Assembly (NCBI RefSeq): GCF_055900595.2
Contig: NZ_CM148325.1
Strand: one strand, 5' to 3'
DNA length: 64,000 bases
In this document: positions 1-64,000 of the stretch, in pieces
How the letters are laid out: every line of letters starts with the position of its first letter
How positions within the stretch are numbered: the stretch's first letter is position 1
Notes under the pieces: generated by a model
Seen by the model: only the letters and a program-made list of their open reading frames with translations
The model's database searches: none
What the model was told of the DNA's origin: nothing
Program-made: the position numbers and the translations under genes

Positions 1-557
1 GTTCAATGGAACTTGACGAAATGCTCTCCCAGCGCGACAGCATCAACTCACGCCTGCTGCGTATTGTCGATGAGGCCACCAACCCGTGGGGGATTAAAGT
101 CACCCGTATTGAAATTCGCGACGTGCGCCCACCGGCAGAGCTTATCTCTTCGATGAACGCGCAGATGAAAGCGGAACGTACCAAACGCGCTTACATCCTT
201 GAAGCGGAAGGGATCCGTCAGGCGGAAATCCTCAAAGCCGAAGGTGAAAAACAGTCGCAAATCCTGAAAGCGGAAGGTGAACGTCAGTCGGCATTCTTAC
301 AGGCCGAAGCGCGTGAACGTTCTGCCGAAGCGGAAGCCCGCGCCACCAAAATGGTGTCTGAAGCCATCGCCTCCGGTGATATTCAGGCGGTGAACTACTT
401 CGTAGCGCAGAAATACACCGAAGCGTTACAACAGATCGGTTCGTCCAGTAACAGCAAAGTAGTGATGATGCCATTAGAGGCCAGCAGCCTGATGGGGTCG
501 ATTGCCGGGATTGCTGAACTGGTGAAAGACAGCGCCAACAAGCGGACTCAGCCATGA
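1..557 (+). CDS. qmcA: QmcA (YbbK) stomatin/prohibitin-family membrane protease modulator, 3' part (5' end outside window)
   Basis: ORF 6..557 translation has SPFH-family character with EAEG/KAEGE repeats; followed by overlapping ybbJ as in the E. coli qmcA-ybbJ operon. Confidence 0.85.
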
Positions 558-1012
558 TGGAGTTAATGGTCGTTCACCCACATATTTTCTGGCTCAGTCT
601 CGGCGGGTTGCTGCTGGCTGCCGAAATGCTGGGCGGCAATGGTTATCTGTTGTGGAGCGGCGTGGCAGCGGTGATTACCGGCCTGGTGGTCTGGTTGCTG
701 CCGCTGGGCTGGGAGTGGCAAGGGGTGATGTTTGCCATCCTGACGCTGCTCGCTGCCTGGCTGTGGTGGAAATGGTTGTCGCGGCGGGTGCGCGAACAAA
801 AGCACAGCGACAGTCATTTAAACCAGCGCGGGCAGCAGTTGATTGGCCAACGTTTTGTTCTGGAATCTCCGCTGGTCAACGGGCGCGGTCATATGCGCGT
901 CGGTGACAGTTCATGGCCCGTCAGCGCCAGCGAGGATCTCAGTGCAGGTACGCATGTTGAGGTGATTGCGATAGAAGGGATAACGCTGATTATCCGTGCG
1001 GTCATCGCCTGA
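554..1012 (+). CDS. ybbJ: NfeD-like inner membrane protein YbbJ
   Basis: 152-aa ORF with N-terminal hydrophobic helices and C-terminal beta domain; start overlaps qmcA stop. Confidence 0.85.
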
Positions 1013-1094
1013 TGCGACGCTGGCGCGTCTTATCATGCCTACAAAATATGCCCGAATCGTAGGCCAGATAAGGCGCTTGCGCCGCATCCGGCAT
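1011..1094. repeat. REP/BIME-type extragenic palindromic element (two REP units in inverted orientation)
   Basis: gatgcgacgctggcgcgtcttatcatgcctac ... gtaggccagataaggcgcttgcgccgcatccggcat immediately after the ybbJ stop. Confidence 0.6.
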
Positions 1095-1114
1095 ATAGCC
1101 GAGTAGAGGCAAAA

Positions 1115-1477
1115 TTACTCTTCCCGGCCTTTACCCATACTTTTTTGGTCTTCATCCGGATAATGTTTTTTTAGATATTCCAGGACGTTTTTATTGACCT
1201 TGTGTTGCGTATACACCCACCCTTTCCAGTAATCAGGCTGGTCCAGGTAAACTTCTGGCGGAATGGTGAAATCAGAAAGCGTTAACCATTCGGCTAACAG
1301 ATCGGGGTTTCGTTTCTGGATCAACTGCAACAGCATAATCAGTGACATAGCTGAGGCAGGAGCCGTACTATCGCCACTTAAATATTTCCACACTGTTGAC
1401 CGGTTCGAACGAAAAAGGATGGGAAGCAATGCCCGGTCCAGATTCATTTCATTAAAAATCTTCTCAAATTCATTCAT
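1115..1477 (-). CDS. hypothetical 120-aa protein, divergent from the autotransporter gene; possible small regulator
   Basis: ORF with plausible composition; separated from the TAA gene by an AT-rich ~370-bp region. Confidence 0.45.
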   Translation of the reverse strand: MNEFEKIFNEMNLDRALLPILFRSNRSTVWKYLSGDSTAPASAMSLIMLLQLIQKRNPDLLAEWLTLSDFTIPPEVYLDQPDYWKGWVYTQHKVNKNVLEYLKKHYPDEDQKSMGKGREE

Positions 1478-1844
1478 TTAAATGTTCCTGCCTGGCGTAA
1501 ACCTCTTAAAAATTGAGATTTATCAAAGAAACGCATTTTAGCACACATCAGGAACCGCTTCACGTTTAGTCCAGAAACAGAATTTATTTCGCTTATCAAA
1601 ACAAGTCTTTACTCTTTTATACATTGAAAGAGCACGAAATAATTTCCTTTTTTATTTATATGAGAAACATTTTTTGTTTCTTATTGGTGGTGTTTACGCT
1701 TACACCAGACAAAAATGCGCTTTACATCACACAAATGGCGGCGTAGATTTCGATCATATTGCAACGTATTTTATTTCTTATTAACAATATTATTTGTTTC
1801 TTATAGAAACATTAATGCGACTTATTTTAAACAAGAGAAAATGA

Positions 1845-2861
1845 ATGAAAACTGTAAACGTAGCTTTACTGGCACTCATAATTTCAGCAACATCCAGCCC
1901 TATTGTTTTAGCTGGTGATACCATTGAAGCGGCGGCAACAGAGCTTTCAGCCATTAACTCTGGCATGTCGCAATCGGAGATTGAGCAGAAGATTACCCGC
2001 TTTTTAGAACGCACCGACAACAGCCCCGCTGCATATACCTATTTGACTGAACATCACTACATCCCTTCTGAAACACCTGATACCACTCAGACTCCCCCTG
2101 CCCAGACAGATCCTGACGCAGGACAAAAAACCGTTGCCGCTACAGGTGATGTACAGACAACCGCCCGTTATCAGAGCATGATCAACGCCCGACAGTCTGC
2201 GGTAACTGATGCCCAGCAAACGCAAATTACAGAGCAACAGGCGCAGATCGTAGCCACACAAAAAACGCTCGCCGCGACTGGAGATACGCAAAATACTGCT
2301 CATTATCAGGAGATGATTAATGCCAGACTGGCGGCTCAAAATGAGGCTAATCAGCGCACTACCACGGAACAAGGGCAGAAAATGAATGCACTGACAACCG
2401 ATGTGGCAGCACAACAGCAAAAAGAAAGGGCTCAATACGATAAACAAATGCAAAGTCTGGCGCAGAAGTCTGTCCAGGCACATGAGCAAATTGAAAGTCT
2501 GAGACAAGATTCCGCACAAACGCAACAACAGTTAACCAACACGCAAAAACGGGTCGCAGATAACAGCCAACAAATTAACACGCTCAATAACCATTTCGAT
2601 TCGCTGAAAAACGAAGTTGAGGACAATCGTAAAGAAGCCAATGCGGGAACTGCATCTGCCATCGCTATCGCCTCACAACCACAGGTGAAAACCGGTGACT
2701 TGATGATGGTGTCAGCGGGAGCGGGAACGTTCAACGGTGAATCTGCGGTGTCTGTAGGAACATCTTTTAATGCCGGAACGCATACGGTACTTAAAGCAGG
2801 TATTTCTGCGGATACACAATCTGATTTCGGTGCGGGTGTCGGCGTGGGATATTCGTTCTAA
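1845..2861 (+). CDS. short trimeric autotransporter adhesin (signal peptide, Q-rich coiled-coil stalk with tandem ~40-aa repeats, YadA-like C-terminal membrane anchor)
   Basis: N-terminal signal peptide MKTVNVALLALIISATSSPIVLA; C-terminus ...ASAIAIASQPQ...GDLMMVSAGAGTFNGESAVSVGTSF...GAGVGVGYSF matches the YadA-type anchor pattern. Confidence 0.75.
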   Translation: MKTVNVALLALIISATSSPIVLAGDTIEAAATELSAINSGMSQSEIEQKITRFLERTDNSPAAYTYLTEHHYIPSETPDTTQTPPAQTDPDAGQKTVAATGDVQTTARYQSMINARQSAVTDAQQTQITEQQAQIVATQKTLAATGDTQNTAHYQEMINARLAAQNEANQRTTTEQGQKMNALTTDVAAQQQKERAQYDKQMQSLAQKSVQAHEQIESLRQDSAQTQQQLTNTQKRVADNSQQINTLNNHFDSLKNEVEDNRKEANAGTASAIAIASQPQVKTGDLMMVSAGAGTFNGESAVSVGTSFNAGTHTVLKAGISADTQSDFGAGVGVGYSF

Positions 2862-2914
2862 TTTTAACAGCAATTTCTTATTCGCAATTTTCCGCACATT
2901 ATTTAAGGTTAACA

Positions 2915-3337
2915 ATGATGAATAGCTCCATTAAATCGTTTTCCCTGCTGGCGGTTATATTACTGGCTGGCTGTAGTTCACCCACTTCCCGCATCGCAGA
3001 TTGCCAAGCGCAGGGAGTCAGTCATGACACCTGTTATCTCGCAGAACAACAGCGTCAGGCGGCTATTTTAAGTGCATCAGAAGCACAGGCATTTAAAAAT
3101 GCAGAAGCCGCACAACATGCCCAGGCCGCTAAAAAATCTATTTATAAAGGATTTGGCGTCACCTTCAGAATGAGCAGTAAGAACTTTGCTTATCTCAATG
3201 ATTCATTATGTGCCATAGATGAAGATAATGCCGATGCCACGGTTTATCAGTCGGGTCTGTATAACGTCATTGTTTATCATCACACAGGAAAAGTCGCCTT
3301 AATGAAAGAAGGCCAGTTTGTGGGTTATTTAAAATGA
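2915..3337 (+). CDS. putative lipoprotein (lipobox LLAGC), unknown function
   Basis: signal peptide plus LAGC lipobox; stop overlaps start of next ORF. Confidence 0.55.
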   Translation: MMNSSIKSFSLLAVILLAGCSSPTSRIADCQAQGVSHDTCYLAEQQRQAAILSASEAQAFKNAEAAQHAQAAKKSIYKGFGVTFRMSSKNFAYLNDSLCAIDEDNADATVYQSGLYNVIVYHHTGKVALMKEGQFVGYLK

Positions 3338-3528
3338 AACTCACGCTTATACATATTATGATTATTGGCGCTTTTATCTTTGCATTCTTGCAAGTGGTAT
3401 TATTAGCCTCCCTGGTTCACGCTGTGAATGTTAACAATGAAATCCAGGAAGGCTTATTTCAATCGGGGCGCATAATGGTAGAAAGTTTGCAGCATATTCT
3501 TTCGGTGCAAACGGGGATTAATGGGTAA
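3334..3528 (+). CDS. small hydrophobic membrane protein (64 aa), translationally coupled to upstream lipoprotein gene
   Basis: ATGA overlap with preceding gene; one clear TM helix (IMIIGAFIFAFLQVVLLASLV). Confidence 0.4.
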   Translation: MKLTLIHIMIIGAFIFAFLQVVLLASLVHAVNVNNEIQEGLFQSGRIMVESLQHILSVQTGING

Positions 3529-3616
3529 GGATACCGTTACCATTTCCAGAGCAATAGTCACCAGCGTAATTTTCTGGCACAGTTCAGGGAACTGAAATTT
3601 TGGCTAAGGAGTAGCC

Positions 3617-4840
3617 ATGCTTTTTCCCTGTCGAAAACCTGAAGTACGTCTACTGAATAATACCGCTGCAGGCGTCATTTTTTCGGTGAAGTCCGGGAAA
3701 GGATTTCTGTGTCAGTGTGTGATTTACGATCCGCACCCTTATGGGCTTATCCGTTCGCTCTGCTGGCAGGATGTCCCGTTAATACGTTTCTGGTCCGAGG
3801 CTGGCTGCCCCACCTGTGCGGAATTTGTCTACAGCGGTTTTGCGGATGATGAACAGGGAGCCGCCCGGTTTTTGTCTGCTCTCGAAAACTGGAATCGCCC
3901 GTGGTCTGGCATGACGGACGCTTTTGCCGCGCTGACACCGCTGTTCTCATGCATGGCTGATGGCTATTATCTGCTCGAAGATCGTGAACTTTACCCGACG
4001 GATGGCAACGGGCATTTCTTTTGGGCGGCAACGGACCATAGCGCCAGTAATCCGGCGACCGTTGCCGTCTGGGATCCTGAATATTGCTATTTCAGTGACA
4101 CCGCCCCCTGTTTTCTTCTACCCGGCCAGCCGCCATCACATTTTAATCCTGAGCGTACGACGTTTTATCGCAATAAACCGGACGCCCCCGCTCTGGCCTG
4201 GTATCTCCCTGATTCCTATCTCTGCGTTCTGCTCGACGGACACCATAAAGCAACAGCCGCCGCGCTGGAAGGGCGACCGCTCAAAACACTGGTGCTCAGC
4301 ACGGCAACCCATTTTAATGATGAGCAACAAACCCTGGTATTTCCTGGCGGAGAATGTCTGCACAAAACAGAGCTGCTGTGTCACGTTCCCAAACTCACTG
4401 AATGGAAAACATTACCGCCCAACGCATGGGAGAGTTTCGGCCCTGATAAGCACATCAGCCCATCCGAAACCTGGTCAGAAGAGTTGCAGCAGAGCGTCAG
4501 CCGGTACCCTTCACTGGATCAAGCCTGGCAAATTGTTGAGGCCGGGAATTTGAGCGAAGCTCGTATTAAGCGCATGATCCAACAAGGTTTGGAGGGGGAT
4601 GAAAAGGCTGATGTTATTTTGCAGGCACTGTTTTCCACACACTCGCCGCTTTTTGTTGACTTTGCTCGATTCGTTATCAGCCATCCGGCATACGCCATTT
4701 ATCGCCCTCTCACCTTCCGGTTGATGGCGCAAAACCGAACGCCGCAAGCAGATGCCTTTTTTCTGGATTTTGCCATCAACGATGACGGCGAACGTCCGGA
4801 GTTGACGAAAATAATGGACGACTATTTCCGTATGCCTTAA
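3617..4840 (+). CDS. hypothetical 407-aa protein, Cys-rich N-terminal part, no family recognised
   Basis: long uninterrupted ORF with RBS (aaggag) upstream; stop codon directly abuts the cueR stop. Confidence 0.6.
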   Translation: MLFPCRKPEVRLLNNTAAGVIFSVKSGKGFLCQCVIYDPHPYGLIRSLCWQDVPLIRFWSEAGCPTCAEFVYSGFADDEQGAARFLSALENWNRPWSGMTDAFAALTPLFSCMADGYYLLEDRELYPTDGNGHFFWAATDHSASNPATVAVWDPEYCYFSDTAPCFLLPGQPPSHFNPERTTFYRNKPDAPALAWYLPDSYLCVLLDGHHKATAAALEGRPLKTLVLSTATHFNDEQQTLVFPGGECLHKTELLCHVPKLTEWKTLPPNAWESFGPDKHISPSETWSEELQQSVSRYPSLDQAWQIVEAGNLSEARIKRMIQQGLEGDEKADVILQALFSTHSPLFVDFARFVISHPAYAIYRPLTFRLMAQNRTPQADAFFLDFAINDDGERPELTKIMDDYFRMP

Positions 4841-5248
4841 TTACCCCGCCCGATGATGACAGCAGCCAGAGAGATTTTCGATAATCGGGCAGTCGGCGCT
4901 GTCATCGCCAGGGCAGGCATTCGCCAGCGCCAGTAGCTGGTCGCGCATGGATTGCAGCTCCTCAATGTGTCGTTCGATCTCCGCCACTTTCTCCAGGGTG
5001 CGCCGTTTTACATCGGCGCTGTGACGCTGCGGGTCGTTAAACAGATTCACCAGTTCGCCGCTCTCTTCCAGGTTAAAGCCCACCTGGCGCGCCTGGCGCA
5101 GTAAGGTCAGTTCGTTGAGATGCTGCTGCGTGTAGGTTCGATAACCATTTTCGCTGCGCATCGGCGGCGTCACCAGCCCCTTTTCTTCATAGAAGCGAAT
5201 GGCTTTGCTGGTCAGGCCGGTAATTTTTGCTACATCGCTAATGTTCAT
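4841..5248 (-). CDS. cueR: MerR-family copper-responsive regulator CueR
   Basis: 135-aa translation [26 protein letters not shown]...[24 protein letters not shown] recognised as E. coli CueR. Confidence 0.95.
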
Positions 5249-6420
5249 CGTTCGCGCAACGCCTCCTGTGCTTTGTTAAAGGGTTTCAACAGATAATCCA
5301 GCACGCTTTTTTTGCCAGTGCGGATATCGACCGTCGCCACCATACCGGGAAATATCGGAAACTGCTGTTTGCTTTTATTTTCCAGATGGTTGCTGAAAGT
5401 GCGAATGTACACCCGATAGTAATAAACATCGCGCCGCACTTCATCCTGTACAGTGTCCGGTGAAATCACCGCCACTTCCCCTGGCAGGCCGCCGTAGATG
5501 GAGTAATCGTAAGCGGTTATTTTCACCAGCGATTTTTGCCCCGGATGGATAAACGCCACATCGCGGGGGGAGATTTTTGCCTCGATCAACAGTTGCTCAT
5601 CCAGCGGCACGATAGTCATGAGTTTACCACCGGGGGCGATGACGCCGCCAACCGTGGTGACGTCAATGTCCTGAACAATGCCTCGCACCGGCGCAGTAAA
5701 GTTGAGCCGGGTGAGAGAATCTTCCCGCCCGCGGATCACCGAACGCTGGGTTTCCACTTCCGCATTGGCTTTCGCTAACTCTTCGCGCGCTTGTACGTAG
5801 TATTGCGTACGCACGTCGCTAAGTTTGTTTTCCAGTTCATTGGCCTGGCGTTGCAGGCGCAGCACTTCAACGCTGCTCGCCGCCCCCTGTTTCACCAGCG
5901 GCTGGGTCATCGCCAGTTCGCGGTTGACCAGGCTAATCCCCTGCGTCAGCCCGGTGGTGGCTTTGTTCAACCCGTCGCGGCGAGTGTTATATAACGCCGT
6001 TTCCGACTCGATAAGTTCGGGGAATTTATTCAGTTCGTCAGGGAAGACCAGCGGTTTATTGCTCACTTCTGCCCGCAGCCGCGCCGAGGTTGCCAGCGCC
6101 GCATACAGCCGCGACATCGCTTCCTGGACGTCGGATTCCGTTTTGGTGCGGTTAAGCTGCGCCAGCGGCTGCCCCTGTTCGACAATATCGCCAACCTTCA
6201 CGTCGAGATGATACAAAATCCCGCCTTCCAGCGACTGCACCACCTGTTCGCGTCCAGAAGGTTCTACCGTGCCGCTGCCGGTGGTGACTTCATCAAGCTG
6301 GAAGTACCACGCCCAGCCGAGAAAACAGAGCAGCATCACAGCGGTAACGCGTACCGCCAGCGCCGAACGCGGCAAGCGGGGTTCAGTCAGGCCACGGTTG
6401 TATTGCAGTTGTCCGTTCAT
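5245..6420 (-). CDS. type I secretion membrane fusion protein (HlyD/LapC family periplasmic adaptor)
   Basis: 391 aa; N-terminal TM anchor, coiled-coil and beta-barrel/lipoyl motifs typical of HlyD family; overlaps ABC gene start and cueR start. Confidence 0.9.
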
Positions 6421-8579
6421 GCAGCAGACCCCTTATTCTTCTCCTGCAACACCACCCGTCGCGCCGTGGGTTCGCTCTGTTCACGCAAAATGGCCTCTTT
6501 CGCGCCATCCATCACAATCCGCCCCTGATCCATCACGATAATGCGGTCCACCAGTTGCAGCATCGCCGTGCGGTGAGTGGCGATGACCAGCGTGCGATGC
6601 CCAATCCACTGTTTTAGTTGTTCAATTAAATACGCTTCCGCCATTTCATCCAGCGAGGCGCTGGGTTCATCGAGCAGGACGATGTTGGGTTGAGAGATGA
6701 GGAGCCGCGCCAGCAGCAGCGTTTGCCGCTGGCCGCCAGAAAGACCAAATCCCCCTTCCTGAATCATGTAGTTAAGGCCGTTTTTCTGCTTCTGCACAAA
6801 CGGCAGCGCCCCGCTGAGGGTTAATGCGCGTTCGATATCTTCATCGCTGGCCTCCGGCATCCCCATGGTGAGGTTTTCCCGCAGCGAACCGAAGAACAGT
6901 CGCCCGGTCTGGCTGAGCAGCCCCATGTCGCGACGCAGATCTGCCGGATCAAGCTGCCCGATGCTGATGTTATCCAGCAGCACCTGCCCCTGCTGGGCGA
7001 TACGCATTCCGGCGAGCATTTGCAGTAGCGTTGATTTACCCGCGCCGTTGCGCCCGAGAATGGCGATTTTCTCACCGGCCTGAATGTTGAGTTTGCCAAT
7101 CGCTACATCGGCAATTTTCTCTTCTTCGTCGTAATAAAACACCGCGTTGCTAAACTGATAATTACCGTGCAGTACCGCTTTATGCACCAGTTTGCCGTGC
7201 TCCGGCTGATCCACCGGGCGCTTCATCAGTTCATCAAGCCCGTTACGCGCCACTTTCGCCTGCTGCCAGCGCGAAAGCACGCCGGATATCTGCGACAGCG
7301 GCGCGATGGTGCGCGAAGCCAGAATCGTCGTTCCGACCAGCGCGCCGGTGGTCATGTCGCCGCTCATCACCATAAAGCAGCCCACCAACAGCACCACCAC
7401 ATAGACGATGGATTGCACTTCCTGCGTCCAGGTGAGCAGCAGCCCGGTGAGAAAACGTTGCTTCATGCTGATAGATGACGCCACGTCGTTGGTGTGATTC
7501 CACTGATTCTGGAAACGCTGTTCAGCACGCAGCAGTTTAATGTCTTCAATCGACTGCACGGCCTCGACAAGCGTAGCGTTGCGCACTGCCGATTCGCGCA
7601 TCCCTTCGTTCGCCAGCCGCGCCAGCGGGCGTTGTACCAGCAGGCCGGGGATCACCAGCAACGGCAGCGCCAGCAAAACAACCAGCACCAGCCAGCCGCC
7701 GATCATCCACAGAATAAAAACAAACAGCAGGAAGAATGGCAGATCCGCTACCGCGCCAATGGTGGTGGAGGTGATCAGCTCCCGCACCGATTCCAGTTCG
7801 CGGATCTGTGAGATAAACGATCCGGTGGATTTCGATCGCACGTTATTTTTCAGCCGTAATGCGTGACCAAACACGCGATCCGAAATACGCAGATCCGCCC
7901 GTTTGCCGATCACATCGGAAAGGTGTGTGCGCACCATGCGCATACAGAACTCAAACAGGATCGCCATCATCACCCCGGCGAACAGCACCCATAGCGTCGG
8001 GTAGGACTGCGCCGGAACAACGCGGTCGTAAACCTGCATCGAGAAAATCATCGCCGCCAGCGCCAGCACGTTCGCCACCAGCGAGGCCAGCATAATATCG
8101 CCGTAGCGCCGCCAGTCTTTTAGCGAAAGATTCCAGAACCAGTTAGCCTGATACGGGCGAATGTAGTCATCCACCCGCGCATCGGGAATGGCGCTGAGCG
8201 GTCGTAGCAGCGCCAGTTCAACGATTTTGTCTTCTATATCCGTGACGTTTAGCGTAGTTTCCAGCCCTTCGTCACCGCTGAACTGAACGCTGATATTGTC
8301 GTGATTGTCGCGGCGGGTGATAACGCCAATCTGTTGATTATCAAACACCGCGATCAGCGGCAGCCGCCAGGGGTTAAGCGAATCAGCGGAAAATTCTACC
8401 AGCCGTAGCCCCATTCCCAGTTGCCGCGCCATGTCGGTGAGCAACTCTTCCCGCTTGCTGTCGCGCTCCCAGTTGACGGTCGCGCGCACATTCTCCTGGG
8501 AAAAATCGAGGCGGTAATAGCGCGCCACGGCGATCATCGCCTCCAGCCAGGCTTCCACGGACTGGGCATTTTTTTTCAT
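6417..8579 (-). CDS. type I secretion ABC transporter with N-terminal C39-like domain (HlyB/LapB type)
   Basis: 720 aa; Walker A GRNGAGKST, ABC signature LSGGQRQ, Walker B LLDEPSASLD, six-TM core, N-terminal peptidase-like domain. Confidence 0.9.
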   Translation of the reverse strand: MKKNAQSVEAWLEAMIAVARYYRLDFSQENVRATVNWERDSKREELLTDMARQLGMGLRLVEFSADSLNPWRLPLIAVFDNQQIGVITRRDNHDNISVQFSGDEGLETTLNVTDIEDKIVELALLRPLSAIPDARVDDYIRPYQANWFWNLSLKDWRRYGDIMLASLVANVLALAAMIFSMQVYDRVVPAQSYPTLWVLFAGVMMAILFEFCMRMVRTHLSDVIGKRADLRISDRVFGHALRLKNNVRSKSTGSFISQIRELESVRELITSTTIGAVADLPFFLLFVFILWMIGGWLVLVVLLALPLLVIPGLLVQRPLARLANEGMRESAVRNATLVEAVQSIEDIKLLRAEQRFQNQWNHTNDVASSISMKQRFLTGLLLTWTQEVQSIVYVVVLLVGCFMVMSGDMTTGALVGTTILASRTIAPLSQISGVLSRWQQAKVARNGLDELMKRPVDQPEHGKLVHKAVLHGNYQFSNAVFYYDEEEKIADVAIGKLNIQAGEKIAILGRNGAGKSTLLQMLAGMRIAQQGQVLLDNISIGQLDPADLRRDMGLLSQTGRLFFGSLRENLTMGMPEASDEDIERALTLSGALPFVQKQKNGLNYMIQEGGFGLSGGQRQTLLLARLLISQPNIVLLDEPSASLDEMAEAYLIEQLKQWIGHRTLVIATHRTAMLQLVDRIIVMDQGRIVMDGAKEAILREQSEPTARRVVLQEKNKGSAA

Positions 8580-8582
8580 TCT

Positions 8583-11500
8583 CTACACCACCATCAACTG
8601 ATGATTCGCCAGTAAAGTGGCGAGGTCGGTGTGCACGCCCGTCAGCGTGACCATGTTAGTTGTCGCAAAGCCGCCGCCCGTGCCGTCACGGTCGATCTGC
8701 ACGATGGTGTCGCTGCCGCTCTGGGTAACTTTGACAAAATCACCGATGTTTCCGGCCTGGGCATCCAGCGTTGCCACACCGTTGACATAGCTGGCTTTGC
8801 CGTTTCCGGTGTAGCCGCTGCCCTGTAACAGTTCACGAATATCAATGCGATCGGTGTCGGCGGTGCCTTCCCAGGTGCCTACCGTAAAGCCATTCACCAC
8901 GTCCGAACCGTTGCCCCCGGCGGCGTCACTGGCGTTAAGCAGTTTATATAGCAAGGTGTCGTGACCGCCGTTACCGATGTTGAGCGTGTCGTTGCCGCCG
9001 CGCCCTTCCAGTTGGTTATCGCCGCTGCTGCCGGTCAGAGTGTCATTAAAATTCGAGCCGGAAATCCCTTCGATATTGGTAAATGTCGAGGTATTAAAAC
9101 CGGTGGCCTGTGCGGTGGTAACGCTTAAGTTAGCGGTGACGCCCACCGTTGAGAGACGGAAATCGACCACGTCCATGCCGCCGTTCGCCAGCCAGGTTCC
9201 TGTGCCGGAGCTGTACACCCAGCCGCCGGAACCGTCGTAGGTGTCGGTGCCTGCGGTGGCGAAGAAGGTGTCGTTATAGCCAGTGCCGACAAACTTGCCG
9301 TTGTTGCTCGCCGTACCCGCTTCAGCACTGAGATCGTAAGCGTGAGTAGCATCGGTGGCCTGTAAGCCACCCCAGCTGGTATTCACCGTCTGGTCGATAT
9401 TGCTGGCGGTGGTGCCAGTGGATTTGATCAGCACCGCGTTGTAGGTTTCTCCAGCGTTAAGTCCGTAGAAGTTGACCAGCGCCGAGGTGTCGTTAACGCC
9501 CATCCCCGACTGCGGGTTGATGATTTGTGTCGCCACCAGCACGCCCGCCGAGTTGTACAGCTTCACGGTATTGCCGTAATAGACATTAATACCGTTGGGA
9601 TCGGTGATACGCAGGTGCAACGAGGTGCCGTAGCTCACCGTGTTAGTGTTACGGATGAGGAACACGCTGCCCGACTGTTTGGTTACCAGCACATCCACCG
9701 CGCCGTCCCAGTCGTAGTCCATTGCCGCCACGCCGCTGGTGGTGCCGCTCTGGCTGCCACCGAGTGCCGATTGTGTCCAGTTACTGGCGTTGCTGACGTT
9801 AGTATAAAGATACGACTGTCCGGTCTGGGCGATACGGGCGATGTCCATTAACCCGTCATGATCCCAGTCGACGGCCAGGCTGAATTGACTGGCGTAGGTG
9901 GTTGCCGTCGCGCCGACCGCCACCGGGCTACCCAGCACGCCGTTGGTGTTGAATAACAGCGAGCCGTAGTTAGCTCTTCCCTGGCTGGCGGGCAGGAAGA
10001 GGTCCATATCGCCGTCACCATCGAAATCGGCCCATGTCATGGAAACGGATGTCGAGTTTCCCCCCGAGCCAGGACTACTGAGGAAAGTATTGACGGTGTT
10101 TTGTCCCCAGACGAAGGTGCCATTGCCCTGGCTTATCAACGATGAGAGGGTGAAGTTGTTGTTCAGGTTGAAAGTGTGCTGAACCAGATCAATTCTGCCG
10201 TCATTATTAAGATCGACACCGGAACCTTCGTTGAGTGACAAATAACCTGTCACCGCCCCACCGACCGTAGCACTCCCCCCGTTATTAGCGGTGGTGGAGT
10301 TGCCTGTCAGGGTGCCGGCGTTGTTCCACAGGAAAGTGTTGGAGTCCGGCCCCCCGGCGTCGCCAATCCAGAAATCAAGATAACCGTCGCCCTCTTTATC
10401 GAACGCCACAATCGAGCCATACCACGTCAGGGTGCCAACGTTCACCTGGATGGCGCTGGAAAACGTACCGTCGCCGTTATTAGTAAAGCCGTTGATATAC
10501 CCCGTGCCGTAGTCATCACGGGTAATAAACAGATCGCCCGTACCGTTACGGTTGTAATCGGCGATGGAGCTGGTGGCATAGTTGTTGCCACTTTGCACCA
10601 GCGTCAGGGCGGTTTTCGACCAGGTGAGCGGATCGGTGGATTGCATAATTTGCTGGTTGGCCAGCACCGTCCACATCCCGTGGTTGTCGAGTCCATAAGT
10701 CAGCCCCCAGGCGGTGGATTTGCTGGTGGTGGTCCAGGTCGGTGTGTAATCTATCGCCGCGTTAACCGTTACCGTGCCAGTGCTGACGTTGGCGGTGTTG
10801 CCATTGCCCGCCGAGCTTTTCACCTGCGCGGTGACGTTATAGGCGGTCGCAGACGCCGCCAGCGCGTCGGTATCCGGCAGTTGTACATACCAGGTGTTGT
10901 GCGCCGGATCGACGACCACCGCACCGCCTGGCTGCGAAGTGTAAGTTTTGCCGTTGATCACCACTTCAACATACTGTCCGCTGGCGAGTGCCGCGGTGAG
11001 TACGCCGCTGATAATCGGCGTGGTATCGCGTGTGGTTTGATTGGTGATTTGCGCAAGCGTGGTCGGAATAGAGGTATCGACCGTCAGGACAAAATCACTG
11101 GAGGAGGTGATATTCCCGGCCAGATCCACCACTCGCGCACTGTAGGTGTACGCGCCGCTGACCAGACCACTGTCGCTGTAAGTCCAGTTCAGCGCGCCGA
11201 CCATCGTTACCGCACCTAACAGCAGACCGTTACGGTAGAGGTAAACGACTTCACCGCTGGCAAGCGGCGCAGAGAGCACGCCGTTGAGCAACGGCGTGGT
11301 GTCGTCGGTGGCCTGCGAATTGCTAAACGTCCCCTGCCGCTGCCCGACATCATCGGTATACGACACAATGGTCGGCGTGGCGGTGGGGTTAATCGTATCG
11401 ACCACCACCGTTTTCGATACCACCGGGCCTGTATTTCCCGCCAGATCCAGCACCCGTACCTGATAAACGTAGCTGCCGTCGGTCAGCGTGCGGCTGTCAG

Positions 11501-14500
11501 TGTAAGTCCACTGCGTACCGTTGGTGGTGAGCGTGGTCCAGGTCGCGCCGCCATCGAGGCTAATCTGCGCCACTTCGCCGCTGGCAAGCCCCGCCCCCAG
11601 CGAACCGGTCAGCGTGAGCGTGGTATCGCTGGTGATAAAGTCGGTGGCCGAACTCCCCGTATCGGTGCTGATGCTGGCGATGGTGAGCACCTGCGCCGGG
11701 TTAACGGTGTCAATCTGCGCCGACTGGCTGCCGGTTGCGCCAACGTTGCCCGCTAAATCAACCACCCGCACCTGCCAGGTGGTGGTGCCGTTGGTCAGCG
11801 TACGCCCGTCCACATATGTCCAGTTCAGACCGTCTGCGGCAACGGTCACGTTCACCCAGGTTGCGCCGTTGTCGGTACTGATTTGCGCGAACTCATTAGC
11901 GCCGAGCGCCGCGCCCAGCACGCCGCGCACGGTAAGCGTGGTGTCGCTGGTAATAAAATCGCTGCTGCTGGCTCCGGTGTCATCGCTGATACCGGTAATA
12001 GTGATGCTTTTCGCCGCTTCCGGGCTGATGGTGTCAACCACCACGTTTTGCGTCGCGGTCTGCCCGACATTCCCCGCCAGATCCACCACCCGCACCGTGT
12101 AATTCCATGTGCCGTCGGTGAGCGTGCGACCATCGGCATAGCTCCAGCTGGTGCCGATAACGGTTAAGGTGGCCCAGGTAACGCCACCATCAAGGCTGAT
12201 TTGCGCCCGTTCATCTGCCGCCAGCGCCGCGCCGAGCGTCCCGCGCACGGTCAACGTAGTGTCACGGGTCACAAAATCGCTGCTGCTTAACCCGGTGTCA
12301 TCGCTGATGCCCGCAATGACGATGGTTTTGCTCGCCAGCGGCGCGGTGGTATCCACGGTGACTATCTGGCTGGCGGTCGCGCCGATATTTCCGGCGGTGT
12401 CGATCACCCGTACCTGATAGTTGTAGTTACCGTCGGTCAGCGTGCGCCCGTCAAGATAAGTCCAGGTTAATCCATTTACCGCCAGATTCTGCCAGGTGGT
12501 GCCGCCATCGATACTGATTTGCGCGAACTCACCGGCAGAAAGTGCCGAGCCCAGCGTGCCGCTTACCGCAAGCGTCGTGTCGCTGGTGACAAAATCATTA
12601 GTAATCAGACCTGTATCGGTGGTGATCGCGCTAATGGCGATGGTTTTCACCGCGGGATCTGGCGCAGTAGTGTCGATCACCACATTCTGGCTATCAGTCG
12701 CCCCGACGTTGCCCGCCGCATCAATCACCCGCACCTGATAGAGATAGTTACCATCGGTCAGCGTGCGGCTGTCGTTATAGCGCCAGGTCGTGCCAGTAAC
12801 GGTAAGCGTGCTCCAGGTTACACCGCCGTCGATACTGATTTGCGCCGTCTCGTTACTGGCAAGCGCGGCGGTGAGTGAGCCGTTGACCACCACCGGGCTG
12901 ACGCTGGTGATAAAGTCGCTGGCGCTAAGGCCAGTGTCGGCTTGCAGGGAATCAATATTAATGCCCATCGCCGGGGCGCTGAGATCGACGGTAATGGTGT
13001 GATTGCTGCTACCGATGTTGCCAATGGCGTTGCTCACCGAAGCGTTAATCACATAGGCATTGCCGTCCGCCAGCGCGGTGACATCGGCGCTGCCGAGGGT
13101 GTAGCTCCAGCTACCACCGGTCTGCACCGTAGTGGTGTAGGTTTTACCGTTTAAGGTCAGAGTCAGCGTCTGCCCGACTGGGGCGGTGGTGGTGCCGCTG
13201 ATCACCAAAGACGCGCCGTGTTCCGCCGCGTTCACCACATCATCGCCCGCAAGGGTGTTAATGGTGACGGTGGGGACGTCGCCATTCAACGTCACGCCAC
13301 GGCTGGCGCTACCGGGGTTTCCGGCCTGATCGCTGACCGTCGCGCTGATGGTGTAGCTGCCGTCGCTTAATCCGGCAAACTGCTGCGCCGGAATAAACAC
13401 CGACCAGCTTCCGCCACTGCCGACCGTTGCGGTCCAGTTTTGTCCGTTAAAGGTGACGCTCACCGTCTGGCCCGCTTCGGCGGTGGTGGTGCCGCTGATG
13501 GTCTGCCCGGCAAGCTGCTCGGCGTTGTTGATAATATCGTCACCCGCCACCGTGGCGATGGTGACCGTTGGCGCAACGGTATCGACGGTCAGGGCGTGCG
13601 TGGTTTGACCGGGGTTACCGGCACGATCGTTCACGCTGGCGGTAATGGTCTGCGCACCCTGCCCGAGCGATGCCAGATCCGCCGCAGGCACGTTCAGCGC
13701 CCAAGTGCCATTGGCGGCAACCGTGGCGGTATAGGTTTTGCCGCCAAAGGTGACGGTGACCGTTTGCCCCACTTCCGCGCTGGTCGAGCCGTTAAGGGTT
13801 AACGGCTGCTGCTGTTCGGCGGCGTTGAGTCGATCGTCCGTCGAAACGGTGTTAATGCTGATAATCGGCGCGGTGAGATCCACCGCCACGCTGCGCGAGG
13901 CCGTGGCGCTGTTTCCGGCGCTGTCCTGCGCGGAGGCGCTAACCGTATAGCTGGTGCCATCCGCAAGCGCCGCAACGTCTGCCGCCGGCACGTTCACGCT
14001 CCAGCTCCCGTTGCTCTGAATGGTGGCGCTGTAGCCTTTGCCGTTAAGTAACACGGTCACCACCGTACCTGCGGCAAAGTTCGTTCCGGTGCCGCTCAGG
14101 GTCAGCGCACTGCCTGCTTCGGCGGCGTTAATCACGTCATCGCTGGCAACGGTGTTGATGCTGATTGCCACCGCCGTTAAATCGACGGTGAACGGATGGC
14201 TGACGCTGACCGGGTTTCCGGCGCTGCTCTGGCCTGTCACGTCAACGGTTAACGCCCCCGCAGGCCAGGCGCTGACGTTTGCCGCCGGAATGCCAACGCT
14301 CCAGCTTCCATCCGCCTGTACCGTGGTGGAATACGCCACACTGTTGATGGTAACCGTCAGCACAGCACCTGCATTCAGGCCGCTACTGCCGCCGGTGATC
14401 ACCAGCGCCTGACCATGCTCGATGCTGTTGACGATATCATCGCCCGCCACGGTATCCACCCGCAGCCCTGGCAGATTGGCATCAATGGTGATATCCCGCG

Positions 14501-17500
14501 TGCCGCTACCCGTATTGCCATTCGCGTTGGTAACCGAGGCGGTAATGGTCAAATCACCATTGCCCAACGCCTGGAGATCGGCTGCCGGAACGCTGACGCT
14601 CCAGCTTAAGTTGCCCTGTACCGTAGCGGTGTAAGTGTTACCGCCCAGCGTCACGGTAACTGTATCGCCAGCGGCGGCGCGGGTCACCCCCCCGCTGATG
14701 GTTTGATCGGCCCCGGCTTCGGCGGCGTTGATAATATCGTCGTCCGCCACGGTATTGATGGTGACGCCTGGCAGGCCGCTGTCGACCAGTAAATTCGCCT
14801 GGCTGCTGGCGGTGTTGCCTGCCGCACTGGTGGCGCTGGCGCTGACGGTATAGTTAGCCTGACCTAAGGCCGCCAGATCGCTCACCGGCACGGTTAAGGT
14901 CCAGTTGCCTGCTGCGTCGGTGGTAGCGCTGTAGTTATGACCGTTGAGCGTGACGGTAACCTGTGCGCCGGTCGCCAGCCCCGTACTGCTACCGCTGATG
15001 GTCAACGGCTGGCCTTTTTCATCGGCGTTCAGAACGTTATCGCTGCTGATGGCGTTAAAGGTAATGGTCGGCAGCCCGGTATTGACCGTCACCTGATGGC
15101 TGGCGTTGCCGCTGTTTCCGGCGGCGTCAGTGACGCTGGCGTTAATGGTCACCGTGCCGTTTGCCAGTGCCGAAACAACGCTTGCCGGGACGCCGACGCT
15201 CCAGTTGCCGCTGGCATCCAGCACCGTGGTGAAGGTATTTGTGCCGATAGTCACCGTCACGGTGTTACCGGTTGCCGCACCAGTGGCAGAGCCGCTGATA
15301 ATCTGCGCCTGGGCGTGTTCCGTCGCGTTGATCACATCATCACCCGCGACAGTGTTGATGGTGACGACCGGAACGGAAGTATCCACCGTCAGGTTGTGGT
15401 TAACCGAGGTCGGGTTTCCGGCCTTGTCGCTCACCGCCGCGCTGACGGTGTAGTTGCTGGCGGTCAGAGCGCTTAAGTCGGCTGGCGGTACGCTGATACT
15501 CCAGCTGCCGTCCGTTTGTACCGTGCCAGTATAGTTTGCGCCATTGAGCGTGACGGTCACCGTCTGCCCGGCTTCCGCCGTGCTGCTGCCGGTGATGGTC
15601 AGCGCCGCACCCGCTTCGGCGGCGTTAAGAATATCGTCGCCCGCAATGGTGTTAATGGTCACCGTTGGCGCGGTGGCATCGACGCTGTAAGCGTGGGTAG
15701 TGGTGGCACTGTTGCCGTTAACGTTGCTGACGCTGGCCTGCGCGCTGGCATCACCATCACGCAGGGCTGCCATATCCGCCGCCGGAACCGTGGTGCTCCA
15801 GGAACCATTCGCCGCGACACTTGCAGTATAGGTTTTACCGCCAAAGGTCACGGTGACCGTTTGCCCGGCCTCCACGCCAGAGGTGCTGCCGGAGAGCGTT
15901 AATGCCGCGCCTTTTTCAGCGGCGTTAATCACATCATCGGTGGTAATGGCGTTGATGCTGACCGCCACCGCCGAGAGATCGACAGTCACTGGATGCGTAA
16001 CGCTGACCGAGTTTCCGGCGGTAGTGCTGCCGCTCGCCGTAATCGTCACCGCCCCCGCAGGCCAGGCGCTGACATCCACCGCCGGAACGCCGACGCTCCA
16101 GGTGCCATCCGCCAGCACTGCCGCAACATAGGTTTGCCCGTTAATGGTCAGCGTGACATTGCTACCCACCGCCAGCCCAGAGCTGCTGCCGGTAATCACC
16201 AGCGCCTGACCGTGCTCGATAATGTTGACCACATCATCGCCCGCCACGGTATCGACCCGCAGACCGGGGAGATTCGCGTCTATGGTGATTTCGCGCGTGC
16301 CGTTACCGGTATTGCCTACGCTGTTCGTTACCGAAGCCGAAATGCTCAGCTCTCCGTTGCCCAACGCCTGTAACGCCGAAGCCGGAACATCGACACTCCA
16401 GCTTAAGTCTGCCTGTACCGTAGCGGTGTAAGTCGCCCCACCGAGCGTCACGGTCACCGTGTCGCCCGCCGCGGCCCTCGTGACCTGCCCGCTGATAGTT
16501 TGAGTTGCCCCCGCTTCGGCGGCGTTAATAATATCGTCCGTTGCCACAACGTTAATGGTGACGCCCGGTAGCGCGGTATTAACCTGCACGTTATGGCTGG
16601 CGGAACCGCTATTGCCATCAACATCGGTTGCGGCGGCAGTCACCGTATAAGTCGCTTCACCGAGCGTACCAACCGCAGACGCCGGAACAGTCACGCTCCA
16701 GTTCCCGGAAGCATCGGCAGTGGTGGTGTAATTTTGCCCGTTGAGCGTAACAGTTACCTGCGTGCCCGCAGGCTGGTTGCTGGTGCCGGAAATCGACAGA
16801 TCCGCGCCTTTCTCCGTGGCGTTGATGATGTCATCGACGGCGATGGTGTTAATGGCGAGTATCGGTGCACCGAGCGCCACGCTGACAGTGTGCGAGGCCG
16901 TGCCGCTGTTGCCTGCGGAGTCGGTAACCGTGGCGGTAATGGTCACATCGCCCTGGGCCAGCGCGGAAATCACGCTGGCAGGCACGCCGATGCTCCAGTT
17001 GCCGTTGGCGTCCAGCACGGTGGTGTAGGTGGTCGTGCCAATCGTCACGGAAACCGTGTTACCCGTCGTCGCGCCCGTTGCCGAGCCGCTGATAATCTGC
17101 GCCTGAGCATGTTCCGTGGCGTTAATGATGTCATCGCCTGCTACCGTGTTAATGGTGACGACCGGAGCGGCAAGATCCACCGTCAGGTTATGCGTCGCCG
17201 AGGTTGGGTTGCCCGCTTTGTCGCTGACCGCCGCGCTCACCGTATAGGGGCTGGCGGTAAGGTCGGCTAAATCGCCAGTTGGTACGCTGACGCTCCAGCT
17301 CCCGTCTGCCTGCACGTTGCCGCTGTAATTGATGCCGTTTAGCGTCACGGTCACTGTCTGCCCGGCTTCTGCGGTGCTGGTGCCGCTGATGGTCAGCGCC
17401 GATCCCGCTTCGGCGGCATTAAGAATATCGTCGCTGGCGATGGTGTTGATAGTAACGGAGGGCGCGGTGGCATCGACGCTATAAACATGCGTTGCCTGGG

Positions 17501-20500
17501 CGTTGTTACCCGCGACGTTGCTGACGCTGGCCTGGATGTTTGCTGCGCCATCCGGCAAGGTTGCGAGATCGGCTGCTGGGATCGTCAGCCCCCAGGTATT
17601 ATCCGCGGCAACCGTGGTGGTGTAGCTTTTGCCACCGAAAATAACGGTAATGGTCTGCCCCGCTTCCACGCCGGAGGTGGTGCCAGAAAGCTGCAAATCA
17701 GTGCCTTTTTCGGCGGCGTTTATCACATCGTCAGTGGAGAGTGTATTGATGGTAATCGCCACGGCAGCGAGATTGACCGTGACCGGATGGCTAATGCTGG
17801 TTGTGGTTCCGGCGGTATTAGTGCCAGAGACGGCAATATTGACCGTCCCCGTAGGCCAGTTAGCCACGTCCGCTGCCGGAACGCCGACGCTCCAGGTGCC
17901 ATCGGCGAGTACCGTTGCGCCGTAGGTGACGCTATTGATAACCACCGTCAACGCCGCGCCCGCCGCCAGTCCGGTACTACTGCCGGTGACCACCAGTGCC
18001 TGAGTGTACTCAATGCTGTTAATCACATCATCGCCTGCCACGGTATCAACCCGCAGACCTGGCAAGTTGGCATCTATCACGATGTCGTGCGTTGCGGTGC
18101 CGGTATTATTTGCGGAATTGGTCACCGAGGCGCTGATGGTCAGTTCACTGTTACCCAGCGCCTGCAAATCTGCCGCAGGCACGCTGACGCTCCAGCTTAA
18201 ATCTGGCTGCACGGTGGCAATGTATTGATTACCGCCGAGCGTGACAGTGACCGAATCTCCTGCTGCTGCCGTCCCCGTAACCTGTCCGCTGAGGGTCTGG
18301 TTAACGGCGATTTCAGCGGCGTTGATAATGTCATCGCCCGCCACGGTATTAATAATCACCCCAGGCAGGAGCGATTCGACATTCACCGTATGGGTGGTGC
18401 TGCCGTTGTTGCCCGCGCTGTCGGTGGCACTGGCGCTAATCTGGTATACCGCCTCGCCCAGTGCGCCGACCGCCGAAGCAGGCACGGTAACGCTCCAGTT
18501 GCCGGAGCCGTCGGTGGTGGCGCTGTACGCCAGGCCGTTCAACATCACGGTGACCGTAGTGCCTGCCGCCAGGCCGCTGGAGACGCCGCTGATGATCAGA
18601 TCCTGGGTTTTCTCGGTATTGTTAATGATGTCATCGCCGGAGACGGTGTTGATGGTCAGCGTCGGGCCGCTGAGATCAACGGTCACATCGTGAGTCGTGC
18701 TGTCGCTGTTGCCCGCGCGATCGCTCAGGCTGGCGGTGATGGTCTGGCTACCGGTTGCCAGTGCCGTGACATCCGCCGCCGGAATACCCACACTCCAGTT
18801 ACCGGAGGCGTCCAGCGTTGTGGTGTAGTTTTTACCGTTCAGATTAACCGTGACCACATCGCCCGCCGCCGCGCCCGTACTGGTGCCGCTCACCACCAGC
18901 GCCTGACCATGTTCGATGGCGTTGATAATGTCATCGCCCGCGACGGTATTAATGGTGAGATCCGGCGCGGTAACGTCCACCGCCAGTGCATGATCCGCGC
19001 TTGCCGGGTTGCCCGCTTTGTCGCTCACCGTGGCGGTCACGGTATAACTGCTGGCGGTTAATCCGCTTAAATCTGTCGCCGGAACGTTCACACTCCAGGT
19101 GCCATCGGCCTGGACGGTAGTCTGGTACGTGTTGTTATTGAGCGTGACAGTCAGCGTCTGCCCGGCCTGCGCCGTGGTGGTGCCGCTGATAGTTATCCCC
19201 GCGCCCGCTTCACTCACGTTGAGAATATCGTCGCTGGCGATGGTGTTGATGGTCACAAGCGGCGCGGTGGCATCGACGCTGTACGCGCGATCGGCCTGGG
19301 CGCTGTTGCCGTTAATGTTGCTGACACTCGCCTGCACGTTGCCCGCGCCGTCCGGCAACGCAGCGAGATCGGCAGGCGGCACATTCACCGTCCAGCTACC
19401 GTTGGCTTCCACAGTGGTGGTGTAATTTTTGCCGCCAAAGGTGACGGTCACCGTCTGCCCGGCTTCTACACCGCTGGTACTGCCGCTCACCACCAGCGTT
19501 TCGCCTTTTTCGACGGCATTGATCACATCATCGCCGGAGAGAGTGTTAATGGTTATGGCGACCGCCGCCAGATCGACGGTAACCGGATGGGTAATGGTGG
19601 AGGTTGTTCCGGCGCTGTTGGTGCCGCTTACCGTGATATCCACCGTACCCGCAGGCCAGTTGCTGACGTCTGCCGCCGGAACGCCGAGGTTCCATGTACC
19701 GTCAGCTAACACCGTGGCAGCGTAAGTGACGTTGTTAATCACGACCGTTAATGCCGTTCCTGCCGTCAGCCCGGTGCTGCTACCTGTTATCACCAGCGCC
19801 TGATTGTGCTCAATGCTGTTAATAACATCATCGCCCGCTACGGTATCGACCCGCAAACCAGGCAGATTGGCATCGATCGTAATATCGCGCGAGCCGCTGC
19901 CGCTGTTGCCCACGACGTTGGTGACCGAGGCGTTAACTGTCAGGTCGCCGTTACCAAGCGCCTGAATATCCGCCGCCGGAACGCTGACACTCCAGCTTAA
20001 ATTAGCCTGCACCGTAGCGGTGTAGGTGTTGCCGCCCAGCGTGACGGTGACCGTATCGCCCGCCGCCGCGCCCGTCACCTGCCCGCTGATGGTTTGCACA
20101 CTGCCCGCTTCGGCGGCATTAATAATGTCATCGGTTGCCACTGCGTTAATGGTAACGCCAGGTAAGGCGCTGTTGACCAGCACATTATGGCTGACGGAAT
20201 TACTGTTGCCTGCCGTGTCGGTAACGCTCGCCGTTACCGTGTAGTTGGCTTCACCCAACGCGCTAGCTGCCGAGGCTGGCACCGTGGCGCTCCAGTTGCC
20301 ACTGCTATCGGTGGTAGCGGTGTAATTTTGTCCGTTCAGCGTCACTGTAATGGTGGTGCCTGCGGGCTGATTACTGGTGCCAGTAATTTGCAGATCCGCG
20401 CCTTTTTCTGTGGCGTTAATCACATCATCGGTGGCGATAGTATTGATACCTATCGTTGGCGAGGTGAGATTCACGGTGACCGTGCGGCTGGCATCATCGC

Positions 20501-23500
20501 TGTTGCCTGCCGCATCGGTAATGGCCGCAGTGATGGTTTGCGGGCCGCTGCCCAGCGCAGTGACGTCTGCTGCCGGAACGCCGACGCTCCAGTTGCCGGA
20601 GGCGTCCAGCGTGGTGGTATAAGTTTTACTGTTTAACGTGATGGTGATGACATCGCCCGCTTCGCCGCCAGTGCTGGAACCGGAGATCACCAGCGCCTGT
20701 CCGTGTTCGGCGGCGTTAATGATGTCATCGCCGGAGACGGTGTTAATGGTTAAAACTGGCACGGTGAGATCCACCGCCAGGCCGTGAGTGGCGGTCGCCG
20801 GGTTACCCGCTTTGTCGCTTACCGAGGCGCTGACCGTGTACGGGCTGGCGGTCAGATTGCTGAGATCCGCCGTCGGCACGCTGACGCTCCAGCTACCGCC
20901 CGCCTGAACGGTGCCGATGTAAGCCACACCATTAAGCGTGACGGTTACCGTTTGCCCCGCTTCGGCGGTGCTGGTGCCGCTGATGGTTAACGGATTGCCC
21001 GCCTCAGCGGCGTTAAGAATATCGTCTGTGGCAATAGTGTTAATGGCAAGCGTCGGTGCCGTGGCGTCGACGCTGTAGGCGTGGGTTGCCGAAGCCGTGT
21101 TGCCGTTAATATTGCTGACACTGGCCTGTACCGTGGCGTCGCCGTCACGTAACGCGCTGAGATCGGCGGTGGGTAGAGTAGTTGTCCAGCTACCATCGCC
21201 CGCTACGGTAGCAATATAGGTTTTGCCGCCAAAGGTGACGGTGACGGTTTGCCCCGCTTCCACGCCGGAAGTGCTGCCGGAAAGGGTTAACTCTGCCCCT
21301 TTTTCAGCGGCATTAATCACATCGTCGCCGGAAACGGTGTTAATGGAGATCGCCACCGCCGCCAGATCGACGGTGACCGGATGGGTGATGGTGGAGGTTG
21401 TTCCGGCAGTGTTAGTGCCGCTTACCGTGATATCCACCGTCCCCGCAGGCCAGTTGCCCACGTCTGCCGCCGGAACGCCAACGCTCCATGTGCCATCGGC
21501 TAATACTGTCGCAGCGTAAGTGACCGTGTTAATCACCACTGTCAGCGCCGCGCCCGCCGCCAGCCCGCTGCTGCTACCGGTTATCACCAGTGCCTGAGCG
21601 TGCTCGATGCTGTTGACCACATCATCGCCCGCCACGGTATCGACGCGCAGACCCGGCAGGTTGGCGTCTATCACAATATCGCGCGAACCGCTGCCAGTAT
21701 TACCCACGCCGTTGGTTACCGAGGCATTAACTGTCAGTTCGCCATTACCGATAGCCTGAATATCCGCCGCCGGAACGTCCACGCTCCAGCTAAAATTGCC
21801 CTGCACGGTAGCGGTGTAGGTTTTCCCGCCAATCGCCACGGTAACCGTATCGCCCGCCGCCGCACCCGTCACCTGGCCGCTGATGGTCTGCGCCACGCCC
21901 GATTCCGCCGCGTTAATAATATCGTCGGTCGCCACCGGATTAATGGTGACACCCGGCAGCGCGGTATTCACCTGCACGTTATGGCTGGCGGAATTGCTGT
22001 TGCCCGCGCTGTCGGTGACGTTCGCCGTCACCGTGTAACTGGCGTCGCCCAGCGCACCGACGGCAGAGGCTGGCACCGTGGTGCTCCAGTTGCCTGCGGC
22101 GTCCGTCGTGGCGGAGTAATTTTGCCCGTTAAGCGTCACCGTAATTGTGGTGCCTGTTGGCTGATTACTGGTGCCGGAAATTTGCAGATCCGCGCCTTTT
22201 TCCGTGGCATTAATCACGTCATCGCTGGCAATGGGGTTGATGCCAATGGTCGGCGCGGTAAGGTTAACGGTGACCGTGTGCGTCTCGTTGTCGCTGTTGC
22301 CAGCCACATCGGTAACGGTCGCCGTCACGGTTTGCGGGCCGCTGCCCAGCGCAGAGACATCCGCAGCCGGAACGCCGACGCTCCAGTTTCCGGAGGCGTC
22401 CAGCGTGGTAGTGTAGGTTTTATTGTTTAGCGTGACGCTGACGATATCGCCCGCCTCCCCGCCAGTGCTGGAACCGGAAATCACCAGCGCCTGCCCGTGT
22501 TCGGCGGCGTTAATAATATCATCGCCCGCAATGGTGTTAATGGTCAGTACCGGAACGGTGAGATCCACCGCCAGATTATGCGTGGTGCTCGCCGGGTTGC
22601 CCGCTTTGTCATTGACCGTCGCCGTCAGGGTATGGCTGCCATCGGTCAATGCCTCAAGATCTGCCGCCGGAATAGTAATACTCCAGCTGCCGTCCGCCTG
22701 CACTGTTGCCTGATAGGTCTGCACGGTCGGGCTGTTAAGCGTTACCGTAACAATCTGCCCCGCTTCAGCGGTGGTGCTGCCGCTCACCGTCACGCCCGCA
22801 TCGGCTTCGCTGGCGTTGACGATATTGTCGCTGGCGACGGTATTGATAATGATGGTTGGCGCGCTGCTATCGACGCTGTAGTTATGCACCGCCGAGGCGC
22901 TATTGCCATTGATATTGCTGACGCTGGCCTGCGCGGAGGCGCTGCCCTCAGGTAATGCTGCCAGATCGGCGGCAGGAACGGTGGCAGTCCAGCTACCATC
23001 GCTCGCCACGCTGGCGGTGTAATTTTTCCCGCCAAAGTTGACGGTGACGGTTTGTCCTGGCTCTACATTAGTGGTGGTGCCGGAAAGAGTTAAATCAGCG
23101 CCTTTTTCTGCGGCGTTAATCACGTCGTCCGTGGCGATGGTGTTGATTGTGATCGCCGCCGGAGTGAGATCCACCGTTACCGGATGCGTAATGCTCACCG
23201 GATTTCCGGCGCTACTTTCCCCGGATACAGCAATAGACACTGTTCCCGCAGGCCAGGCGCTAACCTGCGCCGCCGTGACGCCCACGCTCCAGCTACCATC
23301 GACCTGCACCGCAGTGGTGTATTCCACATTATTAATCGTAACTGTAAGCGGGGTGCCTTCTGCCAGCCCCGAGCTGCTGCCGGTGACCACCAGCGCCTGC
23401 CCGTGTTCGATGATATTGACCACATCATCGCCCGCTACCGTATCGACCCGCAGACCGGGCAGATTGGCGTCGATGGTGATATCCCGCGTGCCGCTGCCGG

Positions 23501-26500
23501 TGTTGCCGTTTTGATTGGTGACCGAGGCGCTCACCGTTAAATCACCATTACCCAGCGCCTGAATATCCGCCGCCGGAACGCTCACGCTCCAGCTTAAACC
23601 GGCCTGCACGGTGGTGCTGTAAGTATTACCGCCCAGCGTAACGGTTACCGTGTCGCCAACGGCGGCTCCAGTCACCTGCCCGCTGATGGTTTGCGCAGCC
23701 CCCGCTTCGGCGGCGTTAATAATATCGTCGGTTGCCACCGGGTTAATAGTCACGCCGGGCAGCGCGCTGTCGACCAGCACGTTATGGCTGGCGGTGGCGC
23801 TGTTGCCGATATCGCTGGTCACCGCCGCCGTTACCGTATAGTTGGCCTGGCCCAGTGCGGTTACCGCCGATGCCGGAACGGTGACGCTCCAGTTACCGGA
23901 GGCGTCGGTCGTGGTGGTGTAATTTTGCCCGTTCAGCGTCACTGTGATGGCGGTATTAACAGGCTGATCGCTGGTGCCGGTAATTTGAACATCGGCCCCT
24001 TTTTCGCTGGCGTTAATCACATCATCGCCCGCAATGGTGTTAATGCCAATCACCGGCGCGGCGGTATCAACCGTGACGGTCAGTGACTGGCTACCCGTAT
24101 TTCCGGCGCGATCAGTCACTGAAACGTTGATCGGATAACTGCCGTCCACCAGTCCGCTGACAACGGAGGCCGGAACGCCCAGACTCCAGTTGCCGGAAGC
24201 ATCCACCACCGTGGTGTAATCCACATCATTCAGCGTAACGGTGACAATATCGCCCGCCTGCGCGCCGGTGACCGTGCCGCTGATGATTTGCGCCTGGGTA
24301 TGTTCCGGCGTGTTAATGACGTTATCGGTTGCCACCGGATTAATGGTCACCACCGGCGGCGTGGCATCGACCAGCGCCACCCGTGAGACGCTGGTCGGAT
24401 TACCCGCGACATCGTTCACGCTCGCGGTCACCGTGGCGTTGCCGTCAGCCAGTGCGCCAACGTTGGCGGCGGGAACGGTCACGCTCCAGGAGCCAACTGA
24501 CTGCACGACGCCCTGATAGGTCTGCCCATTAAGCGTGACGGTCACCGTCTGCCCCGGCTGAGCGTCGGTGGTGCCAGTGATTTGCAGATCCTGACCACTT
24601 TCGGCGGCGTTAATGATGTTATCAGCCGTCAGCGAGTCGATGCTTAAAGCCGGAGCCAGGCTGTCGACGGTAATGGTGCGGGAGGTGTCGCCTGTGTTAC
24701 CGCTGATATTAGTAACGGTCGCAGTGATTTCCGTCGCACCGTCTGCCTGGCTACTCACCGCGCTGGCGGGAACGGTCAGGCTCCAGCCGCCACCTGCCTG
24801 AACGGTAGTGGTAAAGGTCTGCCCGGCGAATTTCACTACTACGGTTTGCCCGGTTTCCACCAGCTGCGTGGTACCGGTCAGCGTCAATGGCGCGCCTTTT
24901 TCTGCGGCATTGATAATGTCATCGCCGGAGACGGTATTGATGGTAATAAGCACCGCGCCCGGATTAACCTCCACGTTGCGATCGATAGTAACCGGGTTCC
25001 CGGCGGGGTCCGTTGCGCTGGCATTAACCACTATCGTACCCGGCGTCAGTGCCTGTAGATCTGCCGCAGGCACGCCTACCTGCCAGTTGCCGTTGCTGTC
25101 GGTCACCCCCTGGTAGGTGTTGCCGCCGAGCAAAACAGTGACCACTCTTCCGGCGGACAAATTAGTACTGCTACCGGTGATAATCAGGTTTTGCTGCTGC
25201 TCAACGGCATTGATCACATCATCGCCCGCGATGGTGTCAATGCGCAGCCCCGGCAGCCCGGCGCTGATGGTGATATCAAGCGCACTGCTACCCGTATTGC
25301 CATGTACGGTAGTAACCGAAGCATTAATGGTTAACGCACCATCGCCCAGCGCCTGTAAATCTGCCGCCGGAACGTTCACGCTCCAGGTGAGATTGCTGCC
25401 CACCGTCGCCGTGTAAGTATTGCCGCCCAGTTCAATAGTGACCGTATCGCCCTGCGCGGCGCCCACGACGACGCCACTCAGGGTTTGATCTGCTCCCGCT
25501 TCGGCGTTGTTGACAATGTTGTCGCCCGCAAAGGTGTTGATGATCACCTGCGGCAGCACCGTATCGACCAGCAAATTGCTCTGCGCGGTGCCAGTGTTGC
25601 CGGTCACATCGGTGGCGCTGGCAGTGACGGTGTAATTGGTGTTCGCAAGATTAACAACATCACTCACCGGAACGCTCAGCGACCAGACGCCGCCGCTGAC
25701 CTGAGCGCTATACGTGACATTATTCAACGTCACGCTAACTGTACCGCCATCGGGCAAATTGCTGGTGCCGCTTAACGTTAGCGGCTGCTGAGACTCCAAC
25801 GCATTCAGTACGTTATCTCCGCTGATAGCATCTATCGCGACTTGCGGCGCGACGCCCGCCAGGGTGATGTTATGAGTCGCTGTACCGGTATTTCCGGCGG
25901 CATCGGTCACCGTGACGATAATATCGTTAGGGCCACGCGCTAGAGTGCGAGTTACCGCCGGATCAAGCGCCACATTCCAGCTACCGTCTGCCTGCACCAC
26001 GCCGGACAGAACTGTGGCGCCTAACTTGACGGTGACCGTGTCGCCAGGGGAAGCCCCACTGACCCGCCCGGAAATAATCTGCGCCACAATCTGTTCGGCG
26101 GTATTAAGAATATCGTCACCCGCAACGGTGTTAACGCTGACCACTGGCGCACCGGTGTCTACTGTGAAATTTACGCTGTTGCTGGTGGTGTTTCCTGCCC
26201 GGTCGCTGACGCTGGCATTTATGGCGTAGTCGCCATCTGCCAGCGCCTGCACTTCTGCGGCAGGCAGCGTCACTTGCCAGGTTCCGTCACTACCGACAGT
26301 TGCTGTGTGGCTTTTCCCGTTAACGGTCAGTGTTACGGTTTGCCCGGCTTCTGCGTTCGAAGTGCCGCTCACTACCAGCGAGGCATTATGTTCTGAGGCG
26401 CTGACAATGTTGTCCTGAGCGATGGTGTTGATTGCAAGTGTTGGCGGCTGGGTATCGACCGTTAGCAGCTGCGCTCCGGTGACCGTATTGCCCGTGGCAT

Positions 26501-27560
26501 CTTTCCCACTGACCAGCACCGCCTGATTGCCTTCGCCTAATGTCTGGGCGTCGGCGGTCGGCACCTGCACGCTCCACGCGCCGTTAGCGCCTACGCTGGT
26601 GGTGTAAGTTTTGCCGTTTAGCGTGACGGTGAGTTCCGTTCCCTGTGCCAGATGGCTACTGGTGCCAGAAAGGGTAAACCCGGCGGCCTGTTCGCTGGCG
26701 TTAATGATGTTATCGCCTGCGGTGGTGGCGAGCTGTACGGCGGCCTGACTATTGTCGATGGTTAACGTTATCGACCCGGCGTTGGTAATGGTGCTGCCGA
26801 CGATTTGCACCACTGACCAGGTATGTTCGCCCGCGCTTTGTGTGGGCAAATCGACGCTCCAGCGTCCATCGCTACCGACCTGGGTACTGGCGATGGTGTC
26901 ACCATTGCTGTCTTTAATCTGGATGGTCGCCCCCGCCTGTCCGCTGCCGCTAAAGGTTGGCGTAGTGTCATCGGTGATATCGTTGGCGGAAAGAATACCG
27001 CGTTGATCGCCCTGATTATCGGTTACCAAAAACGATGGAGTGGCATTGCCGGGTTCGGCTGGCGGAGGGTTGTTAACCACTTCAGTTTTTGAGTCATCAT
27101 CACCACCGCTTGCCAGTAAAGCGCCAAGCGCGCCACCACCTACCGCGGCACCCGCTAACCATCCCCACGGGAAGGCACTGGTCTGAGCGACGGTATCAAG
27201 ATACGGCGCAATGCTTTCAATTGCGGTAGTCTGAGCGGTCAGCTCCACGGGCGCTAATCCACCCGCCGCGGTATCGGCAAAGGTGACATGAGTCAGCTGT
27301 TGCCCATCGGCAAACACCAGTTCGGATTGCTCGCTGGTATTTGCCGCTTGCAGGAAATAACCATTACAGCGGATCACCGTGCCGTCCTGCATATAAATCA
27401 GCAGATCGTTTCCATCGCGCACATAACGCGCAACGGCAGAGGCCTGAGCATGAACCTGCACCACGGAGGGCTCATAAATGACAACCGTAACGTCGCCAGG
27501 ATTAATCAGCGTTTGTTTGACGGATGTTTTTCGCGAAATAACATCAATAATCAGGCTCAT
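8583..27560 (-). CDS. giant T1SS-secreted adhesin (6,325 aa): LapA-like N-terminal module, ~45-50 Ig-like repeats, FG-GAP-like calcium-binding repeats, RTX-type GG repeats and C-terminal secretion signal
   Basis: single 18,978-nt ORF; ~100-aa repeats each with the ...INT(V/I)AGDD(I/V)INAAE... core; DFDGDGDMD / DWDHDGLMD / DYDWDGAVD motifs; GGNDTLNIGNGGHDTL near C-terminus; flanked by T1SS genes. Confidence 0.9.
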   Translation of the reverse strand: MSLIIDVISRKTSVKQTLINPGDVTVVIYEPSVVQVHAQASAVARYVRDGNDLLIYMQDGTVIRCNGYFLQAANTSEQSELVFADGQQLTHVTFADTAAGGLAPVELTAQTTAIESIAPYLDTVAQTSAFPWGWLAGAAVGGGALGALLASGGDDDSKTEVVNNPPPAEPGNATPSFLVTDNQGDQRGILSANDITDDTTPTFSGSGQAGATIQIKDSNGDTIASTQVGSDGRWSVDLPTQSAGEHTWSVVQIVGSTITNAGSITLTIDNSQAAVQLATTAGDNIINASEQAAGFTLSGTSSHLAQGTELTVTLNGKTYTTSVGANGAWSVQVPTADAQTLGEGNQAVLVSGKDATGNTVTGAQLLTVDTQPPTLAINTIAQDNIVSASEHNASLVVSGTSNAEAGQTVTLTVNGKSHTATVGSDGTWQVTLPAAEVQALADGDYAINASVSDRAGNTTSNSVNFTVDTGAPVVSVNTVAGDDILNTAEQIVAQIISGRVSGASPGDTVTVKLGATVLSGVVQADGSWNVALDPAVTRTLARGPNDIIVTVTDAAGNTGTATHNITLAGVAPQVAIDAISGDNVLNALESQQPLTLSGTSNLPDGGTVSVTLNNVTYSAQVSGGVWSLSVPVSDVVNLANTNYTVTASATDVTGNTGTAQSNLLVDTVLPQVIINTFAGDNIVNNAEAGADQTLSGVVVGAAQGDTVTIELGGNTYTATVGSNLTWSVNVPAADLQALGDGALTINASVTTVHGNTGSSALDITISAGLPGLRIDTIAGDDVINAVEQQQNLIITGSSTNLSAGRVVTVLLGGNTYQGVTDSNGNWQVGVPAADLQALTPGTIVVNASATDPAGNPVTIDRNVEVNPGAVLITINTVSGDDIINAAEKGAPLTLTGTTQLVETGQTVVVKFAGQTFTTTVQAGGGWSLTVPASAVSSQADGATEITATVTNISGNTGDTSRTITVDSLAPALSIDSLTADNIINAAESGQDLQITGTTDAQPGQTVTVTLNGQTYQGVVQSVGSWSVTVPAANVGALADGNATVTASVNDVAGNPTSVSRVALVDATPPVVTINPVATDNVINTPEHTQAQIISGTVTGAQAGDIVTVTLNDVDYTTVVDASGNWSLGVPASVVSGLVDGSYPINVSVTDRAGNTGSQSLTVTVDTAAPVIGINTIAGDDVINASEKGADVQITGTSDQPVNTAITVTLNGQNYTTTTDASGNWSVTVPASAVTALGQANYTVTAAVTSDIGNSATASHNVLVDSALPGVTINPVATDDIINAAEAGAAQTISGQVTGAAVGDTVTVTLGGNTYSTTVQAGLSWSVSVPAADIQALGNGDLTVSASVTNQNGNTGSGTRDITIDANLPGLRVDTVAGDDVVNIIEHGQALVVTGSSSGLAEGTPLTVTINNVEYTTAVQVDGSWSVGVTAAQVSAWPAGTVSIAVSGESSAGNPVSITHPVTVDLTPAAITINTIATDDVINAAEKGADLTLSGTTTNVEPGQTVTVNFGGKNYTASVASDGSWTATVPAADLAALPEGSASAQASVSNINGNSASAVHNYSVDSSAPTIIINTVASDNIVNASEADAGVTVSGSTTAEAGQIVTVTLNSPTVQTYQATVQADGSWSITIPAADLEALTDGSHTLTATVNDKAGNPASTTHNLAVDLTVPVLTINTIAGDDIINAAEHGQALVISGSSTGGEAGDIVSVTLNNKTYTTTLDASGNWSVGVPAADVSALGSGPQTVTATVTDVAGNSDNETHTVTVNLTAPTIGINPIASDDVINATEKGADLQISGTSNQPTGTTITVTLNGQNYSATTDAAGNWSTTVPASAVGALGDASYTVTANVTDSAGNSNSASHNVQVNTALPGVTINPVATDDIINAAESGVAQTISGQVTGAAAGDTVTVAIGGKTYTATVQGNFSWSVDVPAADIQAIGNGELTVNASVTNGVGNTGSGSRDIVIDANLPGLRVDTVAGDDVVNSIEHAQALVITGSSSGLAAGAALTVVINTVTYAATVLADGTWSVGVPAADVGNWPAGTVDITVSGTNTAGTTSTITHPVTVDLAAVAISINTVSGDDVINAAEKGAELTLSGSTSGVEAGQTVTVTFGGKTYIATVAGDGSWTTTLPTADLSALRDGDATVQASVSNINGNTASATHAYSVDATAPTLAINTIATDDILNAAEAGNPLTISGTSTAEAGQTVTVTLNGVAYIGTVQAGGSWSVSVPTADLSNLTASPYTVSASVSDKAGNPATATHGLAVDLTVPVLTINTVSGDDIINAAEHGQALVISGSSTGGEAGDVITITLNSKTYTTTLDASGNWSVGVPAADVTALGSGPQTITAAITDAAGNSDDASRTVTVNLTSPTIGINTIATDDVINATEKGADLQITGTSNQPAGTTITVTLNGQNYTATTDSSGNWSATVPASAASALGEANYTVTASVTDTAGNSNSVSHNVLVNSALPGVTINAVATDDIINAAEAGSVQTISGQVTGAAAGDTVTVTLGGNTYTATVQANLSWSVSVPAADIQALGNGDLTVNASVTNVVGNSGSGSRDITIDANLPGLRVDTVAGDDVINSIEHNQALVITGSSTGLTAGTALTVVINNVTYAATVLADGTWNLGVPAADVSNWPAGTVDITVSGTNSAGTTSTITHPVTVDLAAVAITINTLSGDDVINAVEKGETLVVSGSTSGVEAGQTVTVTFGGKNYTTTVEANGSWTVNVPPADLAALPDGAGNVQASVSNINGNSAQADRAYSVDATAPLVTINTIASDDILNVSEAGAGITISGTTTAQAGQTLTVTLNNNTYQTTVQADGTWSVNVPATDLSGLTASSYTVTATVSDKAGNPASADHALAVDVTAPDLTINTVAGDDIINAIEHGQALVVSGTSTGAAAGDVVTVNLNGKNYTTTLDASGNWSVGIPAADVTALATGSQTITASLSDRAGNSDSTTHDVTVDLSGPTLTINTVSGDDIINNTEKTQDLIISGVSSGLAAGTTVTVMLNGLAYSATTDGSGNWSVTVPASAVGALGEAVYQISASATDSAGNNGSTTHTVNVESLLPGVIINTVAGDDIINAAEIAVNQTLSGQVTGTAAAGDSVTVTLGGNQYIATVQPDLSWSVSVPAADLQALGNSELTISASVTNSANNTGTATHDIVIDANLPGLRVDTVAGDDVINSIEYTQALVVTGSSTGLAAGAALTVVINSVTYGATVLADGTWSVGVPAADVANWPTGTVNIAVSGTNTAGTTTSISHPVTVNLAAVAITINTLSTDDVINAAEKGTDLQLSGTTSGVEAGQTITVIFGGKSYTTTVAADNTWGLTIPAADLATLPDGAANIQASVSNVAGNNAQATHVYSVDATAPSVTINTIASDDILNAAEAGSALTISGTSTAEAGQTVTVTLNGINYSGNVQADGSWSVSVPTGDLADLTASPYTVSAAVSDKAGNPTSATHNLTVDLAAPVVTINTVAGDDIINATEHAQAQIISGSATGATTGNTVSVTIGTTTYTTVLDANGNWSIGVPASVISALAQGDVTITATVTDSAGNSGTASHTVSVALGAPILAINTIAVDDIINATEKGADLSISGTSNQPAGTQVTVTLNGQNYTTTADASGNWSVTVPASAVGTLGEATYTVTAAATDVDGNSGSASHNVQVNTALPGVTINVVATDDIINAAEAGATQTISGQVTRAAAGDTVTVTLGGATYTATVQADLSWSVDVPASALQALGNGELSISASVTNSVGNTGNGTREITIDANLPGLRVDTVAGDDVVNIIEHGQALVITGSSSGLAVGSNVTLTINGQTYVAAVLADGTWSVGVPAVDVSAWPAGAVTITASGSTTAGNSVSVTHPVTVDLSAVAVSINAITTDDVINAAEKGAALTLSGSTSGVEAGQTVTVTFGGKTYTASVAANGSWSTTVPAADMAALRDGDASAQASVSNVNGNSATTTHAYSVDATAPTVTINTIAGDDILNAAEAGAALTITGSSTAEAGQTVTVTLNGANYTGTVQTDGSWSISVPPADLSALTASNYTVSAAVSDKAGNPTSVNHNLTVDTSVPVVTINTVAGDDVINATEHAQAQIISGSATGAATGNTVTVTIGTNTFTTVLDASGNWSVGVPASVVSALANGTVTINASVTDAAGNSGNASHQVTVNTGLPTITFNAISSDNVLNADEKGQPLTISGSSTGLATGAQVTVTLNGHNYSATTDAAGNWTLTVPVSDLAALGQANYTVSASATSAAGNTASSQANLLVDSGLPGVTINTVADDDIINAAEAGADQTISGGVTRAAAGDTVTVTLGGNTYTATVQGNLSWSVSVPAADLQALGNGDLTITASVTNANGNTGSGTRDITIDANLPGLRVDTVAGDDIVNSIEHGQALVITGGSSGLNAGAVLTVTINSVAYSTTVQADGSWSVGIPAANVSAWPAGALTVDVTGQSSAGNPVSVSHPFTVDLTAVAISINTVASDDVINAAEAGSALTLSGTGTNFAAGTVVTVLLNGKGYSATIQSNGSWSVNVPAADVAALADGTSYTVSASAQDSAGNSATASRSVAVDLTAPIISINTVSTDDRLNAAEQQQPLTLNGSTSAEVGQTVTVTFGGKTYTATVAANGTWALNVPAADLASLGQGAQTITASVNDRAGNPGQTTHALTVDTVAPTVTIATVAGDDIINNAEQLAGQTISGTTTAEAGQTVSVTFNGQNWTATVGSGGSWSVFIPAQQFAGLSDGSYTISATVSDQAGNPGSASRGVTLNGDVPTVTINTLAGDDVVNAAEHGASLVISGTTTAPVGQTLTLTLNGKTYTTTVQTGGSWSYTLGSADVTALADGNAYVINASVSNAIGNIGSSNHTITVDLSAPAMGINIDSLQADTGLSASDFITSVSPVVVNGSLTAALASNETAQISIDGGVTWSTLTVTGTTWRYNDSRTLTDGNYLYQVRVIDAAGNVGATDSQNVVIDTTAPDPAVKTIAISAITTDTGLITNDFVTSDTTLAVSGTLGSALSAGEFAQISIDGGTTWQNLAVNGLTWTYLDGRTLTDGNYNYQVRVIDTAGNIGATASQIVTVDTTAPLASKTIVIAGISDDTGLSSSDFVTRDTTLTVRGTLGAALAADERAQISLDGGVTWATLTVIGTSWSYADGRTLTDGTWNYTVRVVDLAGNVGQTATQNVVVDTISPEAAKSITITGISDDTGASSSDFITSDTTLTVRGVLGAALGANEFAQISTDNGATWVNVTVAADGLNWTYVDGRTLTNGTTTWQVRVVDLAGNVGATGSQSAQIDTVNPAQVLTIASISTDTGSSATDFITSDTTLTLTGSLGAGLASGEVAQISLDGGATWTTLTTNGTQWTYTDSRTLTDGSYVYQVRVLDLAGNTGPVVSKTVVVDTINPTATPTIVSYTDDVGQRQGTFSNSQATDDTTPLLNGVLSAPLASGEVVYLYRNGLLLGAVTMVGALNWTYSDSGLVSGAYTYSARVVDLAGNITSSSDFVLTVDTSIPTTLAQITNQTTRDTTPIISGVLTAALASGQYVEVVINGKTYTSQPGGAVVVDPAHNTWYVQLPDTDALAASATAYNVTAQVKSSAGNGNTANVSTGTVTVNAAIDYTPTWTTTSKSTAWGLTYGLDNHGMWTVLANQQIMQSTDPLTWSKTALTLVQSGNNYATSSIADYNRNGTGDLFITRDDYGTGYINGFTNNGDGTFSSAIQVNVGTLTWYGSIVAFDKEGDGYLDFWIGDAGGPDSNTFLWNNAGTLTGNSTTANNGGSATVGGAVTGYLSLNEGSGVDLNNDGRIDLVQHTFNLNNNFTLSSLISQGNGTFVWGQNTVNTFLSSPGSGGNSTSVSMTWADFDGDGDMDLFLPASQGRANYGSLLFNTNGVLGSPVAVGATATTYASQFSLAVDWDHDGLMDIARIAQTGQSYLYTNVSNASNWTQSALGGSQSGTTSGVAAMDYDWDGAVDVLVTKQSGSVFLIRNTNTVSYGTSLHLRITDPNGINVYYGNTVKLYNSAGVLVATQIINPQSGMGVNDTSALVNFYGLNAGETYNAVLIKSTGTTASNIDQTVNTSWGGLQATDATHAYDLSAEAGTASNNGKFVGTGYNDTFFATAGTDTYDGSGGWVYSSGTGTWLANGGMDVVDFRLSTVGVTANLSVTTAQATGFNTSTFTNIEGISGSNFNDTLTGSSGDNQLEGRGGNDTLNIGNGGHDTLLYKLLNASDAAGGNGSDVVNGFTVGTWEGTADTDRIDIRELLQGSGYTGNGKASYVNGVATLDAQAGNIGDFVKVTQSGSDTIVQIDRDGTGGGFATTNMVTLTGVHTDLATLLANHQLMVV

Positions 27561-27668
27561 AATGGCATTCCTGATAAATGGCGCATATCCTTAGCGAGTC
27601 CATTTATCTAAATAAGACAAAGGTAATCACTTAACAACGATGCATACCTGATATTAATAATGGCAGGA

Positions 27669-29024
27669 TTATTTTAAGTCGGGTAAGTCGTTGTATAAGC
27701 CCTGTTTAATTCCCGCTAATGGAATAAGGTTATTCACCGCAGCGGCATAATTTACGGCGGCGACCCAGCCATCATAATTGGCATTTATTTCAGCCGATTG
27801 CGCCTGAAAAACATCTTGCTCGACGGTTAATAGATCATTCAGGCTTCGGTTACCCAATTTATATTCATTTTGATAAACATCCCGCGTTCTGTGCGCACTT
27901 TCGGATTGCGCTAAACCGGCCTCTTCACGTCCCCGTGCCCCAGTCCAGTTGGCATACGCCACCGACGCCCGTTGCATAACATCTAATTTCGCCTGCTCAA
28001 CCTGCGAGGCAGAGATTTTTTGTTGCCCTTCGGCCTGTTGCACCTGGGCTGAAACCGCGCCGCCCTGATACAACGGCGCGTTGACGTTCAGTTGTAACTG
28101 GTCATCCCAGTACGAGCGGTCGCTGGTCTGGTAGCGCGTTTTGCCGCCCTGAATACTGAGCGTCGGCCAGTATTGCGATTTGGTTTTTTCCACACCGTAC
28201 TGAGCAGACTGACGTAAGTTTTCTGCCGCCAGAACCAGCGGTATGGACTGGTAATCAATATTTTTTAGCGACACTGGCTGCTCGGCTAATTCAGCAGGTG
28301 GCGCGGCTATCCTCTCCGGCTGTACACCAGTGAGCACCGCCAGTTGCGCTTTGGCGCTTGCCATTTGCGCCTGGTATTGCTCCAGCGTCGAGCGCATTGC
28401 CGCTATACGCGTCTGTGCCTGTAATTCATCGGATGATGAGTTAAGCCCGGCGTTGGCGCGCAGTGCCGCCATGTTGTAGACATTTTCCAGAGAGTGAATA
28501 TTACGCTGCGCAGCGTCGCACAACGCCTGATATCGGCTCACTTCCATATAGGTCGTCGCCGTTTTTTCGGCTACGTCAGTTAAGGTTGCCATCAGTTTAA
28601 AGCGGTAGCTGTCACGAGCGGCGGTTTGTAGTTTGATATCGTTATCTGTTTTACCGAAGTCATACACCAGCTGCGTCAGGGTTATGCCATAAGAGACGTT
28701 GTTATCCAGCCTGCCGCTGGAGTCCGTTTGCCGGGACGGCCCCGCGTTGCCGGTTAATCCAACGTGTGGATACCAGGCACTTTTGGCTTCATCGATTTGC
28801 GCTTCGCCAATACCTATCTGCGCCGCCTGTTGAGTGACGTCGGGATTTCGCGCAAAGGCGCGTAATATACTTTCCTGTAAAGATAATCGGGCAACTGGCG
28901 TTACCGCTGGGGCGTTCGCCCATTGTGGCAGCGGTGCAGCAATTGTAGCTTCTCCCATCACCATAAAACTTATTAAAAAAATAAGTCCATTATTTTTACG
29001 GTTTTTAAACTGGAATCGCGCCAT
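27669..29024 (-). CDS. TolC-family outer membrane channel of the type I secretion system
   Basis: 451 aa with signal peptide and two repeated coiled-coil/beta halves typical of outer membrane efflux proteins; first gene of the OMP-adhesin-ABC-MFP cluster. Confidence 0.85.
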   Translation of the reverse strand: MARFQFKNRKNNGLIFLISFMVMGEATIAAPLPQWANAPAVTPVARLSLQESILRAFARNPDVTQQAAQIGIGEAQIDEAKSAWYPHVGLTGNAGPSRQTDSSGRLDNNVSYGITLTQLVYDFGKTDNDIKLQTAARDSYRFKLMATLTDVAEKTATTYMEVSRYQALCDAAQRNIHSLENVYNMAALRANAGLNSSSDELQAQTRIAAMRSTLEQYQAQMASAKAQLAVLTGVQPERIAAPPAELAEQPVSLKNIDYQSIPLVLAAENLRQSAQYGVEKTKSQYWPTLSIQGGKTRYQTSDRSYWDDQLQLNVNAPLYQGGAVSAQVQQAEGQQKISASQVEQAKLDVMQRASVAYANWTGARGREEAGLAQSESAHRTRDVYQNEYKLGNRSLNDLLTVEQDVFQAQSAEINANYDGWVAAVNYAAAVNNLIPLAGIKQGLYNDLPDLK

Positions 29025-29327
29025 AGATAAGTCACTTCCTTCCAGGTCATTATTTTAACTGGTTTTTATAACCAGTCTCATTTTATTAAGAAGGGTAATA
29101 ACTTGTGCACCTCTTTTGTCGAACATTGAGATTGGAAAAGAAATGCAGTTAAAAAGCTTATACGTTATTTATTTAGAATACACTACGACTTTTAGATTAC
29201 CATCATACGCATTAAGAATAATCCACAGCAATAAGTGATTAGTATCACAGATTTATCGCGTATATATCATTTTTTTGTGACTTATTTATTAAAGGAATAA
29301 GAAAGGAAATTTGAATTAAAGACAAAG

Positions 29328-29350
29328 GCGCAGTACAGAAAGTACTGCGC
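29328..29350 (-). terminator. putative terminator hairpin downstream of ybaT
   Basis: perfect 9-bp inverted repeat gcgcagtac-agaaa-gtactgcgc just 3' of the ybaT stop. Confidence 0.45.
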
Positions 29351-29361
29351 GCAGAGAGGTT

Positions 29362-30654
29362 TTATACGGCTTTATTGCGCTTCATGACCATTGCCACAAT
29401 AAGGCTGAGTAAGAGTGCGCCAATAATCCATATCAGCGCACGACTGCCCTGGGACCACAGACTGTAGATGAAGCCAACGATCACCAACAACATAACCAAC
29501 GTGCCAACGATAAGAATCGGCAACGAGGCATGGATATCATGACGCAGGCGCATCGCCACCACAAACACCGCCAGGTAGCAGATCAAAAAGGTGGCACTGG
29601 CAACGCTGGCGAGTGAGCCTAAATTTAGCGCCGCCGTCATCAGCATAATCAACACCACGACGATGATGTTGCCCCAGGTACTCTGCCGCCACAGAGATTT
29701 ATTCATTAGCTTCGGCAGTTCGCGTTCGCTTCCCATGTTGTCCATGATGTTAAACACGGCGAACAGGTTCGCGTTGATGGCTGAAGCCGTCGCCAGTAAA
29801 GCACCGATGACAACGATCACATAACCCACATGCCCGAGGAGCGGAGATGCGGCCTGCGCTACGGCGGTATCGGCATATTTTTCTAACTCTAATGCCGATA
29901 CATCGCTAAGCAGTACCAGCGCCAGCGCGATGTAAAGCAGTGTGGTAACGCCAATCGCCACCAGAAACGCCCGTGGCATAATGACCGCCGGATCTTTCAC
30001 TTTATCCGCCGCGTTCGCCATCATGCCAAAGCCCGCATAGGCAAGGAAGGTTATCCCGATACAGGAGAAGAACGCACCGGAGCTGGGAGGCGCAGAGACG
30101 GAAATATGCGCCGGTTGTAGCGACCAGACACCGGCAATAATCAGCAATAACAGGATCATCATTTTAATGCCGACGAGGATCACTTCCAGCCGCCCTACCG
30201 CATGGTTGCTTAAGGAGTTGAAAAGCGTCATCACCGCAATGATCCCCAACGCGTAGAGCAAAATAAGGTGCTCCTCCTGGCTGCCTTCATGCAAAAACTG
30301 CACGGCATAAGCGCCAAAAGCACGGGCGACCATGGCGATACTCACCGCCAGCGTCAACAGGTACAGTAACGAGAGCGCCAGCGAAAAGACGCCGTTGCCT
30401 AATCCGCGACGAAAGAAGTCGATAATACCGCCATTGCTGGGATAGCTCGCCCCCAGACGCGCATAGGCATAACCGGAAAACATCGCCACAATACCGCCAA
30501 AAGCAAAGGCGACCCAGGTCGAGGCTTCCATTAGCAACGCAGCCTGCCCCAGCAGCGCGAAGATCCCCGCCCCCACCATTGCCCCAATGCCGATGGAAAC
30601 GACGTTCCATAGACCGAGAGGTTTGTTACCGTTATTACCTTCCGTGTTCATCAT
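29362..30654 (-). CDS. ybaT: APC-family amino acid transporter YbaT
   Basis: 430-aa polytopic membrane protein, immediately downstream of glsA as in E. coli. Confidence 0.9.
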   Translation of the reverse strand: MMNTEGNNGNKPLGLWNVVSIGIGAMVGAGIFALLGQAALLMEASTWVAFAFGGIVAMFSGYAYARLGASYPSNGGIIDFFRRGLGNGVFSLALSLLYLLTLAVSIAMVARAFGAYAVQFLHEGSQEEHLILLYALGIIAVMTLFNSLSNHAVGRLEVILVGIKMMILLLLIIAGVWSLQPAHISVSAPPSSGAFFSCIGITFLAYAGFGMMANAADKVKDPAVIMPRAFLVAIGVTTLLYIALALVLLSDVSALELEKYADTAVAQAASPLLGHVGYVIVVIGALLATASAINANLFAVFNIMDNMGSERELPKLMNKSLWRQSTWGNIIVVVLIMLMTAALNLGSLASVASATFLICYLAVFVVAMRLRHDIHASLPILIVGTLVMLLVIVGFIYSLWSQGSRALIWIIGALLLSLIVAMVMKRNKAV

Positions 30655-30656
30655 GA

Positions 30657-31589
30657 TCAGCCCTTAAACACGTTATAGCCGAGTTGCTTAGCGACCGATG
30701 CCACCATTTTTTGACCGCGAACACTGTTGCCTTCTTCGTCCAGCGGTGGTGAGAACGCGGCAATTCCCATCACGCCAGGGACGACCGCCAGAATACCGCC
30801 ACCTACACCGCTTTTGCCCGGTAAACCAACGCGATACGCCCAGTCACCGGAGCGACCATACAGCCCTTCCATCATCATTTCGGCCAGAATGTACGGCACG
30901 TTGTCGGCCTGAAGAACGCGTTTATGCGTCAGCGGATTCACACCACCCGCCGCCAGCGTCGCGCCAAGCGTTGCCAGTTCAATAGTATTGAGGAGCGTGG
31001 AGCACTGACGGGTATACACGTCACAGGCTTCCATTGCATCACAATAGAGATATCCGGCGGAGTACAGCAGCCAGGCTATGGCCCGGTTATGGAAGTTGGT
31101 TGTTTATTCCGACTGGTTGACTTCATCAGAGAGCGCTACCTGCTCACCAGCCAGTTGTTGTTGGATATGTAAAATTCGCTGCCAGCGTTGTTCGGCATTT
31201 TCAGCGTTAATCAGGCTGGTGGTGGCAATAGCGCCAGCATTTACCAGTGGCGAAAGCGGTTTGCCGCCATGCAACTCTAAGGCGATAACCGAGTTAAAGG
31301 GCAATCCGGTCGGGTCAGCGCCAATTTTGTCCTGTACCGCCTGCGGGCCGACATCTTCTAACGCGAGGGCTAACGTACAGACTTTTGAAATGGATTCCAG
31401 CGCAAAGCGGTAATCACTGTCACCCGCGCTAAAGACTTTACCATCGCAGGTCACGATAGCCACTGCCGCCAGTTGACTGGGCACATTCGCCAGAAAGGGA
31501 ATGTAATCGGCATTTTGTCCGCCGTTAAGTGAGTGAAATTGGGTGTAAGCCTGATCCACTGCCTGCTGTAATGTGTTTGCATCTAACAT
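30657..31589 (-). pseudogene. glsA: glutaminase 1 gene interrupted by one in-frame TAA (codon 162); otherwise full length
   Basis: ORFs 31104..31589 and 30657..31034 are in the same frame and together give the 310-aa glutaminase; minus-strand reads tcg gaa TAA aca acc. Confidence 0.8.
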
Positions 31590-31780
31590 CTTTTGTTAAC
31601 TCCTTTTTATAGATGCGGGAGGGGATTCCTCACCCCGGTGCCGATTTTCAGGCATCCTGATTTAACTTAGCACCCGCGACTTAACTACAGGAAAACAAAG
31701 AGATAAATGTCTAATCCTGATGCAAATTGAGCCGATTTTTTAATCTTTACGGACTTTTACCCGCCTGGTTTATTAATTTC

Positions 31781-31799
31781 TTGACCTTCCCCTTGCTGG
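31781..31799 (+). promoter_or_regulatory. copA promoter -35 hexamer and left half of the CueR operator, cut off at the prophage junction
   Basis: TTGACCTTCCCCTTGCTGG matches the copA promoter/CueR box recalled from E. coli K-12, but the right half of the dyad and the -10 are replaced by different sequence from about 31800. Confidence 0.55.
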
Positions 31800-31868
31800 G
31801 GACAAAGAACTGCGTGGTGTAAAATAACACCACGCAATATCAATAAGTTACATAACCACTTTAACTCT

Positions 31869-32882
31869 CTACCTCCCTTTTTCCTCAAAATGTGGACACT
31901 CAATGGACATATCACATAGCGGATTATGCATCACAGCATCGCTTAAATAATCCGGCGAAAAATGCGCATAAGTCATTGTCTGAGATATATCTGCATGACC
32001 GAGGATTTTTTGAAGAGAAATAATATTCCCCCCATTCATCATAAAATGGGTGGCAAATGTATGCCTCAATACATGAACCGCTTGACCGTCCGGCAAATTA
32101 GGCTTAGCCACCTTCAGTTTCAGCCTAAACCATTTATAACTCACCCGAAATAAACGCCCCTCCTTGCGATGTTTTACAAGCCTAACAACATCATCAGAAA
32201 CAGGAACAACCCGACGCTTATTATTTTTTGTGAAATTAAATACAACCTTATTACCGATAATATGTTCCCCCATTAGCTGATATGCTTCATTCCAGCGACA
32301 GCCTGTAGACAACAAAAGGACAGCCATTCGGTAATAATCTCCCGAACCCTTGCAGATAGAAAGAAACGCACCAATCTCTTCATGATTAAGATAAGCCATC
32401 TCTGGGGTTTTTTCCTTGAGGCGAGGAAGCGACAATACAGGGTTACTACCGTGATATTCACCAATCTCTGCCATAGCCTTTAACGCAGCGCTAAACGCAA
32501 AAAGATCATGGTTGATTGTAGATGCCTTAACCCCTTGATCGAGACGGCGCGATCTATATTCAGCAACCATGCGTTCATCAATCTCGTACATCATAGGGTC
32601 ACCCATATCAAGACAAATACACTGGAGGTTATTCAGTCTACGATTCGCGTAATCCTTGTGACGACCTATCAGTAACCACCACGTCGCAATGAAATCGCTT
32701 AAATATCGCTTGTCCAGAAGATTACCGAAAACATCAACAGAAGGGCGATCAGCAAGAACTTCGCGTTCAAATGCTACAGCCAGATTTTTTTTCTCAAACT
32801 TCCGACGAATGCGCCTTCCCTTACTTCCGTCGGGTCGAATGTCCACAAAATAGCGACCATCTTCGAGCTTCTTAATTGACAT
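31869..32882 (-). CDS. int: P2-family tyrosine integrase
   Basis: MSIKKLEDGRYFVDIRP... close to P2 Int N-terminus; C-terminal R..H..R..Y catalytic region (HVLRHTFATH, MTYAHF); ORF track start 32912 probably too far upstream. Confidence 0.9.
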   Translation of the reverse strand: MSIKKLEDGRYFVDIRPDGSKGRRIRRKFEKKNLAVAFEREVLADRPSVDVFGNLLDKRYLSDFIATWWLLIGRHKDYANRRLNNLQCICLDMGDPMMYEIDERMVAEYRSRRLDQGVKASTINHDLFAFSAALKAMAEIGEYHGSNPVLSLPRLKEKTPEMAYLNHEEIGAFLSICKGSGDYYRMAVLLLSTGCRWNEAYQLMGEHIIGNKVVFNFTKNNKRRVVPVSDDVVRLVKHRKEGRLFRVSYKWFRLKLKVAKPNLPDGQAVHVLRHTFATHFMMNGGNIISLQKILGHADISQTMTYAHFSPDYLSDAVMHNPLCDMSIECPHFEEKGR

Positions 32883-32951
32883 AAGAAGACCCTCCAACAG
32901 TCCATTCTCCATCTTGAAAACAGATAGAGAAAACGTATTCCTTATAAAGAG

Positions 32952-33251
32952 TTAACCAGTCTGTTTCCCTGATTGGGGTGACGTTGTTTCGACGTGCCCA
33001 CAGTGTGCGAGAGCCGGGGCTATTTGCCCGTGTTCTGGGTCGATGCGGTCATACATAAACCAATTCTGATACTTATGAAAACGGGGGTGACCAAATATCT
33101 TAATTGCAGATTCCAATGTCATCTTAGATTTGTCACGCTCATAGCCGTGATAGGTTGTGTAATTAAGCCCTACTAAATCAACAAATTGCTGTTTTGTTAG
33201 CCTTTCCGAATCTCGCATGATCGCTAACTTTTCACCTTGAGTATTTGACAT
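32952..33251 (-). CDS. C: P2 C-type immunity repressor
   Basis: 99 aa, MSNTQGEKLAIMRDSERLTKQQFVDL...GQIAPALAHCGHVETTSPQSGKQTG closely resembles P2 C. Confidence 0.9.
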   Translation of the reverse strand: MSNTQGEKLAIMRDSERLTKQQFVDLVGLNYTTYHGYERDKSKMTLESAIKIFGHPRFHKYQNWFMYDRIDPEHGQIAPALAHCGHVETTSPQSGKQTG

Positions 33252-33345
33252 ATTTACGAGTACTCCATATAGTTACGCAAAAACAACATTCCTAGCCTAA
33301 AACGGCAAAACACCGTCAAAGGCCGATTAGGCTAAGCAAGCCTCA

Positions 33346-33993
33346 ATGAATGGCAACCTTGGAGTGTATCAAAAAATGGCAAAACAACGAGATTTTGAAC
33401 AAATCACGACACATCAGCATTGCCGTCTCTATCCATTAGACGGCTACATCACGATGAACGTGTGCAAAATGAGTTCAACGCAGGCTGGACGCATACGTGA
33501 TATGAGTCTGAGCGACTTACAACAACAGGAGTTTGTTAGCCCAGAGGAGTTTGCATACATCACGGGGCGCACCTACAAAGCAGCCAAAAACATCATGGAC
33601 CGAAACGAAAGCCTGCTTATTAAGGAATACGCCACGCCAGACGCAACACGACCTAAGCGATTTATCAGACTCCAGCACTACTGGGCCGCAATTATCAACA
33701 ACAAAGCATCGCTGACACCACGCGAGCATCTATTTATCAATGAGATTCGAAACAACAAAACGCTTTACCGCGAGATGATGAAAATCAATCTCAAGATTCG
33801 CGAAGGGCGAGAAGTCTCGAAAAAAAACCAAGATACTCCCATCAATCGCAATCAGCGGCATAACACCAAAAGGAGTTTTCCCATGTGCGACCTGAGCAAA
33901 GCAGAGCTAATTGCAATCATATTGTTTGCCATAGATTTTGGTTTTCTTTTGAGCGGCGCAATTCTCCTTCCTGCAATTAACAGGAAAAATTAA
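33346..33993 (+). CDS. Cox/Apl-like HTH excision and switch regulator; start uncertain, C-terminal hydrophobic tail
   Basis: segment EFAYITGRTYKAAKNIMDRNESLLIKEY resembles Cox/Apl HTH; divergent from C; probable true start near 33502. Confidence 0.45.
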   Translation: MNGNLGVYQKMAKQRDFEQITTHQHCRLYPLDGYITMNVCKMSSTQAGRIRDMSLSDLQQQEFVSPEEFAYITGRTYKAAKNIMDRNESLLIKEYATPDATRPKRFIRLQHYWAAIINNKASLTPREHLFINEIRNNKTLYREMMKINLKIREGREVSKKNQDTPINRNQRHNTKRSFPMCDLSKAELIAIILFAIDFGFLLSGAILLPAINRKN

Positions 33994-34023
33994 TCACCAC
34001 TGCAAATAACAAGAGCCAACAAC

Positions 34024-34239
34024 ATGACCCCAAGACAAGTATTAATCTCCAAAAATGATGACATATTGCACTTTCAAGTAAAATACATAATAGCCACAAC
34101 AAAGGTAGGAACATCAATCTATATACACTATCAGAATTTCTATCTGGAGAGAGTCTTCGAAACGGAAGGAGAAGCCCAGAAGTTTTTGATACACATAAAA
34201 GATTGCATAGAAGGAAAAATAAGACCAGGGGATCAATAA
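34024..34239 (+). CDS. hypothetical early protein (71 aa)
   Basis: ORF in early operon; stop overlaps next start (TAATG). Confidence 0.35.
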   Translation: MTPRQVLISKNDDILHFQVKYIIATTKVGTSIYIHYQNFYLERVFETEGEAQKFLIHIKDCIEGKIRPGDQ

Positions 34240-34547
34240 TGCGAAAACATTATTCACAACCATATATCCGTAACAGTGCGCCACGCAGCAATAACCGCTG
34301 GAGCCTGCGCGAAACACACGCAACACCAGGCGGTCACGTTGTAAAACAAACTGGGGAACACACCTGGCTGATTGAGCAGGCTGGACTCGTGATCCACAGA
34401 TGCAACCGCAATCCGTTTACCGGAAACCGCATCTTTGCACTGAGCAGCGGCGACAACCAGTTCGGGCAGGATTTCACGCTACACGAAGCCCTGCGAACTG
34501 CCGACCGCTTAATCGCGGGGCGCAGCTTTCAGCACCCGGATTACTAA
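34239..34547 (+). CDS. hypothetical early protein (102 aa)
   Basis: ATG at 34239 overlapping upstream stop. Confidence 0.4.
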   Translation: MRKHYSQPYIRNSAPRSNNRWSLRETHATPGGHVVKQTGEHTWLIEQAGLVIHRCNRNPFTGNRIFALSSGDNQFGQDFTLHEALRTADRLIAGRSFQHPDY

Positions 34548-34590
34548 AGAAAAGTCGGCTTAATAAGCCCTGAGCCAGTCTTAATAAGAC

Positions 34591-34848
34591 ATGAGAGGCG
34601 ATAAGATGAAAAGAGCCTACAAAGAAATCGCTAACGACATACTTCAGAATTATCACCTAACCCTTGCAAACGAGGGTGTCGCCTATGATGAGCAATCGTT
34701 CCGCGCAATGCAGGGTGGGATTCTTGGGCTGTATATCGCCGCCACAGCCAGCGGCGACCTCGAAGCGCTGGCAGAATTAAAGGTTATCTATCCGAAAGAA
34801 CTTGGCGAAGACCTGATTAAACCCTATCTCATTGAGGAGCTGGCATGA
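34591..34848 (+). CDS. hypothetical early protein (85 aa)
   Basis: ORF with RBS; co-directional with early operon. Confidence 0.4.
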   Translation: MRGDKMKRAYKEIANDILQNYHLTLANEGVAYDEQSFRAMQGGILGLYIAATASGDLEALAELKVIYPKELGEDLIKPYLIEELA

Positions 34849-34970
34849 ATATTCTTATCTCGTGGTTAATTCTCATCCTCGCCATTATTTGCGCGGTGGG
34901 AATCATGCGAATTATTAACGGCATTAAAACCATCGAATCATTATTTACTGGCGACAAGCGCCATAAATAA
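34845..34970 (+). CDS. small hydrophobic peptide (41 aa, MNILISWLILILAIICAVGIM...), translationally coupled
   Basis: hand translation; ATGA overlap with upstream ORF; below the ORF-track size cut-off. Confidence 0.3.
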   Translation: MNILISWLILILAIICAVGIMRIINGIKTIESLFTGDKRHK

Positions 34971-35050
34971 ATAACCGGAAATTACCAGAAAGCAAGAAAA
35001 CATCCGCAACGGCGGAGGGATTCCCTTACGCCTGAAATAAGGAGCAGCGA

Positions 35051-35266
35051 ATGAGTAAACCACTAACCAGCATTGAGCGAAAAATTGTTTTTATGAATGT
35101 GGCAGGCGTGCAGTTCGAAGTGGATAAGCAGGTCATCGTCTCCGAAACGAGATGCCCGGCAGCAGGTGAGCAATGCACCTACCTGACACTGGCAGACGGC
35201 ACGCAAATAACCGCCGTCACCGACACCATTCGCGAGCTTGTGATTATCAGAGGGGTTAAACGATGA
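35051..35266 (+). CDS. hypothetical early protein (71 aa)
   Basis: ORF with RBS aaggagc; stop overlaps next ORF. Confidence 0.4.
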   Translation: MSKPLTSIERKIVFMNVAGVQFEVDKQVIVSETRCPAAGEQCTYLTLADGTQITAVTDTIRELVIIRGVKR

Positions 35267-35475
35267 CCAGCAAATACACCACCAACGCACGCAAGCCAGG
35301 CAAGGAGGCACGTCATCACATTGCCGTTCTGCGCAATCTCATCATGTGCGAAATCGACGACTTTGTGGCGGGACTGGGCCAGCCGGGCGAGCCAGCAACA
35401 CCGGGCGAAATACACAAAGAACTACGCCGCCGCATAGAAAGCGCGGTGGATTACGTCATGAACCCGAACGACTGA
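35263..35475 (+). CDS. hypothetical early protein (70 aa)
   Basis: ATGA-coupled to upstream ORF. Confidence 0.4.
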   Translation: MTSKYTTNARKPGKEARHHIAVLRNLIMCEIDDFVAGLGQPGEPATPGEIHKELRRRIESAVDYVMNPND

Positions 35476-35515
35476 CCAGAACGCGAGCGCGCGCCGGATG
35501 ACGCACGCATAACGC

Positions 35516-36001
35516 TTAGCGGGAAGCGCCAACCGTAAGGCTGGCAATGATTTTTTCGGAGAGTGAGAGAGATTCGCGATGATTAAGACCAAGAGCAGCA
35601 CAAGCTTTATTGCGCGCCGGGTTGTCCATGCATTCAAGCACCGGAGAGTCCTGCTTCTCAATTTCCACCAGTCGCGCCAGCAACACCTCCGTGCTGAGAC
35701 CGTCGCTTTCAGTAATCAGGACGTTATAGCGATGAGCCTGTTCTTTTGCAGCCTGAGCGCGTCGCCCAAATTTCCAGGCGATATTGCAGCCACTAAGCAC
35801 AGCCACGATACCACCCAGCAACCAACTGAAATTGCTGTCTGCAAACACAGTAGCCCCAGACGTAAGGATGACAGCATTAATCACCGTATCCATACGGCGG
35901 TTAAACACCTCCGAAATATGTTCAAGCCAGTAACTGTTCCAGAGACGAAACATGACCTCGTGTCGCCGTTCGGCATGATTTTCAGTTGGTTGTCTGTTCA
36001 T
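35516..36001 (-). CDS. 2-TM membrane protein encoded antisense to the early operon (possible moron)
   Basis: 161 aa with a hydrophobic hairpin (VINAVILTSGATVF ... FSWLLGGIVAVLSGCNIAW) followed by a charged helical tail. Confidence 0.5.
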   Translation of the reverse strand: MNRQPTENHAERRHEVMFRLWNSYWLEHISEVFNRRMDTVINAVILTSGATVFADSNFSWLLGGIVAVLSGCNIAWKFGRRAQAAKEQAHRYNVLITESDGLSTEVLLARLVEIEKQDSPVLECMDNPARNKACAALGLNHRESLSLSEKIIASLTVGASR

Positions 36002-36244
36002 TGCGGTTTAACCCTCCTCATCATCTCGCCCCTGCCCTTTTTCAGGCGCGGGAGCCGGTTGCCGTGGCACATGAAATTTATCGCTATCAGACATTTATTT
36101 TTTCCCGTGTGTTGTTGAACAAACTGCCCGCACAGTTTTGACGGAACGGCGGGCGCTTCAAGCGTAACACACCCTTCTTTTCCGGTTGAAGGCGAAAAAA
36201 ACCGGACAGCTACCCGACACAAACCAGACCAGCGGAGAACTGCC

Positions 36245-36799
36245 ATGTACGCACTTAAACCTATGGGGATACCAGGCAAAGCCCCGGCGCATGTGAAAGC
36301 CTGGACACAGCAGGAAGATGATTTGCTGATCACCCTGTACCCGCAGCACACAGCACGAGATATCGCCGGACGTCTGGGGCGCAGCTACGAAGGAGTTCGC
36401 GGCCGCATTTCTCGTCTGCGTGAACAGGGCAGGATTGGCATCAAGCAGCAAAGACTAAGCGATGAGATGATCGCCACGCTCATCAGGAACCGCCACACCA
36501 GGTCCCTCAAGGAACTGGCACACATGGCGAAAGTTTCGACACGCACGGTAACCAACCGATTGAGGGCGCTGGGCTACAGCCTGATCAAATGCGGAGAACT
36601 GCATAAAAACGCCGTCTACAGCGACTGCATCGTTGAGATTATCAACCAGTTACGCGACGAGCAGGGCCTGACGTTCAGGGAAATCGCGCAGCGCCTTAGC
36701 CACGAACTACAGCCGAACCCCACCCCGGCACTTGCTCGCCATCTCTACTGGCGCCGCACAGCAGCCGACGCCGTACTCCGCGAACTGTTACCAGATTGA
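36245..36799 (+). CDS. hypothetical DNA-binding protein with three HTH-like segments
   Basis: 184-aa ORF; repeated ...(R/K)x(L/I)AxxLGxSxxxVxxRLxxL... motifs. Confidence 0.5.
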   Translation: MYALKPMGIPGKAPAHVKAWTQQEDDLLITLYPQHTARDIAGRLGRSYEGVRGRISRLREQGRIGIKQQRLSDEMIATLIRNRHTRSLKELAHMAKVSTRTVTNRLRALGYSLIKCGELHKNAVYSDCIVEIINQLRDEQGLTFREIAQRLSHELQPNPTPALARHLYWRRTAADAVLRELLPD

Positions 36800-37119
36800 G
36801 CAATCACCATGTACACACAAAAAAACCGCTTGCAACAACAAACCGGAACAGGGTACGCTTCCCCCGCACCTCATAAAACGGGTGTCGGGTTTCGCAGCCT
36901 GCTGACTAGCAAAGCGCACAACCGCGCCAGCGGTTTTTTTGTGCGTACTGTATTGCCACGTCTTTTTCGCACACGAATTATGGCGGGGCGTACGGGGCCG
37001 ACTTCGGTCGGGCCGGGTTCTTTGCTAGCCGGTACTGCGAACCTCGTACGTCTCGCCACCCACAGTTTCGCAGCTCTGGATGGTGAGTTTTTAAAACTTA
37101 CTAGCAAAGAGGCCACACC

Positions 37120-37338
37120 ATGGCAAACCGCAAACAGCGCCGCGCTACTGCGGAGCATCACCACGTCCGCGCCCAAATCGACAAACGCCTTTTCCGCGCA
37201 TCACGCGTTGCACGCATCATGCACATCAACATGCTGCATGAACGCAGAGGGGCACTACCGAACACCTATATCGCCTCCGTTTTCAGCTATCTGGCGGACG
37301 ATCTCGCCGAGCTGCAACACCTCATTAACCAGCACTGA
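37120..37338 (+). CDS. hypothetical small protein (72 aa)
   Basis: ATG preceded by aaagagg RBS. Confidence 0.35.
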   Translation: MANRKQRRATAEHHHVRAQIDKRLFRASRVARIMHINMLHERRGALPNTYIASVFSYLADDLAELQHLINQH

Positions 37339-37410
37339 TAAACATCCCGAAGCCATCCTGCGCCCGTTCGCGGGAGGCTTCCACACATCTGTAGTCGGGA
37401 GGATTGCGCC

Positions 37411-37779
37411 ATGATTCTGGCTGACGATTTTCTGGAGTACCTGAACAACACCGAGCGCGACCTGTACGCGCGCGTTCTCACCCGTTACGAGAAATACAAA
37501 CTTTCACTGCCAGAGCATCAACTCCGCGAAGGCGATATCGACATTGAAGGGCGCTACATCGTCAGGCGCCGCATAGCGGGCTACGGCATCTGGCGTGTCA
37601 CCGGACTTGAGCATTCATTGCTGACCATCTGCCAGAGTCCGTCCGGCGTGATAACGGAGATCGTCGCCGATAGTCTGCGACTCACCCATCACAGCGCCAC
37701 CCCGGAAGAAACGCTGGCAGAAACCCAGCGTCTGTGTCGCGTCATTGCCAACGCCGCCCTCCGCGCAGACAGGAGGTAA
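37411..37779 (+). CDS. hypothetical protein (122 aa) immediately upstream of gene A
   Basis: ORF with RBS ggagg; ends 4 nt before A. Confidence 0.45.
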   Translation: MILADDFLEYLNNTERDLYARVLTRYEKYKLSLPEHQLREGDIDIEGRYIVRRRIAGYGIWRVTGLEHSLLTICQSPSGVITEIVADSLRLTHHSATPEETLAETQRLCRVIANAALRADRR

Positions 37780-37782
37780 GCG

Positions 37783-40272
37783 ATGGAGTTCGTCAGAGAC
37801 TGGCAAAAACCGCGCCCCGCTATCGGGCGCGAAGGCTTACCCGTACCTGAAACCGCACTGGATACCATCCTGAAGTGTTACCGCGCAGACGAAGAGCGCG
37901 CACTGCACGCTGAAGAGCAGGGTCATCCGCTTGCGGGCACAACCATCGGTAACGCGATCGACAAGTGGGAAGGCGCACAGGAGCGCCAGGAAGAGGCCAT
38001 CACGCTCACACAGGAAGCGAGAAGACACCCGCCCACCCTTATTGAGGAAACCCTCAAAGAGCTGGACACCCTGCCCAAGTGGTTGAGGCTGCCGCTGATT
38101 AAGCACCTGAACTTTTTAAGGCGCAAACAGGAGGACGAACAACAGAAAGGCAAGCGCGGCAAGGACACCCGCAAATATGAGCGCTTCCTGAAAAACGGCA
38201 TCCCCGCACGTCTTCGCCGTATTCGTGAGATTAACGCTCGCTTTGCACCGTTAAGTTTTCAGGCCGCTGCCATGCGCGAGAGTCTGGAAGAACTGATCAC
38301 ACTGCCGAACCTGAGCCGTGAACGCATCCAGAAAATAGCCGTACTGCTTGCCAGCGCCGTTAAAATGCATCTTGCCGACGCAATGGACAAGGCCCGCGAA
38401 ATAACAGGGAACGACAAAGACGACAACCTGAACAACTGGCTGATTGCCTACCAGTATATTGGTCGCCGTGTCCTGAAGCTGGGGATCACCCCACCATACT
38501 GGAGCGCCCTTGAACTCCGCCCCGACCGCAGAAGCCCCCCGGACGTGACACTGGTTCCGGGCGCTGTTTTGCGCCTGAACGACGCCGAATGGTGGAATAA
38601 AAAACTTCGCCAGATGCACGACGTCTGGCGTGAGGAACTTTTACGTGCAGCGGGCCTTGTATCCCGCCAGACCTCCGTTTATGTGAGCCGTGAAGCGCTG
38701 GCAGACTTCCGCGAAAAACAGGCCCGTACCCGCGATTTTCTCAAAGCGCACGACGTGGAGAACGAAGACGGCGAACGCATCAGTCTGGAAGATATCTACT
38801 ACGCCAGTACATCCAACCCGCATAACCGCCGCAACGAGATGATGGCGTGCGTTAAGGGAATGGAGCTTATCGCACAGGAACGCGGCGACGTGGCCTTCTT
38901 CGTCACGGTCACAGCCCCGTCTCGTTTTCACAGCGTCACCGACGCAGGCACGCTGAACCCGAAATACAAAGGCGCAACCGTAAAGGACGCCAGCGACTAT
39001 CTGGTTTATAACTTCTTCGCCTCCGCCCGCAAACTCATCAAAAAAGAGAAGCGGGGCTGGTACGGCATTCGCACCGTGGAGCCTCACCACGACGGCACGC
39101 CCCACTGGCACATGCTGGTATTCACAAGCCCTGAGAACGAAGAGCGCATCACGGAAATCATGTGCAATGCCGCCATTCGCGAAGACCGGGCAGAGCTGGG
39201 CGACGACATCACCCCGCGCTTCAAGTGCGAGAAGATAGATCCCGAAAAAGGCACGCCAACCAGCTACATCGCCACCTACATAGGCAAAGGCATTGACGCC
39301 GCTGCATTCGGCGACACGGATCCAAAAACAGGTAAACCGCCCGTTGACCACGAAAGCGGAAAACCTATGGCGGACACCGTGGAAAACGCCGTCGCCTGGG
39401 CGCGCCTGCATCGCATTCGCCAGTTCCAGTTCTTTGGCCTCCCTTCCCGTCAGGTGTGGCGTGAGTTCCGCCGCCTTGCCGGACAAATGGCACGCAACCC
39501 GAAGGGGCCGCAGGCACTGACCAACCCCAAAGCCGACGCCCTCCTTGTTGCAGCCGATACGGGGTGTTTTGCCAGCTACATCATGCATCAGGGCGGTGTG
39601 CTCATTCCCCGTAGTGAATATCTGGCCCGCACAGCCTACGTCACCGCAGAAGAGCCGAACAATTACAGCGAATTCCCCGAGCGCATTTACGGTATCCGCA
39701 TGCCGGAACTGGGGGAGGACTTCACGTTATGCACCCACCCGGAAGAGTGGAAAATCGTCAGAAAGGAACCGGAACCAGACAACCGCACGGGCGAGGGTTT
39801 TGACCTTCAGGGCGGCCCCGCCGCCCCTTGGACTCGTGGCAATAACTGTCACCCTGACGAAAAAACAACCAACAACAGCACACAAACAGAACAGTCAGAG
39901 TGGGCAAAACTGCCCCCCTTACCCCCATCGTCGGACGGTTTTGTGAGCTGGTTTAAGTCGCTTAAGAGGCCGGACAGGAAAAAACTACAAAGATTGCTCA
40001 AAAAACGCACCGAAGAGAGTCGCCAGAACGCCAGCGGCGGCACCGACACACCCACCGACACCATTAACCTGGGCGTTGTGCTGCCGGAACTGCCGGAAAT
40101 CGTGCAAGTCCGCCGCGATCTGGAAGCGCTGGGCGCGGACTTCCCCGAAGCAATGGCCCATTCCGTCTTTATGGGTGCCCGCGTTCGTCTGGGTGACGGT
40201 CGCACCGTTCACCGCGACGAGCAGACCGGGCGCATCACCGTCACCAGTCTGCAACCGGAGGCGAAACCATGA
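37783..40272 (+). CDS. A: P2 gpA-type rolling-circle replication initiator
   Basis: 829 aa; position after the early genes and length fit the P2/186 A protein; HxH-type motif region (HWHMLVF). Confidence 0.85.
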   Translation: MEFVRDWQKPRPAIGREGLPVPETALDTILKCYRADEERALHAEEQGHPLAGTTIGNAIDKWEGAQERQEEAITLTQEARRHPPTLIEETLKELDTLPKWLRLPLIKHLNFLRRKQEDEQQKGKRGKDTRKYERFLKNGIPARLRRIREINARFAPLSFQAAAMRESLEELITLPNLSRERIQKIAVLLASAVKMHLADAMDKAREITGNDKDDNLNNWLIAYQYIGRRVLKLGITPPYWSALELRPDRRSPPDVTLVPGAVLRLNDAEWWNKKLRQMHDVWREELLRAAGLVSRQTSVYVSREALADFREKQARTRDFLKAHDVENEDGERISLEDIYYASTSNPHNRRNEMMACVKGMELIAQERGDVAFFVTVTAPSRFHSVTDAGTLNPKYKGATVKDASDYLVYNFFASARKLIKKEKRGWYGIRTVEPHHDGTPHWHMLVFTSPENEERITEIMCNAAIREDRAELGDDITPRFKCEKIDPEKGTPTSYIATYIGKGIDAAAFGDTDPKTGKPPVDHESGKPMADTVENAVAWARLHRIRQFQFFGLPSRQVWREFRRLAGQMARNPKGPQALTNPKADALLVAADTGCFASYIMHQGGVLIPRSEYLARTAYVTAEEPNNYSEFPERIYGIRMPELGEDFTLCTHPEEWKIVRKEPEPDNRTGEGFDLQGGPAAPWTRGNNCHPDEKTTNNSTQTEQSEWAKLPPLPPSSDGFVSWFKSLKRPDRKKLQRLLKKRTEESRQNASGGTDTPTDTINLGVVLPELPEIVQVRRDLEALGADFPEAMAHSVFMGARVRLGDGRTVHRDEQTGRITVTSLQPEAKP

Positions 40273-40679
40273 ACCGTTATCATTGTGTACTGCCGCGCCA
40301 CTACTTCGGTCAGATTATGCGCTCGCGTATTCCGGCGGTCACGCTGCGAAACCTGAGCACGGTACCGCAGCCGGGCGATGAGCTGGAAATCGCCGTAGCA
40401 GGCCCTGACCGTTCAGCCAGCTGCGTGACCGCCGACGTGCTGAACGCCGTGCCCGTAGGTGGTGACTGGCTGGTTGCCATCCGCTTCCGCCAAGACCCGT
40501 TCGCACCTGAACCGCTCACCCCCGCAGGCCGCATCATGCAGAACTGGCGGGATGAACGCGCGAAGGCGAACTGCGAAAAACTGATTAACAGGATTGCCAC
40601 GACAAACCGACATGCCGCGCTGGCGCGCCGGATATACCCCGCAAAATCAACACAACCAACAGGAGTAAAAGGCCCATGA
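40269..40679 (+). CDS. hypothetical 136-aa protein translationally coupled to A (position of P2 orf91)
   Basis: ATGA overlap with A stop. Confidence 0.5.
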   Translation: MNRYHCVLPRHYFGQIMRSRIPAVTLRNLSTVPQPGDELEIAVAGPDRSASCVTADVLNAVPVGGDWLVAIRFRQDPFAPEPLTPAGRIMQNWRDERAKANCEKLINRIATTNRHAALARRIYPAKSTQPTGVKGP

Positions 40680-40822
40680 AAAGAATCGCCGGAACTGACT
40701 ACCAGGAGCTGCTTAAAGCGGTGGAAAACTACCGTTCAGCGCTGGTGTGGTGTGAGATTAAGCCCTGTGACCCGGGAGCAGTTAAGGATTGCAACCGGCG
40801 CGTGAGGACATTCAGCGCGTAA
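40676..40822 (+). CDS. hypothetical 48-aa Cys-containing peptide, coupled to upstream ORF
   Basis: hand translation MKRIAGTDYQELLKAVENYRSALVWCEIKPCDPGAVKDCNRRVRTFSA; ATGA overlap. Confidence 0.3.
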   Translation: MKRIAGTDYQELLKAVENYRSALVWCEIKPCDPGAVKDCNRRVRTFSA

Positions 40823-40937
40823 TTGGCTACCGCTATGTAGCAGCCATTATTGACCTTGTGAATGAACTGGAGGAAGCAAAAGAGCGCATCGCAGAACTGG
40901 AAACCCAGAATAACCCCAACCAGCAGGAGCAGAAGCC

Positions 40938-41519
40938 ATGAAAAAAAGAGACCTTAAAAAACACCTCCGTAGTCAGATTGAATATTTTGAAGATAAGGCT
41001 GCAAAAACAGGGCTTTCCGGTAAAGAGAACATGAACTTCAGGGCACACCTCCTGACGTGGAGAATACTTAATATCACGAGAGATGGACTTGAGCCGCTAG
41101 CCTACCTGATGGAAGATGGCGAGACCCTCATACAGGATCCCAATGTGGAAATGGAGAAGAAAGAGATGGACCTGCCGATAATCGGGCTGTTTGAGATCCC
41201 TGAACTAATAGGACGTTATGAACACGAAAACCGCCAGCTTGCCGCCTTTTTATCCGTGACAATCGAACGACTGGAAACCGTGAAACACGATATTCCGTTC
41301 GGTTTTGATGAGCGCACCGAGGGTGATTTGCTCAGCTTTCAGATTGCCCTGAACGTGCTCACCGCAGAGCCTTCTGCGTGGCTACGCCCGGAACGGCACC
41401 ACAACACGTTCGCATTTACCGTAATTCCCTACGATGCCGCACAGGAAGAGGATAACTTCGAGACCAGGCTTGTTCCCCTGTATCAGATTGCGGATTTCTA
41501 TACGTTGATTCGCTGGTAA
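40938..41519 (+). CDS. hypothetical 193-aa acidic protein (prophage cargo)
   Basis: ORF followed by a strong intrinsic terminator; no recognisable family. Confidence 0.55.
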   Translation: MKKRDLKKHLRSQIEYFEDKAAKTGLSGKENMNFRAHLLTWRILNITRDGLEPLAYLMEDGETLIQDPNVEMEKKEMDLPIIGLFEIPELIGRYEHENRQLAAFLSVTIERLETVKHDIPFGFDERTEGDLLSFQIALNVLTAEPSAWLRPERHHNTFAFTVIPYDAAQEEDNFETRLVPLYQIADFYTLIRW

Positions 41520-41534
41520 TCCCCCACAGTAAAA

Positions 41535-41557
41535 CAGCCCGACCGGGCTGTTTTTTT
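41535..41557 (+). terminator. rho-independent terminator
   Basis: cagcccgaccgggctg hairpin followed by T7. Confidence 0.6.
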
Positions 41558-41614
41558 ATCTGATATTTTTGATAACGTTGACCGGCTCATTAGCAAAAAA
41601 GCAAAGAGGAAAAC

Positions 41615-42001
41615 ATGAAAGCCCGTATCGGGATCATCCCGGAAAAAGCCCTGCGCCAGCACCTGATTGATATTGCCAGAGGGAAGCGAAAACCACAGCC
41701 CGACGAGCCAAAGGTATGGTTTTCATCCATCAATGCGGCAGGCCAGACGCTGAGCAATGAAAATATCGCCCTTCTGCGTCTTATGAATGAGGAGAAGCCG
41801 CAGACCATGACCGCACTTGCGGAGTTATCCGGCAGAAAACTGAGCAACCTGTCTGTAACCCTGAAAATGCTGAGCAGCTACGGTTTTGTCAGTCTGGAAA
41901 AGAAAGGGAATACTGTACACCCGAAAGCACTTTTTACCGATTTTGAAATCATCGTTGATCCGTCCGTGGGTTCAGTACATCGCGCCACCGCCCGGCCCTG
42001 A
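41615..42001 (+). CDS. standalone winged-helix DNA-binding protein (128 aa)
   Basis: C-terminal half TMTALAELSGRKLSNLSVTLKMLSSYGFVSLEKKG has wHTH character; RBS agaggaaaacATG; flanked by terminators on both sides. Confidence 0.5.
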   Translation: MKARIGIIPEKALRQHLIDIARGKRKPQPDEPKVWFSSINAAGQTLSNENIALLRLMNEEKPQTMTALAELSGRKLSNLSVTLKMLSSYGFVSLEKKGNTVHPKALFTDFEIIVDPSVGSVHRATARP

Positions 42002-42012
42002 AGTGCGCAATA

Positions 42013-42040
42013 AACAGCCCCGTTCGGGGCTGTTATTTAT
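42013..42040. terminator. bidirectional terminator between convergent genes
   Basis: cagccccgttcggggctg hairpin with T-rich flank. Confidence 0.55.
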
Positions 42041-42411
42041 TCCAGAATCAGCTGTTCAGGTGTGCAGCCGTACAGTCTGGCAAGGCGCTCAATATTTGCC
42101 CTGCGCGGGCGTTCTGTTCTTTCGAATTCGGACACGGTAGCCTGCCTGATACCCAGCGCATCCGCCACCTGCTTTTGCGTCATTCCGCGATAGATTCGCC
42201 ACGCCGCCTGCATGGTGCAGCCACGTTCCGAGAGGATGTTGACCACCTCGTTGGGATACAGCGTATCAGGCGATGCACTCGGTTCGTTCTGGACGTCCTC
42301 GTAGAGTTCGTCAAGGTCGCTGTCTCCTGCCAGTTTTTCAAACAACGCCACTGGCAGAATGACGGATACCCTGTTACCCGCACCGTCAGTAATAAACTGA
42401 ATCTGACTCAT
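42037..42411 (-). CDS. XRE-family HTH antitoxin (HigA-like)
   Basis: C-terminal MTQKQVADALGIRQATVSEFERTERPRRANIERLARLYGCTPEQL is a Cro/C1-type HTH; adjacent to RelE/ParE toxin gene. Confidence 0.7.
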   Translation of the reverse strand: MSQIQFITDGAGNRVSVILPVALFEKLAGDSDLDELYEDVQNEPSASPDTLYPNEVVNILSERGCTMQAAWRIYRGMTQKQVADALGIRQATVSEFERTERPRRANIERLARLYGCTPEQLILE

Positions 42412-42484
42412 TTGCCCCTCCTGCTAAACATCGGTTTATTTTTTAATTTGCTGCCGGTGATAAAAAACGGCGGGTCGCCCCGCC

Positions 42485-42757
42485 TTAGTATGTTGTCGAG
42501 GTTCTCCGCTGAATACGGAGGATCCTGATAACCACTATCTGCCCTCCCTCAATCGTGAACCTGACACGGTAATGATTTACCCTGAGTCTGTACTCCCCGC
42601 CCGAGTCAGTGAGCTTTTTAATATCCAGATTCTGGAACTTCGGATAGCCATAAAGCGCGTTAACTTTCTCGCGTAAGGATTTCTGATCCCTCGCTGGCAA
42701 AACCCGTAAATCTTTGATTGCCCGAGGGGTCCACATGATTTCAGTCGTCATAAACAC
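42485..42757 (-). CDS. RelE/ParE-family type II toxin
   Basis: ~90 aa with the ...EYRLRVNHYRVRFTIEGGQIVVIRILRIQRR core typical of RelE/ParE toxins. Confidence 0.7.
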   Translation of the reverse strand: MFMTTEIMWTPRAIKDLRVLPARDQKSLREKVNALYGYPKFQNLDIKKLTDSGGEYRLRVNHYRVRFTIEGGQIVVIRILRIQRRTSTTY

Positions 42758-43340
42758 ACCGGAAGCAAATTATTAAAGAGCCGTGCCCGCTGGCACACCT
42801 TAAATATAGGTTTTAACCCCTATATTGTCAAACAAAATCCCTATATCATGAAGTAAAAAAGCACCTCCCGCGACCTCCCTTTCCGGTGCACGAAAGTGCA
42901 CAAATTTGCACAATTTTTTTGAACGACTTTTTGCCCTTCCGGCCCGTGTGGCGTCTGGATCCGTCGGGGATCCGTGCGTGCACGAAAAAAGGCCTTTTTC
43001 TGCGCGCAGGTGACGGGGGAACAGCCCGCGTTTCAGGGGGTAAATAGCATTCCCTGAACGATGTTGCAGTGACACAACAGAATGGCTGTATTTCTCACGC
43101 TGAGCGTGAAAAAGACGTAAGGGCTTTTGATTTGATGGGGTGAAAGATAAGGCCGTCAAAATCGCACTGAGGCAGCGAGAATATGTCGTCAGAGTTGCGG
43201 GGTTGCGTAAGCATCCGCCCGGCGATGATGGCTACAGGGCTGGAGATGTTGTGAAATTATCTGAAGGAATAACCAGCTTGCAGGAGAACCCGGGCAAAGT
43301 CAGAATAGCGGCAGGCATCAACTCAAAAGAGGATAATGTC

Positions 43341-43844
43341 ATGAGCCACTTTAATGATTTATGCCAGATCAATCGTGAAGCTGAAGAAAAACGCGCTGAG
43401 GCAGCTCAAATTTTGCGGGATGAAGCGGCAAGGCTGATTGATTTCTATGAAGAATGGCTGGGGCTTCCATCCATGTACTGGGAAGACGATGATGGCGACC
43501 TGCACCGCTACGTGGAGACAGGCTTGCCATGTAAGACAGCGGCGGATTTTAGTCCTCTTTCAGTCCACAATATCGCATCTGCACCAGACAATATTTTCCG
43601 CATGGCCGTACGAACCTGGGTTAAGTCATCTGACAGCAGCTACCCGGTAAGCGTGGTTATTGCACTTGAATTATATTCAGTAGATGCGGAACGGGTGTCT
43701 CTGAGAGTCCGGGTGGAAGACGATATTTCTGTTCGCGTATTTATCAATAAACCCAGCGAAGAAGCCTGGGGCGATGTTGTTATGCACATGAAAAAGCACA
43801 TCGCTAATCACCTGAAAAAGCGAGCGCCATCAGCACTTCGTTAA
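43341..43844 (+). CDS. hypothetical 167-aa protein (prophage cargo); alternative GTG start at 43140
   Basis: ATG at 43341 with aaagagga RBS; followed by bidirectional terminator before Q. Confidence 0.5.
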   Translation: MSHFNDLCQINREAEEKRAEAAQILRDEAARLIDFYEEWLGLPSMYWEDDDGDLHRYVETGLPCKTAADFSPLSVHNIASAPDNIFRMAVRTWVKSSDSSYPVSVVIALELYSVDAERVSLRVRVEDDISVRVFINKPSEEAWGDVVMHMKKHIANHLKKRAPSALR

Positions 43845-43859
43845 GCAGAGCTGGAGAGT

Positions 43860-43884
43860 CGGGGCATAAATTTTTTATGCCCCG
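43860..43884. terminator. bidirectional terminator between the cargo gene and Q
   Basis: cggggcat-aaatttttt-atgccccg hairpin. Confidence 0.5.
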
Positions 43885-43910
43885 GCGAAGCAGCAGACAA
43901 GCGAAGCGCG

Positions 43911-44966
43911 TCAGGATATGGGCCGGGTGTCTAACAGTGCGTAAGGGTTAAAACGGATCACCTCTTCGCCCAGCCAGTCGTTGACGTGTTTCATTGCTTC
44001 CATGACGGGCATCAGTTCGTTAATGGCAAACACACGGGCTGCCTTCTCCACATCCCCGAATGACCCCTTCTCACCCGGCATGGCCCCCATCAGCTGAGGT
44101 GGCACGCGGTGCACAGCCAGCACGTCATCACGCGATGCGGCCTTGACGTTCATGAACTCATCCTTTGCGGTGATTTGCTGAAACGGCAAAATCTGTACGC
44201 CATCCTTACCACCTCCCGCCGCGTGGATGAGCAGATTTTTAAACGCCCCGCCACCACGCGCGCTTTGCAGTGTTTCCCGCAGTTTTTCCATGCTTTCACG
44301 GTCAACCTGCGCCGCACCGATGTAGACAATACAGCCCGCGTGTGAGCCGTTATCGTAGTAGAGCTTGCGGAAGATATCGGCGGAATGTGACAGGCTGGCA
44401 GACAGCAGGCCGCCCAGGTAATCCGGCATCCCGTAAATCTCCTGGTTGATATCAGGATTCATCAGGTGGCATATCGTCCCCTCACGAAAGCGGTACTCTT
44501 CCTGTCCTTCCTGTATATACCACCATGATTTCATATCGCTGCCACGTCGCATGTATTTCGCCAGCGCCCGGCGCAGGGCCAGCGGTTCGCCAAGCATGTT
44601 GCGCCGCAGCTCAAGACAGGCATTACCGAACACAAACCAGTCCATCGCCACCCCGGCGAACTCCTGGCGGGACAGCAGAGGATGTGGAATATAGCAGCCC
44701 AGCAGCACATTACGTTTGAAGCTGAGCGCCGACTGGTGCCAGGACGTCTGGCGGGCAGCCCGTGCCAGTCCGTACCAGTCAACGGGCGTTTCAAACCACC
44801 GCCCGTTGTCGGCGCAGTACATGCTGTCCAGCAGGTCGGCCCCTGACAGCCGGTAAGGTCCTTCAAACGTGAAGGCACTCAGTGTCGGGTCGCTTCGCAG
44901 GGAATCCGCAAGGCTGCCCTGCGCTGCGCGGGCGTTCGTACGTCGTTGTTTATTTTTTCTGCTCAT
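43911..44966 (-). CDS. Q: portal protein (P2 gpQ-like)
   Basis: 351 aa; position downstream of terminase P in the leftward P-Q operon. Confidence 0.85.
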   Translation of the reverse strand: MSRKNKQRRTNARAAQGSLADSLRSDPTLSAFTFEGPYRLSGADLLDSMYCADNGRWFETPVDWYGLARAARQTSWHQSALSFKRNVLLGCYIPHPLLSRQEFAGVAMDWFVFGNACLELRRNMLGEPLALRRALAKYMRRGSDMKSWWYIQEGQEEYRFREGTICHLMNPDINQEIYGMPDYLGGLLSASLSHSADIFRKLYYDNGSHAGCIVYIGAAQVDRESMEKLRETLQSARGGGAFKNLLIHAAGGGKDGVQILPFQQITAKDEFMNVKAASRDDVLAVHRVPPQLMGAMPGEKGSFGDVEKAARVFAINELMPVMEAMKHVNDWLGEEVIRFNPYALLDTRPIS

Positions 44967-46717
44967 CAGAACTCCGTAACACTGAAGGGGGCGGCATCAT
45001 GTTCACCGCCGACAGGTTCGTTGATAACGGCCAGCATGGTGGCCCATGCAAGATCGCCATGGCTTACGCCTCTTGCGCGATCTGTTTCGTAGGTGATAAA
45101 TCCGGCCTGCGTTTTTGTTTTGCGTACCGCGTTAAAGGCGCTCACCAGTTCGCGCTCGCTGCGGTCGTACTCCCACCGCCCGGCGCGCATGAGCTGCAGC
45201 ATCTTCAGAACCAGCGTGCGCTTTGATGACAGGGTGAAGGTGTAGGGAATGGCTGCCGGAAAAAAGCGCTTCACAATCTGATACACCGCATCCCCGTGAC
45301 CGCCGGTTACGTCAATACCGATATGCTCAACGTTATAGCGAAAGGTGAACTCTTCAATCACCTTCGCCTGCGCCTCAAACTCCAGCCCCTGCACCCGCCG
45401 CGTCTCCACGGTGCGAAAACGCCCGCCCGGTACGGCTGGCGGCACCACCACGACAACCGCCCCGCTGTCACCGTTCCCGCTACTGCCGTTGGCGTCGTAC
45501 CCAATCCACACAGGGCGGTTCCCCATCGGACGCGGTGCAAACGGCTTCCAGTCCGGCCACTCGTCGTATCCGTCAACACCGCAGCCAATCAGGATATTCA
45601 GGTTAAATGCCGATTCCCCTTCGCGAGCAAATTCACACATGTAGAGATTGCGGAACTCGTCTTCAGTGTTATTGCGCCGGATTTTGTCAATGTTGGTTAA
45701 CGTCCATCCCTGACTGACCACATCTTCCAGCGTCACAATTTGCCGCCAGATATAGTCAGGACAGATAAGGCCGTTATGAAGCGCATTCCAGCTCACATCA
45801 AAATGCTGACGTTTATGAGTACGAAGCCCTTCATTCCAGTGATCGCCGTTCCAGTATGCATACGCCTCATGTGTTTCACTTGATGGCGTGGAAAAATAGG
45901 TACACCGCAAACCATCCAGCGTTGCCATAGCAGCAGCCACCTTGCGCAGCTCTGCGAAACGCCCCGTCCAGAAAAACTCATCAAAATACAGATTCCCTGT
46001 GTACGCTTGCGCGGTGGCCGCAGAAGTGCCGAGAAAATGCAGCTCTGCACCGTTGGAGAGGATGACTTTATCGCCCCCTTTCAGTTCCACATCAACTTCA
46101 GATGCAGCCTTCTGAATAATGCTTTTAAACTGGAGCGCCTGACGACGAGACGCAGACAAAAAAATCTGGTTACGCTGGTAAGGTTGTGCCACATCGTCAC
46201 GCAGCGCCATCAGCAGCGCTTCCTGCGCAAAATACCAGGTCGCCCCAATCTGGCGGGATTTCAGGATCATCCTGTCAGTAATTCCGGCACGCTCACAGGC
46301 ACCGATAGCATCAAGCCATTTGCGCTGGTGTCCGGCCAGCCTGTCGGTAATTTTTTCCCGCAGCGCCGCGATCTGTTCCGGCGTGAAATGATTTTTGTGT
46401 TTTTTCGCCCGGCCTTTCTTTCCTGTTGCCGTCTCATCCGGCAGACCGTCATGCAGCTTTTTAAGCTGACGGGTCAGCAAATCAATTTCCTTAAAGTCCC
46501 CGCCTGTTTTATTCTGTTTTTCCGTGAGCTGAATGAGTCGCGCATCCATGGACTGCGTGACACGCTGAACCGGGGGCGTCTCATCCCACTGGTCGCGTTT
46601 TTTCCACGAATGGATCGTGTTCTGGTTGATACCCATAAGGCGGGAAATTTCCGCAACAGGGTAACCCTGCCAGTACAGCTGGCGTGCCCGCTGGCGAACA
46701 AATGTATCCTGAATCAT
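44966..46717 (-). CDS. P: terminase large (ATPase) subunit (P2 gpP-like)
   Basis: 583 aa; N-terminal HTH-like segment, ATPase and nuclease regions. Confidence 0.9.
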   Translation of the reverse strand: MIQDTFVRQRARQLYWQGYPVAEISRLMGINQNTIHSWKKRDQWDETPPVQRVTQSMDARLIQLTEKQNKTGGDFKEIDLLTRQLKKLHDGLPDETATGKKGRAKKHKNHFTPEQIAALREKITDRLAGHQRKWLDAIGACERAGITDRMILKSRQIGATWYFAQEALLMALRDDVAQPYQRNQIFLSASRRQALQFKSIIQKAASEVDVELKGGDKVILSNGAELHFLGTSAATAQAYTGNLYFDEFFWTGRFAELRKVAAAMATLDGLRCTYFSTPSSETHEAYAYWNGDHWNEGLRTHKRQHFDVSWNALHNGLICPDYIWRQIVTLEDVVSQGWTLTNIDKIRRNNTEDEFRNLYMCEFAREGESAFNLNILIGCGVDGYDEWPDWKPFAPRPMGNRPVWIGYDANGSSGNGDSGAVVVVVPPAVPGGRFRTVETRRVQGLEFEAQAKVIEEFTFRYNVEHIGIDVTGGHGDAVYQIVKRFFPAAIPYTFTLSSKRTLVLKMLQLMRAGRWEYDRSERELVSAFNAVRKTKTQAGFITYETDRARGVSHGDLAWATMLAVINEPVGGEHDAAPFSVTEF

Positions 46718-46782
46718 TTCTCCCCCTCATGTGATTCAGGCAGTTTACTCACCCCTTACAGGCCTCCTGCCATGCCCGGTGT

Positions 46783-46806
46783 TGTCGGCATTCGCTTACA
46801 ACAAAC
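46783..46806 (+). promoter_or_regulatory. Ogr-type late promoter element (TGT-N12-ACA dyad) in the divergent P/O control region
   Basis: TGTcggcattcgcttACA at 46783-46800, about 70 nt upstream of the O start. Confidence 0.45.
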
Positions 46807-46871
46807 GCACTTTGTCTGTCCCTGCCCCGTTTTGCCATCATGAGACAAACGATCATCACGAGGGCCCGACA

Positions 46872-47708
46872 ATGCCTGAACAGAAAAAAACATCCCGTAA
46901 AACATTCCGCGTGGCCGTTTCCGGTCCCACCGCAGACGGTCGCGAAATCAGTGCCGCAGATTTGCGCGCGGCGGCCAGTAACTTCAACCCTGAGATTTAC
47001 GGCGCACGCGTGAACGTGGAGCACTGGCTTTCACCGGTTCCGTCCAGTGAATTTTCCGCCATGGGTGATGTGACGGCACTGAGCACAGAAGAAATCACCG
47101 AAGGTCCGCTGGTCGGTCGTACTGCGCTGTATGCGGAAATCGAACCCACCGACCGCATGAAAAATCTGGTCTCCCGGGGTAAGAAAATTTACTCCAGTAT
47201 TGAGCTGGCACGAAATTTCACCCCTACGGGCACCCCGTATCTTATTGGCCTTGCCATGACAGACACCCCGGCAAGCATCGGCACGGAGCGTCTTCAGTTC
47301 GCCCTGCAGCAGCGCCGTTCGGTCATGACCTTCAATAATCAGCAGACGGAAGCACCGATGTTCTCTGACGCCATTGAGGCTGAAGTGATCGAACTGACGG
47401 AGCGCCGCAGCGAGGAAGGTGCGCAGTGGTTTAACCGCGTGATGAACATGATTGGGCGAGGACGCAGGGCTGACGACACCCGGTTCTCCCGCATTCATGA
47501 CGCCGTTGAGGGGATAGCCTCATCGCATGCCGACCTTCTCGACCGCTTCAGTGCACTGGAATCGCGCCATCAGGCAGACAGACAGAAAGTCGCCACCCTG
47601 TCCACTGAGCTGGCAGAGCTGAAAAACAGACTGCGCGGACTGGACGCTGATCAGCAAAGTCGTTTTACGGCAACCGGCGGGCAGTCCAGACAACTGGCTG
47701 ACTACTGA
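46872..47708 (+). CDS. O: capsid scaffolding protein (P2 gpO-like)
   Basis: start MPEQKKTS with RBS; position between P and N. Confidence 0.85.
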   Translation: MPEQKKTSRKTFRVAVSGPTADGREISAADLRAAASNFNPEIYGARVNVEHWLSPVPSSEFSAMGDVTALSTEEITEGPLVGRTALYAEIEPTDRMKNLVSRGKKIYSSIELARNFTPTGTPYLIGLAMTDTPASIGTERLQFALQQRRSVMTFNNQQTEAPMFSDAIEAEVIELTERRSEEGAQWFNRVMNMIGRGRRADDTRFSRIHDAVEGIASSHADLLDRFSALESRHQADRQKVATLSTELAELKNRLRGLDADQQSRFTATGGQSRQLADY

Positions 47709-47736
47709 CAGAAATAACCACAAGAGGTGATAACCG

Positions 47737-48876
47737 ATGAATCTGATCATGAGCGATGCCGCGCGGGCCGAGCTTTTTGCTTACCAGGCACAACAGGCAG
47801 AGATGAATAACATCACGATATCTGCGCTCTCCTCCCGCTTTTCGGTACAACCGGCAGTGCAGCAGAGATTTGAAAACGCATCAAAGGAAAGCCATGATTT
47901 TCTTCAGAAAGTCAACAGCATTGGTGTGACAGAGCAGAAAGGTGAAAAGGTACTCCTGGACACCACCGGGCCGGTTGCGCGCACGAACAGCAGTTATGAC
48001 GGCACAAATCGTCGTAACCCGCTGAATGTGGTGGACATGAAAGCGCGACGCTATGAGTGCGAGCAGGTGAACTACGACACCTTCATCTCCTACCCTCAGC
48101 TTGACATGTGGGCCGGACACCCTGACTTCCAGCTGCGTGTGAGTCGCCAGATTGCCAGACAGGTGGCACTTGATCGCATCATGACAGGTTTTAACGGTAC
48201 GCACCATGCGGAAGTCTCGGATATAAAAAAACACCCGCGACTTGAGGACGTCAATAAGGGGTGGCTGCAGGATATCAGGGACCAGGCCCCGCAACGCGTC
48301 ATGAAAGACGTGATGCTGACTGCGCGCAATATGGACAATTCGGTGGCATACACCGGCAGATACGCCAATCCCGATGCACTGATCCAGGATGCACGCTCAT
48401 CCCTGCTTGACGAATGGCACAAGGACGCAGACGACCTCGTTGTCATCATGGGGCGAAACCTCTTTAACTCCCTGCGCCTGCCGGTCCTGAACAGTATCAG
48501 CATGCAGAATCCGAATGCCGAACTGCTTGCCGGACAGCTCATTGTGTCAACGCGGACCATTGGCGGCCTTGATGTGTACCTTGCGCCATTTTTCCCGGCT
48601 CAGTCAATACTCATCACCTCATTCAGCAACCTGTCGGTTTACTGGCAGAAGGGGTCCATGCGTCGTCTCATGAAGGATGAGCCCGAATACAACCGTATCG
48701 CCATCTATCAGTCCGTTAACGACTGCTATGTGGTTGAGGACCATGGTAAGTGCGCACTGATTGAGAATATCAGCTTTGCCGAATATGACCATGACGCGCC
48801 GGACTGGTACCGGGACGCCACAAAAGCACTGTCAGCGCAGGCTGAAGACAGGGATGCAGGGGAAGAGGAGGATTAA
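47737..48876 (+). CDS. N: major capsid protein (P2 gpN-like)
   Basis: 379 aa; segments YECEQVNYD, DFQLRVSRQ, IMTGFNG align with P2 N as recalled. Confidence 0.9.
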   Translation: MNLIMSDAARAELFAYQAQQAEMNNITISALSSRFSVQPAVQQRFENASKESHDFLQKVNSIGVTEQKGEKVLLDTTGPVARTNSSYDGTNRRNPLNVVDMKARRYECEQVNYDTFISYPQLDMWAGHPDFQLRVSRQIARQVALDRIMTGFNGTHHAEVSDIKKHPRLEDVNKGWLQDIRDQAPQRVMKDVMLTARNMDNSVAYTGRYANPDALIQDARSSLLDEWHKDADDLVVIMGRNLFNSLRLPVLNSISMQNPNAELLAGQLIVSTRTIGGLDVYLAPFFPAQSILITSFSNLSVYWQKGSMRRLMKDEPEYNRIAIYQSVNDCYVVEDHGKCALIENISFAEYDHDAPDWYRDATKALSAQAEDRDAGEEED

Positions 48877-48878
48877 CC

Positions 48879-49661
48879 ATGCTGACACCGGCACAGGCTC
48901 ATTTCCAGCGCGTGATGGCTTTACGGGCAGGAACGGCAGCAGAAAACGAGGATATCGTGGCCCGCACGGCTCATGAGCAGGTCCTTCACCGTCTGCGCCT
49001 GGCACAGCAACGCATAAAGGGCGTCCAGGCAAAAGCGGCAAAGGCCGCGCTCAAGCGTGAAATGCTGCCGGGTTTTGCAGGCTGGATAGACGGCACGCTG
49101 GAAGCCGACGGCGGACAGCAGGATGAGGTGATAGCCACACTCATGGTGTGGGCCGTGGACTGTGGCGACCTGGCGCTTGCACTGCGCATCGGGGATTATG
49201 TGGTTCGCCACAACCTCACGATGCCTGACAACTTCGGGCGTACGGCAGCCACGGTACTGACCGAGGAAATCTGCAACCCTGTTCTGACACAGGCCGGAAC
49301 GGATGCACACGCCGATTTGTCCGGCTACATCGAACCGCTGGACACCCTCTGGCAAATTGTCGCGAACCGGGACATGCCCGATGAGGTCCGCGCCAAGCTG
49401 TGCAAGGCATGCGCCTTTGCCCGTCGTGGCCTGACCGATGCCGACAGCATGGCGGTGAGTCTGAAGCTGTTCCGTGAGGCAATGCACCTTAACCCGAATG
49501 CGGGGGTAAAACGTGAGATTGCCACGCTTTCACGGGCCCTGAAAAAGGCCGGACAGGATGAAGCCGCTGCCGCACAGGAGCCTGCGGCACAGAAAGATAC
49601 AACCAGAGAACAGACCACGACGCCGAAGGCGAAAGCGAAAGCGAAGGCGAAACGTGGTTAA
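48879..49661 (+). CDS. M: terminase small/endonuclease subunit (P2 gpM-like)
   Basis: 260 aa; position and P2-like order. Confidence 0.85.
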   Translation: MLTPAQAHFQRVMALRAGTAAENEDIVARTAHEQVLHRLRLAQQRIKGVQAKAAKAALKREMLPGFAGWIDGTLEADGGQQDEVIATLMVWAVDCGDLALALRIGDYVVRHNLTMPDNFGRTAATVLTEEICNPVLTQAGTDAHADLSGYIEPLDTLWQIVANRDMPDEVRAKLCKACAFARRGLTDADSMAVSLKLFREAMHLNPNAGVKREIATLSRALKKAGQDEAAAAQEPAAQKDTTREQTTTPKAKAKAKAKRG

Positions 49662-49763
49662 CGGCTGACCCCGTCAGAAGGCGGCGTGCCGGGCGTTCCG
49701 GTTACGGTTTTCCGTTCCCCTTACACCCGGCACCCACCGCTTTTTTTTCTGAAGGAGCGATTT

Positions 49764-50258
49764 ATGAGCATGGTCGCAAGACCGGAAGCCGCCCCTGCGC
49801 GGGACGACATCACCGACACCGACGACGGCGACGCCACCATCACCGCCGGGGCATTCTGGCCGGAGATTGTGCTGCGGGAGCTGCGCCTTGCAGTACGCCT
49901 GCCGGGCCGCATCACCTCCACACGTCTGGCGCACGTTGCCACGGGAGCCGTGGCTCACGTCACGCGGGAGCTGGAAGAGTGGCAGCAGGCGCAAATCGCC
50001 GCAGGATTCAGCACGCTGACAGACGTACCTGCCGCCACCATCAACGGTGAGAGCGTCAACGCCTGGCATTACCGGCACGCCGTCTACAGCGCCACCCGTG
50101 CCCTGATTCTGGAGCGCTGGCGGGATGTGGACACCACCGACAAGGGGGACCGCAGGGCTGACGCACTGGATGAGCAGGTGGAGGACCTGTGGCGCGACGT
50201 GCGCTGGGCGATTTCCGATATTCTCGGCTTTCCCCGTCTTTTTGTGGAGCTTGTGTGA
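49764..50258 (+). CDS. L: capsid completion protein (P2 gpL-like)
   Basis: ATG at 49764 with aaggagcg RBS. Confidence 0.8.
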   Translation: MSMVARPEAAPARDDITDTDDGDATITAGAFWPEIVLRELRLAVRLPGRITSTRLAHVATGAVAHVTRELEEWQQAQIAAGFSTLTDVPAATINGESVNAWHYRHAVYSATRALILERWRDVDTTDKGDRRADALDEQVEDLWRDVRWAISDILGFPRLFVELV

Positions 50259-50455
50259 TGAAAGTGAGGGCACTTCAGGGGGACACCGTGGATTTACTCT
50301 GTTTCCGGCACTACGGCACCACGCAGGGGGTGACCGCACAGGTACTTGATGCCAATCCCGGGCTCTGCCGCCAGGTAATTCTGGAAGCGGGACAGGAGGT
50401 GGAGATGCCGGAGCCGGAAAGGAAACAGCAACGCGAAAAGGTAAAGCTATGGTGA
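50258..50455 (+). CDS. X: tail protein X (P2 gpX-like)
   Basis: 65-aa ORF MKVRALQGDTVD... at the X position. Confidence 0.75.
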   Translation: MKVRALQGDTVDLLCFRHYGTTQGVTAQVLDANPGLCRQVILEAGQEVEMPEPERKQQREKVKLW

Positions 50456-50739
50456 CGGGATTTTTTCAGCGCGTCAGTGACTGGATCACCTTCTGGGCGT
50501 CAGTGACGGCAACAACCATTGGTGTTATGACCATCAGCGAAAAAATTGCGCTGGCCGGGCTGCTTCTGGGGTCACTTTCCGCCATCCATGCCTGGCGCCA
50601 CCGCAGGCGTACGGAGCAGGCAATGAAGCGCCGCAATGACCTTATCGCCCGCATCCTGGCACGTTCAGAAAACCGCGAGCTTCACGACGGTGAGAGACGG
50701 GCACTGGACAGCGTGAGACAGGACGGAGAAGAGCGGTGA
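50449..50739 (+). CDS. holin (probably pinholin, partner of SAR endolysin)
   Basis: 96 aa with hydrophobic helices, charged C-terminus; precedes endolysin. Confidence 0.7.
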   Translation: MVTGFFQRVSDWITFWASVTATTIGVMTISEKIALAGLLLGSLSAIHAWRHRRRTEQAMKRRNDLIARILARSENRELHDGERRALDSVRQDGEER

Positions 50740-51281
50740 AGCTGCCGGTAAAACGTTATGCGGTGGCGGCCATTGTGGCGCTGGGCGTCTCCATGGCACC
50801 CGGTGAACTGAGAACCTCACGGGAAGCACAGATAAAAATCGCCACCCGGGAAGAGTGCCGGGCGACACCGTACCGTGATATTGCAGGAGTAATGACCGTG
50901 GGATGTGGTTCAACAGGGGGCGTGGAGAACCGGGTTTACGGAGAAAAGGAGGTGGCCCGCCGCTGGGTGAATGACCTGCGGCACGCGGAAAACTGTATCA
51001 ACCAGAACTTCAGCGGTGCCGCCATGCCCCAGTCCGCCTTTGAGGCGATGACCGACGCGGCGTTCAACGTCGGCTGTACCGGCCTGATGTGGTACCGGGA
51101 CAGGAGCGGCAACCGGCAGCGCACCACCATCTGGAAGCACGCACAGGCGCACCGCTGGGTGGCGATGTGCGGGAGACTGACCGATTTTGTCAACAGTGGC
51201 GGACGCCGCTCACAGGGGCTGGTTAACCGCCGGGAGGAGTTCAGACAGTGGTGTCTTCGCGACACGGGAGGCAGCACATGA
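50736..51281 (+). CDS. SAR endolysin (T4-lysozyme-like muramidase with N-terminal signal-arrest-release segment)
   Basis: N-terminal YAVAAIVALGVSMAP; catalytic E-D-T spacing in REECRATPYRDIAGVMTVGCG; GTG start overlapping holin stop. Confidence 0.85.
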   Translation: MKLPVKRYAVAAIVALGVSMAPGELRTSREAQIKIATREECRATPYRDIAGVMTVGCGSTGGVENRVYGEKEVARRWVNDLRHAENCINQNFSGAAMPQSAFEAMTDAAFNVGCTGLMWYRDRSGNRQRTTIWKHAQAHRWVAMCGRLTDFVNSGGRRSQGLVNRREEFRQWCLRDTGGST

Positions 51282-51685
51282 GACCGGTTTACGCCGTGAT
51301 TGTTGCCCTCATGGTGACCGCCCTGACGGCAGTGGCCATGTGGCAGTCATACCGGCTGGGGCGTGCCGGTGAGGCACGTGACGCCGCAGAGCAGCAGCTG
51401 GGCGAATACAGCCGTGCGCTGCGTGAATCCTCCGCCGTTATCAGCGATGCCTCCGCCGTACTGCATGAGGTGATGACGCAGCGACAGCAAAGGGCACAGG
51501 AAGGAGAAGCCAGACGTGAACAGCTTCGCGAAATTACTGCGACGGATGAGTGCGCCCGCGCTCTTCCTGACCACCGTTTTACTGACCGGCTGCGCGAACA
51601 CACGGAACGCGCCACTGCCCGCGCCCTCCTTCCGGTTCATTCCGGCGGGACTGACGACGGGAACACGGCCCCCGCCCTTCCCTGA
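51278..51685 (+). CDS. lysB: i-spanin (LysB/Rz-like)
   Basis: N-terminal TM helix then coiled-coil; ATGA overlap with endolysin. Confidence 0.7.
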   Translation: MRPVYAVIVALMVTALTAVAMWQSYRLGRAGEARDAAEQQLGEYSRALRESSAVISDASAVLHEVMTQRQQRAQEGEARREQLREITATDECARALPDHRFTDRLREHTERATARALLPVHSGGTDDGNTAPALP

Positions 51686-51830
51686 ACACCCCACCTGGGG
51701 AAATATCGGGATATGGAGCGACAGCCTCCTGGATGCACTGGAAACCTGCAACGCAGACAAACAGGCCATTGAGGCGCTGGAGCGCCGGAGACTCAACCGA
51801 CAGAACGGAGGGGGACATGCTGAAAAGTAA
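51516..51830 (+). CDS. lysC: o-spanin lipoprotein (LysC/Rz1-like), overlapping lysB in another frame
   Basis: lipobox LLTGC after signal peptide; Pro-rich; overlapped arrangement as in P2. Confidence 0.7.
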   Translation: MNSFAKLLRRMSAPALFLTTVLLTGCANTRNAPLPAPSFRFIPAGLTTGTRPPPFPEHPTWGNIGIWSDSLLDALETCNADKQAIEALERRRLNRQNGGGHAEK

Positions 51831-52281
51831 ATCCCTGAGCACACACATGAGTACAGCGTGCCGGTGGTGCAGGGCCAACCCGGAAAAGTTCACCGTGTTC
51901 ATTGAACGTGGCGGGATAGAGACCACCGGCGAGACGCCGACGTTCGTGTACAACTACCGGCTCGTGATGTTCGTCATGGACTACACGGGCGACCTGGACG
52001 ACCTGACGCTGCCGCTGATTGTCTGGCTGGCAGAGAACCAGCCGCAGTTGCTGCTTAATCCTGAGCGCAACGGCGATATTCAGTTCACGGCGGCCATTAA
52101 CGACGACGACAGTGCGGACGTGCTTTTTGAGGTGCCGCTGCGCGAGCGCGTGCGCGTCACCCGCAGGGATGACGGCACCCTCACAACGGAACATCTGCCG
52201 GAGCCGAAATCGCGCATCCCGCAGGACGGCGACTGGTCGCACATTCTGGAGGATGTGACGTGGGAGGTGACCGGTGACTGA
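51817..52281 (+). CDS. R: tail completion protein (P2 gpR-like)
   Basis: start MLKSKSL with RBS ggaggggg. Confidence 0.8.
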   Translation: MLKSKSLSTHMSTACRWCRANPEKFTVFIERGGIETTGETPTFVYNYRLVMFVMDYTGDLDDLTLPLIVWLAENQPQLLLNPERNGDIQFTAAINDDDSADVLFEVPLRERVRVTRRDDGTLTTEHLPEPKSRIPQDGDWSHILEDVTWEVTGD

Positions 52282-52915
52282 CAGGGCTTTCACTGAACTG
52301 GACCGCACAATGCGGACCATCAGTAGCGGACTTTCCCCGCAGGCACTGAGCCGGATTGCCGGGCAGCTTGCCAGAGAGCTTCGCCGCAGCCAGCAACAGC
52401 GCATGCGTGCACAGAAAGCGCCGGACGGTACACAGTGGGAGCCGCGCAGACGGCGCATCAGCCGCCTGCAGCAGCGTATCCGCTTCATCCGGAACAACGA
52501 AACCCGCACGCTGAAAAACTGGCATCACGACGTGAGCAGACACGGACGCACCATCACCGGCTGGGATGAGGATAAGGGAGGCCTGCGCACCTTCTACCGG
52601 GAGGATATCACCCGTTATATTGAAATCAGCACCCGCCGCATCAGCCGCAACGCCACAAAGACCGTACCGATGTTTGCGAAGCTGCGCACGGCACGCTACC
52701 TGAAAGCCAGAGGCGATGCGGGCGGTCTGACCGTCGGTTATGACGGCGTGGCGGCACGCATTGCCCGCGTTCACCAGTTCGGGGAGCGCGACCGGGTGGC
52801 CGCAGGGGTGTATACGGATTATCCGGCCCGTGAACTTCTTGGAATAACACCGGCAGATGAACGGCTGATTGCCGACAGGTTACTGAACCGCATTGCGGGA
52901 GAAATATCATCATGA
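52274..52915 (+). CDS. S: tail completion/virion morphogenesis protein (P2 gpS-like, longer than P2 S)
   Basis: position after R; overlapping reading frames. Confidence 0.75.
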   Translation: MTDRAFTELDRTMRTISSGLSPQALSRIAGQLARELRRSQQQRMRAQKAPDGTQWEPRRRRISRLQQRIRFIRNNETRTLKNWHHDVSRHGRTITGWDEDKGGLRTFYREDITRYIEISTRRISRNATKTVPMFAKLRTARYLKARGDAGGLTVGYDGVAARIARVHQFGERDRVAAGVYTDYPARELLGITPADERLIADRLLNRIAGEISS

Positions 52916-53493
52916 ACGCGGAGCTTATGCGCCTTATCAGCAACATTATCAGAACCGGCGTGATTTTCGACGTGAACCCGCAGACCTGGGAGGTCCGGGT
53001 GCGCAGTGGCGGACTGGAGACAGGCTGGCTTCGCTGGAGCACCGCGCGGGCGGGCGCGTTCAGTGTCTGGGTGCCGCCAGCCACCGGTGAACAGGTGGCG
53101 TTCGTCTGTATCGGTGGTAATCCCGAAACCGCGATAATCATCGGCAGCCTCTGGAGCGATGATATCCCGGCACCGGGCAGCACACTGAAGGAAATCATCA
53201 TGACAGCACCGGACGGTGCGGTATTCCGCTACGATGCAGACGCCGGTGCACTGGAGGTTAAGGGGATTAAAACAGCCAGCATTCAGGCCGACACGCGCAT
53301 CACCCTGGACACGCCGGAGGTGGTGTGTACCCGCAAACTTATCACCGCCACCCTGGAGGTGCAGAACGGCGGCGAGATGCGCGGCAGCATATCCCACAGC
53401 GGCGGCAGCCTGACATCCAACGGTATCACCGTTCATACGCACACCCACGGTGGCGTCAGGACGGGCCCGGGCACCACGGGAGGCCCGCAATGA
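52912..53493 (+). CDS. V: baseplate spike protein (P2 gpV-like)
   Basis: 193 aa; conserved HTHTHGG-like C-terminal apex motif. Confidence 0.85.
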   Translation: MNAELMRLISNIIRTGVIFDVNPQTWEVRVRSGGLETGWLRWSTARAGAFSVWVPPATGEQVAFVCIGGNPETAIIIGSLWSDDIPAPGSTLKEIIMTAPDGAVFRYDADAGALEVKGIKTASIQADTRITLDTPEVVCTRKLITATLEVQNGGEMRGSISHSGGSLTSNGITVHTHTHGGVRTGPGTTGGPQ

Positions 53494-53840
53494 CCGCTGT
53501 TTACAGGGGGATGAACCCGCAGGGAACCGGCACGCTGAGCGACAGCGAACACCTGAAAAACAGCGTGCGGGATATCCTGACCACACCGCCAGGCAGCCGG
53601 GTGATGCGCCGCGAATACGGCAGCCTGTTACCGGACCTCATCGACGAGCCCATGAACGACACCACGCGTTTACAGTGCATGAGCGCCACGGTGACTGCGC
53701 TGGCGCGCCATGAACCCCGTATAGCACTGCAGAACGTCGATGTGAACTGGCGGGCTGGCGGACGCGCCGTGGTGACGTTATCCGGCATCATCACCGAAAC
53801 CATGCAGAACATCACATTCAGTATCACCATAAGGGAGTAA
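53490..53840 (+). CDS. W: baseplate wedge protein (P2 gpW-like)
   Basis: start MTAVYRGMNPQGTG; P2 order. Confidence 0.85.
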   Translation: MTAVYRGMNPQGTGTLSDSEHLKNSVRDILTTPPGSRVMRREYGSLLPDLIDEPMNDTTRLQCMSATVTALARHEPRIALQNVDVNWRAGGRAVVTLSGIITETMQNITFSITIRE

Positions 53841-53843
53841 ATC

Positions 53844-54740
53844 ATGCCTTCCGTTGACCTGTCACAGTTACCGGAACCGGCCATCATCGCGCAGCCGGAT
53901 TTTGAGTCCATCCTGGCAGACATTAAAACCATGATGGTGAGCTCCTTCCCGGAAGAATACCGCGCCGCCGTCACCCGTGCCCTTACTCTGGAATCCGAGC
54001 CATTGAACATCATTTCCCAGGCCATGGCCTTTCGTGAAATGCTGCTTCGCCAGCGCATCAATGAAGCCGCCCGCGCCTGCATGCTCAGCCACAGCCGGGG
54101 CAGTGACCTGGACAATCTGGCTGCCAACAACAACACCCGCCGCCTGGTCATTCATCCGGCCACTGATACCACGGAAGCAGTGATGGAAAGCGACACATCG
54201 CTGCGTCTGCGTGCCCAGTCAGCCTGGGACGGCCTGAGTGTGGCCGGACCGTCCGGCGCGTATGAGTATTTTGCCCGGAGCGCAAGCGGTCTTGTCCGTG
54301 ATGCGCGCGCCATCAGCCCGTCACCGGCCACAGTCACCGTCTCCATCCTGTCAGCAGACGGTGACGGCACCGCCGGTGAGGCGTTACTGAACACGGTGCG
54401 CACCGCCCTGAATGCCGAGAACGTGCGCCCGGTTGCCGACCGCCTGACTGTGCAGAGTGCTACCATCGTGAACTGGGAAATGGAAGCGAAGCTGTATTTT
54501 TATCCAGGGCCGGAGTCTGAACCCATGCTTGCGGCCGCTGACGCCGCTTTCCGTGCATGGCTGGCAGACCAGGGCCGTATCGGTCAGGATGTGGCCCTGT
54601 CAGCCATCACTGCAGCGCTGCATGTTCACGGTGTCCAGCGCGTTGAGGTCATAAAACCCACGCAGAACATCACCATCAGTGACACTCAGGCAGCCAGATG
54701 TACCACATTCAGCATCAGCGAAGGAGGACGCAATGAGTGA
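53844..54740 (+). CDS. J: baseplate protein J
   Basis: 298 aa at the J position. Confidence 0.85.
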   Translation: MPSVDLSQLPEPAIIAQPDFESILADIKTMMVSSFPEEYRAAVTRALTLESEPLNIISQAMAFREMLLRQRINEAARACMLSHSRGSDLDNLAANNNTRRLVIHPATDTTEAVMESDTSLRLRAQSAWDGLSVAGPSGAYEYFARSASGLVRDARAISPSPATVTVSILSADGDGTAGEALLNTVRTALNAENVRPVADRLTVQSATIVNWEMEAKLYFYPGPESEPMLAAADAAFRAWLADQGRIGQDVALSAITAALHVHGVQRVEVIKPTQNITISDTQAARCTTFSISEGGRNE

Positions 54741-55461
54741 CAGGAAAAAAACAGACAGCGCACAGCACAGTACATCACTGCTTCCACCGTCCGCAGGGCC
54801 ATTCATGCGCGCCACAGAGGCGACAGGAGTACGCATCAGTACCATACCGGTGGACGCCGACACCCTGTGGTCGCCGGACCGCTGCCCTGCTCACCTCCTG
54901 CCCTACCTTGCATGGGCATGTTCCGTTGACCGCTGGGACCGCAACTGGCCGGAAGAGACCAGACGACAGGTGATTGGCCAGTCCTGGAAGGTACACCGCC
55001 AGAAAGGAACGGTCAGCGCACTGAGGGAAACAGCCGCAGCATTCGGTTATGAGATGACCATCAGTGAATGGTGGGAGCATGGAGGGCAGCCGGGCACCTT
55101 TACTGTGACCATCGGGGCAGACACTCAGGGCATCGGCCCTGAAACATGGCTGGAGATGGAGGATCTGCTCAATGATGCACGTCCGGTTTCACGTCATATG
55201 ACGGGGCTTTATGCCGCCCTGCGTTCTGGCGTGACGGTTTACTGCGCTGCGGGAGCAGGCTGTGATGAGCTTGTAACCATTCACCAGAAAGCTCGCGCCT
55301 CCCTGGCGGGCCAGGTGACCATCATCGCAGCAGGAGACACACACACAACCGACAGTGTGACCGTACTGCCGGGGGTTCCGTCAGGTATGTACGGGGAGAT
55401 CTGTATCCGTACCGGCGCAGGTATATTCGTGAGTGAGATTGTGGAGGTTATCACCTTATGA
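54733..55461 (+). CDS. I: baseplate/tail protein I
   Basis: start MSDRKKTD with RBS aaggagg, overlapping J stop. Confidence 0.8.
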   Translation: MSDRKKTDSAQHSTSLLPPSAGPFMRATEATGVRISTIPVDADTLWSPDRCPAHLLPYLAWACSVDRWDRNWPEETRRQVIGQSWKVHRQKGTVSALRETAAAFGYEMTISEWWEHGGQPGTFTVTIGADTQGIGPETWLEMEDLLNDARPVSRHMTGLYAALRSGVTVYCAAGAGCDELVTIHQKARASLAGQVTIIAAGDTHTTDSVTVLPGVPSGMYGEICIRTGAGIFVSEIVEVITL

Positions 55462-56573
55462 ACACCGATTTTTATTCCGTTCTGACGGATGCCGGGCTGA
55501 AAAAACTGGCGGCAGCCGCAGCATCAGGGAATCAGATGAAAATCACCCATATGGCTGTAGGCGACGGAAACGGAAAAGCCGTAACACCCGGCAGGGCCGA
55601 CACCAGGCTTGTCAGGGAAAAATACCGTGCGCCACTGAACAGTCTGGAAGAAGACACAGAGAGACCGGGGCATGTTATCGCAGAAATGGTGATACCTGAA
55701 AAACAGGGAGGGTGGTGGATCAGAGAATTCGGATTATTCGACGAAGACGGCGGAATGATTGTTACAGGCAAATTTCCTGACACATGGAAGCCTGCACCTG
55801 GTCAGGGTGGAGCACGACTGATATCAGTGAAAGTGGTTGTGGCAGTATCACATACAGAAAACATTGTGCTGAAAGTGGATCCTTCTGTTGTCATGGCAAC
55901 CCGGGAATGGGTGAACACAAAAGCAGAGCAGTTAAAGAAAGAGCTCAGACAACCTGATGCAACCACCAAAACAAAAGGCATTGTTCAGCTTAGCAGTGAC
56001 ATCAACAGCACCTCTGAAACGCAGGCTGCCACCCCCGGAGCGGTAAAAGCCGTGAATGATCGTGTGGACGGAAAACAGGACGCGGATCCCACGCTCACAT
56101 CTCTGTCCGGGAAAAATGCACAGCAACTGAGGCAGCTTCTGGGGCTGGGCACGCTTGCCACCCTGAACAGGGGCACCGGTTCAGGGAATGTGCCGGACAT
56201 GAGTCACTTTGCGAGTAAAAAAGCAGACTACGGTTACCAGTGTTTTCCTGGCGGCATAATGATCCAGTGGCTGCGGATCCCCTCAGACCACACAGAAAGA
56301 GCTGTCAGTCAGGAAGCCCGGGTGGCACTAAGCGGCGTGCGACTGTTTTCAGTGGAGGGTAACTGGAACGGTAATAACATGATTAAGACCCTGGCAAACT
56401 ACCAGTGGCCGAGAGTTTTCGGGGCAATTTATGCGACCGTTGCAACCAGGAATCACGGATCTGCATGGCGAGTATATCCGGTGTCCGCGAACAAGGATGT
56501 GCGTGTCGTATCCATTGCCTGGGCGGGAGAAGGTACAGATGACACTTATGTGGTTGGGGTGGGAAGAGTATGA
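55458..56573 (+). CDS. H: tail fibre protein (gpH-like conserved N-terminus, short divergent C-terminal receptor-binding region)
   Basis: N-terminus MNTDFYSVLTDAGLKKLAAAAASGN..ITHMAVGDGNG resembles P2 H; 371 aa versus ~670 in P2. Confidence 0.8.
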   Translation: MNTDFYSVLTDAGLKKLAAAAASGNQMKITHMAVGDGNGKAVTPGRADTRLVREKYRAPLNSLEEDTERPGHVIAEMVIPEKQGGWWIREFGLFDEDGGMIVTGKFPDTWKPAPGQGGARLISVKVVVAVSHTENIVLKVDPSVVMATREWVNTKAEQLKKELRQPDATTKTKGIVQLSSDINSTSETQAATPGAVKAVNDRVDGKQDADPTLTSLSGKNAQQLRQLLGLGTLATLNRGTGSGNVPDMSHFASKKADYGYQCFPGGIMIQWLRIPSDHTERAVSQEARVALSGVRLFSVEGNWNGNNMIKTLANYQWPRVFGAIYATVATRNHGSAWRVYPVSANKDVRVVSIAWAGEGTDDTYVVGVGRV

Positions 56574-57016
56574 AAATGATGTGGTCGCCGTCTGTGGGCG
56601 GTTTTTTTGGTGAAGACAGCAGCCATATACCGGAAGATGCGGTGGAGGTTGATGAATCGATGTGGAGCAGGATGATGGAGGGACAACTTGAGGGAAAAAT
56701 TATCGTTAACGGCCCTGACGACCTGCCTGTTCTGGAAGAGCGTCCGGGACCGGGGCCAGAAGAATACCGGCATCAGGCTCGCCTTGAGCTTGCTGACCTT
56801 CGCCGACAGGGGCTGGAACACATAGAGTCGATGCGCTGGCGTGACAAAGCGGTCATGAACAGGCTGGGAGAAGAGGAGAAGCAGGAGTATAACGCCTGGC
56901 TTGACTGGCTCGACGCGCTTGACAGTACGGACATATCAGGGGCACCGGATGTGGTGTGGCCGGTGATGCCCGTCACGGTGGTTCCTGAACATCCTCAGAA
57001 AAAATTGCCGGAGTGA
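56570..57016 (+). CDS. tail fibre assembly chaperone (Tfa/gpG-like)
   Basis: C-terminal ...YNAWLDWLDALD...VVWPVMP resembles the conserved Tfa C-terminus. Confidence 0.65.
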   Translation: MKMMWSPSVGGFFGEDSSHIPEDAVEVDESMWSRMMEGQLEGKIIVNGPDDLPVLEERPGPGPEEYRHQARLELADLRRQGLEHIESMRWRDKAVMNRLGEEEKQEYNAWLDWLDALDSTDISGAPDVVWPVMPVTVVPEHPQKKLPE

Positions 57017-57022
57017 ACAGCC

Positions 57023-57050
57023 TCCGGCCTGAGACTGCACTCAGGCCGGA
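57023..57050. terminator. bidirectional terminator hairpin between convergent tfa and U
   Basis: 11-bp stem tccggcctgag / ctcaggccgga. Confidence 0.55.
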
Positions 57051-57057
57051 AATTCTG

Positions 57058-57504
57058 TTATCTGCCAGCATTGCGGATGATACCCGAAAGCATATCAGAC
57101 ACCGACGGCATCATTCGCTCCCGCAAATCCTCATCACAGCGTTCCATACTGACAGTGAACTCAATTTTTTTGGCCTTACCGTGGCGGTCAAGTTCGCTTC
57201 GCGTTGTGCGGACAGCCGTTATCACATACATGCCGTATATCTGCCCCACACCGTCAATCAGCGGCCATGGGCGGCCAGTGTAAGCCTGCGTCGTTAAAAG
57301 GCTGAGGGAAACCTCACCGCCGGTAATTTCGGGATAAAGCACACCGGACAACGTGATCTGGTCGTCACCCGCCCCGATATACTGCCAGCTGGCCGAACGA
57401 TTGATGCGTTCATTTTTAACGTGGCGCCAGGTTTTATTATGTTGCAGTTGTTGATGAGGCAGCGTGCGCAACTCAAAAACAAACATGCCGTAAATCATCA
57501 TCAT
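57058..57504 (-). CDS. U: tail protein U
   Basis: 148 aa; MMMIYGMFVFELRTLPHQ...ITLSGVLYPEITGG...GRPWPLIDGVGQIYGMYVI resembles P2 U. Confidence 0.85.
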   Translation of the reverse strand: MMMIYGMFVFELRTLPHQQLQHNKTWRHVKNERINRSASWQYIGAGDDQITLSGVLYPEITGGEVSLSLLTTQAYTGRPWPLIDGVGQIYGMYVITAVRTTRSELDRHGKAKKIEFTVSMERCDEDLRERMMPSVSDMLSGIIRNAGR

Positions 57505-57515
57505 GCGAGGTACTC

Positions 57516-60500
57516 CTAATCTCTGTCACGGAAACTACCGACTGTCTGGCGGATACGGCGTTCCATTTCCGCACGGACGGCATCACCCACCATTTTTGCC
57601 AGTTCGCGCGGGTTTTGCGTGTGAACATCATGCAGGTGAATATGCAGTTCGCCAGTTAATCCCCATGGTGCCGGATCACTCTGACGCGGTCGGGGCGATG
57701 CGGGGGATATGGGCTGGCGCACAGCCTCAACCACCGGACGGGATGTTGCCGTTACGACGGGTGTCATTACCGGCGCAATATTGCCGGACACTACCGGTTT
57801 AATTACCGGGGAGAGCGTCGGTATAACATCGCCAGCCATAACCGGTTTGATCGCTGGCGAAATAACCGGAGCAACAGACTCAGCCATGACGGAACTGACA
57901 GGCTGAGGCGCTCTCACTATGCCAGCATCGATAACCAGCATGAGCTCGCGTACTGCCTCAAGGACAGGACGGGATATTGCCGCCATCACTGGTGTCATTA
58001 GCGGGGAGAACGTCGGCATGACATCGTGAGTCATAACCGGTTTGATCACCGGCGAAACCACCGGCGTAATATTACCGGACAGTACCGGACGGACGACCGG
58101 AGGAATAACCGGCACATTATTCACGGACACCACCGGCTTCACGACCGGCGACACGTTCGCCGTGGTGGATATCAGCGGCGAAACACTGACAGGCGGTGGC
58201 GCTGGCAGCGGTGGCAACGAAGGCACACTGACCGACGGCACCTGCGGCAGTCTGACAGGTGGCTCACTGACACTACCCGGTAACAGGGAAGCTGCGCGGT
58301 TAAAGCGTTCCTCCTTCCACTCACCACGAACGGCCAGCGCTTCCGGCAGGTTTTTAAAGATAATATCGCCGGGACCAGTGCGTTTTTTCGCCTGTTTCGC
58401 CTCATCCAGCAGGCCACCGGTGTTATCGACGATTTTATTCAGGCGACGCATGGTGCCGGTATTCTCCCCCGTCAGCGGAGCAGTTGCTGCAGGTGCAGGT
58501 ACTGGCGGCTTTTTGTCTTTGTCATTTTGCGGCGGATTAATGACATTAACATCCGCCAGGAGCATGGCGGCTTTCTCGTTCAGCAGCTCCTTCTGCTTCA
58601 GCTCTTCCGCCTTTTTCCGGGCGCGCTCAACCGCCGACGGAATCAGCCCGAGTTTTTCCAGCACCCGGGTTAATGAGTCAATCAGCAGCGTAACCGGACC
58701 GGTCACCAGATTGCTGATAAACTCCCCGACCTTCTGCCCGAACGTCCGCCCGGCTTCCGTGCACTTGTCCAGCTCATCCTTTGTTGTGCTTACCGGCGCG
58801 AACAAATCCACGAACCACTGCCACACACGCCCGATTGTCTGCCCGACATACTCAAACAATGGTCCCAGTGGTGCCACAGCCTCGCGCAGTGGCGTAAGCC
58901 CCTGCCACAGGCCGGACAAGAACCCGCCCACGACAGCCTTCAGCTGGTCCCAGTGCCGCCAGATAAGCACTGCCGCACCGACCAGTGTCGCCACCACAAG
59001 GCCCACCGGACTTAACAGAAAACCCAGCGCCCCGCCAAGTGCGCCCACCGCACCACTCACCATCCCCCACAGTGCGGGCAGACCTGACAGTCTGAGCGCC
59101 AGTATTCCGATACCGCGCCCCAGTGAAATCAGTGCGCCGCCAGGTGAAGTGAACGCAGCCAGCAGACCACCACGCAGCGCGCCAAGTCCCGCCTGCACAC
59201 CACGAAGCCGCCCCGCAACTACGCCCAGCAGTGCAGCAAACCGTCCGGCACCGGAGGTGATACCGACAAACAGCACGCGCCAGCCACCGATACCGCCCAG
59301 CGGACCACCGAGTACGCCGCGCAGCTGCGTCAGTAACGGCAGCGCACGACCGAGGCCGGATGTGCCGGTCAGCAGGGCAAACCCAAGACGCAGTTTTGCC
59401 AGCGGCCCCATCAACACACCAGTGGCAAGTGACAGCGCCCCCATGGCCGCAACCGCAGCCAGCAGTGCACCACCGGCAATCAGCAGTTGTTTTGTCAGTT
59501 CAGGGTGCGCCTGGGCCAGCGCGGTGACTTTCGCAATAACCCGGGTGAACGACTGCGTGACAGAACGCAGCGGCCCGTCAACGAGGTCAGCGACACGGAT
59601 ACGCAGCCCTTCCCATGCGCTGTTCAGTGATTTCAGGTCGCCGTCCAGGTTGTCCGCCATGATTCTGGCGTTTTCTTCCAGTTCGCCGTTCGCTGCCTGA
59701 ATCTCACGCGTCAGGCGCGGCAGGTTTTTTTCGCCTGCCTGTTCAACCAGGCTCATCAGGGAGACATACGCCTCCTGCCCGGCAATATCTGAAAAGAACG
59801 AGACTTTTGCCGCGTTACCGTATTTACGGGTGGCCTGATACAGCTCATACAGGATATCTTCCATCGGGCGCATGTTCCCGTAAGCATCCTGCGTTTCCAC
59901 GCCCAGCTGTTTCAGCGCCTTTGCTGCCGCTTTAGGCGGGTTCACAAGGCGGGACAGACTGGAGCGCAGCGCCGTACCAGCATCACTGCCACGTATCCCC
60001 ATCGACCCAAGCAACCCGGTCATGGCTGCGGTCTGTTCAAGAGACAGACCGAGTGAGGCGGCGACCGGTCCCGTATATTTCATCGTCTCACCAAGCCCGC
60101 GCAGGTCGGTATTGGTGCGGGTGAACGTTGCGGCCAGCGTGTCACCCACGCGGTTCATCTGGTCGGCAGACAACCCGAACTGCGTAAGGATATTTGAGCT
60201 GATATCGGCCGTCTGACCGAGGTCCATGCCGCTGGCCGTTGCCAGATTCAGCACGCCGGGAAGAGCCGCCTGTATCGCCTGCGGCGTGAACCCCGCCATG
60301 GCAAGGAACGCCTGACCGCTGGCAGCATCACCTGCGGTAAACTGCGTTTCGGAGCCGAGTTTAAGCGCCTGTTCGCGCAGCGCCTTAAACTGCGGACTGT
60401 TTTTGTCAATACGGGTCAGCGCCTGGACGCGCGACATCTCCTTACCAAAACTGACCGCCGGTTGCAGGAAACGCCCGGCCGCATAGCCACCTGCCGCTGC

Positions 60501-61094
60501 CGTGCCGACTGCCGTAAATCCACCCGCTTTCAGTTTTCCCGCCATCTCCTGAGCGCGGAAATATTGCTGGCGTGCCTGCGTGACGCGTGCCAGAGTCTGC
60601 CGTTCACGTTCCAGCTGTTCGTTGTATTGCTGTGTTCGCCGTATGGCCTGTTGAATGGTGTTGTCACTGCCGGAAAGCGCAATACCGTGACGCCGCAGCT
60701 CACCACCCAGTTCGCGCATTCGCTGAACTTCACGCGCACGGACCTCATTGAGACGCTCAAGTTTGAGGCTCAAATCGTTCATCAGCTTTTTCTGTTTGTC
60801 AGACAGCACGGTTCCGGCGCGCTGAATTTGCTGAAGTGCGCTTAACTGGCGTTGTGCCCGGGCAATGCCGTTTCCGGCCTTGTTTGCAGCCTCGCGGGCG
60901 CGATCAAATGAACGGGCGTGGCGTTCCAGGTTTTTGATCGCACCCTGCGTTCTCTGTATGGAGTCGCCAAGCTGGCCCATCATGCGACGGGCGTTTTCGG
61001 TGGGACGGGTCAGCCTGTCAACAGCGCTGAAGGCGACCCGTATATCAAGCGTTTTCATGCTCTGCGTTCCCGCTGCGAAGGGCCGCCCGCTCAC
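57516..61094 (-). CDS. T: tail tape measure protein (gpT-like, 1,192 aa, with Pro/Val-rich tandem repeats near the C-terminus)
   Basis: long helical protein with a transmembrane-like glycine-rich central region; located between E and U. Confidence 0.85.
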   Translation of the reverse strand: MSGRPFAAGTQSMKTLDIRVAFSAVDRLTRPTENARRMMGQLGDSIQRTQGAIKNLERHARSFDRAREAANKAGNGIARAQRQLSALQQIQRAGTVLSDKQKKLMNDLSLKLERLNEVRAREVQRMRELGGELRRHGIALSGSDNTIQQAIRRTQQYNEQLERERQTLARVTQARQQYFRAQEMAGKLKAGGFTAVGTAAAGGYAAGRFLQPAVSFGKEMSRVQALTRIDKNSPQFKALREQALKLGSETQFTAGDAASGQAFLAMAGFTPQAIQAALPGVLNLATASGMDLGQTADISSNILTQFGLSADQMNRVGDTLAATFTRTNTDLRGLGETMKYTGPVAASLGLSLEQTAAMTGLLGSMGIRGSDAGTALRSSLSRLVNPPKAAAKALKQLGVETQDAYGNMRPMEDILYELYQATRKYGNAAKVSFFSDIAGQEAYVSLMSLVEQAGEKNLPRLTREIQAANGELEENARIMADNLDGDLKSLNSAWEGLRIRVADLVDGPLRSVTQSFTRVIAKVTALAQAHPELTKQLLIAGGALLAAVAAMGALSLATGVLMGPLAKLRLGFALLTGTSGLGRALPLLTQLRGVLGGPLGGIGGWRVLFVGITSGAGRFAALLGVVAGRLRGVQAGLGALRGGLLAAFTSPGGALISLGRGIGILALRLSGLPALWGMVSGAVGALGGALGFLLSPVGLVVATLVGAAVLIWRHWDQLKAVVGGFLSGLWQGLTPLREAVAPLGPLFEYVGQTIGRVWQWFVDLFAPVSTTKDELDKCTEAGRTFGQKVGEFISNLVTGPVTLLIDSLTRVLEKLGLIPSAVERARKKAEELKQKELLNEKAAMLLADVNVINPPQNDKDKKPPVPAPAATAPLTGENTGTMRRLNKIVDNTGGLLDEAKQAKKRTGPGDIIFKNLPEALAVRGEWKEERFNRAASLLPGSVSEPPVRLPQVPSVSVPSLPPLPAPPPVSVSPLISTTANVSPVVKPVVSVNNVPVIPPVVRPVLSGNITPVVSPVIKPVMTHDVMPTFSPLMTPVMAAISRPVLEAVRELMLVIDAGIVRAPQPVSSVMAESVAPVISPAIKPVMAGDVIPTLSPVIKPVVSGNIAPVMTPVVTATSRPVVEAVRQPISPASPRPRQSDPAPWGLTGELHIHLHDVHTQNPRELAKMVGDAVRAEMERRIRQTVGSFRDRD

Positions 61095-61571
61095 GCCAGG
61101 CGACCACCTCGCCGGGATCCATCAGGAAGATTTCAGCGGGAGACCAGTTGAAAATAACGGCGATATCCGCCACAAAGTCTTCAATATGCTCAAAGGGCAC
61201 GACGGTTATCAGCCTGCCGTCGCCGCCACGCTCTTCCCGCCAGAGTCCTGACCGGCCAAAAAATTAACCGCCACCCCGCACAGCTGAATAAAATCAGCGG
61301 ACCCCATGCGCTTAAGCAGAACCTCGTCCAGTCGCGGCGAAGTGACGCGCGGGAGTAACTCAAACATCGCGTCCGTTTTCATGTTCAGCACGTCAAGCAG
61401 TGACAGCCCGCGCAGTGAACCGGCCTGCTGTACAGCAGGCGTGATTTCCACATACGTGATTTTTTTGTTACCGAGCACAAGGGGCGTTTTCAGCGTCACG
61501 CCGCGCTCACTGGTCACGTCCGCCGCATCAGCACCGTCAGTAACAGGGGCAACAACCGGATTTTCTTTCAT
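61045..61571 (-). other. predicted E+E' product made by -1 programmed frameshift at TTTTTTG (61257-61263), extending to a TGA at 61045 and overlapping the T start
   Basis: hand translation of the -1 frame after the slippery heptamer gives ~70 more codons. Confidence 0.5.
61209..61571 (-). CDS. E: tail assembly chaperone E
   Basis: 120-aa ORF between FII and T containing a T6G slippery site near its 3' end. Confidence 0.8.
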   Translation of the reverse strand: MKENPVVAPVTDGADAADVTSERGVTLKTPLVLGNKKITYVEITPAVQQAGSLRGLSLLDVLNMKTDAMFELLPRVTSPRLDEVLLKRMGSADFIQLCGVAVNFLAGQDSGGKSVAATAG

Positions 61572-61621
61572 GAATAAAACCTCAAATCAGGGGGCGACGC
61601 CACGCGCCGCCGTGGAAAACA

Positions 61622-62140
61622 TTAACCACCAAGACCAATCGCCGAGCGCACGCGGTCCGGGAAGACGCTTTTGCCGTCCTTGCGTTCGATGTGGTTCAGT
61701 AAATCAATCTCCAGCACCGGACGGTCGTTAATGCTGAGTTTGTAGTAGGTACTTTTGACCGCATAGGTGTGAGACGTGACCTCACCCTGTTTGGCCTCCC
61801 CGGTATCAATTTCCGTCACGCGACCGCGAAGCTCAATCTCGTACAGGTCACTCTGTTCTTCATCGTTGTAGTACTCACCGACAAAGCGCAGCAGCGTACC
61901 GTCAATCGTTCCGCCGTACTTGAGGAACAGTTCGCGGGTCGGCCCGCCCATGGTGAAACTCGCATCCAGCGCGCCGTCATCCAGGCCAAGGTCGATATTT
62001 ACTGCACCGGCCATACCACCACCGCGATAGGCTTCCGTTTTACGGGTCAGTTTGGGGGCCGTGAAGCCGGTCACTCTGCCAATCTGGTTCACCCCGTCAG
62101 TAAACAGCGTGAACACCCTGAGATTTTTTGGTACGGCCAT
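61622..62140 (-). CDS. FII: tail tube protein FII
   Basis: 172 aa, position after the sheath gene. Confidence 0.9.
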   Translation of the reverse strand: MAVPKNLRVFTLFTDGVNQIGRVTGFTAPKLTRKTEAYRGGGMAGAVNIDLGLDDGALDASFTMGGPTRELFLKYGGTIDGTLLRFVGEYYNDEEQSDLYEIELRGRVTEIDTGEAKQGEVTSHTYAVKSTYYKLSINDRPVLEIDLLNHIERKDGKSVFPDRVRSAIGLGG

Positions 62141-63423
62141 TAAGCACCTCCAAGCGTCGCAAATGCAGGACCAAAGAATTCATCAGTAAACGTCTGGTAA
62201 AGTTCCATATCCTCAAGCGGCGGAACGGGCGTGTACTTGTAGCGGATACGCACGCGTCCCTGACGAAGTTCCGTGGTGCTGTTATCCACCACGTCATACC
62301 AGCACTCCGCACCAACGAGACGTCCTGACGTAACCAGCGCATCCAGTTTTGCGCGAATTGCGCTTAACACGTCTTTCACATTAGCAGGGGTCAGCGGGGC
62401 ATCAATCGTTTCAAACTGCGCTTCCGCAACAGAATCAGCCAGCACCTGAGCGGTTCGCGTGTACACCTCAAAGATATACGCCTTCGTTTCCGGCGTACGG
62501 TTGCCCCAGAAGCGGAAACCGTTACGGCGAATGATGGTGGTGATTTCCTTGTTGTTGAGATTGTTGGCATCGCTGTCTTCGGACTGAAGGGACCAGAACA
62601 CCGGGCTGGAAATACCCAGCACATTTCTTACCGGCACGTTGGACAGCGATTTATGCCAGCCCTGTTCGTGGTCAATACGTGCACGTAAACCGCAGGCGTA
62701 CGCCGCAGCCGGGAAGACCTCATTAGCGCCGGATTTCGGGTTATGGGCGATGAAGTCAGGCCAGAGCAGCATAAGTTCGCGCTCGTTAAATCTGGCGCGG
62801 TAGCTGATTGCATCAGCGGGCTTCTTGCAGTTGTGACAGCCCGCGTAGACAAATGCGCGAAGTTTTTCTGCAATTACACACAGGGATTTTGTGACAGCTT
62901 CAGTATCCAGTCCGGGCGCTGCGATGATGCGCGGACGGTAACCGATGGCATCATCCTGTTCAGCTATCAGAAGTGCATACATACCGGTATAATTACCGTC
63001 GTCATCCGTGCCACCAATGACATACTGGTCCTGCGTTTTGTGTGGGTATACAGGATGTGCATCTTCAGACTCATCAATACCAAAAAATGCCCTGTCTTCA
63101 GGATCCAGATGACCGAATGATGTAACTCCTGTATCCGGGGCGCCCTGAGAACTGGCATCAGGAACGCGCACCACAATCACCTTCGTGCTCACCTGGTCGG
63201 CGACAGCCTTAAGTGAACGGTACAGCGTGCCCTTTGTGCCGGTCTTACCCAGCACATCACTGACGCGGGTCAGCAGTATGGGTTTGTTCAGCGGGAACAG
63301 AGTTTCATCCGCGTCATCTGCCGTAGCCACAATACCAATAACACTGGAATCCACATCATTAATGGCGGTGGTAAGGCCGGTACTTTCCCTTACGCGCGCA
63401 CCATGAAAGCGTGTTTCACTCAT
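62140..63423 (-). CDS. FI: contractile tail sheath protein FI
   Basis: strong similarity to P2 FI (KLRAF, IDHEQGWHKSLSNV, RRNGFRFWGNRT, YKYTPVPPLE); likely start MSETRF at 63423. Confidence 0.9.
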   Translation of the reverse strand: MSETRFHGARVRESTGLTTAINDVDSSVIGIVATADDADETLFPLNKPILLTRVSDVLGKTGTKGTLYRSLKAVADQVSTKVIVVRVPDASSQGAPDTGVTSFGHLDPEDRAFFGIDESEDAHPVYPHKTQDQYVIGGTDDDGNYTGMYALLIAEQDDAIGYRPRIIAAPGLDTEAVTKSLCVIAEKLRAFVYAGCHNCKKPADAISYRARFNERELMLLWPDFIAHNPKSGANEVFPAAAYACGLRARIDHEQGWHKSLSNVPVRNVLGISSPVFWSLQSEDSDANNLNNKEITTIIRRNGFRFWGNRTPETKAYIFEVYTRTAQVLADSVAEAQFETIDAPLTPANVKDVLSAIRAKLDALVTSGRLVGAECWYDVVDNSTTELRQGRVRIRYKYTPVPPLEDMELYQTFTDEFFGPAFATLGGA

Positions 63424-63583
63424 ATGTTTCACCCTTGTCTGGCTGGTTGATTTTGCGTAATCATTACCCACGATGCCGCCGGTATCATCTCCTGCCCGTT
63501 CTCACCGTTCGCTTACAACAAACAGCCGTTCACCACGGTCGCACGCCGTGAAAACATGACGGGACACACCACGAGGGCAGACC

Positions 63584-64000
63584 ATGACCGACCTGTTAAT
63601 CAACGTTCCGTCACCGGATATCGAAATCACCATCAACAACAACAGACTCCGTAACGTCACGGAGCGGCTCATGACGCTGTCACTGACCGACAACCGGGGC
63701 TTTGAGGCGGACCGCGTCACCCTGACCATTGACGACGCGGACGGGCAGCTTCAGCTGGCACAGCGCGGCGCACGCCTGAACGTGATGATTGGCTGGCGCG
63801 GGGAGGCGCTGGTTAACAAGGGTGTCTACATCGTTGATGAAGTGACGTGGGAAGGCCCGCCGGACAAACTGACCATCACCGCCAGCAGCGCCGATTTTCG
63901 CGAAGAGTTCAACGTGAAGCGTGAAGTCTCCTGGCACGACGTGACGGTAAAACAGGTTGTGTCAGCCATCGCGCACCGCTACGGCCTGAAAGCACAGATA
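63584..64000 (+). CDS. D: tail protein D, N-terminal part (continues beyond window)
   Basis: MTDLLINVPSPDIEITINNNRL... resembles the P2 D N-terminus; ATG at 63584. Confidence 0.75.
   Translation, partial: MTDLLINVPSPDIEITINNNRLRNVTERLMTLSLTDNRGFEADRVTLTIDDADGQLQLAQRGARLNVMIGWRGEALVNKGVYIVDEVTWEGPPDKLTITASSADFREEFNVKREVSWHDVTVKQVVSAIAHRYGLKAQI

Follow-up and report, generated by a model that had tools for sequence, protein, structure and literature searches.

Gene content and setting of the locus

The lysis cassette occupies positions 50449-51830 of the window, i.e., the whole stretch of 64,000 nucleotides analysed here, and consists of four genes with overlapping stops and starts, encoding in turn a class II holin, an SAR endolysin and the spanins LysB and LysC, with the tail genes X and R on either side (Table 1). 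All the elements claimed in the earlier note were found at these coordinates, including the GTG start of the endolysin, which was said to overlap the holin stop (GTGA at 50736), and lysB followed by lysC in a different frame. Upstream, the holin ATG and the stop of gene X share nucleotides (ATGGTGA); downstream, the lysB ATG overlaps the endolysin stop (ATGA), and the start of R overlaps the end of lysC by 14 nt. There is no ORF between the endolysin gene and lysB, and no lysA-like ORF was found. Judged by sequence comparison, the four cassette genes are homology-backed and are not chance ORFs. A megablast comparison with 50,697 phage records gave no match to the cassette, and the relatives discussed below surfaced only in the protein-level searches. 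With NCBIfam, none of the four proteins brought a model up to its cut-off; the sole match was that of the endolysin to BgtA (31.6 bits against a cut-off of 315). No tRNA genes that could mark an attachment site were found in the window.

Table 1. Features of the lysis cassette and its flanks, with window coordinates and the evidence for each assignment.
Feature	Coordinates	Strand	Evidence and details
Tail protein X (upstream flank)	50258..50455	+	Pfam Phage_tail_X, 1.7e-20; 48% identity to P2 X
Class II holin, 96 aa, probably a pinholin	50449..50739 (ATG to TGA)	+	PHROG 1350 holin, 7.4e-23; hydropathy; family alignment
SAR endolysin, GH24 muramidase of the P1 Lyz / HP1 Lys family, 181 aa	50736..51281 (GTG to TGA)	+	Pfam, PHROG, PDB, AF2
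SAR-like segment Y8-G23, YAVAAIVALGVSMAPG	50757..50804	+	Hydropathy, homologue alignment, AF2
Endolysin active-site stretch	50850..50906	+	E39 50850-52, C41 50856-58, D48 50877-79, T54 50895-97, C57 50904-06
lysB, i-spanin, 135 aa	51278..51685	+	PHROG 214 Rz-like spanin, 4.8e-27; hydropathy
lysC, o-spanin, 104-aa precursor	51516..51830	+	Pfam LysC, 50.4 bits against a cut-off of 27, 2.1e-13; PHROG 3001/456
Tail completion protein R (downstream flank)	51817..52281	+	Pfam P2_Phage_GpR, 5.5e-38

The RefSeq annotation of the lysis genes is systematically wrong in this prophage family: the holin goes under the name 'phage tail protein', the start of the lysozyme is in some cases put at M20, with the SAR segment lost, and lysC is begun downstream of its lipobox.

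Endolysin and its N-terminal segment

The endolysin matches the Pfam family Phage_lysozyme (PF00959) with 77.6 bits against a cut-off of 22.3, and is 45% identical to P1 Lyz over residues 9-174 (tblastn) and 40% identical to HP1 Lys (E=1e-34). Its sequence match to the P1 Lyz structure 1XJT (E=7e-36) aligns the catalytic triads, so that E39-X8-D48-X5-T54 corresponds to E42/C51/T57 of P1 Lyz, and C41 to C44. The triad motif E-X8-D/C-X5-T is defined in PMC9239132 and PMC4640515, with the D/C alternative cited in the latter. The AF2 model has a pLDDT of 94.3 overall and gives a TM score of 0.87 against the active form of full-length P1 Lyz vs. 0.59 against the inactive one. The N-terminal segment of the model is packed onto the body, with a helix at residues 10-20 (pLDDT 87-97), a packing that does not count as independent evidence, since AF2 has seen 1XJT.

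The protein begins with MKLPVKR, where K2, K6 and R7 are basic, followed by the 16 uncharged, Ala/Gly-rich residues YAVAAIVALGVSMAPG. In the best window of this segment, 8 of the 17 residues are G, A, S or T, and the segment is less hydrophobic than the TMD of LysB; the sequence signature of an SAR domain is a basic N-terminus ahead of a TMD of low hydrophobicity with many Gly, Ala, Ser and Thr residues. The SAR-like N-terminus and the E-D-T triad described in the earlier note are therefore both present, and its identification of the protein as an SAR endolysin is strongly supported by the matches to 1XJT and HP1 Lys and by the likeness of the model to active P1 Lyz.

Holin

According to hydropathy, the 96-aa protein fits the layout of a small class II holin, with two predicted TMDs (N-in, C-in) at about residues 12-29 and 33-49, joined by the loop SEK, and a highly charged C-terminal tail of 47 aa that carries 14 K/R and 10 D/E. 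In TMD2, the motif G37xxxG41 is invariant in the family alignment. The protein scores 22.5 bits against the Pfam family of the HP1 holin (PF16080), below the cut-off of 28.8; seven of 11 family members match at E<=0.01 (best E 1.2e-4). The family profile aligns with HP1 Hol at an hhalign probability of 79% (E 1.5e-5), and the two proteins share 31% identity. On these comparisons, the protein is distantly related to the HP1 holin, whose family is TCDB 1.E.7 (PMC7312051). No relation of the family was found to S21 71/68 (hhalign probability 0.8%; no match to Pfam Phage_holin_2_1) or to P1 LydD, and BLASTP showed none to P2 Y either. Neither a dual-start nor an antiholin motif was seen: the ORF has no upstream in-frame start, and its next Met, M27, is inside TMD1.

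Spanins

LysB has a predicted TMD near its N-terminus (about residues 5-22), which is more hydrophobic than any other segment of the cassette, followed by a periplasmic helical domain, and shows weak similarity to the LysB proteins of the relatives. The gene lysC, in the +1 frame, starts within lysB with the GTG at 51516 and extends 145 nt beyond the lysB stop. Its product carries the lipobox L23-T24-G25-C26 (codons 51582-51593), with Ala at +2, which predicts sorting to the outer membrane, and a proline-rich mature part. Following the definitions of overlapped o-spanins (PMC6139136), lysB and lysC form a two-component overlapped spanin pair of the P2 LysB/LysC type, and the claim of overlapped spanins is strongly supported by the +1 frame of lysC and the lipobox LTGC.

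Alternative readings of the endolysin and the holin

The short stretch of 16 uncharged residues resembles an n-h-c signal peptide, with three basic residues in the n-region, an 11-residue hydrophobic core and an S-M-A end, and the SAR cysteine, for which the segment would have to be retained, is gone from this clade; the title of PMC8385771 provides a precedent in T4 RI, whose presumed SAR domain is a cleaved signal peptide. A cleavable Sec signal peptide, which would leave the lysozyme soluble in the periplasm, is nevertheless improbable. Homology links the segment to the SAR domain of P1 Lyz, which is proven, and to relatives with 65-69% identity that keep the functional SAR cysteine, and the AF2 model confidently places it within the fold, where it is also found in active P1 Lyz. 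In addition, P22 is at the +1 position of the AXA-like S-M-A site beyond the hydrophobic core and is kept in at least 90% of the 32 aligned homologues, missing only in P1 Lyz and HP1 Lys. Proline at +1 blocks signal peptidase I, and the remaining candidates by the -3/-1 rule fall within the hydrophobic core, with no other conserved site outside it. An unregulated periplasmic muramidase would presumably also lyse the cell prematurely. We infer from the sequence that the SAR segment would probably stay uncleaved. The notion that translation begins at M20, giving a cytoplasmic soluble enzyme that needs a large-hole holin, stems from RefSeq/PGAP, where the identical gene is called from this internal ATG in some genomes (WP_202116435.1), whereas the long form is called in other genomes and in phage records. 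It is scarcely credible, because GGAG precedes the GTG by 7 nt and no Shine-Dalgarno sequence was found before M20, the GTG aligns with the first-codon ATG of the relatives phiT5282H and ST16-OXA48phi5.4, and residues 1-22 are conserved across 49 homologues, with the changes in codons 1-19 being mostly at third positions, i.e., with conservation at the protein level. Misplaced starts are, moreover, a known problem in lysis genes (PMC6139136).

As for the 96-aa protein, its best reading is that of a pinholin, which is an assignment not provable from sequence, as pinholins and holins are indistinguishable at this level (PMC9025707; PMC12642591: 'necessitating experimental validation'). The protein could instead be a canonical large-hole class II holin that depolarises the membrane for an exported SAR endolysin, in the manner of P1 LydA/Lyz, which we regard as unlikely but deserving serious weight. 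Canonical holins can also serve SAR endolysins, e.g., P1 LydA/LydC (PMC9025707, PMC6116005), and exported endolysins are paired with canonical holins in both P1 and fOg44 (PMC6116005). The lack of similarity to S21 68 and LydD would agree with this, as would TMD1, which, unlike that of S21 68, is about as hydrophobic as TMD2 and not clearly less so, according to a Hessa-scale estimate that is rough. On the other side, the genes of SAR endolysins usually adjoin those of pinholins (PMC9025707, PMC9239132), the protein is small, with two TMDs and the invariant GxxxG in TMD2, and its distant homologue HP1 Hol was lethal without lysis and released no beta-galactosidase in experiments (PMC7312051). 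The release of HP1 phage is azide-sensitive (PMC7312051). The case for HP1 Hol as a pinholin is itself indirect, the work behind it including no complementation test with a canonical endolysin and claiming an unusual topology (PMC7312051). A releasin-like role, or another regulatory one towards the SAR endolysin, as played by Mu gp25, would be in keeping with the long charged cytoplasmic C-terminal domain with its near-invariant residues, and with the basic residues at positions 2, 6 and 7 of the endolysin, since such residues make Mu gp22 dependent on its releasin (PMC9239132). This reading is very improbable, however, because the protein has no match to DUF2730 and has two TMDs instead of one, while it matches a PHROG of holins and its homologue HP1 Hol is lethal alone and needed for lysis (PMC7312051).

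Comparison with known lysis systems

Among the closest known counterparts is the hol-lys pair of the Haemophilus phage HP1 (Peduoviridae, Hpunavirus), reported as a pinholin with an SAR endolysin (PMC7312051), both proteins being homologous to those in the window. Both cassettes have overlapping holin and endolysin genes, neither a dual-start motif nor an antiholin gene, and a LysB-like gene downstream, and both belong to the P2 family. They differ in that the HP1 cassette follows the tail tube gene, whereas that of the window is located between X and R; in that the window holin is too diverged from the HP1 holin for the Pfam family cut-off; and in that HP1 Lys has the P1-type cysteines (SAR Cys, E-C-T), whereas the window enzyme has E-D-T and C57 and no SAR Cys. 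The prototype SAR endolysin P1 Lyz (1XJT, active; 1XJU, inactive) has the same fold, with the SAR segments aligned, and shares C41, C87, C114, C145 and C173 (window numbering) with the window endolysin. In P1, however, lyz is not part of a holin-endolysin-spanin block of the form found in the window, and lydD comes after lyz. Phage 21 is similar in that a class II holin with two TMDs goes together with an SAR endolysin of the GH24 family (E-X8-D-X5-T) lacking an SAR cysteine, with the spanins after them, but R21 matches the window enzyme only remotely (E 1e-4), the dual-start antiholin is absent from the cassette, and the window spanins are overlapped, not embedded.

The cassette shares with P2 the slot between X and R and the overlapped lysB/lysC, with lysC in the +1 frame (PMC6139136; PMC3091744). 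The window LysB and LysC are too diverged from those of P2 for BLASTP, yet LysC belongs to the Pfam LysC family, which is a further likeness to P2. The claimed departure from the P2 Y/K description proved to be real: Y belongs to the class I holins, with three TMDs, K is a lambda-R-like soluble endolysin, BLASTP gave no significant match of P2 Y, K or LysA in the cassette, and P2 lysA has no equivalent there. The same gene order as in the window, namely L, X, holin, endolysin, LysB, (LysC), R, was found in Enterobacter phage phiT5282H (Novemvirus) and in the Klebsiella phages ST16-OXA48phi5.4 (Reipivirus) and 3LV2017 (Reginaelenavirus), with 61-69% identity in the endolysin and 27-52% in the holin; unlike the window enzyme, their endolysins have the P1-type cysteine set. 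E. coli phage Midge, likened here by description only, has a class II holin, an SAR endolysin and i/o-spanins (PMC12697156). Such a cassette has been known before, as the same one is present in phiT5282H, ST16-OXA48phi5.4, 3LV2017 and HP1, and the same kind has been described for Midge; it is an ordinary, intact phage lysis gene set, and for HP1, a phage of the P2 family, experiments on this kind of set have been published.

Cysteine pattern of the endolysin clade

Within a survey of 49 sequences, Y8, C41, D48 and C57 occur together in all 17 members of the clade to which the window endolysin belongs, while all 32 relatives of type A, P1 and HP1 included, have the SAR Cys (at the position of Y8), C41, C48 and I, L, M or V at position 57. 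The window endolysin has thus neither the SAR Cys nor the catalytic Cys, and keeps C41, the equivalent of C44 in P1 Lyz. The Y8/D48/C57 variant was seen only in prophage and metagenome proteins, and not among the best matches from isolated phages. In a broader survey of 130 cluster representatives, 58 had C41 together with an SAR-like stretch, and among these C57 and the SAR Cys were mutually exclusive (4 vs. 51, with 0 having both; Fisher p=8e-5, uncorrected for phylogeny). C41 and C57 occur without the SAR Cys in two or three distant lineages at least, which may point to a swap that is structurally coupled and has happened repeatedly.

P1 Lyz is reportedly activated via the SAR-domain Cys13 and a Cys44-Cys51 cage, as Xu et al. 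are said to have found in 2005. With Y8 and D48, disulfide isomerisation of this kind is impossible in the window endolysin, and its activation must be topological or conformational, as in R21, which likewise lacks an SAR cysteine. C41 probably pairs with the newly acquired C57; the AF2 secondary structure, with strands at 41-47 and 53-56, leaves this pairing undecided by itself. It is conceivable, although we lean slightly against it, that the clade has exchanged the disulfide between the SAR Cys and C41, along with the caged catalytic Cys, for Asp and an intradomain C41-C57 bond, with topology and refolding as the only control. More speculatively, the C41-C57 bond, flanking E39 and T54, might itself be a new kind of cage.

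Proposed mechanism and implications

The likely interpretation is that of an HP1-type lysis cassette which, in an E. coli prophage of P2-like type (Peduoviridae), takes the place of Y-K-lysA-lysB-lysC, together with the following course of lysis, which is modelled on its homologues. The four genes would be read from the late capsid/tail operon, and their overlapping stop and start codons, visible in the sequence, would couple their translation. By homology, the endolysin would be exported by Sec and tethered to the inner membrane by the weakly hydrophobic SAR segment in an enzymatically restrained state, while the two-TMD holin would accumulate in the inner membrane and trigger at a critical concentration, collapsing the proton-motive force, most likely via small pinholes as reported for HP1 Hol. 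Upon depolarisation, the SAR segment would leave the bilayer and refold against the catalytic domain, the arrangement seen in active P1 Lyz, the muramidase with E39/D48/T54 would degrade the murein, and LysB in the inner membrane and the lipoprotein LysC in the outer one would finally fuse both membranes. Sec export, tethering, release by depolarisation or a pinholin, and slow holin-free lysis have been shown for P1 Lyz and HP1 Lys (PMC7312051; PMC9025707).

The exchange of lysis modules among P2-like phages has already been documented (PMC3091744, PMC12697156, PMC7312051), and the cassette confirms that in the lysis slot of the P2 family the holin-endolysin pair is exchangeable while the LysB/LysC spanins stay. 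It adds a case of the HP1-type pair from an E. coli prophage, and its importance for biology in general is small. Of practical use, the Y8/D48/C57 clade and its 65-69% identical relatives with the P1-type cysteines make up a natural matched pair for gauging how much disulfide control contributes to the regulation of SAR endolysins.

Gene Content and Genomic Context of the Lysis Cassette

The stretch 50258-52281 is part of a P2-type late operon, with all genes on the plus strand and stop/start overlaps throughout, the gene identities being assigned with Pfam and PHROGs (see table). The span 50449-51830 of the earlier note opens exactly at the start of the holin gene and closes exactly at the stop of lysC, and the GTG start of the endolysin was indeed found to overlap the holin stop. 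Overall, the noted gene set was confirmed and its reading supported, the pinholin status and the non-cleavage of the endolysin being the parts that we only infer.

Features of the lysis cassette, the surrounding prophage and the adjoining locus
Feature	Position	Strand	Support or remark
Type I secretion, HlyD-family protein	5245-6420	-	
Type I secretion, ABC transporter	6417-8579	-	
ORF, 6,325 aa	8583-27560	-	
Type I secretion, TolC-like OEP	27669-29024	-	
Integrase	31872-32912	-	
GPA replication protein	37783-40272		
Portal and terminase ORFs	43911-46717	-	putative, by position
X, tail	50258-50455	+	Pfam Phage_tail_X, 1.7e-20
Holin, 96-aa membrane protein	50449-50739	+	PHROG 'holin', 7.4e-23
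Lysozyme (endolysin), 181 aa, GTG start	50736-51281	+	Phage_lysozyme, 77.6 bits
lysB	51278-51685	+	PHROG 'Rz-like spanin', 4.8e-27
lysC, GTG start, +1 frame relative to lysB	51516-51830	+	Pfam LysC, 50.4 bits, above cut-off
R, tail	51817-52281	+	P2 GpR, 5.5e-38
Large ORF, 1,192 aa	57516-61094	-	
Large ORF	61622-62140	-	
Large ORF	62140-63471	-	

The P2-like prophage occupies 32 kb around the cassette; its other putative genes are those for scaffold, capsid, small terminase and L, and after these come X, the cassette, R, S and the V-W-J-I tail genes. The prophage is rare, being present at ≥95% identity in 25 of the 5,426 complete E. coli genomes (hits H51-H75), and a large share of these 25 carriers are from chicken or poultry sources. 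The large minus-strand ORFs at 57516-63471 presumably encode the proteins that RefSeq calls tape measure, tube and sheath in identical prophages, and they converge on the V-W-J-I-H genes, unlike in P2, where both sets share one strand. The prophage late region of E. coli GF60 (hit H41, NZ_CP172185.1, 3200337-3222983) is about 2.6 kb longer than that of the window and is annotated with the IS21-family transposase istA, so that one prophage lineage bears an IS insertion. The 6,325-aa ORF begins with the N-terminal prefix domain of BapA, continues with bacterial Ig-like repeats, carries FG-GAP and RTX repeats at the C-terminus and is flanked by the type I secretion genes; 5245-29024 on the minus strand thus looks like a giant T1SS adhesin locus adjoining the prophage.

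Endolysin Family, Start Codon and Probable SAR Segment

The endolysin is, judged by sequence, a member of the P1 Lyz/HP1 Lys family, being 45% identical to P1 Lyz in residues 9-174 (tblastn) and 40% identical to HP1 Lys (E=1e-34), with a phmmer match in the PDB to 1XJT, the active form of P1 Lyz (E=7e-36). The E-D-T triad noted earlier was recovered as E39/D48/T54 in the canonical lysozyme motif E-X8-D-X5-T, aligned with E42/C51/T57 of P1 Lyz (phmmer, PDB), both D and C being accepted at the middle position (PMC9239132, PMC4640515). The N-terminus, MKLPVKR-YAVAAIVALGVSMAPG-ELRT, has three basic residues ahead of an uncharged run of 16, about half of it Ala/Gly/Ser, which is the published signature of SAR domains (PMC9239132, PMC12642591), and its aligned counterpart in P1 Lyz is a proven SAR domain, so that the SAR-like segment of the earlier note was borne out. 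RefSeq/PGAP begins the identical gene of strain LH50-c at M20, with the loss of this segment. The long form is nevertheless correct because GGAG lies 7 nt before the GTG (no Shine-Dalgarno sequence precedes M20), the phiT5282H and ST16-OXA48phi5.4 genes have their ATG start at the position of this GTG in the alignment, residues 1-22 are kept in length and sequence in 49 homologues (54-99% identical), and the alignment with the P1 Lyz SAR domain includes this part.

The same segment also has the look of an n-h-c signal peptide with S-M-A at its end. The residue at +1 of this site is P22, kept in at least 90% of the 32 aligned homologues and absent, among the sequences displayed, only from P1 Lyz and HP1 Lys, and the remaining positions compatible with the -3/-1 rule all fall within the hydrophobic core. 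Proline at +1 blocks signal peptidase I; P22 would be, as we infer, the device keeping the signal uncleaved. The AlphaFold2 model (32 homologues, pLDDT 94.3) superposes on the active full-length 1XJT with a TM-score of 0.87 and an rmsd of 1.9 Å over 175 columns, and far more poorly on the secreted inactive 1XJU (TM 0.59), residues 10-20 being confidently placed as a helix packed on the body. The model would thus fit a retained, refolding SAR segment, AlphaFold2 having seen 1XJT and therefore not being an independent source.

Cysteine Switch in the Endolysin Family

The 49-sequence alignment was cleanly divided into type A (32 sequences, including P1 Lyz, HP1 Lys, phiT5282H, ST16-OXA48phi5.4 and 3LV2017), with Cys at SAR position 8, C41, Cys at 48 replacing the catalytic Asp, and I/L/M/V at 57, and type B (17 sequences, including the window enzyme and E. 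coli strain 2-1), with Y8, C41, D48 and C57; C87, C114, C145 and C173 are common to both. Type B formed one NJ clade in 145 of 200 bootstraps with the three switch columns left out, the switch thus being a single event in this neighbourhood. From a wider survey of 1.84 billion cluster representatives, 58 with C41 and a SAR-like stretch were taken: 51 had the SAR cysteine without C57, four had C57 without the SAR cysteine, none had both, and three had neither (Fisher's exact p=8e-5, uncorrected for phylogeny). The four C57 representatives belong to at least two or three separate, distant sequence lineages. The exclusive patterns were mapped at 50757-50906 and in homologues P0014-P0060, P0084, P0102 and P0148.

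The simplest reading is that C41 always needs a partner, either the SAR cysteine, as in the Cys13-Cys44 bond that Xu et al. in 2005 reportedly described for active P1 Lyz, or C57. Disulfide isomerisation of the P1 type is consequently not open to the window endolysin, which must be controlled through its topology and conformation, as R21 is. This variant may already have been classed among the 'no SAR cysteine' enzymes by Kuty et al. in 2010.

Holin

The 96-aa protein is very probably a holin of some kind. It is hydrophobic in two short stretches, at about 12-29 and 33-49, with S-E-K between them, and then has a highly charged C-terminal tail of 47 residues, a class II layout. This cytoplasmic tail, residues 50-96 (50596-50736), includes H51, R52, R54, E56, R62, N63, L65 and I66, which are invariant or nearly so in the family, a conservation that far exceeds the needs of a simple charged anchor and makes a regulatory or interaction role possible. 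No similarity was found to P2 Y, with its three TMDs, or to the P1 pinholin LydD, and no relation to S21 68/71 (hhalign probability 0.8%). The match to the Pfam 'holin family HP1' was 22.5 bits, below the 28.8 cut-off, with seven of the 11 members of the window holin's own family likewise matching it at E≤0.01; the profile of that family aligned with HP1 Hol over 59 columns (hhalign probability 79%, E 1.5e-5), and the GxxxG of TMD2 (G37, G41) is invariant and shared with HP1. Experiments have shown that lysis of H. influenzae depends on HP1 Hol; in E. coli the protein was lethal with neither lowered turbidity nor beta-galactosidase leakage, and the study's conclusion was that a pinholin here works together with a SAR endolysin (PMC7312051). 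Pinholin is accordingly the most likely call for the window protein and is somewhat favoured, with the cautions that the homology is distant, that the HP1 evidence is itself indirect, and that canonical holins can also trigger SAR endolysins, e.g., in P1 (PMC9025707, PMC6116005). Neither a dual-start motif nor a separate antiholin was found in the cassette, as in HP1.

Spanins and RefSeq Annotation

The TMD of LysB, at residues of about 5-22, is the most hydrophobic one in the cassette, and the periplasmic portion of the protein is helical. The start of lysC lies inside lysB in the +1 frame (GTG 51516, with GGAG 9 nt upstream), and the gene ends 145 nt beyond lysB, in agreement with the overlapped spanins in different frames proposed earlier, an architecture typified by P2 (PMC6139136, PMC3091744). 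LysC bears a lipoprotein signal with K6, R9 and R10 in the n-region, the lipobox L23-T24-G25-C26 and Ala at +2, with predicted outer-membrane sorting, and its mature part is proline-rich. PGAP places the lysC start 41 codons downstream, losing the lipobox, which is a common error according to a spanin survey (PMC6139136).

Several RefSeq errors occur in the identical cassette of E. coli LH50-c (entry L003, NZ_CP100500.1, 1750-3131; also entry L002, 2220-2504), where, besides the M20 start of the lysozyme and the late lysC start, the holin is named 'phage tail protein', a name given to its family also in NCBI, nr and UniRef records, and LysB is labelled 'hypothetical protein'.

Relation to Known Phages

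The P2 module comprises Y, K, lysA, lysB and lysC, and only the lysB/lysC architecture and the X-R slot are common to it and the cassette, whose holin and endolysin are of the HP1/P1 type; the departure from P2 Y/K noted earlier is therefore upheld. Homologous proteins are encoded in the same order by the classified Peduoviridae Enterobacter phiT5282H (endolysin 69%, holin 52%), Klebsiella ST16-OXA48phi5.4 (66% and 51%) and Klebsiella 3LV2017 (61% and 27%). Since, in addition, the E. coli P2-like phage Midge was described with 'a class II holin, signal-arrest-release endolysin' and i/o-spanins (PMC12697156), and since a 2010 paper had reported P2-like phages in which the holin and endolysin genes of P2 are replaced (PMC3091744), the cassette is another example of an already known kind and the system itself is not new, the sole and mildly new element being the Y8/D48/C57 pattern of the endolysin clade.

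Follow-up and report, generated by a model that had tools for sequence, protein, structure and literature searches.

We conclude that this Escherichia coli prophage, whose backbone resembles that of phage P88, probably carries a host-recognition cassette consisting of a minimal gpH-docked fibre, a tip of the R-pyocin-foot class and its cognate Tfa chaperone, assembled by at least two recombination events and binding the host through the loops of the tip. In this arrangement the gpH-type docking domain of the fibre protein H would be followed by a single fibre repeat and a short linker, the C-terminus would form a lectin-like jellyroll tip of the AP22 gp53/R-pyocin foot class, and the overlapping downstream gene is predicted to encode the chaperone of H. 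The prophage carrying the cassette is apparently intact. It is an ordinary though cleanly documented P2-family E. coli prophage with a short fibre and a matching chaperone acquired by recombination. All coordinates refer to the window, the 64,000-nucleotide stretch of DNA that was analysed (contig NZ_CM148325.1).

Organization of the tail fibre operon

The gene order is P2-type, with V, W, J and I followed directly by H, a gene for a Tfa-type chaperone and gpU (Table 1). The positions given in the initial annotation (55458-57016, with an H of 371 aa) agree exactly with the list of open reading frames. A GGAGG motif is located 9 nt upstream of the H start, which overlaps the gpI stop in an ATGA; the chaperone start overlaps the H stop in the same way.

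Table 1. Features of the tail fibre locus and the basis of their assignment
Feature	Position	Strand	Basis
gpI baseplate protein, 242 aa	54733..55461	+	PF09684 E 2.4e-44; aligned with sibling, P88, P2 and Cartapus gpI
Replaced cassette: gpI C-terminal half, H, chaperone, hairpin, last gpU codons	55023..57079	+	blastn against SCU-115 prophage; GC shift
Tail fibre gene H, gpH homologue, 371 aa	55458..56573	+	ORF list, Pfam, phrog-type profile and BLASTP comparisons
H aa 1-149, baseplate-attachment domain PF12571 Phage_tail_fib	55458..55904	+	Pfam E 1.8e-50
H aa 169-206, single PF03406 fibre repeat	55962..56075	+	Pfam E 2.6e-16
Module common with E. coli LR-31 prophage: H aa 172-371 and chaperone aa 1-134	55972..56970	+	99% DNA identity
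H aa 236-371, tip: divergent gp53-like/R-pyocin-foot-like jellyroll (predicted)	56163..56570	+	
H aa 276-306, enlarged hypervariable loop at position of foot-domain distal loop L1	56283..56375	+	
Tail fibre assembly chaperone, 148 aa	56570..57016	+	PF02413 E 2.1e-15; phrog_188 E 3.7e-33
Chaperone N-terminal part, aa 1-63	56570-56758	+	Common only to tips of same class
Chaperone aa 64-134, conserved Caudo_TAP region	56759-56971	+	Sole part aligning with P2, P88 and sibling chaperones
GC-rich hairpin, 11-bp stem, between convergent chaperone and gpU genes	57023..57050	.	
gpU tail protein, convergent with fibre operon	57058..57504	-	PF06995 E 6.7e-41

The N-terminal part of H matched PF12571 with 171.2 bits over profile positions 1-149/150, far above the Pfam gathering cut-off of 23. 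BLASTP aligned aa 26-218 of H with P2 gpH at 41% identity (E 7e-47); distal to aa 218 the two proteins showed no similarity. The initial annotation had described a P2-like baseplate-attachment N-terminus joined to a distal part that differs from P2, and the domain match, an identity to P2 gpH of about 40% and the end of similarity at aa 218 bear out both points. Over aa 1-171 the identity was highest to H of phage Cartapus (50%), followed by P88 (43%), P2 (37.5%) and a sibling prophage in E. coli SCU-115 (37%). Because the same 371-aa H and 148-aa chaperone are encoded by intact genes on hundreds of E. coli contigs, H is not a truncation product. Contigs of E. coli with a 371-aa H always carried an intact 242-aa gpI, a 148-aa chaperone and a tape-measure gene of 1173-1192 aa; Tandem Repeats Finder detected nothing in the tape-measure gene.

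The chaperone matched PF02413 (Caudo_TAP) with 57.4 bits, exceeding the gathering score of 22.1. As had been proposed, it is divergent from its P2 counterpart: the best alignment with P2 gpG was restricted to aa 64-134 and was not significant (E 0.96). Whole-length alignment was obtained only with chaperones of the same tip class. This layout fits the model of Tfa proteins with a variable N-terminal fibre-binding domain and a conserved C-terminal trimerisation domain, as outlined in PMC9608196, citing North et al. 2019. The variable N-terminal part would match this tip class, and the conserved, generic C-terminal Caudo_TAP region would drive trimerisation.

A nested replacement in a P88-like backbone

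P2, to which the locus had initially been compared, turned out to be the wrong reference. Judged from head genes that are 77% identical at the DNA level and from an identical gene order, the backbone is that of a P88-like phage (Xuanwuvirus, Peduoviridae). As in P88 and the sibling prophages, U-T-E-FII-FI are located on the opposite strand and are followed by gpD, whereas the F operon of P2 is co-oriented with H and G. The inverted F operon was considered as an anomaly linked to the cassette and rejected, since it is common to P88 and all siblings. With P2 (NC_001895) the locus shares the operon position V-W-J-I-H-G, the PF12571 and PF03406 domains (37-41% identity) and membership of the chaperone in PF02413; however, P2 gpH is longer (669 aa), contains a Gp34_trimer domain and two PF03406 repeats, and ends in an unrelated tip. 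P88 differs in having a 764-aa H, a P2-type chaperone, an invertase and an alternative tip.

Comparison with the SCU-115 prophage by blastn delimited the replaced segment. The two prophages were 93.5% identical up to position 55022 and 97% identical from 57080 onwards, but between these positions only short patches of the PF03406 repeat matched. The GC content shifts accordingly, from 0.60-0.64 in the backbone to 0.49-0.56 in the cassette. In the sibling the chaperone has 203 aa, and H has 626 aa and comprises a Collar domain as well as five PF03406 repeats. Within gpI, the P88-like backbone contributes the first ~84-96 codons, while the C-terminal half, including a 55-aa extension, comes from the cassette; the 242-aa protein is annotated as intact in other E. 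coli contigs. At the other end, the last ~7 codons of gpU fall within the replaced segment. As one junction lies within gpI, half of the baseplate adaptor and the docking domain of the fibre moved together.

A second junction is located inside this segment. The 999 bp from 55972 to 56970 are 99% identical to a prophage of E. coli LR-31 that is organised differently and has an otherwise unrelated tail cluster, its gpI being only 24-27% identical. Over aa 1-134 the two chaperones differ at 2 residues (98.5% identity). The inner junction at 55972 (H aa 172) coincides with the start of the PF03406 repeat. Read from these alignments, the exchange is directly visible as a nested swap, with an outer segment (55023-57079) and an inner module (55972-56970). 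The LR-31 match and the unrelated 626-aa fibre and 203-aa chaperone at the same site of the sibling strongly support the swapped module postulated in the initial annotation. The exchanged unit is larger than the distal half of H considered there, extending from the middle of gpI through all of H, including its N-terminus, to the 3' end of gpU.

We propose that the cassette arrived in at least two recombination events. One would have replaced the region from mid-gpI to the end of gpU in a P88-like backbone, keeping the docking domain of H with the part of gpI that it presumably contacts. The other would have used a junction at the PF03406 repeat (H aa 172) and connects the tip and its chaperone with a module that also occurs in an E. 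coli prophage of different organisation.

Mosaicism of tail fibres is textbook knowledge. For P2, it has been recognised since 1992 that unrelated phages exchange tips together with chaperones (Haggard-Ljungquist et al., cited in PMC9594776). The significance of the present case is limited to that extent, horizontal exchange of tip and chaperone being already known; it provides a clean natural example in which two nested junctions are visible, one in gpI and one at a conserved fibre repeat.

Among 5426 complete E. coli genomes, the DNA from 55023 to 55971 was found in strain GF60 alone, and megablast matched the region to none of 50,697 phage records. For each part of the cassette the closest sequenced phage was Cartapus (Elveevirus; prophage 4 of E. 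coli LF82, NC_070909), with identities of 35% for the C-terminal half of gpI, 50% for the N-terminus of H, 32-33% for the tip and 47% for the chaperone (over aa 1-136). Cartapus shares the C-terminal extension of gpI and a tip with the same C-terminal end. It differs in its backbone, which belongs to another genus, in a 473-aa H with more shaft, in a tip without ~20 of the loop residues, and in possessing a Gin-like invertase and an alternative tip. No indicator strain is known for Cartapus (PMC9928086).

A divergent foot-class tip with a variable loop

The initial annotation had proposed a domain comparison of the distal region with characterised fibres. Pfam gave no match for aa 207-371, yet by hhalign the tip aligned with members of PF21882 with a probability of 99.6% (E 7.6e-25), colinear to the C-terminal residue; the signal was strongest in the N-terminal third, and the confidence stems mainly from the N-terminal motif 'LGLG...GTG..IPDM...GYQ.LPGG.IQW'. 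The class comprises the R1/R2 pyocin foot (PDB 6cxb, 6cl5, 6cu2, 6cl6), AP22 gp53 (4mtm) and PF21882 Gp53-like_C, domains located at the C-terminus of myovirus or tailocin fibres that start with a gpH-type region. Like these, the tip shows the junction motif and a colinear alignment to the last residue, and a Tfa-type chaperone would be needed. The profile alignment thus places the tip in the gp53-like/R-pyocin-foot class, as a divergent member and hence not as an unknown kind.

The divergence is considerable. Identity to members of the class was 12-19%, and a direct search of the tip against Pfam PF21882 gave no match even at E ≤ 1, below the gathering score of 24.9 bits; H of Cartapus and the protein P0125 scored 15 bits and also remained below it. 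A PDB sequence search with a narrow tip profile yielded a marginal match (E 0.47). The single-sequence AlphaFold2 model of the distal part was unusable (pLDDT 40.5), and a Foldseek search of the PDB with a better model returned no significant match. The jellyroll fold is a prediction from class membership. A word-indexed protein search with the tip alone returned one fragment and missed a known 98% cluster, so it says nothing on rarity; relatives of the tip were instead collected by an exhaustive HMMER scan. Scanning IMG/VR with the tip profile identified 20 loci; each had the Cartapus subtype, and the subtype found in the window was absent among them. The tip is a rare, fast-varying and putatively lectin-like domain.

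Variation in the tip is concentrated in the loop at aa 276-306, which is inserted with respect to tips of the Cartapus or gp53-like type. The natural alleles, ~77 in all, include E280/L291/L296 and Q280/Q291/R296. The segment equivalent to L1 is ~27 residues longer than in AP22 gp53 (loop positions from PMC6363177). Across 12 protein alleles, 11 of the 21 variable positions fall within this loop (hypergeometric p 4e-8), and at the DNA level five other alleles displayed 11 nonsynonymous codons and one synonymous codon there; the sample is small and non-random, and the statistics ignore relatedness. A diversity-generating retroelement (DGR) target was rejected as an origin of the variable loop: the segment 56231-56430 is present only once in the window, and the substitutions affect all four bases.

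Putative receptor recognition

R pyocins bind core sugars of LPS, and their foot domain is a lectin jellyroll in which the distal loops L1, L3 and L5 have been proposed as the sugar-binding site (PMC6363177). By analogy, the receptor would be recognised by the distal loops of the tip, with a surface saccharide such as LPS as the most probable ligand and the hypervariable loop at aa 276-306 as the presumed main determinant of specificity. The initial annotation had deduced a host receptor different from that of P2, which is a plausible and reasonable suggestion. As P2 also binds LPS (PMC9594776) and the foot class binds LPS core sugars, the class of receptor may be the same while the specificity differs.

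A further-reaching interpretation, which we regard as possible but tentative, is that the tip represents a hitherto unrecognised subfamily of receptor-binding proteins with a foot domain that occurs only in E. coli prophages, with an inserted loop of ~30 residues under ongoing diversifying selection that sets strain-level specificity for a polymorphic surface structure. The variability of the loop could also stem from absent constraint rather than selection. If the subfamily proves real, the 371-aa fibre and 148-aa chaperone would be a natural minimal scaffold to retarget P2-type phages or R-type tailocins. A compact tip with a clear hypervariable loop could in any case serve to predict host range in E. 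coli and to engineer P2- or pyocin-based antibacterials.

Alternative explanations

The prophage as a whole is but a distant relative of P2, and the N-terminus of H is ~40% identical to that of P2 H, similar to other structural genes; the differences might thus have accumulated during prolonged vertical descent, with no exchange at all. We give this hardly any credence: homology to the sibling breaks sharply between flanks of 93-97% identity, the GC content shifts across the cassette, and 999 bp are nearly identical in a prophage with a foreign tail cluster, so that the matches to LR-31 and SCU-115 contradict it. It is also quite improbable that H is what a deletion left of a longer fibre gene, yields no working product and leaves the prophage adsorption-defective or cryptic. 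Such a remnant would agree with the length of H, far below that in P2, P88 and the sibling, with its retention of just one PF03406 repeat, and with strain GF60, where PGAP marks gpI and the tape-measure gene as incomplete and the sheath gene is split by an IS21 element. However, the sheath gene is uninterrupted in the window, every functional module of H is present with the C-terminal motif at the end as in relatives, and on hundreds of E. coli contigs an intact H of identical length stands beside intact gpI, chaperone and tape-measure genes. Moreover, the LR-31 fibre is likewise short (327-329 aa), and an independent fibre of 377 aa, P0137, has the same minimal architecture of PF12571, PF03406 and PF21882.

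The chaperone might stay on the mature tip and add to, or provide, receptor binding, as reported for phage Mu Tfa. PMC9608196 (citing North et al. 2019) places Mu and Ur-lambda Tfa in mature virions and has Mu Tfa contributing to receptor recognition, and in our comparisons the chaperone always accompanies the tip (99% identical in LR-31, 47% in Cartapus). Nevertheless, the allelic variation sits in the loop of H, while the chaperone differs from that of LR-31 by only the 2 residues over aa 1-134, and the adhesin proposed for R pyocins is the fibre's foot domain (PMC6363177); we therefore consider this role unlikely and favour recognition by the tip loops. Finally, the locus could be one phase of an invertase-switched fibre system with alternative tips, of the Mu G, P1 C or P88 type. 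In both P88 and Cartapus a DNA invertase and an inverted second tip and chaperone directly follow the position of H and the chaperone. Numerous relatives of the tip are encoded on their own, in ORFs that begin with a short non-fibre leader (MPFARYFCIFINVGLG / MMPVSRYLCIFINVGLG) directly followed by the conserved junction motif; we take these to be alternative-tip fragments of invertible fibre segments. The ORF list of the window, however, contains neither a serine DNA invertase gene beside the fibre genes nor inverted alternative tip or chaperone ORFs, and no crossover core of the AAACCnnGGTTT type was found in or near H. The mere 41 bp between the stops of the chaperone and gpU genes leave no room for an invertase gene or a second tip, and a switching system at this site is extremely improbable. 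The 41-bp gap is occupied by the GC-rich hairpin, which looks like a terminator with a weak T-run.

Architecture and lineage of the prophage

The tail fibre gene H is preceded by homologues of gpV, gpW, gpJ and gpI and followed by a Tfa-type chaperone gene and, on the opposite strand, gpU. A GGAGG motif lies upstream of the H start codon, which overlaps the gpI stop as ATGA; an ATGA overlap likewise joins the chaperone start to the H stop. In Pfam searches, PF12571 matched over its full length to aa 1-149 of H (E = 1.8e-50), PF03406 was placed on aa 169-206, and the chaperone was assigned to the Caudo_TAP family (E = 2.1e-15). PHROGs concurred, naming the two products tail fibre and tail fibre assembly protein. 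H displayed 41% identity to P2 gpH over aa 26-218 (E = 7e-47) with no alignment past aa 218, and the best alignment of the chaperone to P2 gpG (E = 0.96) was confined to aa 64-134. The initial annotation had described a 371-aa gpH with a P2-like N-terminus and a distal half and chaperone differing from those of P2, and these data bear out both statements; the two ORFs also lie at the position it gave (55458-57016). A terminator-like hairpin with a T-run after it occurs at 56583-56603 (+ strand), a short way into the chaperone gene, and may be a chance match or an attenuator of chaperone expression.

Features of the prophage and the exchanged region
Feature	Position in window	Strand	Remarks
Integrase	31869-32912		prophage start
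gpI C-terminal extension	55284-55461		55 residues past the end of P2, P88 and sibling gpI
Replaced cassette	55023-57079		gpI C-terminal half, whole H, chaperone, hairpin, last gpU codons
H, tail fibre	55458-56573	+	371 aa; PF12571 and PF03406
Chaperone	56570-57016	+	148 aa; PF02413 Caudo_TAP
GC-rich hairpin	57023-57050		within cassette
U, T, E/E', FII, FI tail genes	57058-63471	-	opposite strand to V-W-J-I-H-G
gpD	from about 63584	+	start inferred, mapped over from GF60

From position 42700 onward, the whole remainder of the window matches the E. coli GF60 chromosome at 99.3-99.7% identity, except for an IS21 in the GF60 sheath gene. A gpA replication gene accompanies the integrase at the prophage start, and the head genes share about 77% DNA identity with P88-type phages (Xuanwuvirus, Peduoviridae). 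The orientation of U-T-E-FII-FI is inverted relative to P2, and this unusual order, with gpD following the reversed block, is common to P88 and sibling E. coli prophages. Given the P88-like head genes and the shared gene order, P2 is the wrong reference genome, and the convergent arrangement beside the chaperone is a lineage trait rather than an anomaly. FI and D point away from each other and so need separate late promoters or a bidirectional one.

In the GF60 copy, the IS21 element (istAB) resides within the sheath gene (GF60 locus 19441-23370, corresponding to window about 62140-63471). The sheath gene is uninterrupted in the window, which makes this copy more likely to be inducible than that of GF60. 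The tape-measure ORF (57516-61094, - strand) encodes 1192 aa compared to 935 aa in P88. Proline and valine are abundant in its C-terminal third, which contains imperfect repeats of about 90 nt (57778-57869 and 57974-58064, 80% identity); Tandem Repeats Finder reported none in this gene. PGAP treats the tape-measure ORF as a pseudogene in both GF60 and SCU-115, while other gene callers find it intact (1173-1180 aa). The opposite strand also holds a 552-aa ORF (58042-59700), which is unlikely to be a real gene.

Nested exchange of the fibre cassette

The prophage of E. coli SCU-115, a sibling with the same P88-like backbone, is 93.5% identical up to position 55022, inside gpI, and identity resumes at 97% at 57080, within the 3' end of gpU. 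In the intervening DNA, nothing aligns but short patches of the PF03406 repeat. The sibling fibre at this position differs: it has 626 aa, five PF03406 repeats and a Collar domain, and its chaperone has 203 aa. The two gpI proteins align as near-identical over their first ~84-96 residues and are divergent afterwards. The protein alignment thus agrees with the DNA breakpoints, which delimit the replaced cassette to 55023-57079. Its GC content is 0.49-0.56, compared to 0.60-0.64 in the backbone. The proximal part (55023-55971), comprising the gpI C-terminal half and the H N-terminus, is present in one of 5426 complete E. coli genomes, and the best relatives of the H N-terminus outside its own cluster in the protein collection are 52-53% identical. 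Judging from the junction position and from what is known of P2 and pyocin baseplates, the C-terminal half of gpI may contact the fibre N-terminus. The gpI extension, which is shorter (26 residues) in Cartapus, an Escherichia phage corresponding to prophage 4 of E. coli LF82, may be part of the fibre docking site. The GF60 copy of gpI is labelled 'incomplete' by PGAP.

Within the cassette, 999 bp (55972-56970) are 99% identical to the distal part of a 327-329-aa fibre and its chaperone in E. coli LR-31. There, the module closes a tail cluster of another gene order (T, X, D, V, W, J, I, fibre), in which gpI is only 24-27% identical to that of the window and the fibre N-terminus is unrelated. 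The inner 5' junction falls at H codon 172, where the PF03406 repeat begins, and the 3' junction just past the conserved VVWP near the chaperone C-terminus. Since the repeat is the only DNA similarity to the sibling fibre and sits at the junction, its use as a recombination patch would fit. The swap is real and nested, with outer and inner junctions. The proposed module exchange is supported by sharp boundaries against SCU-115 and the near-identical stretch in LR-31.

The chaperone is 98.5% identical to that of LR-31 and 47% identical across its full length to that of Cartapus; aa 64-134 are the only part aligning with the P2, P88 and sibling chaperones. This pattern matches a two-part Tfa model with a variable N-terminal fibre-binding and a conserved C-terminal trimerisation domain, as summarised in PMC9608196, citing North et al. 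2019. Judged from these alignments, tip and chaperone co-vary and move jointly.

Class of the fibre tip and its variable loop

When 1.84 billion representatives were scanned exhaustively by HMMER with H aa 230-371, only 30 proteins passed E <= 1e-3, and the entire tip (aa 236-371) is covered in about six. One of these is a fragment with 89% identity; the others are of the Cartapus type (38-39% identity) and are carried on several different fibre N-termini. The remaining proteins matched only in the motif at the junction, LGLG..GTG..IPDM..F..GYQ.LPGG.IQW; these are genuine Gp53-like_C domains (PF21882, E = 1e-10 to 1e-16). Many of the database proteins related to the tip (P0127, P0129, P0133, P0134, P0139, P0142 and P0148) are stand-alone tip ORFs in which a short non-fibre leader, MPFARYFCIFINVGLG or MMPVSRYLCIFINVGLG, passes directly into this motif. 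They may be silent alternative tips from systems switched by an invertase, in which case the conserved (N)(V/L)GLG junction motif of this tip class would coincide with the invertase crossover site.

The window tip itself had no Pfam match, and Cartapus H scored at most 15 bits against PF21882. Profile-profile comparison of the tip family with gp53-like tips gave a probability of 99.6% (E = 7.6e-25), and the joint alignment was colinear through the final residue. The joint profile matched AP22 gp53 (4mtm, E = 2e-12) and the R1 and R2 pyocin fibres. These lines of sequence evidence place the tip in the gp53-like/R-pyocin foot class. AlphaFold2 with the joint alignment produced a mediocre model (pLDDT 64.9, beta core 70-86), and a Foldseek search of the PDB with it returned no significant match. 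As the model depends on the sequence evidence, the foot jellyroll fold is taken as probable only. The R pyocin foot is a lectin-type jellyroll, proposed to bind the LPS core through its distal loops L1, L3 and L5 (PMC6363177).

By alignment, the stretch between the IQW and YQWPRVF strands is the L1 equivalent, and it exceeds the corresponding stretch of the Cartapus type by about 20 residues and that of AP22 gp53 by about 27. Among 12 near-identical alleles, 11 of 21 variable protein positions lie within aa 276-306 (hypergeometric p = 4e-8), several with three alleles each. At the DNA level, the window allele was compared with five others (the distal part from LR-31 and four full-length alleles that differ from one another), and the GF60 copy contributed no further site. 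The loop held 11 nonsynonymous codons and one synonymous codon, and the other 340 codons included eight and three, respectively, in a small sample with relatedness ignored. With that limit, the pattern is consistent with a receptor-contacting loop under diversifying selection. A diversity-generating retroelement as its source was rejected, as the window has no template repeat and the substitutions show no adenine bias.

Integrity and receptor specificity

The short fibre is unlikely to be a degenerate remnant. The exact H sequence is present in public collections; several hundred E. coli contigs carry near-identical 371-aa alleles, and 462 carry the exact chaperone. In all contexts read, gpI (242 aa), gpU (148 aa) and the tape-measure gene (1173-1192 aa) are intact alongside, and an unrelated 377-aa fibre (P0137) has the same minimal architecture. 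We conclude that the exchange of the tail-fibre cassette in this P2-family prophage is ordinary but well resolved. Its mildly interesting points are the joint transfer of the fibre docking domain and the C-terminal half of gpI, the occurrence of the tip and chaperone module at 99% identity in a second prophage type, and the rare foot-domain subtype, whose enlarged loop is hypervariable.

P88 and Cartapus both carry an invertase and an alternative tip 3' of the chaperone. In contrast, the chaperone-gpU gap here is 41 bp and no invertase crossover core was found in or near H, indicating a single, fixed tip. P2 adsorbs to LPS (PMC9594776). Because the window tip is unrelated to that of P2, its specificity is likely different; the receptor class may be the same, LPS, as the foot class binds LPS sugars in pyocins. 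The different host receptor proposed in the initial annotation is plausible, and nothing in these data contradicts it. Cartapus is the only sequenced phage with a related tip and has no known indicator strain (PMC9928086), so no specificity can be transferred from relatives.

On the host side of the window, a 6325-aa ORF (8583-27560, - strand) is flanked by a HlyD-family protein (5245-6420) and a 720-aa ORF (6417-8579) on one side and an outer-membrane efflux protein (27669-29024) on the other. The region 5245-29024 resembles a type I secretion system that includes a giant adhesin.

Follow-up and report, generated by a model that had tools for sequence, protein, structure and literature searches.

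In bacteriophage P2 (NC_001895), the tail genes FI, FII, E, E+E', T, U and D and the activator gene ogr all run rightward from the promoter pF, with D closing the pF operon. In the P2-like prophage studied here the block from the sheath gene FI to U is inverted, which puts D out of reach of transcription from pF. How did this arrangement come about, and from where could D be expressed? The earlier note on this DNA, which implied that the layout was unusual, offered a lineage with a rearranged tail module, a recent inversion or an assembly artefact as explanations, and it called for a comparison with P2-like genomes. We analysed 64,000 nt (the window) of contig NZ_CM148325.1 from assembly GCF_055900595.2, in which the interval of interest, 57017-63583, fills exactly the space that separates the stop codon of tfa from the start of D. 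The prophage sits between glsA/ybaT and copA in an Escherichia coli-like chromosome.

Gene content and orientation of the tail module

Gene identities were assigned from PHROGs matches, supplemented by Pfam domains on identical genes in public contigs. The rightward V-W-J-I-H-tfa block closes with tfa (56570-57016, plus strand), a P2 G-like tail fibre assembly gene (phrog_188, E = 3.7e-33; Caudo_TAP on the identical gene in two contigs). The minus-strand genes occupy 57058-63423 and are opened by FI, which encodes a tail sheath of 427 aa (62140-63423, ATG at 63423; phrog_23, E = 3.5e-119; Phage_sheath_1). Reading leftward, it is followed by the tail tube gene FII (61622-62140; phrog_55, E = 5e-54; Phage_tube), a gpE-like tail assembly chaperone gene (61209-61571; phrog_103, E = 4.1e-31), the gpT tape measure gene encoding 1180 aa (57516-61058, ATG at 61058; phrog_28, E = 4.8e-186; PhageMin_Tail on the 1180-aa call in one contig) and, as the final gene of the operon, U, encoding a gpU-like tail protein (57058-57504; phrog_76, E = 1.5e-67; Phage_P2_GpU).

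The baseplate hub gene D (‘late control D’) begins on the plus strand at 63584. Its 5' part (63584-64000) was recognized from its translation and from Phage_GPD on the identical gene in four contigs; the gene continues past the window end and encodes 363 aa in identical prophages. In these prophages an 83-aa ogr/Delta gene (Ogr_Delta in the same four contigs) lies directly 3' of D and is followed by a terminator, the same order as in P2, and TAAAAT overlaps the D stop codon. The ogr gene of the window prophage itself is beyond the window end and is known from these identical prophages. The RefSeq annotation of E. coli LH50-c gives the same tail layout, with D and then ogr.

Clustered homologues of sheath, tube, gpE chaperone, tape measure, gpU and gpD thus make up a P2-like (Peduoviridae) contractile tail module, without the P2 operon structure in which FI to D are co-oriented from pF. 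The strands given in the earlier note for FI, FII, E, T and U (minus) and for D (plus) hold to the base, the divergent gap it put at ~160 bp being 160 bp, and its account of FI-FII-E-E'-T-U-D as one rightward P2 operon agrees with NC_001895. It was also right that everything else keeps the P2 orientation, namely V, W, J, I, H, tfa, Q/P, O-N-M-L and int. A search for tandem repeats inside the tail block found none.

The E/E' frameshift signal is intact. At 61263-61257 the E frame contains T_TTT_TTG, a slippery heptamer in X_XXY_YYZ register, and the -1 frame runs without interruption to a stop at 61045, overlapping the beginning of T (start codon at 61058). From the sequence and the list of open reading frames, this would give an E' extension by -1 frameshift at 61045-61263 (minus strand), a 51-aa reading frame with the Pfam domain Phage_P2_GpE. 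The P2 record annotates the homologous E+E' -1 frameshift, at the same heptamer.

Only 41 bp separate the converging tfa and U genes, and neither an invertase gene nor an alternative fibre cassette is found there. Two overlapping terminator-like hairpins occupy 57007-57050: an 11-bp stem read on the plus strand (57023-57050) and a 7-bp stem followed by TTTTTT read on the minus strand (57028-57007). The strong hairpin that the earlier note had placed between U and tfa is the first of these, with a fold of -29.5 kcal/mol (z = -5.3) that none of 200 shuffles equalled in stability. A leftward FI-FII-E/E'-T-U unit would stop at these hairpins.

A standard layout in P88-type Peduoviridae

Phage P88 (Peduoviridae, Xuanwuvirus; NC_026014) and Citrobacter phage PhiSM have gene order and strands identical to those of the window, with V, W, J, I, H and tfa rightward, U, T, E', E, FII and FI leftward, and D and ogr rightward. 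The FI-D gap of P88 measures ~157 bp and carries TCT-N12-ACA at the same offset as the window. Protein identities to P88 are 78% for FI, 85% for U, 78% for D and 62% for E; against P2, U is 49% and E 35% identical, and the homologous genes of the P2 F operon as a whole are 33-55% identical. At the nucleotide level the window and P88 share ~75% identity over 46% of a 9-kb query taken from the tail region, the only region compared; the right end of the prophage lies outside the window. The usual ICTV genus criterion is about 70% nucleotide similarity over the full genome length. The two also differ: in P88 the interval from tfa to U carries an invertase and an alternative fibre cassette, both absent from the window, and its tape measure and sheath are shorter (935 versus 1180 aa and 394 versus 427 aa, respectively).

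The same layout extends well beyond P88. Using tblastn gene maps of the window, six representatives and 80 IMG/VR loci, we found U-T-E'-E-FII-FI opposite to V-W-J-I-H and D-ogr, with U converging on the fibre module, in five genera: Xuanwuvirus (P88), Novemvirus (phiT5282H), Senquatrovirus (SEN5), Reipivirus (Kp4867-1) and Reginaelenavirus (Kp4874-2). SEN4/5, phiT5282H, Kp4867-1 and 3LV2017/Kp4874-2 share the inverted FI-U block, the divergent D-ogr pair and one dyad at the same offset, and are more distant from the window (FI 51-66% identical). Their hosts differ, being Salmonella for SEN4/5, Enterobacter for phiT5282H and Klebsiella for Kp4867-1 and 3LV2017/Kp4874-2. In all 80 IMG/VR loci retrieved with FI, D diverges from FI and J/I/H lie opposite FI-U.

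Twenty-six complete E. coli genomes are colinear with the window over at least 80% of 56500-64000, with identity up to 99.8%, and the exact FI protein occurs in 451 blocks of a contig collection. Identical FI genes with the same neighbours are present in four independent NCBI assemblies, in at least three different chromosomal neighbourhoods. With a chimeric U+D query, U and D were adjacent in 390 of 492 phage records, and 48 extra places pointed to split layouts; read from these place counts, about 10% of P2-like GenBank phage records appear to share the flipped layout. Two candidates were rejected as members: the Fels-2 record gives the canonical order, and a published table puts D and U of Burkholderia KS5 on the same strand, which is also canonical.

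The flipped tail layout is therefore ordinary, and the unusualness implied by the earlier note falls by the refuting condition that the note itself set, since the same orientation is standard in a characterized P2-like subgroup (P88, PhiSM, SEN4/5) and, recurring in five genera, is no anomaly. P88 can be induced and lyses many strains of E. coli, PhiSM shows spontaneous activity (PMC6456863), and SEN4/5 form plaques and have contractile tails (PMC5261728). In the context of the tail block, the papers on P88 (PMC5285337) and SEN4/5 (PMC5261728) and two surveys of P2-like phages (PMC13100340; bioRxiv 10.64898/2026.02.27.708500) mention neither inversion, orientation, rearrangement nor synteny, and these four sources contain no description of the flipped layout or its regulation. 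The flipped sheath-to-U block is the fixed standard layout of a P88-type branch of the Peduoviridae, and this reading, together with the model of two transcription units developed below, is very likely correct.

A single Ogr-type dyad between FI and D

Late promoters activated by Ogr/Delta proteins have a TGT-N12-ACA dyad centred near -55, a weak -10 and no -35, and they require both the activator and the alpha subunit of RNA polymerase for transcription. The divergent FI/D control region (63424-63583, 160 bp), in which alignment across genera revealed conserved AT.AT and dyad columns, contains a single candidate site of this kind. The dyad, TCTCACCGTTCGCTTACA (T[G/C]T-N12-ACA, 63500-63517), has its centre 85.5 nt from the start codon of FI and 75.5 nt from that of D. 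Its left half-site is TCT in both the window and P88, as against the canonical TGT, and TCT-N12-ACA is also the variant found at the P/O site of P88.

Position and conservation set this site apart. All 79 related loci have exactly one T[G/C]T-N12-ACA in the FI/D gap, and its offset is the same throughout, with 85.5-89.5 nt to the start of FI; the half-sites are fixed across 12 spacer variants, and none of the 79 gaps contains a second dyad. Representatives of all five genera also have a single dyad. Where offsets were worked out (window, P88, phiT5282H and SEN5), the dyad lies 81.5-88.5 nt from the FI start and ~70-76 nt from D, so that the window has the P88-type gap, ~155-160 bp long with one such site ~82-89 nt from the FI start. 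In P2, ~83-86 nt separate the pF dyad from the start codon of FI downstream, matching the 85.5 nt of the window. Over the whole window, exact TGT-N12-ACA is no commoner than in shuffled sequence (13 observed, 15.4 expected); the count alone is thus uninformative, and only position and conservation carry weight.

The window prophage has a second region of the same design. In the divergent gap between P and O (terminase/scaffold), a pattern search located an exact TGT-N12-ACA dyad at 46783-46800, centred, from the start codons as read, 74.5 nt from that of P and 80.5 nt from that of O. It matches the FI/D dyad at 16 of 16 nt (TTCGCTTACAACAAAC), and the local alignment of the two regions scores 33, whereas 500 shuffles reach 23 at most. 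We considered and rejected the idea that the D-side promoter is a duplicate of the O-side one: the similarity in the window covers only the dyad and a short ribosome-binding stretch and is absent in P88. In P2 pP/pO, one annotated activator site lies 55.5 nt from each mapped start. P2 pP/pO and the FI/D region of the window are both divergent pairs ~155-175 bp apart with a single central dyad; the shared site is annotated from experiments in the former and deduced from sequence geometry and conservation in the latter.

By comparing offsets with those of mapped P2 late promoters, we predicted from the sequence two -10-like elements, each ~46 nt away from the dyad centre: AATGAT (63465-63460, minus strand) and AAACAT (63552-63557, plus strand), the latter weak at 3 of 6 matches. 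On the D side, most of the six representatives have a block of the form GCGC..CATG.AA.CAT (its CATG element is missing from phiT5282H), and in the window this block has the offset expected of a -10 from the mapped late promoters of P2. A sigma-70 consensus scan found no promoter in the FI/D gap, as expected if the promoters are activator-dependent, and this is not counted as positive evidence. No upstream plus-strand gene is present that could read through into D.

From these data we infer two divergent late units, FI-FII-E/E'-T-U leftward and D-ogr rightward, which most likely both start inside the 160-bp gap. Each predicted start, near 63453 for the leftward and 63564 for the rightward unit, would lie ~55 nt from the dyad at 63500-63517, at which an Ogr-type zinc-finger protein may switch on both units; the phage encodes such an Ogr/Delta activator, as seen in the identical prophages. 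The rightward unit would end at the terminator beyond the window. The FI/D gap thus probably works like P2 pP/pO, with one site driving FI to U in one direction and D-ogr in the other, a reading in which the promoters, their starts, Ogr dependence and two-way use of the site are all predictions.

Origin of the inverted block

In the history that we propose, an ancestral inversion would have reversed the promoter and FI-FII-E/E'-T-U while D and ogr stayed where they were, making two divergent transcription units of the late tail genes. Identity matrices of nine genomes, rather than a rooted phylogeny, suggest a single such event. In FI, FII, U and D, the phages with the inverted block generally resemble one another more than they resemble canonical P2, PHB48 and Fels-2; the exception is SEN5, for which FII and U stand at about the same distance from either group. 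The baseplate protein J of SEN5 is of the P2/186 type and groups with canonical phages, which shows that modules are exchanged. Whether the inversion carried the dyad-symmetric pF activator site upstream of the stranded D, so that one predicted Ogr site now fires two divergent late promoters, seems to us an evenly balanced proposition.

Of the three explanations in the earlier note, the rearranged lineage has stood, borne out by P88 and four further ICTV genera, the 80 IMG/VR loci and the 26 E. coli genomes. A recent inversion confined to this strain, or to this copy of the prophage, would account for the block being inverted relative to P2, 186-like PHB48 and Fels-2, yet we regard it as extremely improbable: the orientation recurs in every one of the 80 related loci and across five genera, with FI only 51-78% identical (tblastn), and the junctions are conserved and look functional, with a fixed-spacing dyad and a terminator, whereas a freshly flipped P2-type operon would strip D of its promoter or ribosome-binding context. 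Mis-orientation of the segment between repeats during assembly, which nothing favours beyond the difference from P2, deserves hardly any credence when the same junctions occur in the four independent assemblies (including contigs of 3.1 and 5.4 Mb), in the 26 complete chromosomes and in the virion-sequenced genomes of P88 and SEN5. Inverted repeats bracketing the block are confined to short, weak, chance-like pairs (the best 18 nt with 83% match, at 56951 and 63555); the longest inverted repeat in the region is at most 31 nt at 71% match, and none convincingly brackets the block. This lack of flanking crossover-like sites also counts against a switchable segment of the Gin/Cin/Hin type that flips the tail operon. 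A DNA invertase gene does adjoin U in P88 and FI in Fels-2, but both serve a tail-fibre cassette, and the short tfa-U gap of the window holds neither element; all relatives show a single orientation, and a flip would disconnect FI from its promoter geometry. We give such switching next to no weight.

A more serious alternative accepts the layout as standard for the lineage and reserves the dyad for FI, with D-ogr on a promoter of its own that is either Ogr-independent or served by a second, unrecognized activator site. The match between the dyad-to-FI spacing and P2 pF would fit a site that is chiefly the former pF site, the D-side -10 is weak, ogr has a separate promoter in P2, and the TAAAAT at the end of D may mean that part of the rightward unit is expressed independently. 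Against this stand the constancy of the dyad-to-D distance in the four phages measured, the recurrence of the D-side block at a late-promoter -10 offset, the lack of a second dyad in all 79 loci and the precedent of P2 pP/pO, where one site serves two divergent promoters. On balance we consider a separate D promoter rather unlikely and prefer the shared site.

Implications for P2-like phages

These results are mainly a caution that P2 is not a template for gene orientation throughout the Peduoviridae. The branch with an inverted sheath-to-U block is sizeable, being common among prophages of E. coli, Klebsiella, Enterobacter, Salmonella and Citrobacter, and annotators or scanning programs should not flag its layout as damage or mis-assembly. 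The predicted bidirectional late promoter is of modest biological interest and is easily testable in P88 or PhiSM. If the shared FI/D site is real, it would be a second unit of the pP/pO kind and would place ogr directly under an Ogr-activated promoter, and a symmetric activator site would have let an operon survive its own internal inversion.

Gene content and orientation of the tail region

J (53844-54740), I (between J and H), H (55458-56573) and the tail fibre assembly gene tfa (56570-57016) were placed on the plus strand by the ORF map and family searches. They are followed on the minus strand by genes for gpU (57058-57504), the tape measure protein T (57516-61058), gpE (61209-61571), the tube protein FII (61622-62140) and the sheath protein FI (62140-63423), each with a strong PHROGs match from the window gene and a Pfam domain (Phage_P2_GpU, PhageMin_Tail, Phage_P2_GpE, Phage_tube and Phage_sheath_1, respectively) read from the same gene on identical public contigs. 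The true start codon of FI is the ATG at 63423, and D, recognized by sequence and translation, begins on the plus strand at ATG 63584 and continues past the window end, so that 160 bp separate the two divergent genes. A hairpin with an 11-bp G+C-rich stem (57023-57050; -29.5 kcal/mol, z = -5.3) lies between the tfa and U stop codons and is overlapped by a second stem, with a T run next on the opposite strand. The earlier note had read these strands, the convergence of U on tfa and the divergence of D correctly, and its account of P2 agrees with NC_001895, where FI to D and ogr run rightward from pF.

An intact E/E' frameshift signal, T_TTT_TTG, stands at 61263-61257 in the correct register; from there the -1 frame of E' stays open as far as 61045 and thereby overlaps the start of T (61058). 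By gene content and frameshift signal the locus belongs to the P2-like tail module; the P2 operon structure is absent (FI-U on the minus strand, D on the plus strand), and the layout of Escherichia phage P88 is matched in every feature tested over the part of the genome compared. The tape measure protein, at 1180 aa, is longer than those of P88 (935) and P2 (815), and its C-terminal third holds a long Pro/Val-rich stretch; an IS21-family element splits the match to this region in E. coli GF60, and the annotation of E. coli LH50-c marks the gene as a pseudogene, incomplete. The sheath protein spans 427 aa versus 394 aa in P88-type homologues, implying an insertion of ~33 residues.

The flipped layout is ordinary in a known phage subgroup

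The nearest deposited phage is P88 (Peduoviridae, Xuanwuvirus; ~75% DNA identity), in which U, T, E', E, FII and FI share one strand and D lies on the other, immediately past FI. Representatives of four more ICTV genera carry the same flipped block (Novemvirus phiT5282H, Senquatrovirus SEN5, Reipivirus Kp4867-1 and Reginaelenavirus Kp4874-2); P2, the 186-like PHB48, Fels-2 and Burkholderia KS5 have the canonical layout. The FI protein retrieved 80 IMG/VR loci; D diverges from FI in every one of them, and J/I/H oppose FI-U wherever the sequence is long enough. When a chimeric U+D protein was queried against 50,697 phage records, 492 matched, with U and D adjacent on one strand in 390; the 48 extra match places give an indirect count suggesting that U and D are split in roughly one-tenth of matched records. 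Flipped-layout phages are viable: P88 can be induced and is lytic towards many strains of E. coli, PhiSM shows spontaneous activity (PMC6456863), and SEN4/5 form plaques and show a contractile tail by electron microscopy (PMC5261728).

The earlier note had proposed either a rearranged tail-module lineage or a recent inversion or assembly artefact. The first holds. This orientation is standard in P88-type phages, the very outcome that the note had named as refuting its anomaly, and the layout counts as normal for a recognized subgroup. Blocks of the contig collection that list the exact FI protein number 451, and the order ogr, D / FI, FII, E, E', T, U / tfa, H recurs in the four NCBI assemblies inspected, with the prophage adjoining at least three chromosomal neighbourhoods (ihfA/pheT, uvrC/pgsA and copA). 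In 26 complete E. coli chromosomes, colinearity with 56500-64000 extends over at least 80% of that interval, with identity reaching 99.8%, and the RefSeq annotation of LH50-c gives identical strands with an ogr/Delta-like gene past D. Such agreement rejects misassembly, and recurrence across five genera, the 80 IMG/VR loci and these chromosomes rejects a recent event. The inversion goes without mention in the P88 and SEN4/5 papers and in two large P2-like surveys; even so, the layout can be read directly from phages that have been deposited, classified and propagated in experiments.

A search of the region found no inverted repeats bracketing the FI-U block, and the 41 bp between tfa and U leave no room for an invertase gene. 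In P88 the space between these genes (25416-27564 of its genome) contains a DNA invertase as well as an alternative fibre/tfa cassette; in the window, 57017-57057 holds just the terminator region, and the prophage therefore has no fibre-switching system.

The window flank (glsA, ybaT) is 95-99% identical to E. coli across 5402 genomes, which indicates that the host is E. coli or a very close relative. Elsewhere, 5245-29024 looks like a giant adhesin island with type I secretion: a 6325-aa ORF (8583-27560, minus strand; G+C ~0.60 versus 0.47-0.50 in the flanks) neighbours a 720-aa ORF, a 391-aa ORF and a TolC family outer membrane protein gene, named from E. coli RefSeq matches. Coverage of 28000-33400 reaches 80% or more in only 4 of 5426 complete E. 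coli genomes.

A conserved predicted activator site between FI and D

The FI/D gap holds exactly one T[G/C]T-N12-ACA dyad, the type bound by Ogr/Delta late activators, at 63500-63517. A single dyad is present in 79/79 related loci, with the start codon of FI 85.5-89.5 nt away, invariant half-sites and twelve spacer sequences, and it recurs in representatives of all five genera; on the D side, the distance from its centre to the start codon is 69.5-76.5 nt in the window, P88, phiT5282H and SEN5. In P2 the pF site and the start codon of FI are ~83 nt apart, and the matching FI-side distance identifies the dyad as the former pF activator site, moved together with FI.

P2 has one activator site annotated for the divergent pO and pP promoters, its dyad centre, as placed here, 55.5 nt from each mapped start, and the window P/O gap has the same design (dyad 46783-46800). 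The window P/O and FI/D sites share 16/16 bases (TTCGCTTACAACAAAC), with a local alignment score of 33 against a maximum of 23 in 500 shuffles. When starts are placed 55 nt to the left and to the right of the FI/D dyad, they come with -10-like hexamers, AATGAT for FI and AAACAT for D, at offsets equal to those in mapped P2 late promoters.

D has no co-oriented gene upstream, so its transcription must begin within or very near the 160-bp gap. A separate D promoter independent of the dyad, the main rival, seems to us rather unlikely; from the conserved dyad, the pO/pP parallel and the hexamers we infer a bidirectional Ogr-activated control region. An Ogr-type activator bound there would drive both divergent units, FI-U being read leftward to the 57.0-kb hairpins and D-ogr rightward to a strong terminator past ogr. 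At the D-ogr junction, right of the window end (8706-8760 of L087, a public contig with identical prophage genes), the two genes lie only 43 nt apart. In P2, whose ogr is equipped with a promoter of its own, the spacing is 81 nt. The D stop codon is overlapped by a TAAAAT hexamer that might be the -10 of an ogr promoter.

Two further exact TGT-N12-ACA dyads were noted. That at 43062-43079 lies ~70 nt upstream of a 234-aa ORF (43140-43844; phrog_5091, function unknown) that separates the replication genes from the portal gene, in the tin/old slot of P2; this ORF may be a cargo gene turned on late. The other (51968-51985) falls within a gpR-like ORF (51733-52281), not between genes; it could be a chance occurrence or mark an internal late promoter serving the R-S-V block.

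Origin of the inversion

In FI, FII, U and D, flipped-layout phages are generally closer to one another than to canonical phages (FI and D, 55-85% identity within the group versus 47-58% to canonical phages), except that FII and U of SEN5 are about equidistant from both; the pattern is consistent with one old inversion in an ancestor of this tail module. SEN5 J shares 71-73% identity with the P2/186 type but only 54-56% with the P88 type, while its FI and D group with flipped-layout phages, which indicates that modules have been exchanged between the two layouts since. One breakpoint corresponds to the P2 G/FI intergenic slot, where fun(Z) lies in P2, and the other to the P2 U/D junction. We hypothesize that the symmetric dyad would have made the inversion tolerable, because it brought upstream of D a site that could be used in the other direction.

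Follow-up and report, generated by a model that had tools for sequence, protein, structure and literature searches.

A proline- and valine-rich repeat of variable unit number in the tail tape measure gene of an Escherichia coli prophage lineage

The tail tape measure gene T of a P88-like prophage (Xuanwuvirus, Peduoviridae) of E. coli carries near its 3' end a nested proline/valine-rich repeat, and the number of large repeat units differs (one, two or three) between natural alleles of the gene. We analysed a 64,000-nucleotide stretch of contig NZ_CM148325.1 (RefSeq assembly GCF_055900595.2), hereafter the window, in which T occupies 57516..61094 on the minus strand. Tape measure proteins, the textbook example of a molecular ruler, are taken to be helical over the length that they measure. 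The reading we favor, with a probability of roughly 55%, is that the repeat is a lineage-specific, recombination-prone, non-helical spacer in the lumen of the tail tube that adds to the ruler.

Results

Identity of gene T and type of prophage

The gene and its neighbors in the tail operon are as follows.

61209..61571, minus strand: gpE-like tail assembly chaperone gene upstream of T (phrog_103), with an E' extension that overlaps the T start
57516..61058, minus strand: tape measure gene T from the ATG, 1,180 aa; the open frame reaches a GTG at 61094, 1,192 aa (ORF translation, PF10145, phrog_28)
59778..60377, minus strand: PhageMin_Tail domain, ORF residues 240-439 (full-length PF10145 match, E = 3.3e-58)
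58929..59534, minus strand: central Gly/Ala/Leu-rich hydrophobic region, ORF residues 521-722 (mean hydropathy ~+1, G+A+L 55-62%)
57058..57504, minus strand: gpU-like tail protein gene directly downstream of T (PF06995, E = 6.7e-41)

T encodes a phage tail tape measure protein of the P2 gpT/PF10145 type. The PF10145 match scores 197.3 bits against a Pfam gathering cut-off of 33.2 and spans profile positions 1-201 of 201, and phrog_28 ('tail length tape measure protein') is matched at E = 4.8e-186. P2 gpT (NP_046782) belongs to the same family, occupies the same operon position and also has a central hydrophobic region; BLASTP aligned it with T at 31% identity over 653 aa (the first ~640 residues, E = 3e-86) and at 28% over 315 aa (the next ~300, E = 3e-26). 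The minus-strand order is sheath (62140-63471), tube (61622-62140), gpE, T and gpU, and PGAP annotation of an identical locus in strain GF60 gives the same tail operon order. PGAP also calls a 'GpE family phage tail protein' overlapping the T start in GF60, an overlap that can be read from the sequence as well. The first-pass annotation had named the gene as a tape measure much longer than that of P2; domain, phrog, position and the 31% identity all agree, and the P2 length that it gave, about 815 aa, is correct at 815 aa (NC_001895 19850..22297).

The 1,192 aa given in that annotation hold for translation from the first GTG of the ORF (61094), while a conserved ATG at 61058 (MKTLDIRV) gives 1,180 aa. 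Because this ATG is the start used in the P88 annotation, in the PGAP call in GF60 and in an identical 1,180-aa NCBI/UniRef protein, it is likely the true start, and we take the protein as 1,180 aa. Open reading frames also run antisense across T (for example 58042..59700, plus strand, 552 aa); these are likely by-products of the GC-rich codon usage of T.

The best phage matches to T by tblastn were P88 and other Xuanwuvirus records, at 66-67% amino acid identity, while megablast of the gene against the phage collection returned no match, such that P88 was found only by tblastn. P88 (YP_009113088, 935 aa) is the closest characterised phage homologue (67% amino acid identity). P88 and the identical GF60 locus have matching gene maps: D and ogr are divergent upstream of FI, the tail genes follow in the order FI-FII-E/E'-T-U, and the FI-U operon converges on the fibre genes. 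Judged by tail-module protein identity and these gene maps, the prophage is of the P88 type.

Length excess over P2 and P88

After the '...LEKLG' motif, P2 gpT continues for about 90 aa whereas T of the window continues for about 390 aa, and the Pro/Val region is absent from P2. Among the 365 aa of excess, the Pro/Val region explains about 170 and an enlarged Gly/Ala/Leu-rich hydrophobic core about 87; the remainder belongs to a C-terminal module that all P88-like proteins share. The 87 aa inside the hydrophobic region have no counterpart in P88 in the alignment, and a comparably long core is present in Enterobacter phage phiT5282H and Klebsiella phage Kp4845-1. Because the prophage is P88-like, and tape measures of ~900-1,015 aa are already normal in P88-type relatives (935 aa in P88 itself), P2 is the wrong yardstick for the length of T.

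Architecture of the C-terminal repeat

From the upstream anchor to the end of the protein, we distinguished the following features.

58317..58376, minus strand: upstream anchor motif GPGDIIFKNLPEALAVRGEW, residues 907-926 (invariant alignment columns)
58170..58283, minus strand: Pro-rich linker LPGSVSEPPVRLPQVPSVSVPSLPPLPAPPPVSVSPLI, residues 938-975 (translation and alignment), absent from P88
57975..58154, minus strand: first run of x-P-V-hydrophobic tetrads in super-units of ~13-16 aa, residues 981-1040 (proline autocorrelation)
57876..58070, minus strand: large repeat unit A, 65 aa, ITPVVSPVIKPVMTHDVMPTFSPLMTPVMAAISRPVLEAVRELMLVIDAGIVRAPQPVSSVMAES, residues 1009-1073 (self-comparison)
57714..57875, minus strand: large repeat unit B, 54 aa, VAPVISPAIKPVMAGDVIPTLSPVIKPVVSGNIAPVMTPVVTATSRPVVEAVRQ, residues 1074-1127 (self-comparison with unit A)
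57519..57671, minus strand: conserved C-terminal end with a GELHIHLH motif and a predicted terminal helix, residues 1142-1192 (invariant columns)

ORF residues 938-1131 are 19% proline and 22% valine, compared with 6.5% and 8.5% in the whole protein. Three levels are nested here: tetrads of the form x-P-V-hydrophobic, super-units of 16 aa, and the two large units, offset by 65 or 77 aa. Of the best self-diagonals, the one at an offset of 65 aa pairs PVVSPVIKPVMTHDV with PVISPAIKPVMAGDV, and the one at 77 aa pairs MTPVMAAISRPVLEA with MTPVVTATSRPVVEA. In the DNA, the corresponding copies match at 72% identity over 116 nt (spacing 195) and at 78% over 65 nt (spacing 231), and the direct repeat families D2, D4 and D5 in the first tetrad run have a 48-nt spacing. 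Unit B is 79% identical to unit A in DNA and 67% in amino acids over 42 aligned codons. A Smith-Waterman comparison of the protein halves scored 162 against 42 +/- 7 in composition-preserving shuffles (z = 16), and the DNA local score was 35 against 8.9 +/- 1.2 in codon shuffles (z = 21). The internal duplication suspected at first pass is therefore real; the two units of ~75 aa described there are in fact unequal, at 65 and 54 aa as partitioned here. Tandem Repeats Finder reported only 12-nt micro-repeats and did not detect the large array, because its copies are ~75% identical and carry an indel.

The repetitive accgg-containing DNA noticed at first pass was also confirmed by counting. ACCGG, the complement of the Pro-Val codons CCG GTn, occurs 15 times in 57700-58250 (ORF residues 949-1131, within the Pro/Val-rich region), or 27 per kb, compared with 2.8 per kb elsewhere in the gene. 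Proline autocorrelation peaks at every multiple of 4 residues (z = 3-7), most strongly at 16; other lags are depleted and lag 11 is at background. The whole repeat region holds a single aromatic residue.

Tape measures of siphophages contain 11/18-aa tandem repeats whose number differs between related phages (PMC3271669, Belcaid et al. 2011), and it has been proposed that such repeats naturally make duplications and deletions easier, and with them changes in tail length (PMC3271669; PMC5099701). T resembles that class in that its lineage varies in unit number (one, two or three). However, the siphophage repeats are marked by Trp/Phe, predicted to be alpha-helical and located in the ruler body, whereas the repeat of T has a period of 4/16/65-77 aa, is Pro/Val-rich, non-helical by prediction and near the C-terminus, and occurs in a P2-like myophage. 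With proline peaks at multiples of 4, one aromatic residue and predicted coil, we rejected membership in the aromatic-marked 11/18-aa class.

The repeat is restricted to one prophage lineage

With the anchor motif GPGDIIFKNLPEALAVRGEW as the search pattern, we recovered 31 related loci among GTDB species representatives, all but one titled Enterobacterales. From the GPGDI anchor to the C-terminus these loci encode 106-140 aa, compared with 209, 286 and 351 aa for alleles with one, two and three units. P88 has the same conserved anchors (GPGDI.FKNLP.ALAVRGEW and GE.H.HLH) and one copy of a seed motif (ITPVVP...PVVAASSRPVAEAIR), and lacks both the Pro-rich linker and the repeat expansion, with 131 aa from anchor to end against 286 aa in the window. 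The C-terminal end (residues 1142-1192) is conserved in P88, phiT5282H and Kp4845-1.

Protein searches agreed with a narrow distribution. An exhaustive HMMER search of 1.84 billion representative proteins gave 26 matches, none homologous across the repeat; the weak matches P0054-P0064 were rejected as relatives, being unrelated low-complexity Pro-rich linkers. A word-indexed search with the C-terminal 288 aa yielded partial fragments for the most part, just three clusters containing the repeat, and IMG/VR held two loci with the repeat. The sole matches outside tape measures were weak, composition-driven ones to wall-spanning Pro-rich repeats of Gram-positive surface proteins. They show no homology and differ in kind, with PT/KP/EP dipeptides or PVADPVVK octads in proteins of the cell envelope rather than the virion. 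Short-period Pro-containing repeats of this kind, like the X-Pro region of TonB, act as spacers that are extended and rigid or semi-rigid. We conclude that the expansion is restricted to one prophage lineage.

The first-pass annotation had also allowed for an added C-terminal function. As a folded domain, this found no support: Pfam at E <= 10 returned no family for residues ~905-1192, and a PDB sequence search gave no chain over the Pro/Val region, its matches being N-terminal or in the hydrophobic region (9g8s_w, query residues 19-604; 9m8o_M, 630-720). For the C-terminal 420 aa, AlphaFold with an alignment of 15 sequences gave a mean pLDDT of 42 and modelled the repeat as coil at ~30, apart from one low-confidence helix in the segment between the units, SRPVLEAVRELMLVIDAG. 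The conserved end (residues 1142-1192) is the sole stretch of the C-terminal region with a pLDDT of ~70-77.

Natural alleles differ by whole units

Comparison with T of related prophages went beyond what was known at first pass: unit number varies among natural alleles in E. coli, and P88-type relatives have no repeat at all. Strain DG341-1 has one unit (1,103 aa) through a clean 77-aa deletion; the two-unit carriers that we compared, the window, GF60 and F374, encode 1,180 or 1,173 aa; and strain Br_112_kylling has three units (1,238 aa), with 65 extra aa. The one-unit allele is an A/B hybrid that matches unit A on the left side of a common GGCAA and unit B on its right side. The third unit of Br_112_kylling is a 195-nt duplication with copies that are 100% identical, in a phase a few residues off the unit A partition.

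The repeat was present in 27 of 5,426 complete E. coli genomes (8 two-unit, 17 one-unit, 1 three-unit and 1 frameshifted one-unit), and the short P88-type region in about 1,390. The eight two-unit genomes were finished independently; seven are at 99.7-100% identity and the eighth at 99.3%. Length differences among the four alleles compared are all multiples of 3, and the frame is kept in 26 of the 27 genomes, the sole exception being strain 135, with a frameshifting deletion in the Pro-rich linker.

Between the window and DG341-1, dN/dS was 0.17 over the whole gene and 0.11 over the N-terminal 508 codons; outside the repeat, values for T ranged from 0.11 to 0.27. These ratios indicate purifying selection on T and, with the frame kept, a functional gene. 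Units A and B differ with a moderately low dN/dS of 0.5 over 42 codons. Between alleles, the repeat itself shows just 0-3 substitutions, too few for a repeat-specific dN/dS.

Some carriers show apparent degradation: in GF60 the sheath gene contains an IS21 element, and strain 135 has the frameshift. Some carriers also have a divergent gpI C-terminus.

Discussion

A spacer that may add to the ruler

We propose that the expansion arose in what is normally a short, poorly conserved linker near the C-terminus of the P88-type tape measure. The seed '..ITPVVP..PVVAASSRPVAEAIR', present once in P88, would have been amplified stepwise, first into x-P-V-hydrophobic tetrads, then into 16-aa super-units and finally into the two 65/77-aa units. 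Because this amplification would leave DNA homology between units, unequal recombination or slippage could add or remove whole units in frame, giving the one-, two- and three-unit alleles.

With a proline at every fourth residue, the segment should be unable to form an alpha-helix, and in line with the coil model it is probably an extended, flexible stretch. Its likely place in the particle comes from the diffocin tape measure CD1366 (817 aa), the only tape measure that has been traced at full length in a contractile particle, a trimer that spans 1,388 A from N-termini at the collar to C-terminal helices on the spike (PMC10996793). If contractile tails share this topology, the repeat would sit within the tube lumen, immediately above the baseplate. 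CD1366 also has a central region, of predicted transmembrane helices, to compare with the central hydrophobic region of T. Almost all of CD1366 is alpha-helical (1.7 A per residue) and it contains no Pro-rich repeat; we use it as a topological model. A Pro-rich segment may also fold back, stay compact or be buried in the hub.

If the repeat does add to the length covered by tube polymerisation, published tails allow a rough calibration. In TP901-1, larger tape measure deletions gave shorter tails, in repeat and hydrophobic regions alike (PMC5099701, Mahony et al. 2016). In the P2-like phages KS14, KS5 and KL3, tails of 140, 150 and 160 nm go with tape measures of 842, 920 and 1,075 aa (PMC3091744), and pro147 and P88 pair 815 and 935 aa with 131 and 137 nm (PMC5285337). 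A regression over these five phages gave 0.098 nm per aa (r = 0.87), and slopes among published P2-like phages are 0.05-0.13 nm per aa, less than the 0.15 nm per aa that a helical ruler gives. Not all extra residues count toward tail length, and the 120 aa that P88 has in C-terminal additions relative to pro147 correspond to only about 6-10 nm. A full-text literature search for phiT5282H found no paper in which the phage or its tail is characterised, and the paper on Citrobacter phage phiSM reports no tail measurements.

By analogy with these phages, it is reasonable to infer a longer tail from the longer T. Because the slope is only about 0.05-0.13 nm per aa, the expected gain is tens of nm at most. 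We predict a tail of about 165-200 nm for the prophage in the window, compared with the 137-140 nm measured for P88 (PMC5285337), and each unit would contribute roughly 6-12 nm, or 2-3 tube rings (20-25 nm with the repeat at full extension). A bolder extension is that the repeat acts as a tail-length vernier, with units gained and lost by recombination, length variants of 1,103, 1,180 and 1,238 aa circulating in wild E. coli (for the most part isolates from poultry), and a calibration unlike the 0.15 nm of helical rulers; we think this unlikely. Unit number could instead tune the envelope reach of the ejected tape measure. The nearly isogenic natural alleles are a ready-made experiment on whether non-helical residues count in a contractile tail, and at what calibration.

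Alternative explanations

It may be that the expansion is neutral or slightly deleterious, a slippage-prone sequence that ballooned because the linker between conserved anchors is unconstrained, in alleles that may sit in partly defective prophages. We regard this as possible, although doubtful. Across relatives, no part of the C-terminal region is less conserved than the linker, AlphaFold assigns no fold, and units A and B differ with a dN/dS of 0.5; the allele is rare, in 27 of 5,426 genomes and two IMG/VR contigs, and decay is apparent in some carriers (the sheath insertion in GF60, the frameshift in strain 135, the divergent gpI C-termini). However, indels are whole units or multiples of 3 and nearly all carriers keep the frame, the proline phase of 4 persists over about 150 residues although the units have diverged by 21-28% in DNA, and the rest of T is under purifying selection. 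In a ruler that fills the lumen, residues placed between the N-terminus and the anchored C-terminus are also unlikely to lack any physical consequence.

Quite unlikely, in our estimate, is that the repeat is an envelope-spanning extension of the ejected protein and no part of the ruler, with unit number tuning reach and not tail length. On this account the C-terminal end would exit the tube first, the proline-broken repeat would be extended and protease-resistant, bridging the periplasm or meeting periplasmic chaperones or prolyl isomerases, and the central hydrophobic region would enter the inner membrane. The repeat is indeed hydrophobic (mean hydropathy ~+0.7-0.8) yet incapable of forming transmembrane helices. 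Work by Cumby and colleagues in 2015 is said to have found that HK97 entry depends on the tape measure and on FkpA, a periplasmic chaperone and prolyl isomerase, which would favor this account. The repeat lies near what should be the baseplate-proximal end by analogy with diffocin (PMC10996793), and tape measures are thought to help form an inner-membrane conduit (PMC9022992). One of the weak HMMER matches carries an LPKTG sortase motif, its repeat probably spanning the cell wall, an analogy and not a homology. Against this, P88, phiT5282H, Kp4845-1 and the 31 other loci have no repeat, and because such close relatives infect similar Enterobacterales, the repeat appears dispensable for entry. 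About 150 extended residues would reach about 45 nm, which exceeds a periplasm, and an envelope role is in any case compatible with a simultaneous effect on the ruler.

An assembly or sequencing artefact has practically no chance of explaining the duplication: partial database proteins and PGAP pseudogene labels do show that the repeat confuses assemblers and annotators, but an artefact is refuted by the near-identical two-unit structure in eight independently finished genomes and by clean, in-frame one- and three-unit junctions, and mis-assembly cannot collapse or expand units that are only about 75% identical.

Consequences for annotation

Apart from its practical consequences, the repeat as a spacer that adds to the ruler would be a modest variation, confined to one lineage, on a familiar protein. 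Intact T ORFs are marked by PGAP, the RefSeq pipeline, as pseudogenes 'missing C-terminus' owing to the repeat. Draft assemblies are apparently broken at it, many database copies of T being partial proteins that appear to end at contig ends, such that functional prophages can look defective.

The tape measure gene and its prophage

The DNA in the window is from E. coli, and gene T is 100% identical along its length to that of strain GF60. Of 5,426 complete genomes, 36 gave a match in a whole-gene megablast. Among phages, P88 and its fellow Xuanwuvirus members come nearest (66-67% amino acid identity), rather than P2. The gene layout is that of P88, including a D gene that lies upstream of the sheath gene and is transcribed divergently. 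An integrase gene and a gpA replication gene lie upstream, so the prophage takes up about 32 kb at the end of the window. The relevant features, including a P2-type tail operon on the minus strand, are:

31869-32912, phage integrase
62140-63471 (-), sheath gene (62140-63423 from the likely ATG)
61622-62140 (-), tube gene
61209-61571 (-), gpE gene
57516-61094 (-), tape measure ORF, 1,192 codons
57058-57504 (-), gpU gene

The first-pass annotation had named the 1,192-codon ORF as the tape measure gene, and this identity was borne out by a full-length PhageMin_Tail domain (PF10145, E = 3.3e-58), a match to phrog_28 'tail length tape measure protein' (E = 4.8e-186) and 31% identity to P2 gpT across 653 aa. 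Translation almost certainly begins at the ATG at 61058 (MKTLDIRV) and yields a 1,180-aa product, since the same start is found in P88, in PGAP's annotation of GF60 and in a 1,180-aa NCBI/UniRef protein of identical sequence. That entry is named 'phage tail tape measure protein', and the protein is already catalogued under the correct generic name.

Counted from the likely ATG, the sheath protein has 427 aa (394 aa in P88, 396 aa in P2), the difference being a 33-aa insertion after about residue 90 (adjacent gaps of 27 and 6 aa, ...DASSQGAPDTGVTSFGHLDPEDRAFFG...). Adjoining the prophage, 5245-29024 (-) has the look of an adhesin locus of the BapA/SiiE kind with type I secretion. Its giant 6,325-aa ORF (8583-27560) combines a BapA_N prefix domain with numerous bacterial Ig-like domains and with FG-GAP repeats, and HlyD-type, ABC-transporter and TolC-like (OEP) genes flank it.

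A hierarchical proline- and valine-rich repeat

A Pro/Val-rich tandem duplication had been described at 57700-58250. This stretch corresponds to residues 949-1131 of the ORF (22% Val, 19% Pro), and comparison of the protein with itself confirmed the duplication, the strong diagonals being offset by 65 and 77 aa. At the DNA level, direct repeats of 116 nt and 65 nt (72-78% identity) have spacings of 195 and 231 nt. Self-alignment scores were far above those of shuffled sequences for both protein (z = 16, composition-preserving shuffles) and DNA (z = 21, codon shuffles). The ACCGG units that had been noticed are ten times as dense here as in the remaining gene, and ACCGG is the complement of CCG-GTn, encoding Pro-Val.

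Beyond the duplication, the repeat is hierarchical. Prolines are spaced at all multiples of four residues (z = 3-7), every other lag being depleted, and the resulting tetrads (x-P-V-hydrophobic) are grouped with a super-period of 16 aa (48 nt; families D2, D4 and D5). Above this level are two large units. Unit A contains ...SPVIKPVMTHDVMPTFSPLMTPVMAAISRPVLEAVR... and unit B contains ...SPAIKPVMAGDVIPTLSPVIKPVVSGNIAPVMTPVVTATSRPVVEAVR; across 42 aligned codons, identity between the two is 79% for DNA and 67% for protein.

Copy-number alleles in E. coli

Alignment of finished E. coli genomes showed that the repeat is polymorphic. DG341-1 carries a one-unit allele of 1,103 aa with a clean 77-aa gap; the window, GF60 and F374 carry two units (1,180 or 1,173 aa); and Br_112_kylling carries three (1,238 aa). 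The extra unit in Br_112_kylling comes from a tandem duplication of 195 nt that must be recent, as its copies are 100% identical. In the one-unit allele, sequence to the left of a shared GGCAA matches unit A and sequence to the right matches unit B, a signature of recombination between diverged units. The same structure in independently finished genomes, together with the clean junctions, excludes an assembly artefact.

The repeat was present in 27 of the 5,426 genomes (17 one-unit, 8 two-unit, 1 three-unit and 1 frameshifted one-unit), and a short P88-type version in about 1,390. Chickens or chicken meat were the source of roughly three-quarters of carriers with a stated source, a skew not to be over-read because several records are the same strain.

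Distribution outside the lineage

We searched for relatives using two conserved anchors flanking the repeat region, with one genome per species (GTDB). This retrieved 31 related loci, all but one in genomes titled Enterobacterales, from Citrobacter, Klebsiella, Enterobacter, Kosakonia, Pantoea, Serratia, Erwinia, Edwardsiella and other genera. From the upstream GPGDI anchor to the C-terminus, all 31 measured 106-140 aa, whereas the E. coli alleles measured 209, 286 or 351 aa. At the repeat position, P88 carries the seed motif once (ITPVVP...PVVAASSRPVAEAIR). HMMER, run exhaustively against 1.84 billion representatives, did not find a homologous repeat, and its weak matches were rejected as unrelated Pro-rich linkers. 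IMG/VR contained two copies only, Pfam and PDB had no match to the C-terminal 289 aa, and a full-text literature search found no description of a proline-rich repeat in tape measures. The expansion is confined to this lineage.

Variable-number tandem repeats are known in tape measures; examples are the aromatic-marked, helical repeats with 11/18-aa periods that have been proposed to ease tail-length change (Belcaid et al. 2011, PMC3271669; TP901-1, PMC5099701). Repeat number varies in the window lineage too, but this repeat falls outside that class, with a period of 4/16/65-77 aa, one aromatic residue only and no predicted helix.

Source of the extra length and its possible effect on the tail

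The length first given for P2 gpT, about 815 aa, agrees with NC_001895 (815 aa). The interpretation in the first-pass annotation was partly supported: it was right that the window protein is longer than that of P2, but the repeat makes up only a minority of the excess. Relative to P88 (935 aa), the excess is 245 aa, of which 87 aa fall in a central Gly/Ala/Leu-rich hydrophobic region and about 158 aa in a Pro-rich linker and the repeat; Enterobacter phage phiT5282H and Klebsiella phage Kp4845-1 have a hydrophobic region of comparable length. Relative to P2 it is 365 aa, which also takes in a C-terminal module that all P88-like proteins share.

Proline at every fourth residue excludes a continuous alpha-helix, and AlphaFold (15-sequence alignment) predicted the repeat as coil (pLDDT ~30), with confident helix at the extreme C-terminus only. 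A tape measure has been traced in full in only one contractile particle, diffocin, where a lumen-filling trimer is anchored on the spike by its C-terminal helices, has its N-termini at the collar and spans 1,388 Å with 817 aa (PMC10996793). By analogy, the repeat would lie within the tube lumen just above the baseplate, and its residues should add to the measured length.

A ruler role is supported by TP901-1, in which deleting more of the tape measure gave shorter tails for repeat and hydrophobic regions alike (PMC5099701), and by P2-like phages with paired measurements: KS14 (842 aa/140 nm), KS5 (920 aa/150 nm) and KL3 (1,075 aa/160 nm) (PMC3091744), and pro147 (815 aa/131 nm) and P88 (935 aa/137-140 nm) (PMC5285337). 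Regression over these five gave 0.098 nm per aa (r = 0.87) and predicted tails of about 162 nm with one unit, 169 nm with two and 175 nm with three, while a helical 0.15-0.17 nm per aa would give 177-201 nm for the window protein. The slope is below the helical value and calls for caution, as some added residues may not count.

The repeat could instead have expanded neutrally in a linker that tolerates it. Consistent with this are the rarity of the repeat, a between-unit dN/dS of 0.5 and the lack of a predicted fold; however, the reading frame and proline phase are preserved, and the repeat is positioned inside a ruler. By analogy, the repeat could instead, or also, form an extended envelope-spanning stretch after ejection, but relatives manage without it. 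The natural one-, two- and three-unit alleles would show cleanly whether the ruler of a contractile tail counts non-helical residues, and the modest interest of the repeat lies chiefly in this comparison.

Gene integrity, mosaicism and annotation

Length differences among four compared alleles are all multiples of three. The sole frame exception among the 27 genomes is strain 135 (L009, locus ~4216-4300), where the Pro-rich linker carries a frameshift and the matched span is 10 nt shorter than in other one-unit alleles; its tape measure is split into two ORFs and, unlike the other alleles, is a genuine pseudogene. Between the window and DG341-1 (57516-61058 (-) against L004), dN/dS was 0.17 for the whole gene and 0.11 for the N-terminal 508 codons. 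The corresponding dS was 0.41 for the N-terminal codons but ~0.01 for the hydrophobic, repeat and C-terminal parts, which indicates recombination inside a mosaic gene. The GF60 sheath gene is split by an IS21 element, whereas that of the window is intact.

PGAP calls intact, uninterrupted tape measure ORFs pseudogenes ('incomplete; missing C-terminus') and leaves the repeat region unannotated, as at these loci from RefSeq E. coli genomes:

20037-21752, L001
1537-3312/3732, L003, L004 and L005

Many database copies are partial, apparently cut at contig ends, and the hydrophobic and repeat regions probably cause this annotation and assembly trouble.

Nearby, gpI (54733-55461 (+)) has a divergent C-terminus about 60 aa longer than the strain 135 allele (the GF60 copy is partial per PGAP), and gpU (57058-57504 (-)) differs at its end and is 14 aa shorter than its counterparts in strains carrying the other fibre module. 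The two genes lie at junctions with a swapped tail-fibre and assembly cassette (55458-57016). Antisense ORFs of up to 552 aa cross the tape measure gene (58042-59700 (+), 57503-57802 (+) and 58026-58283 (+)) and are presumed by-products of its codon composition.
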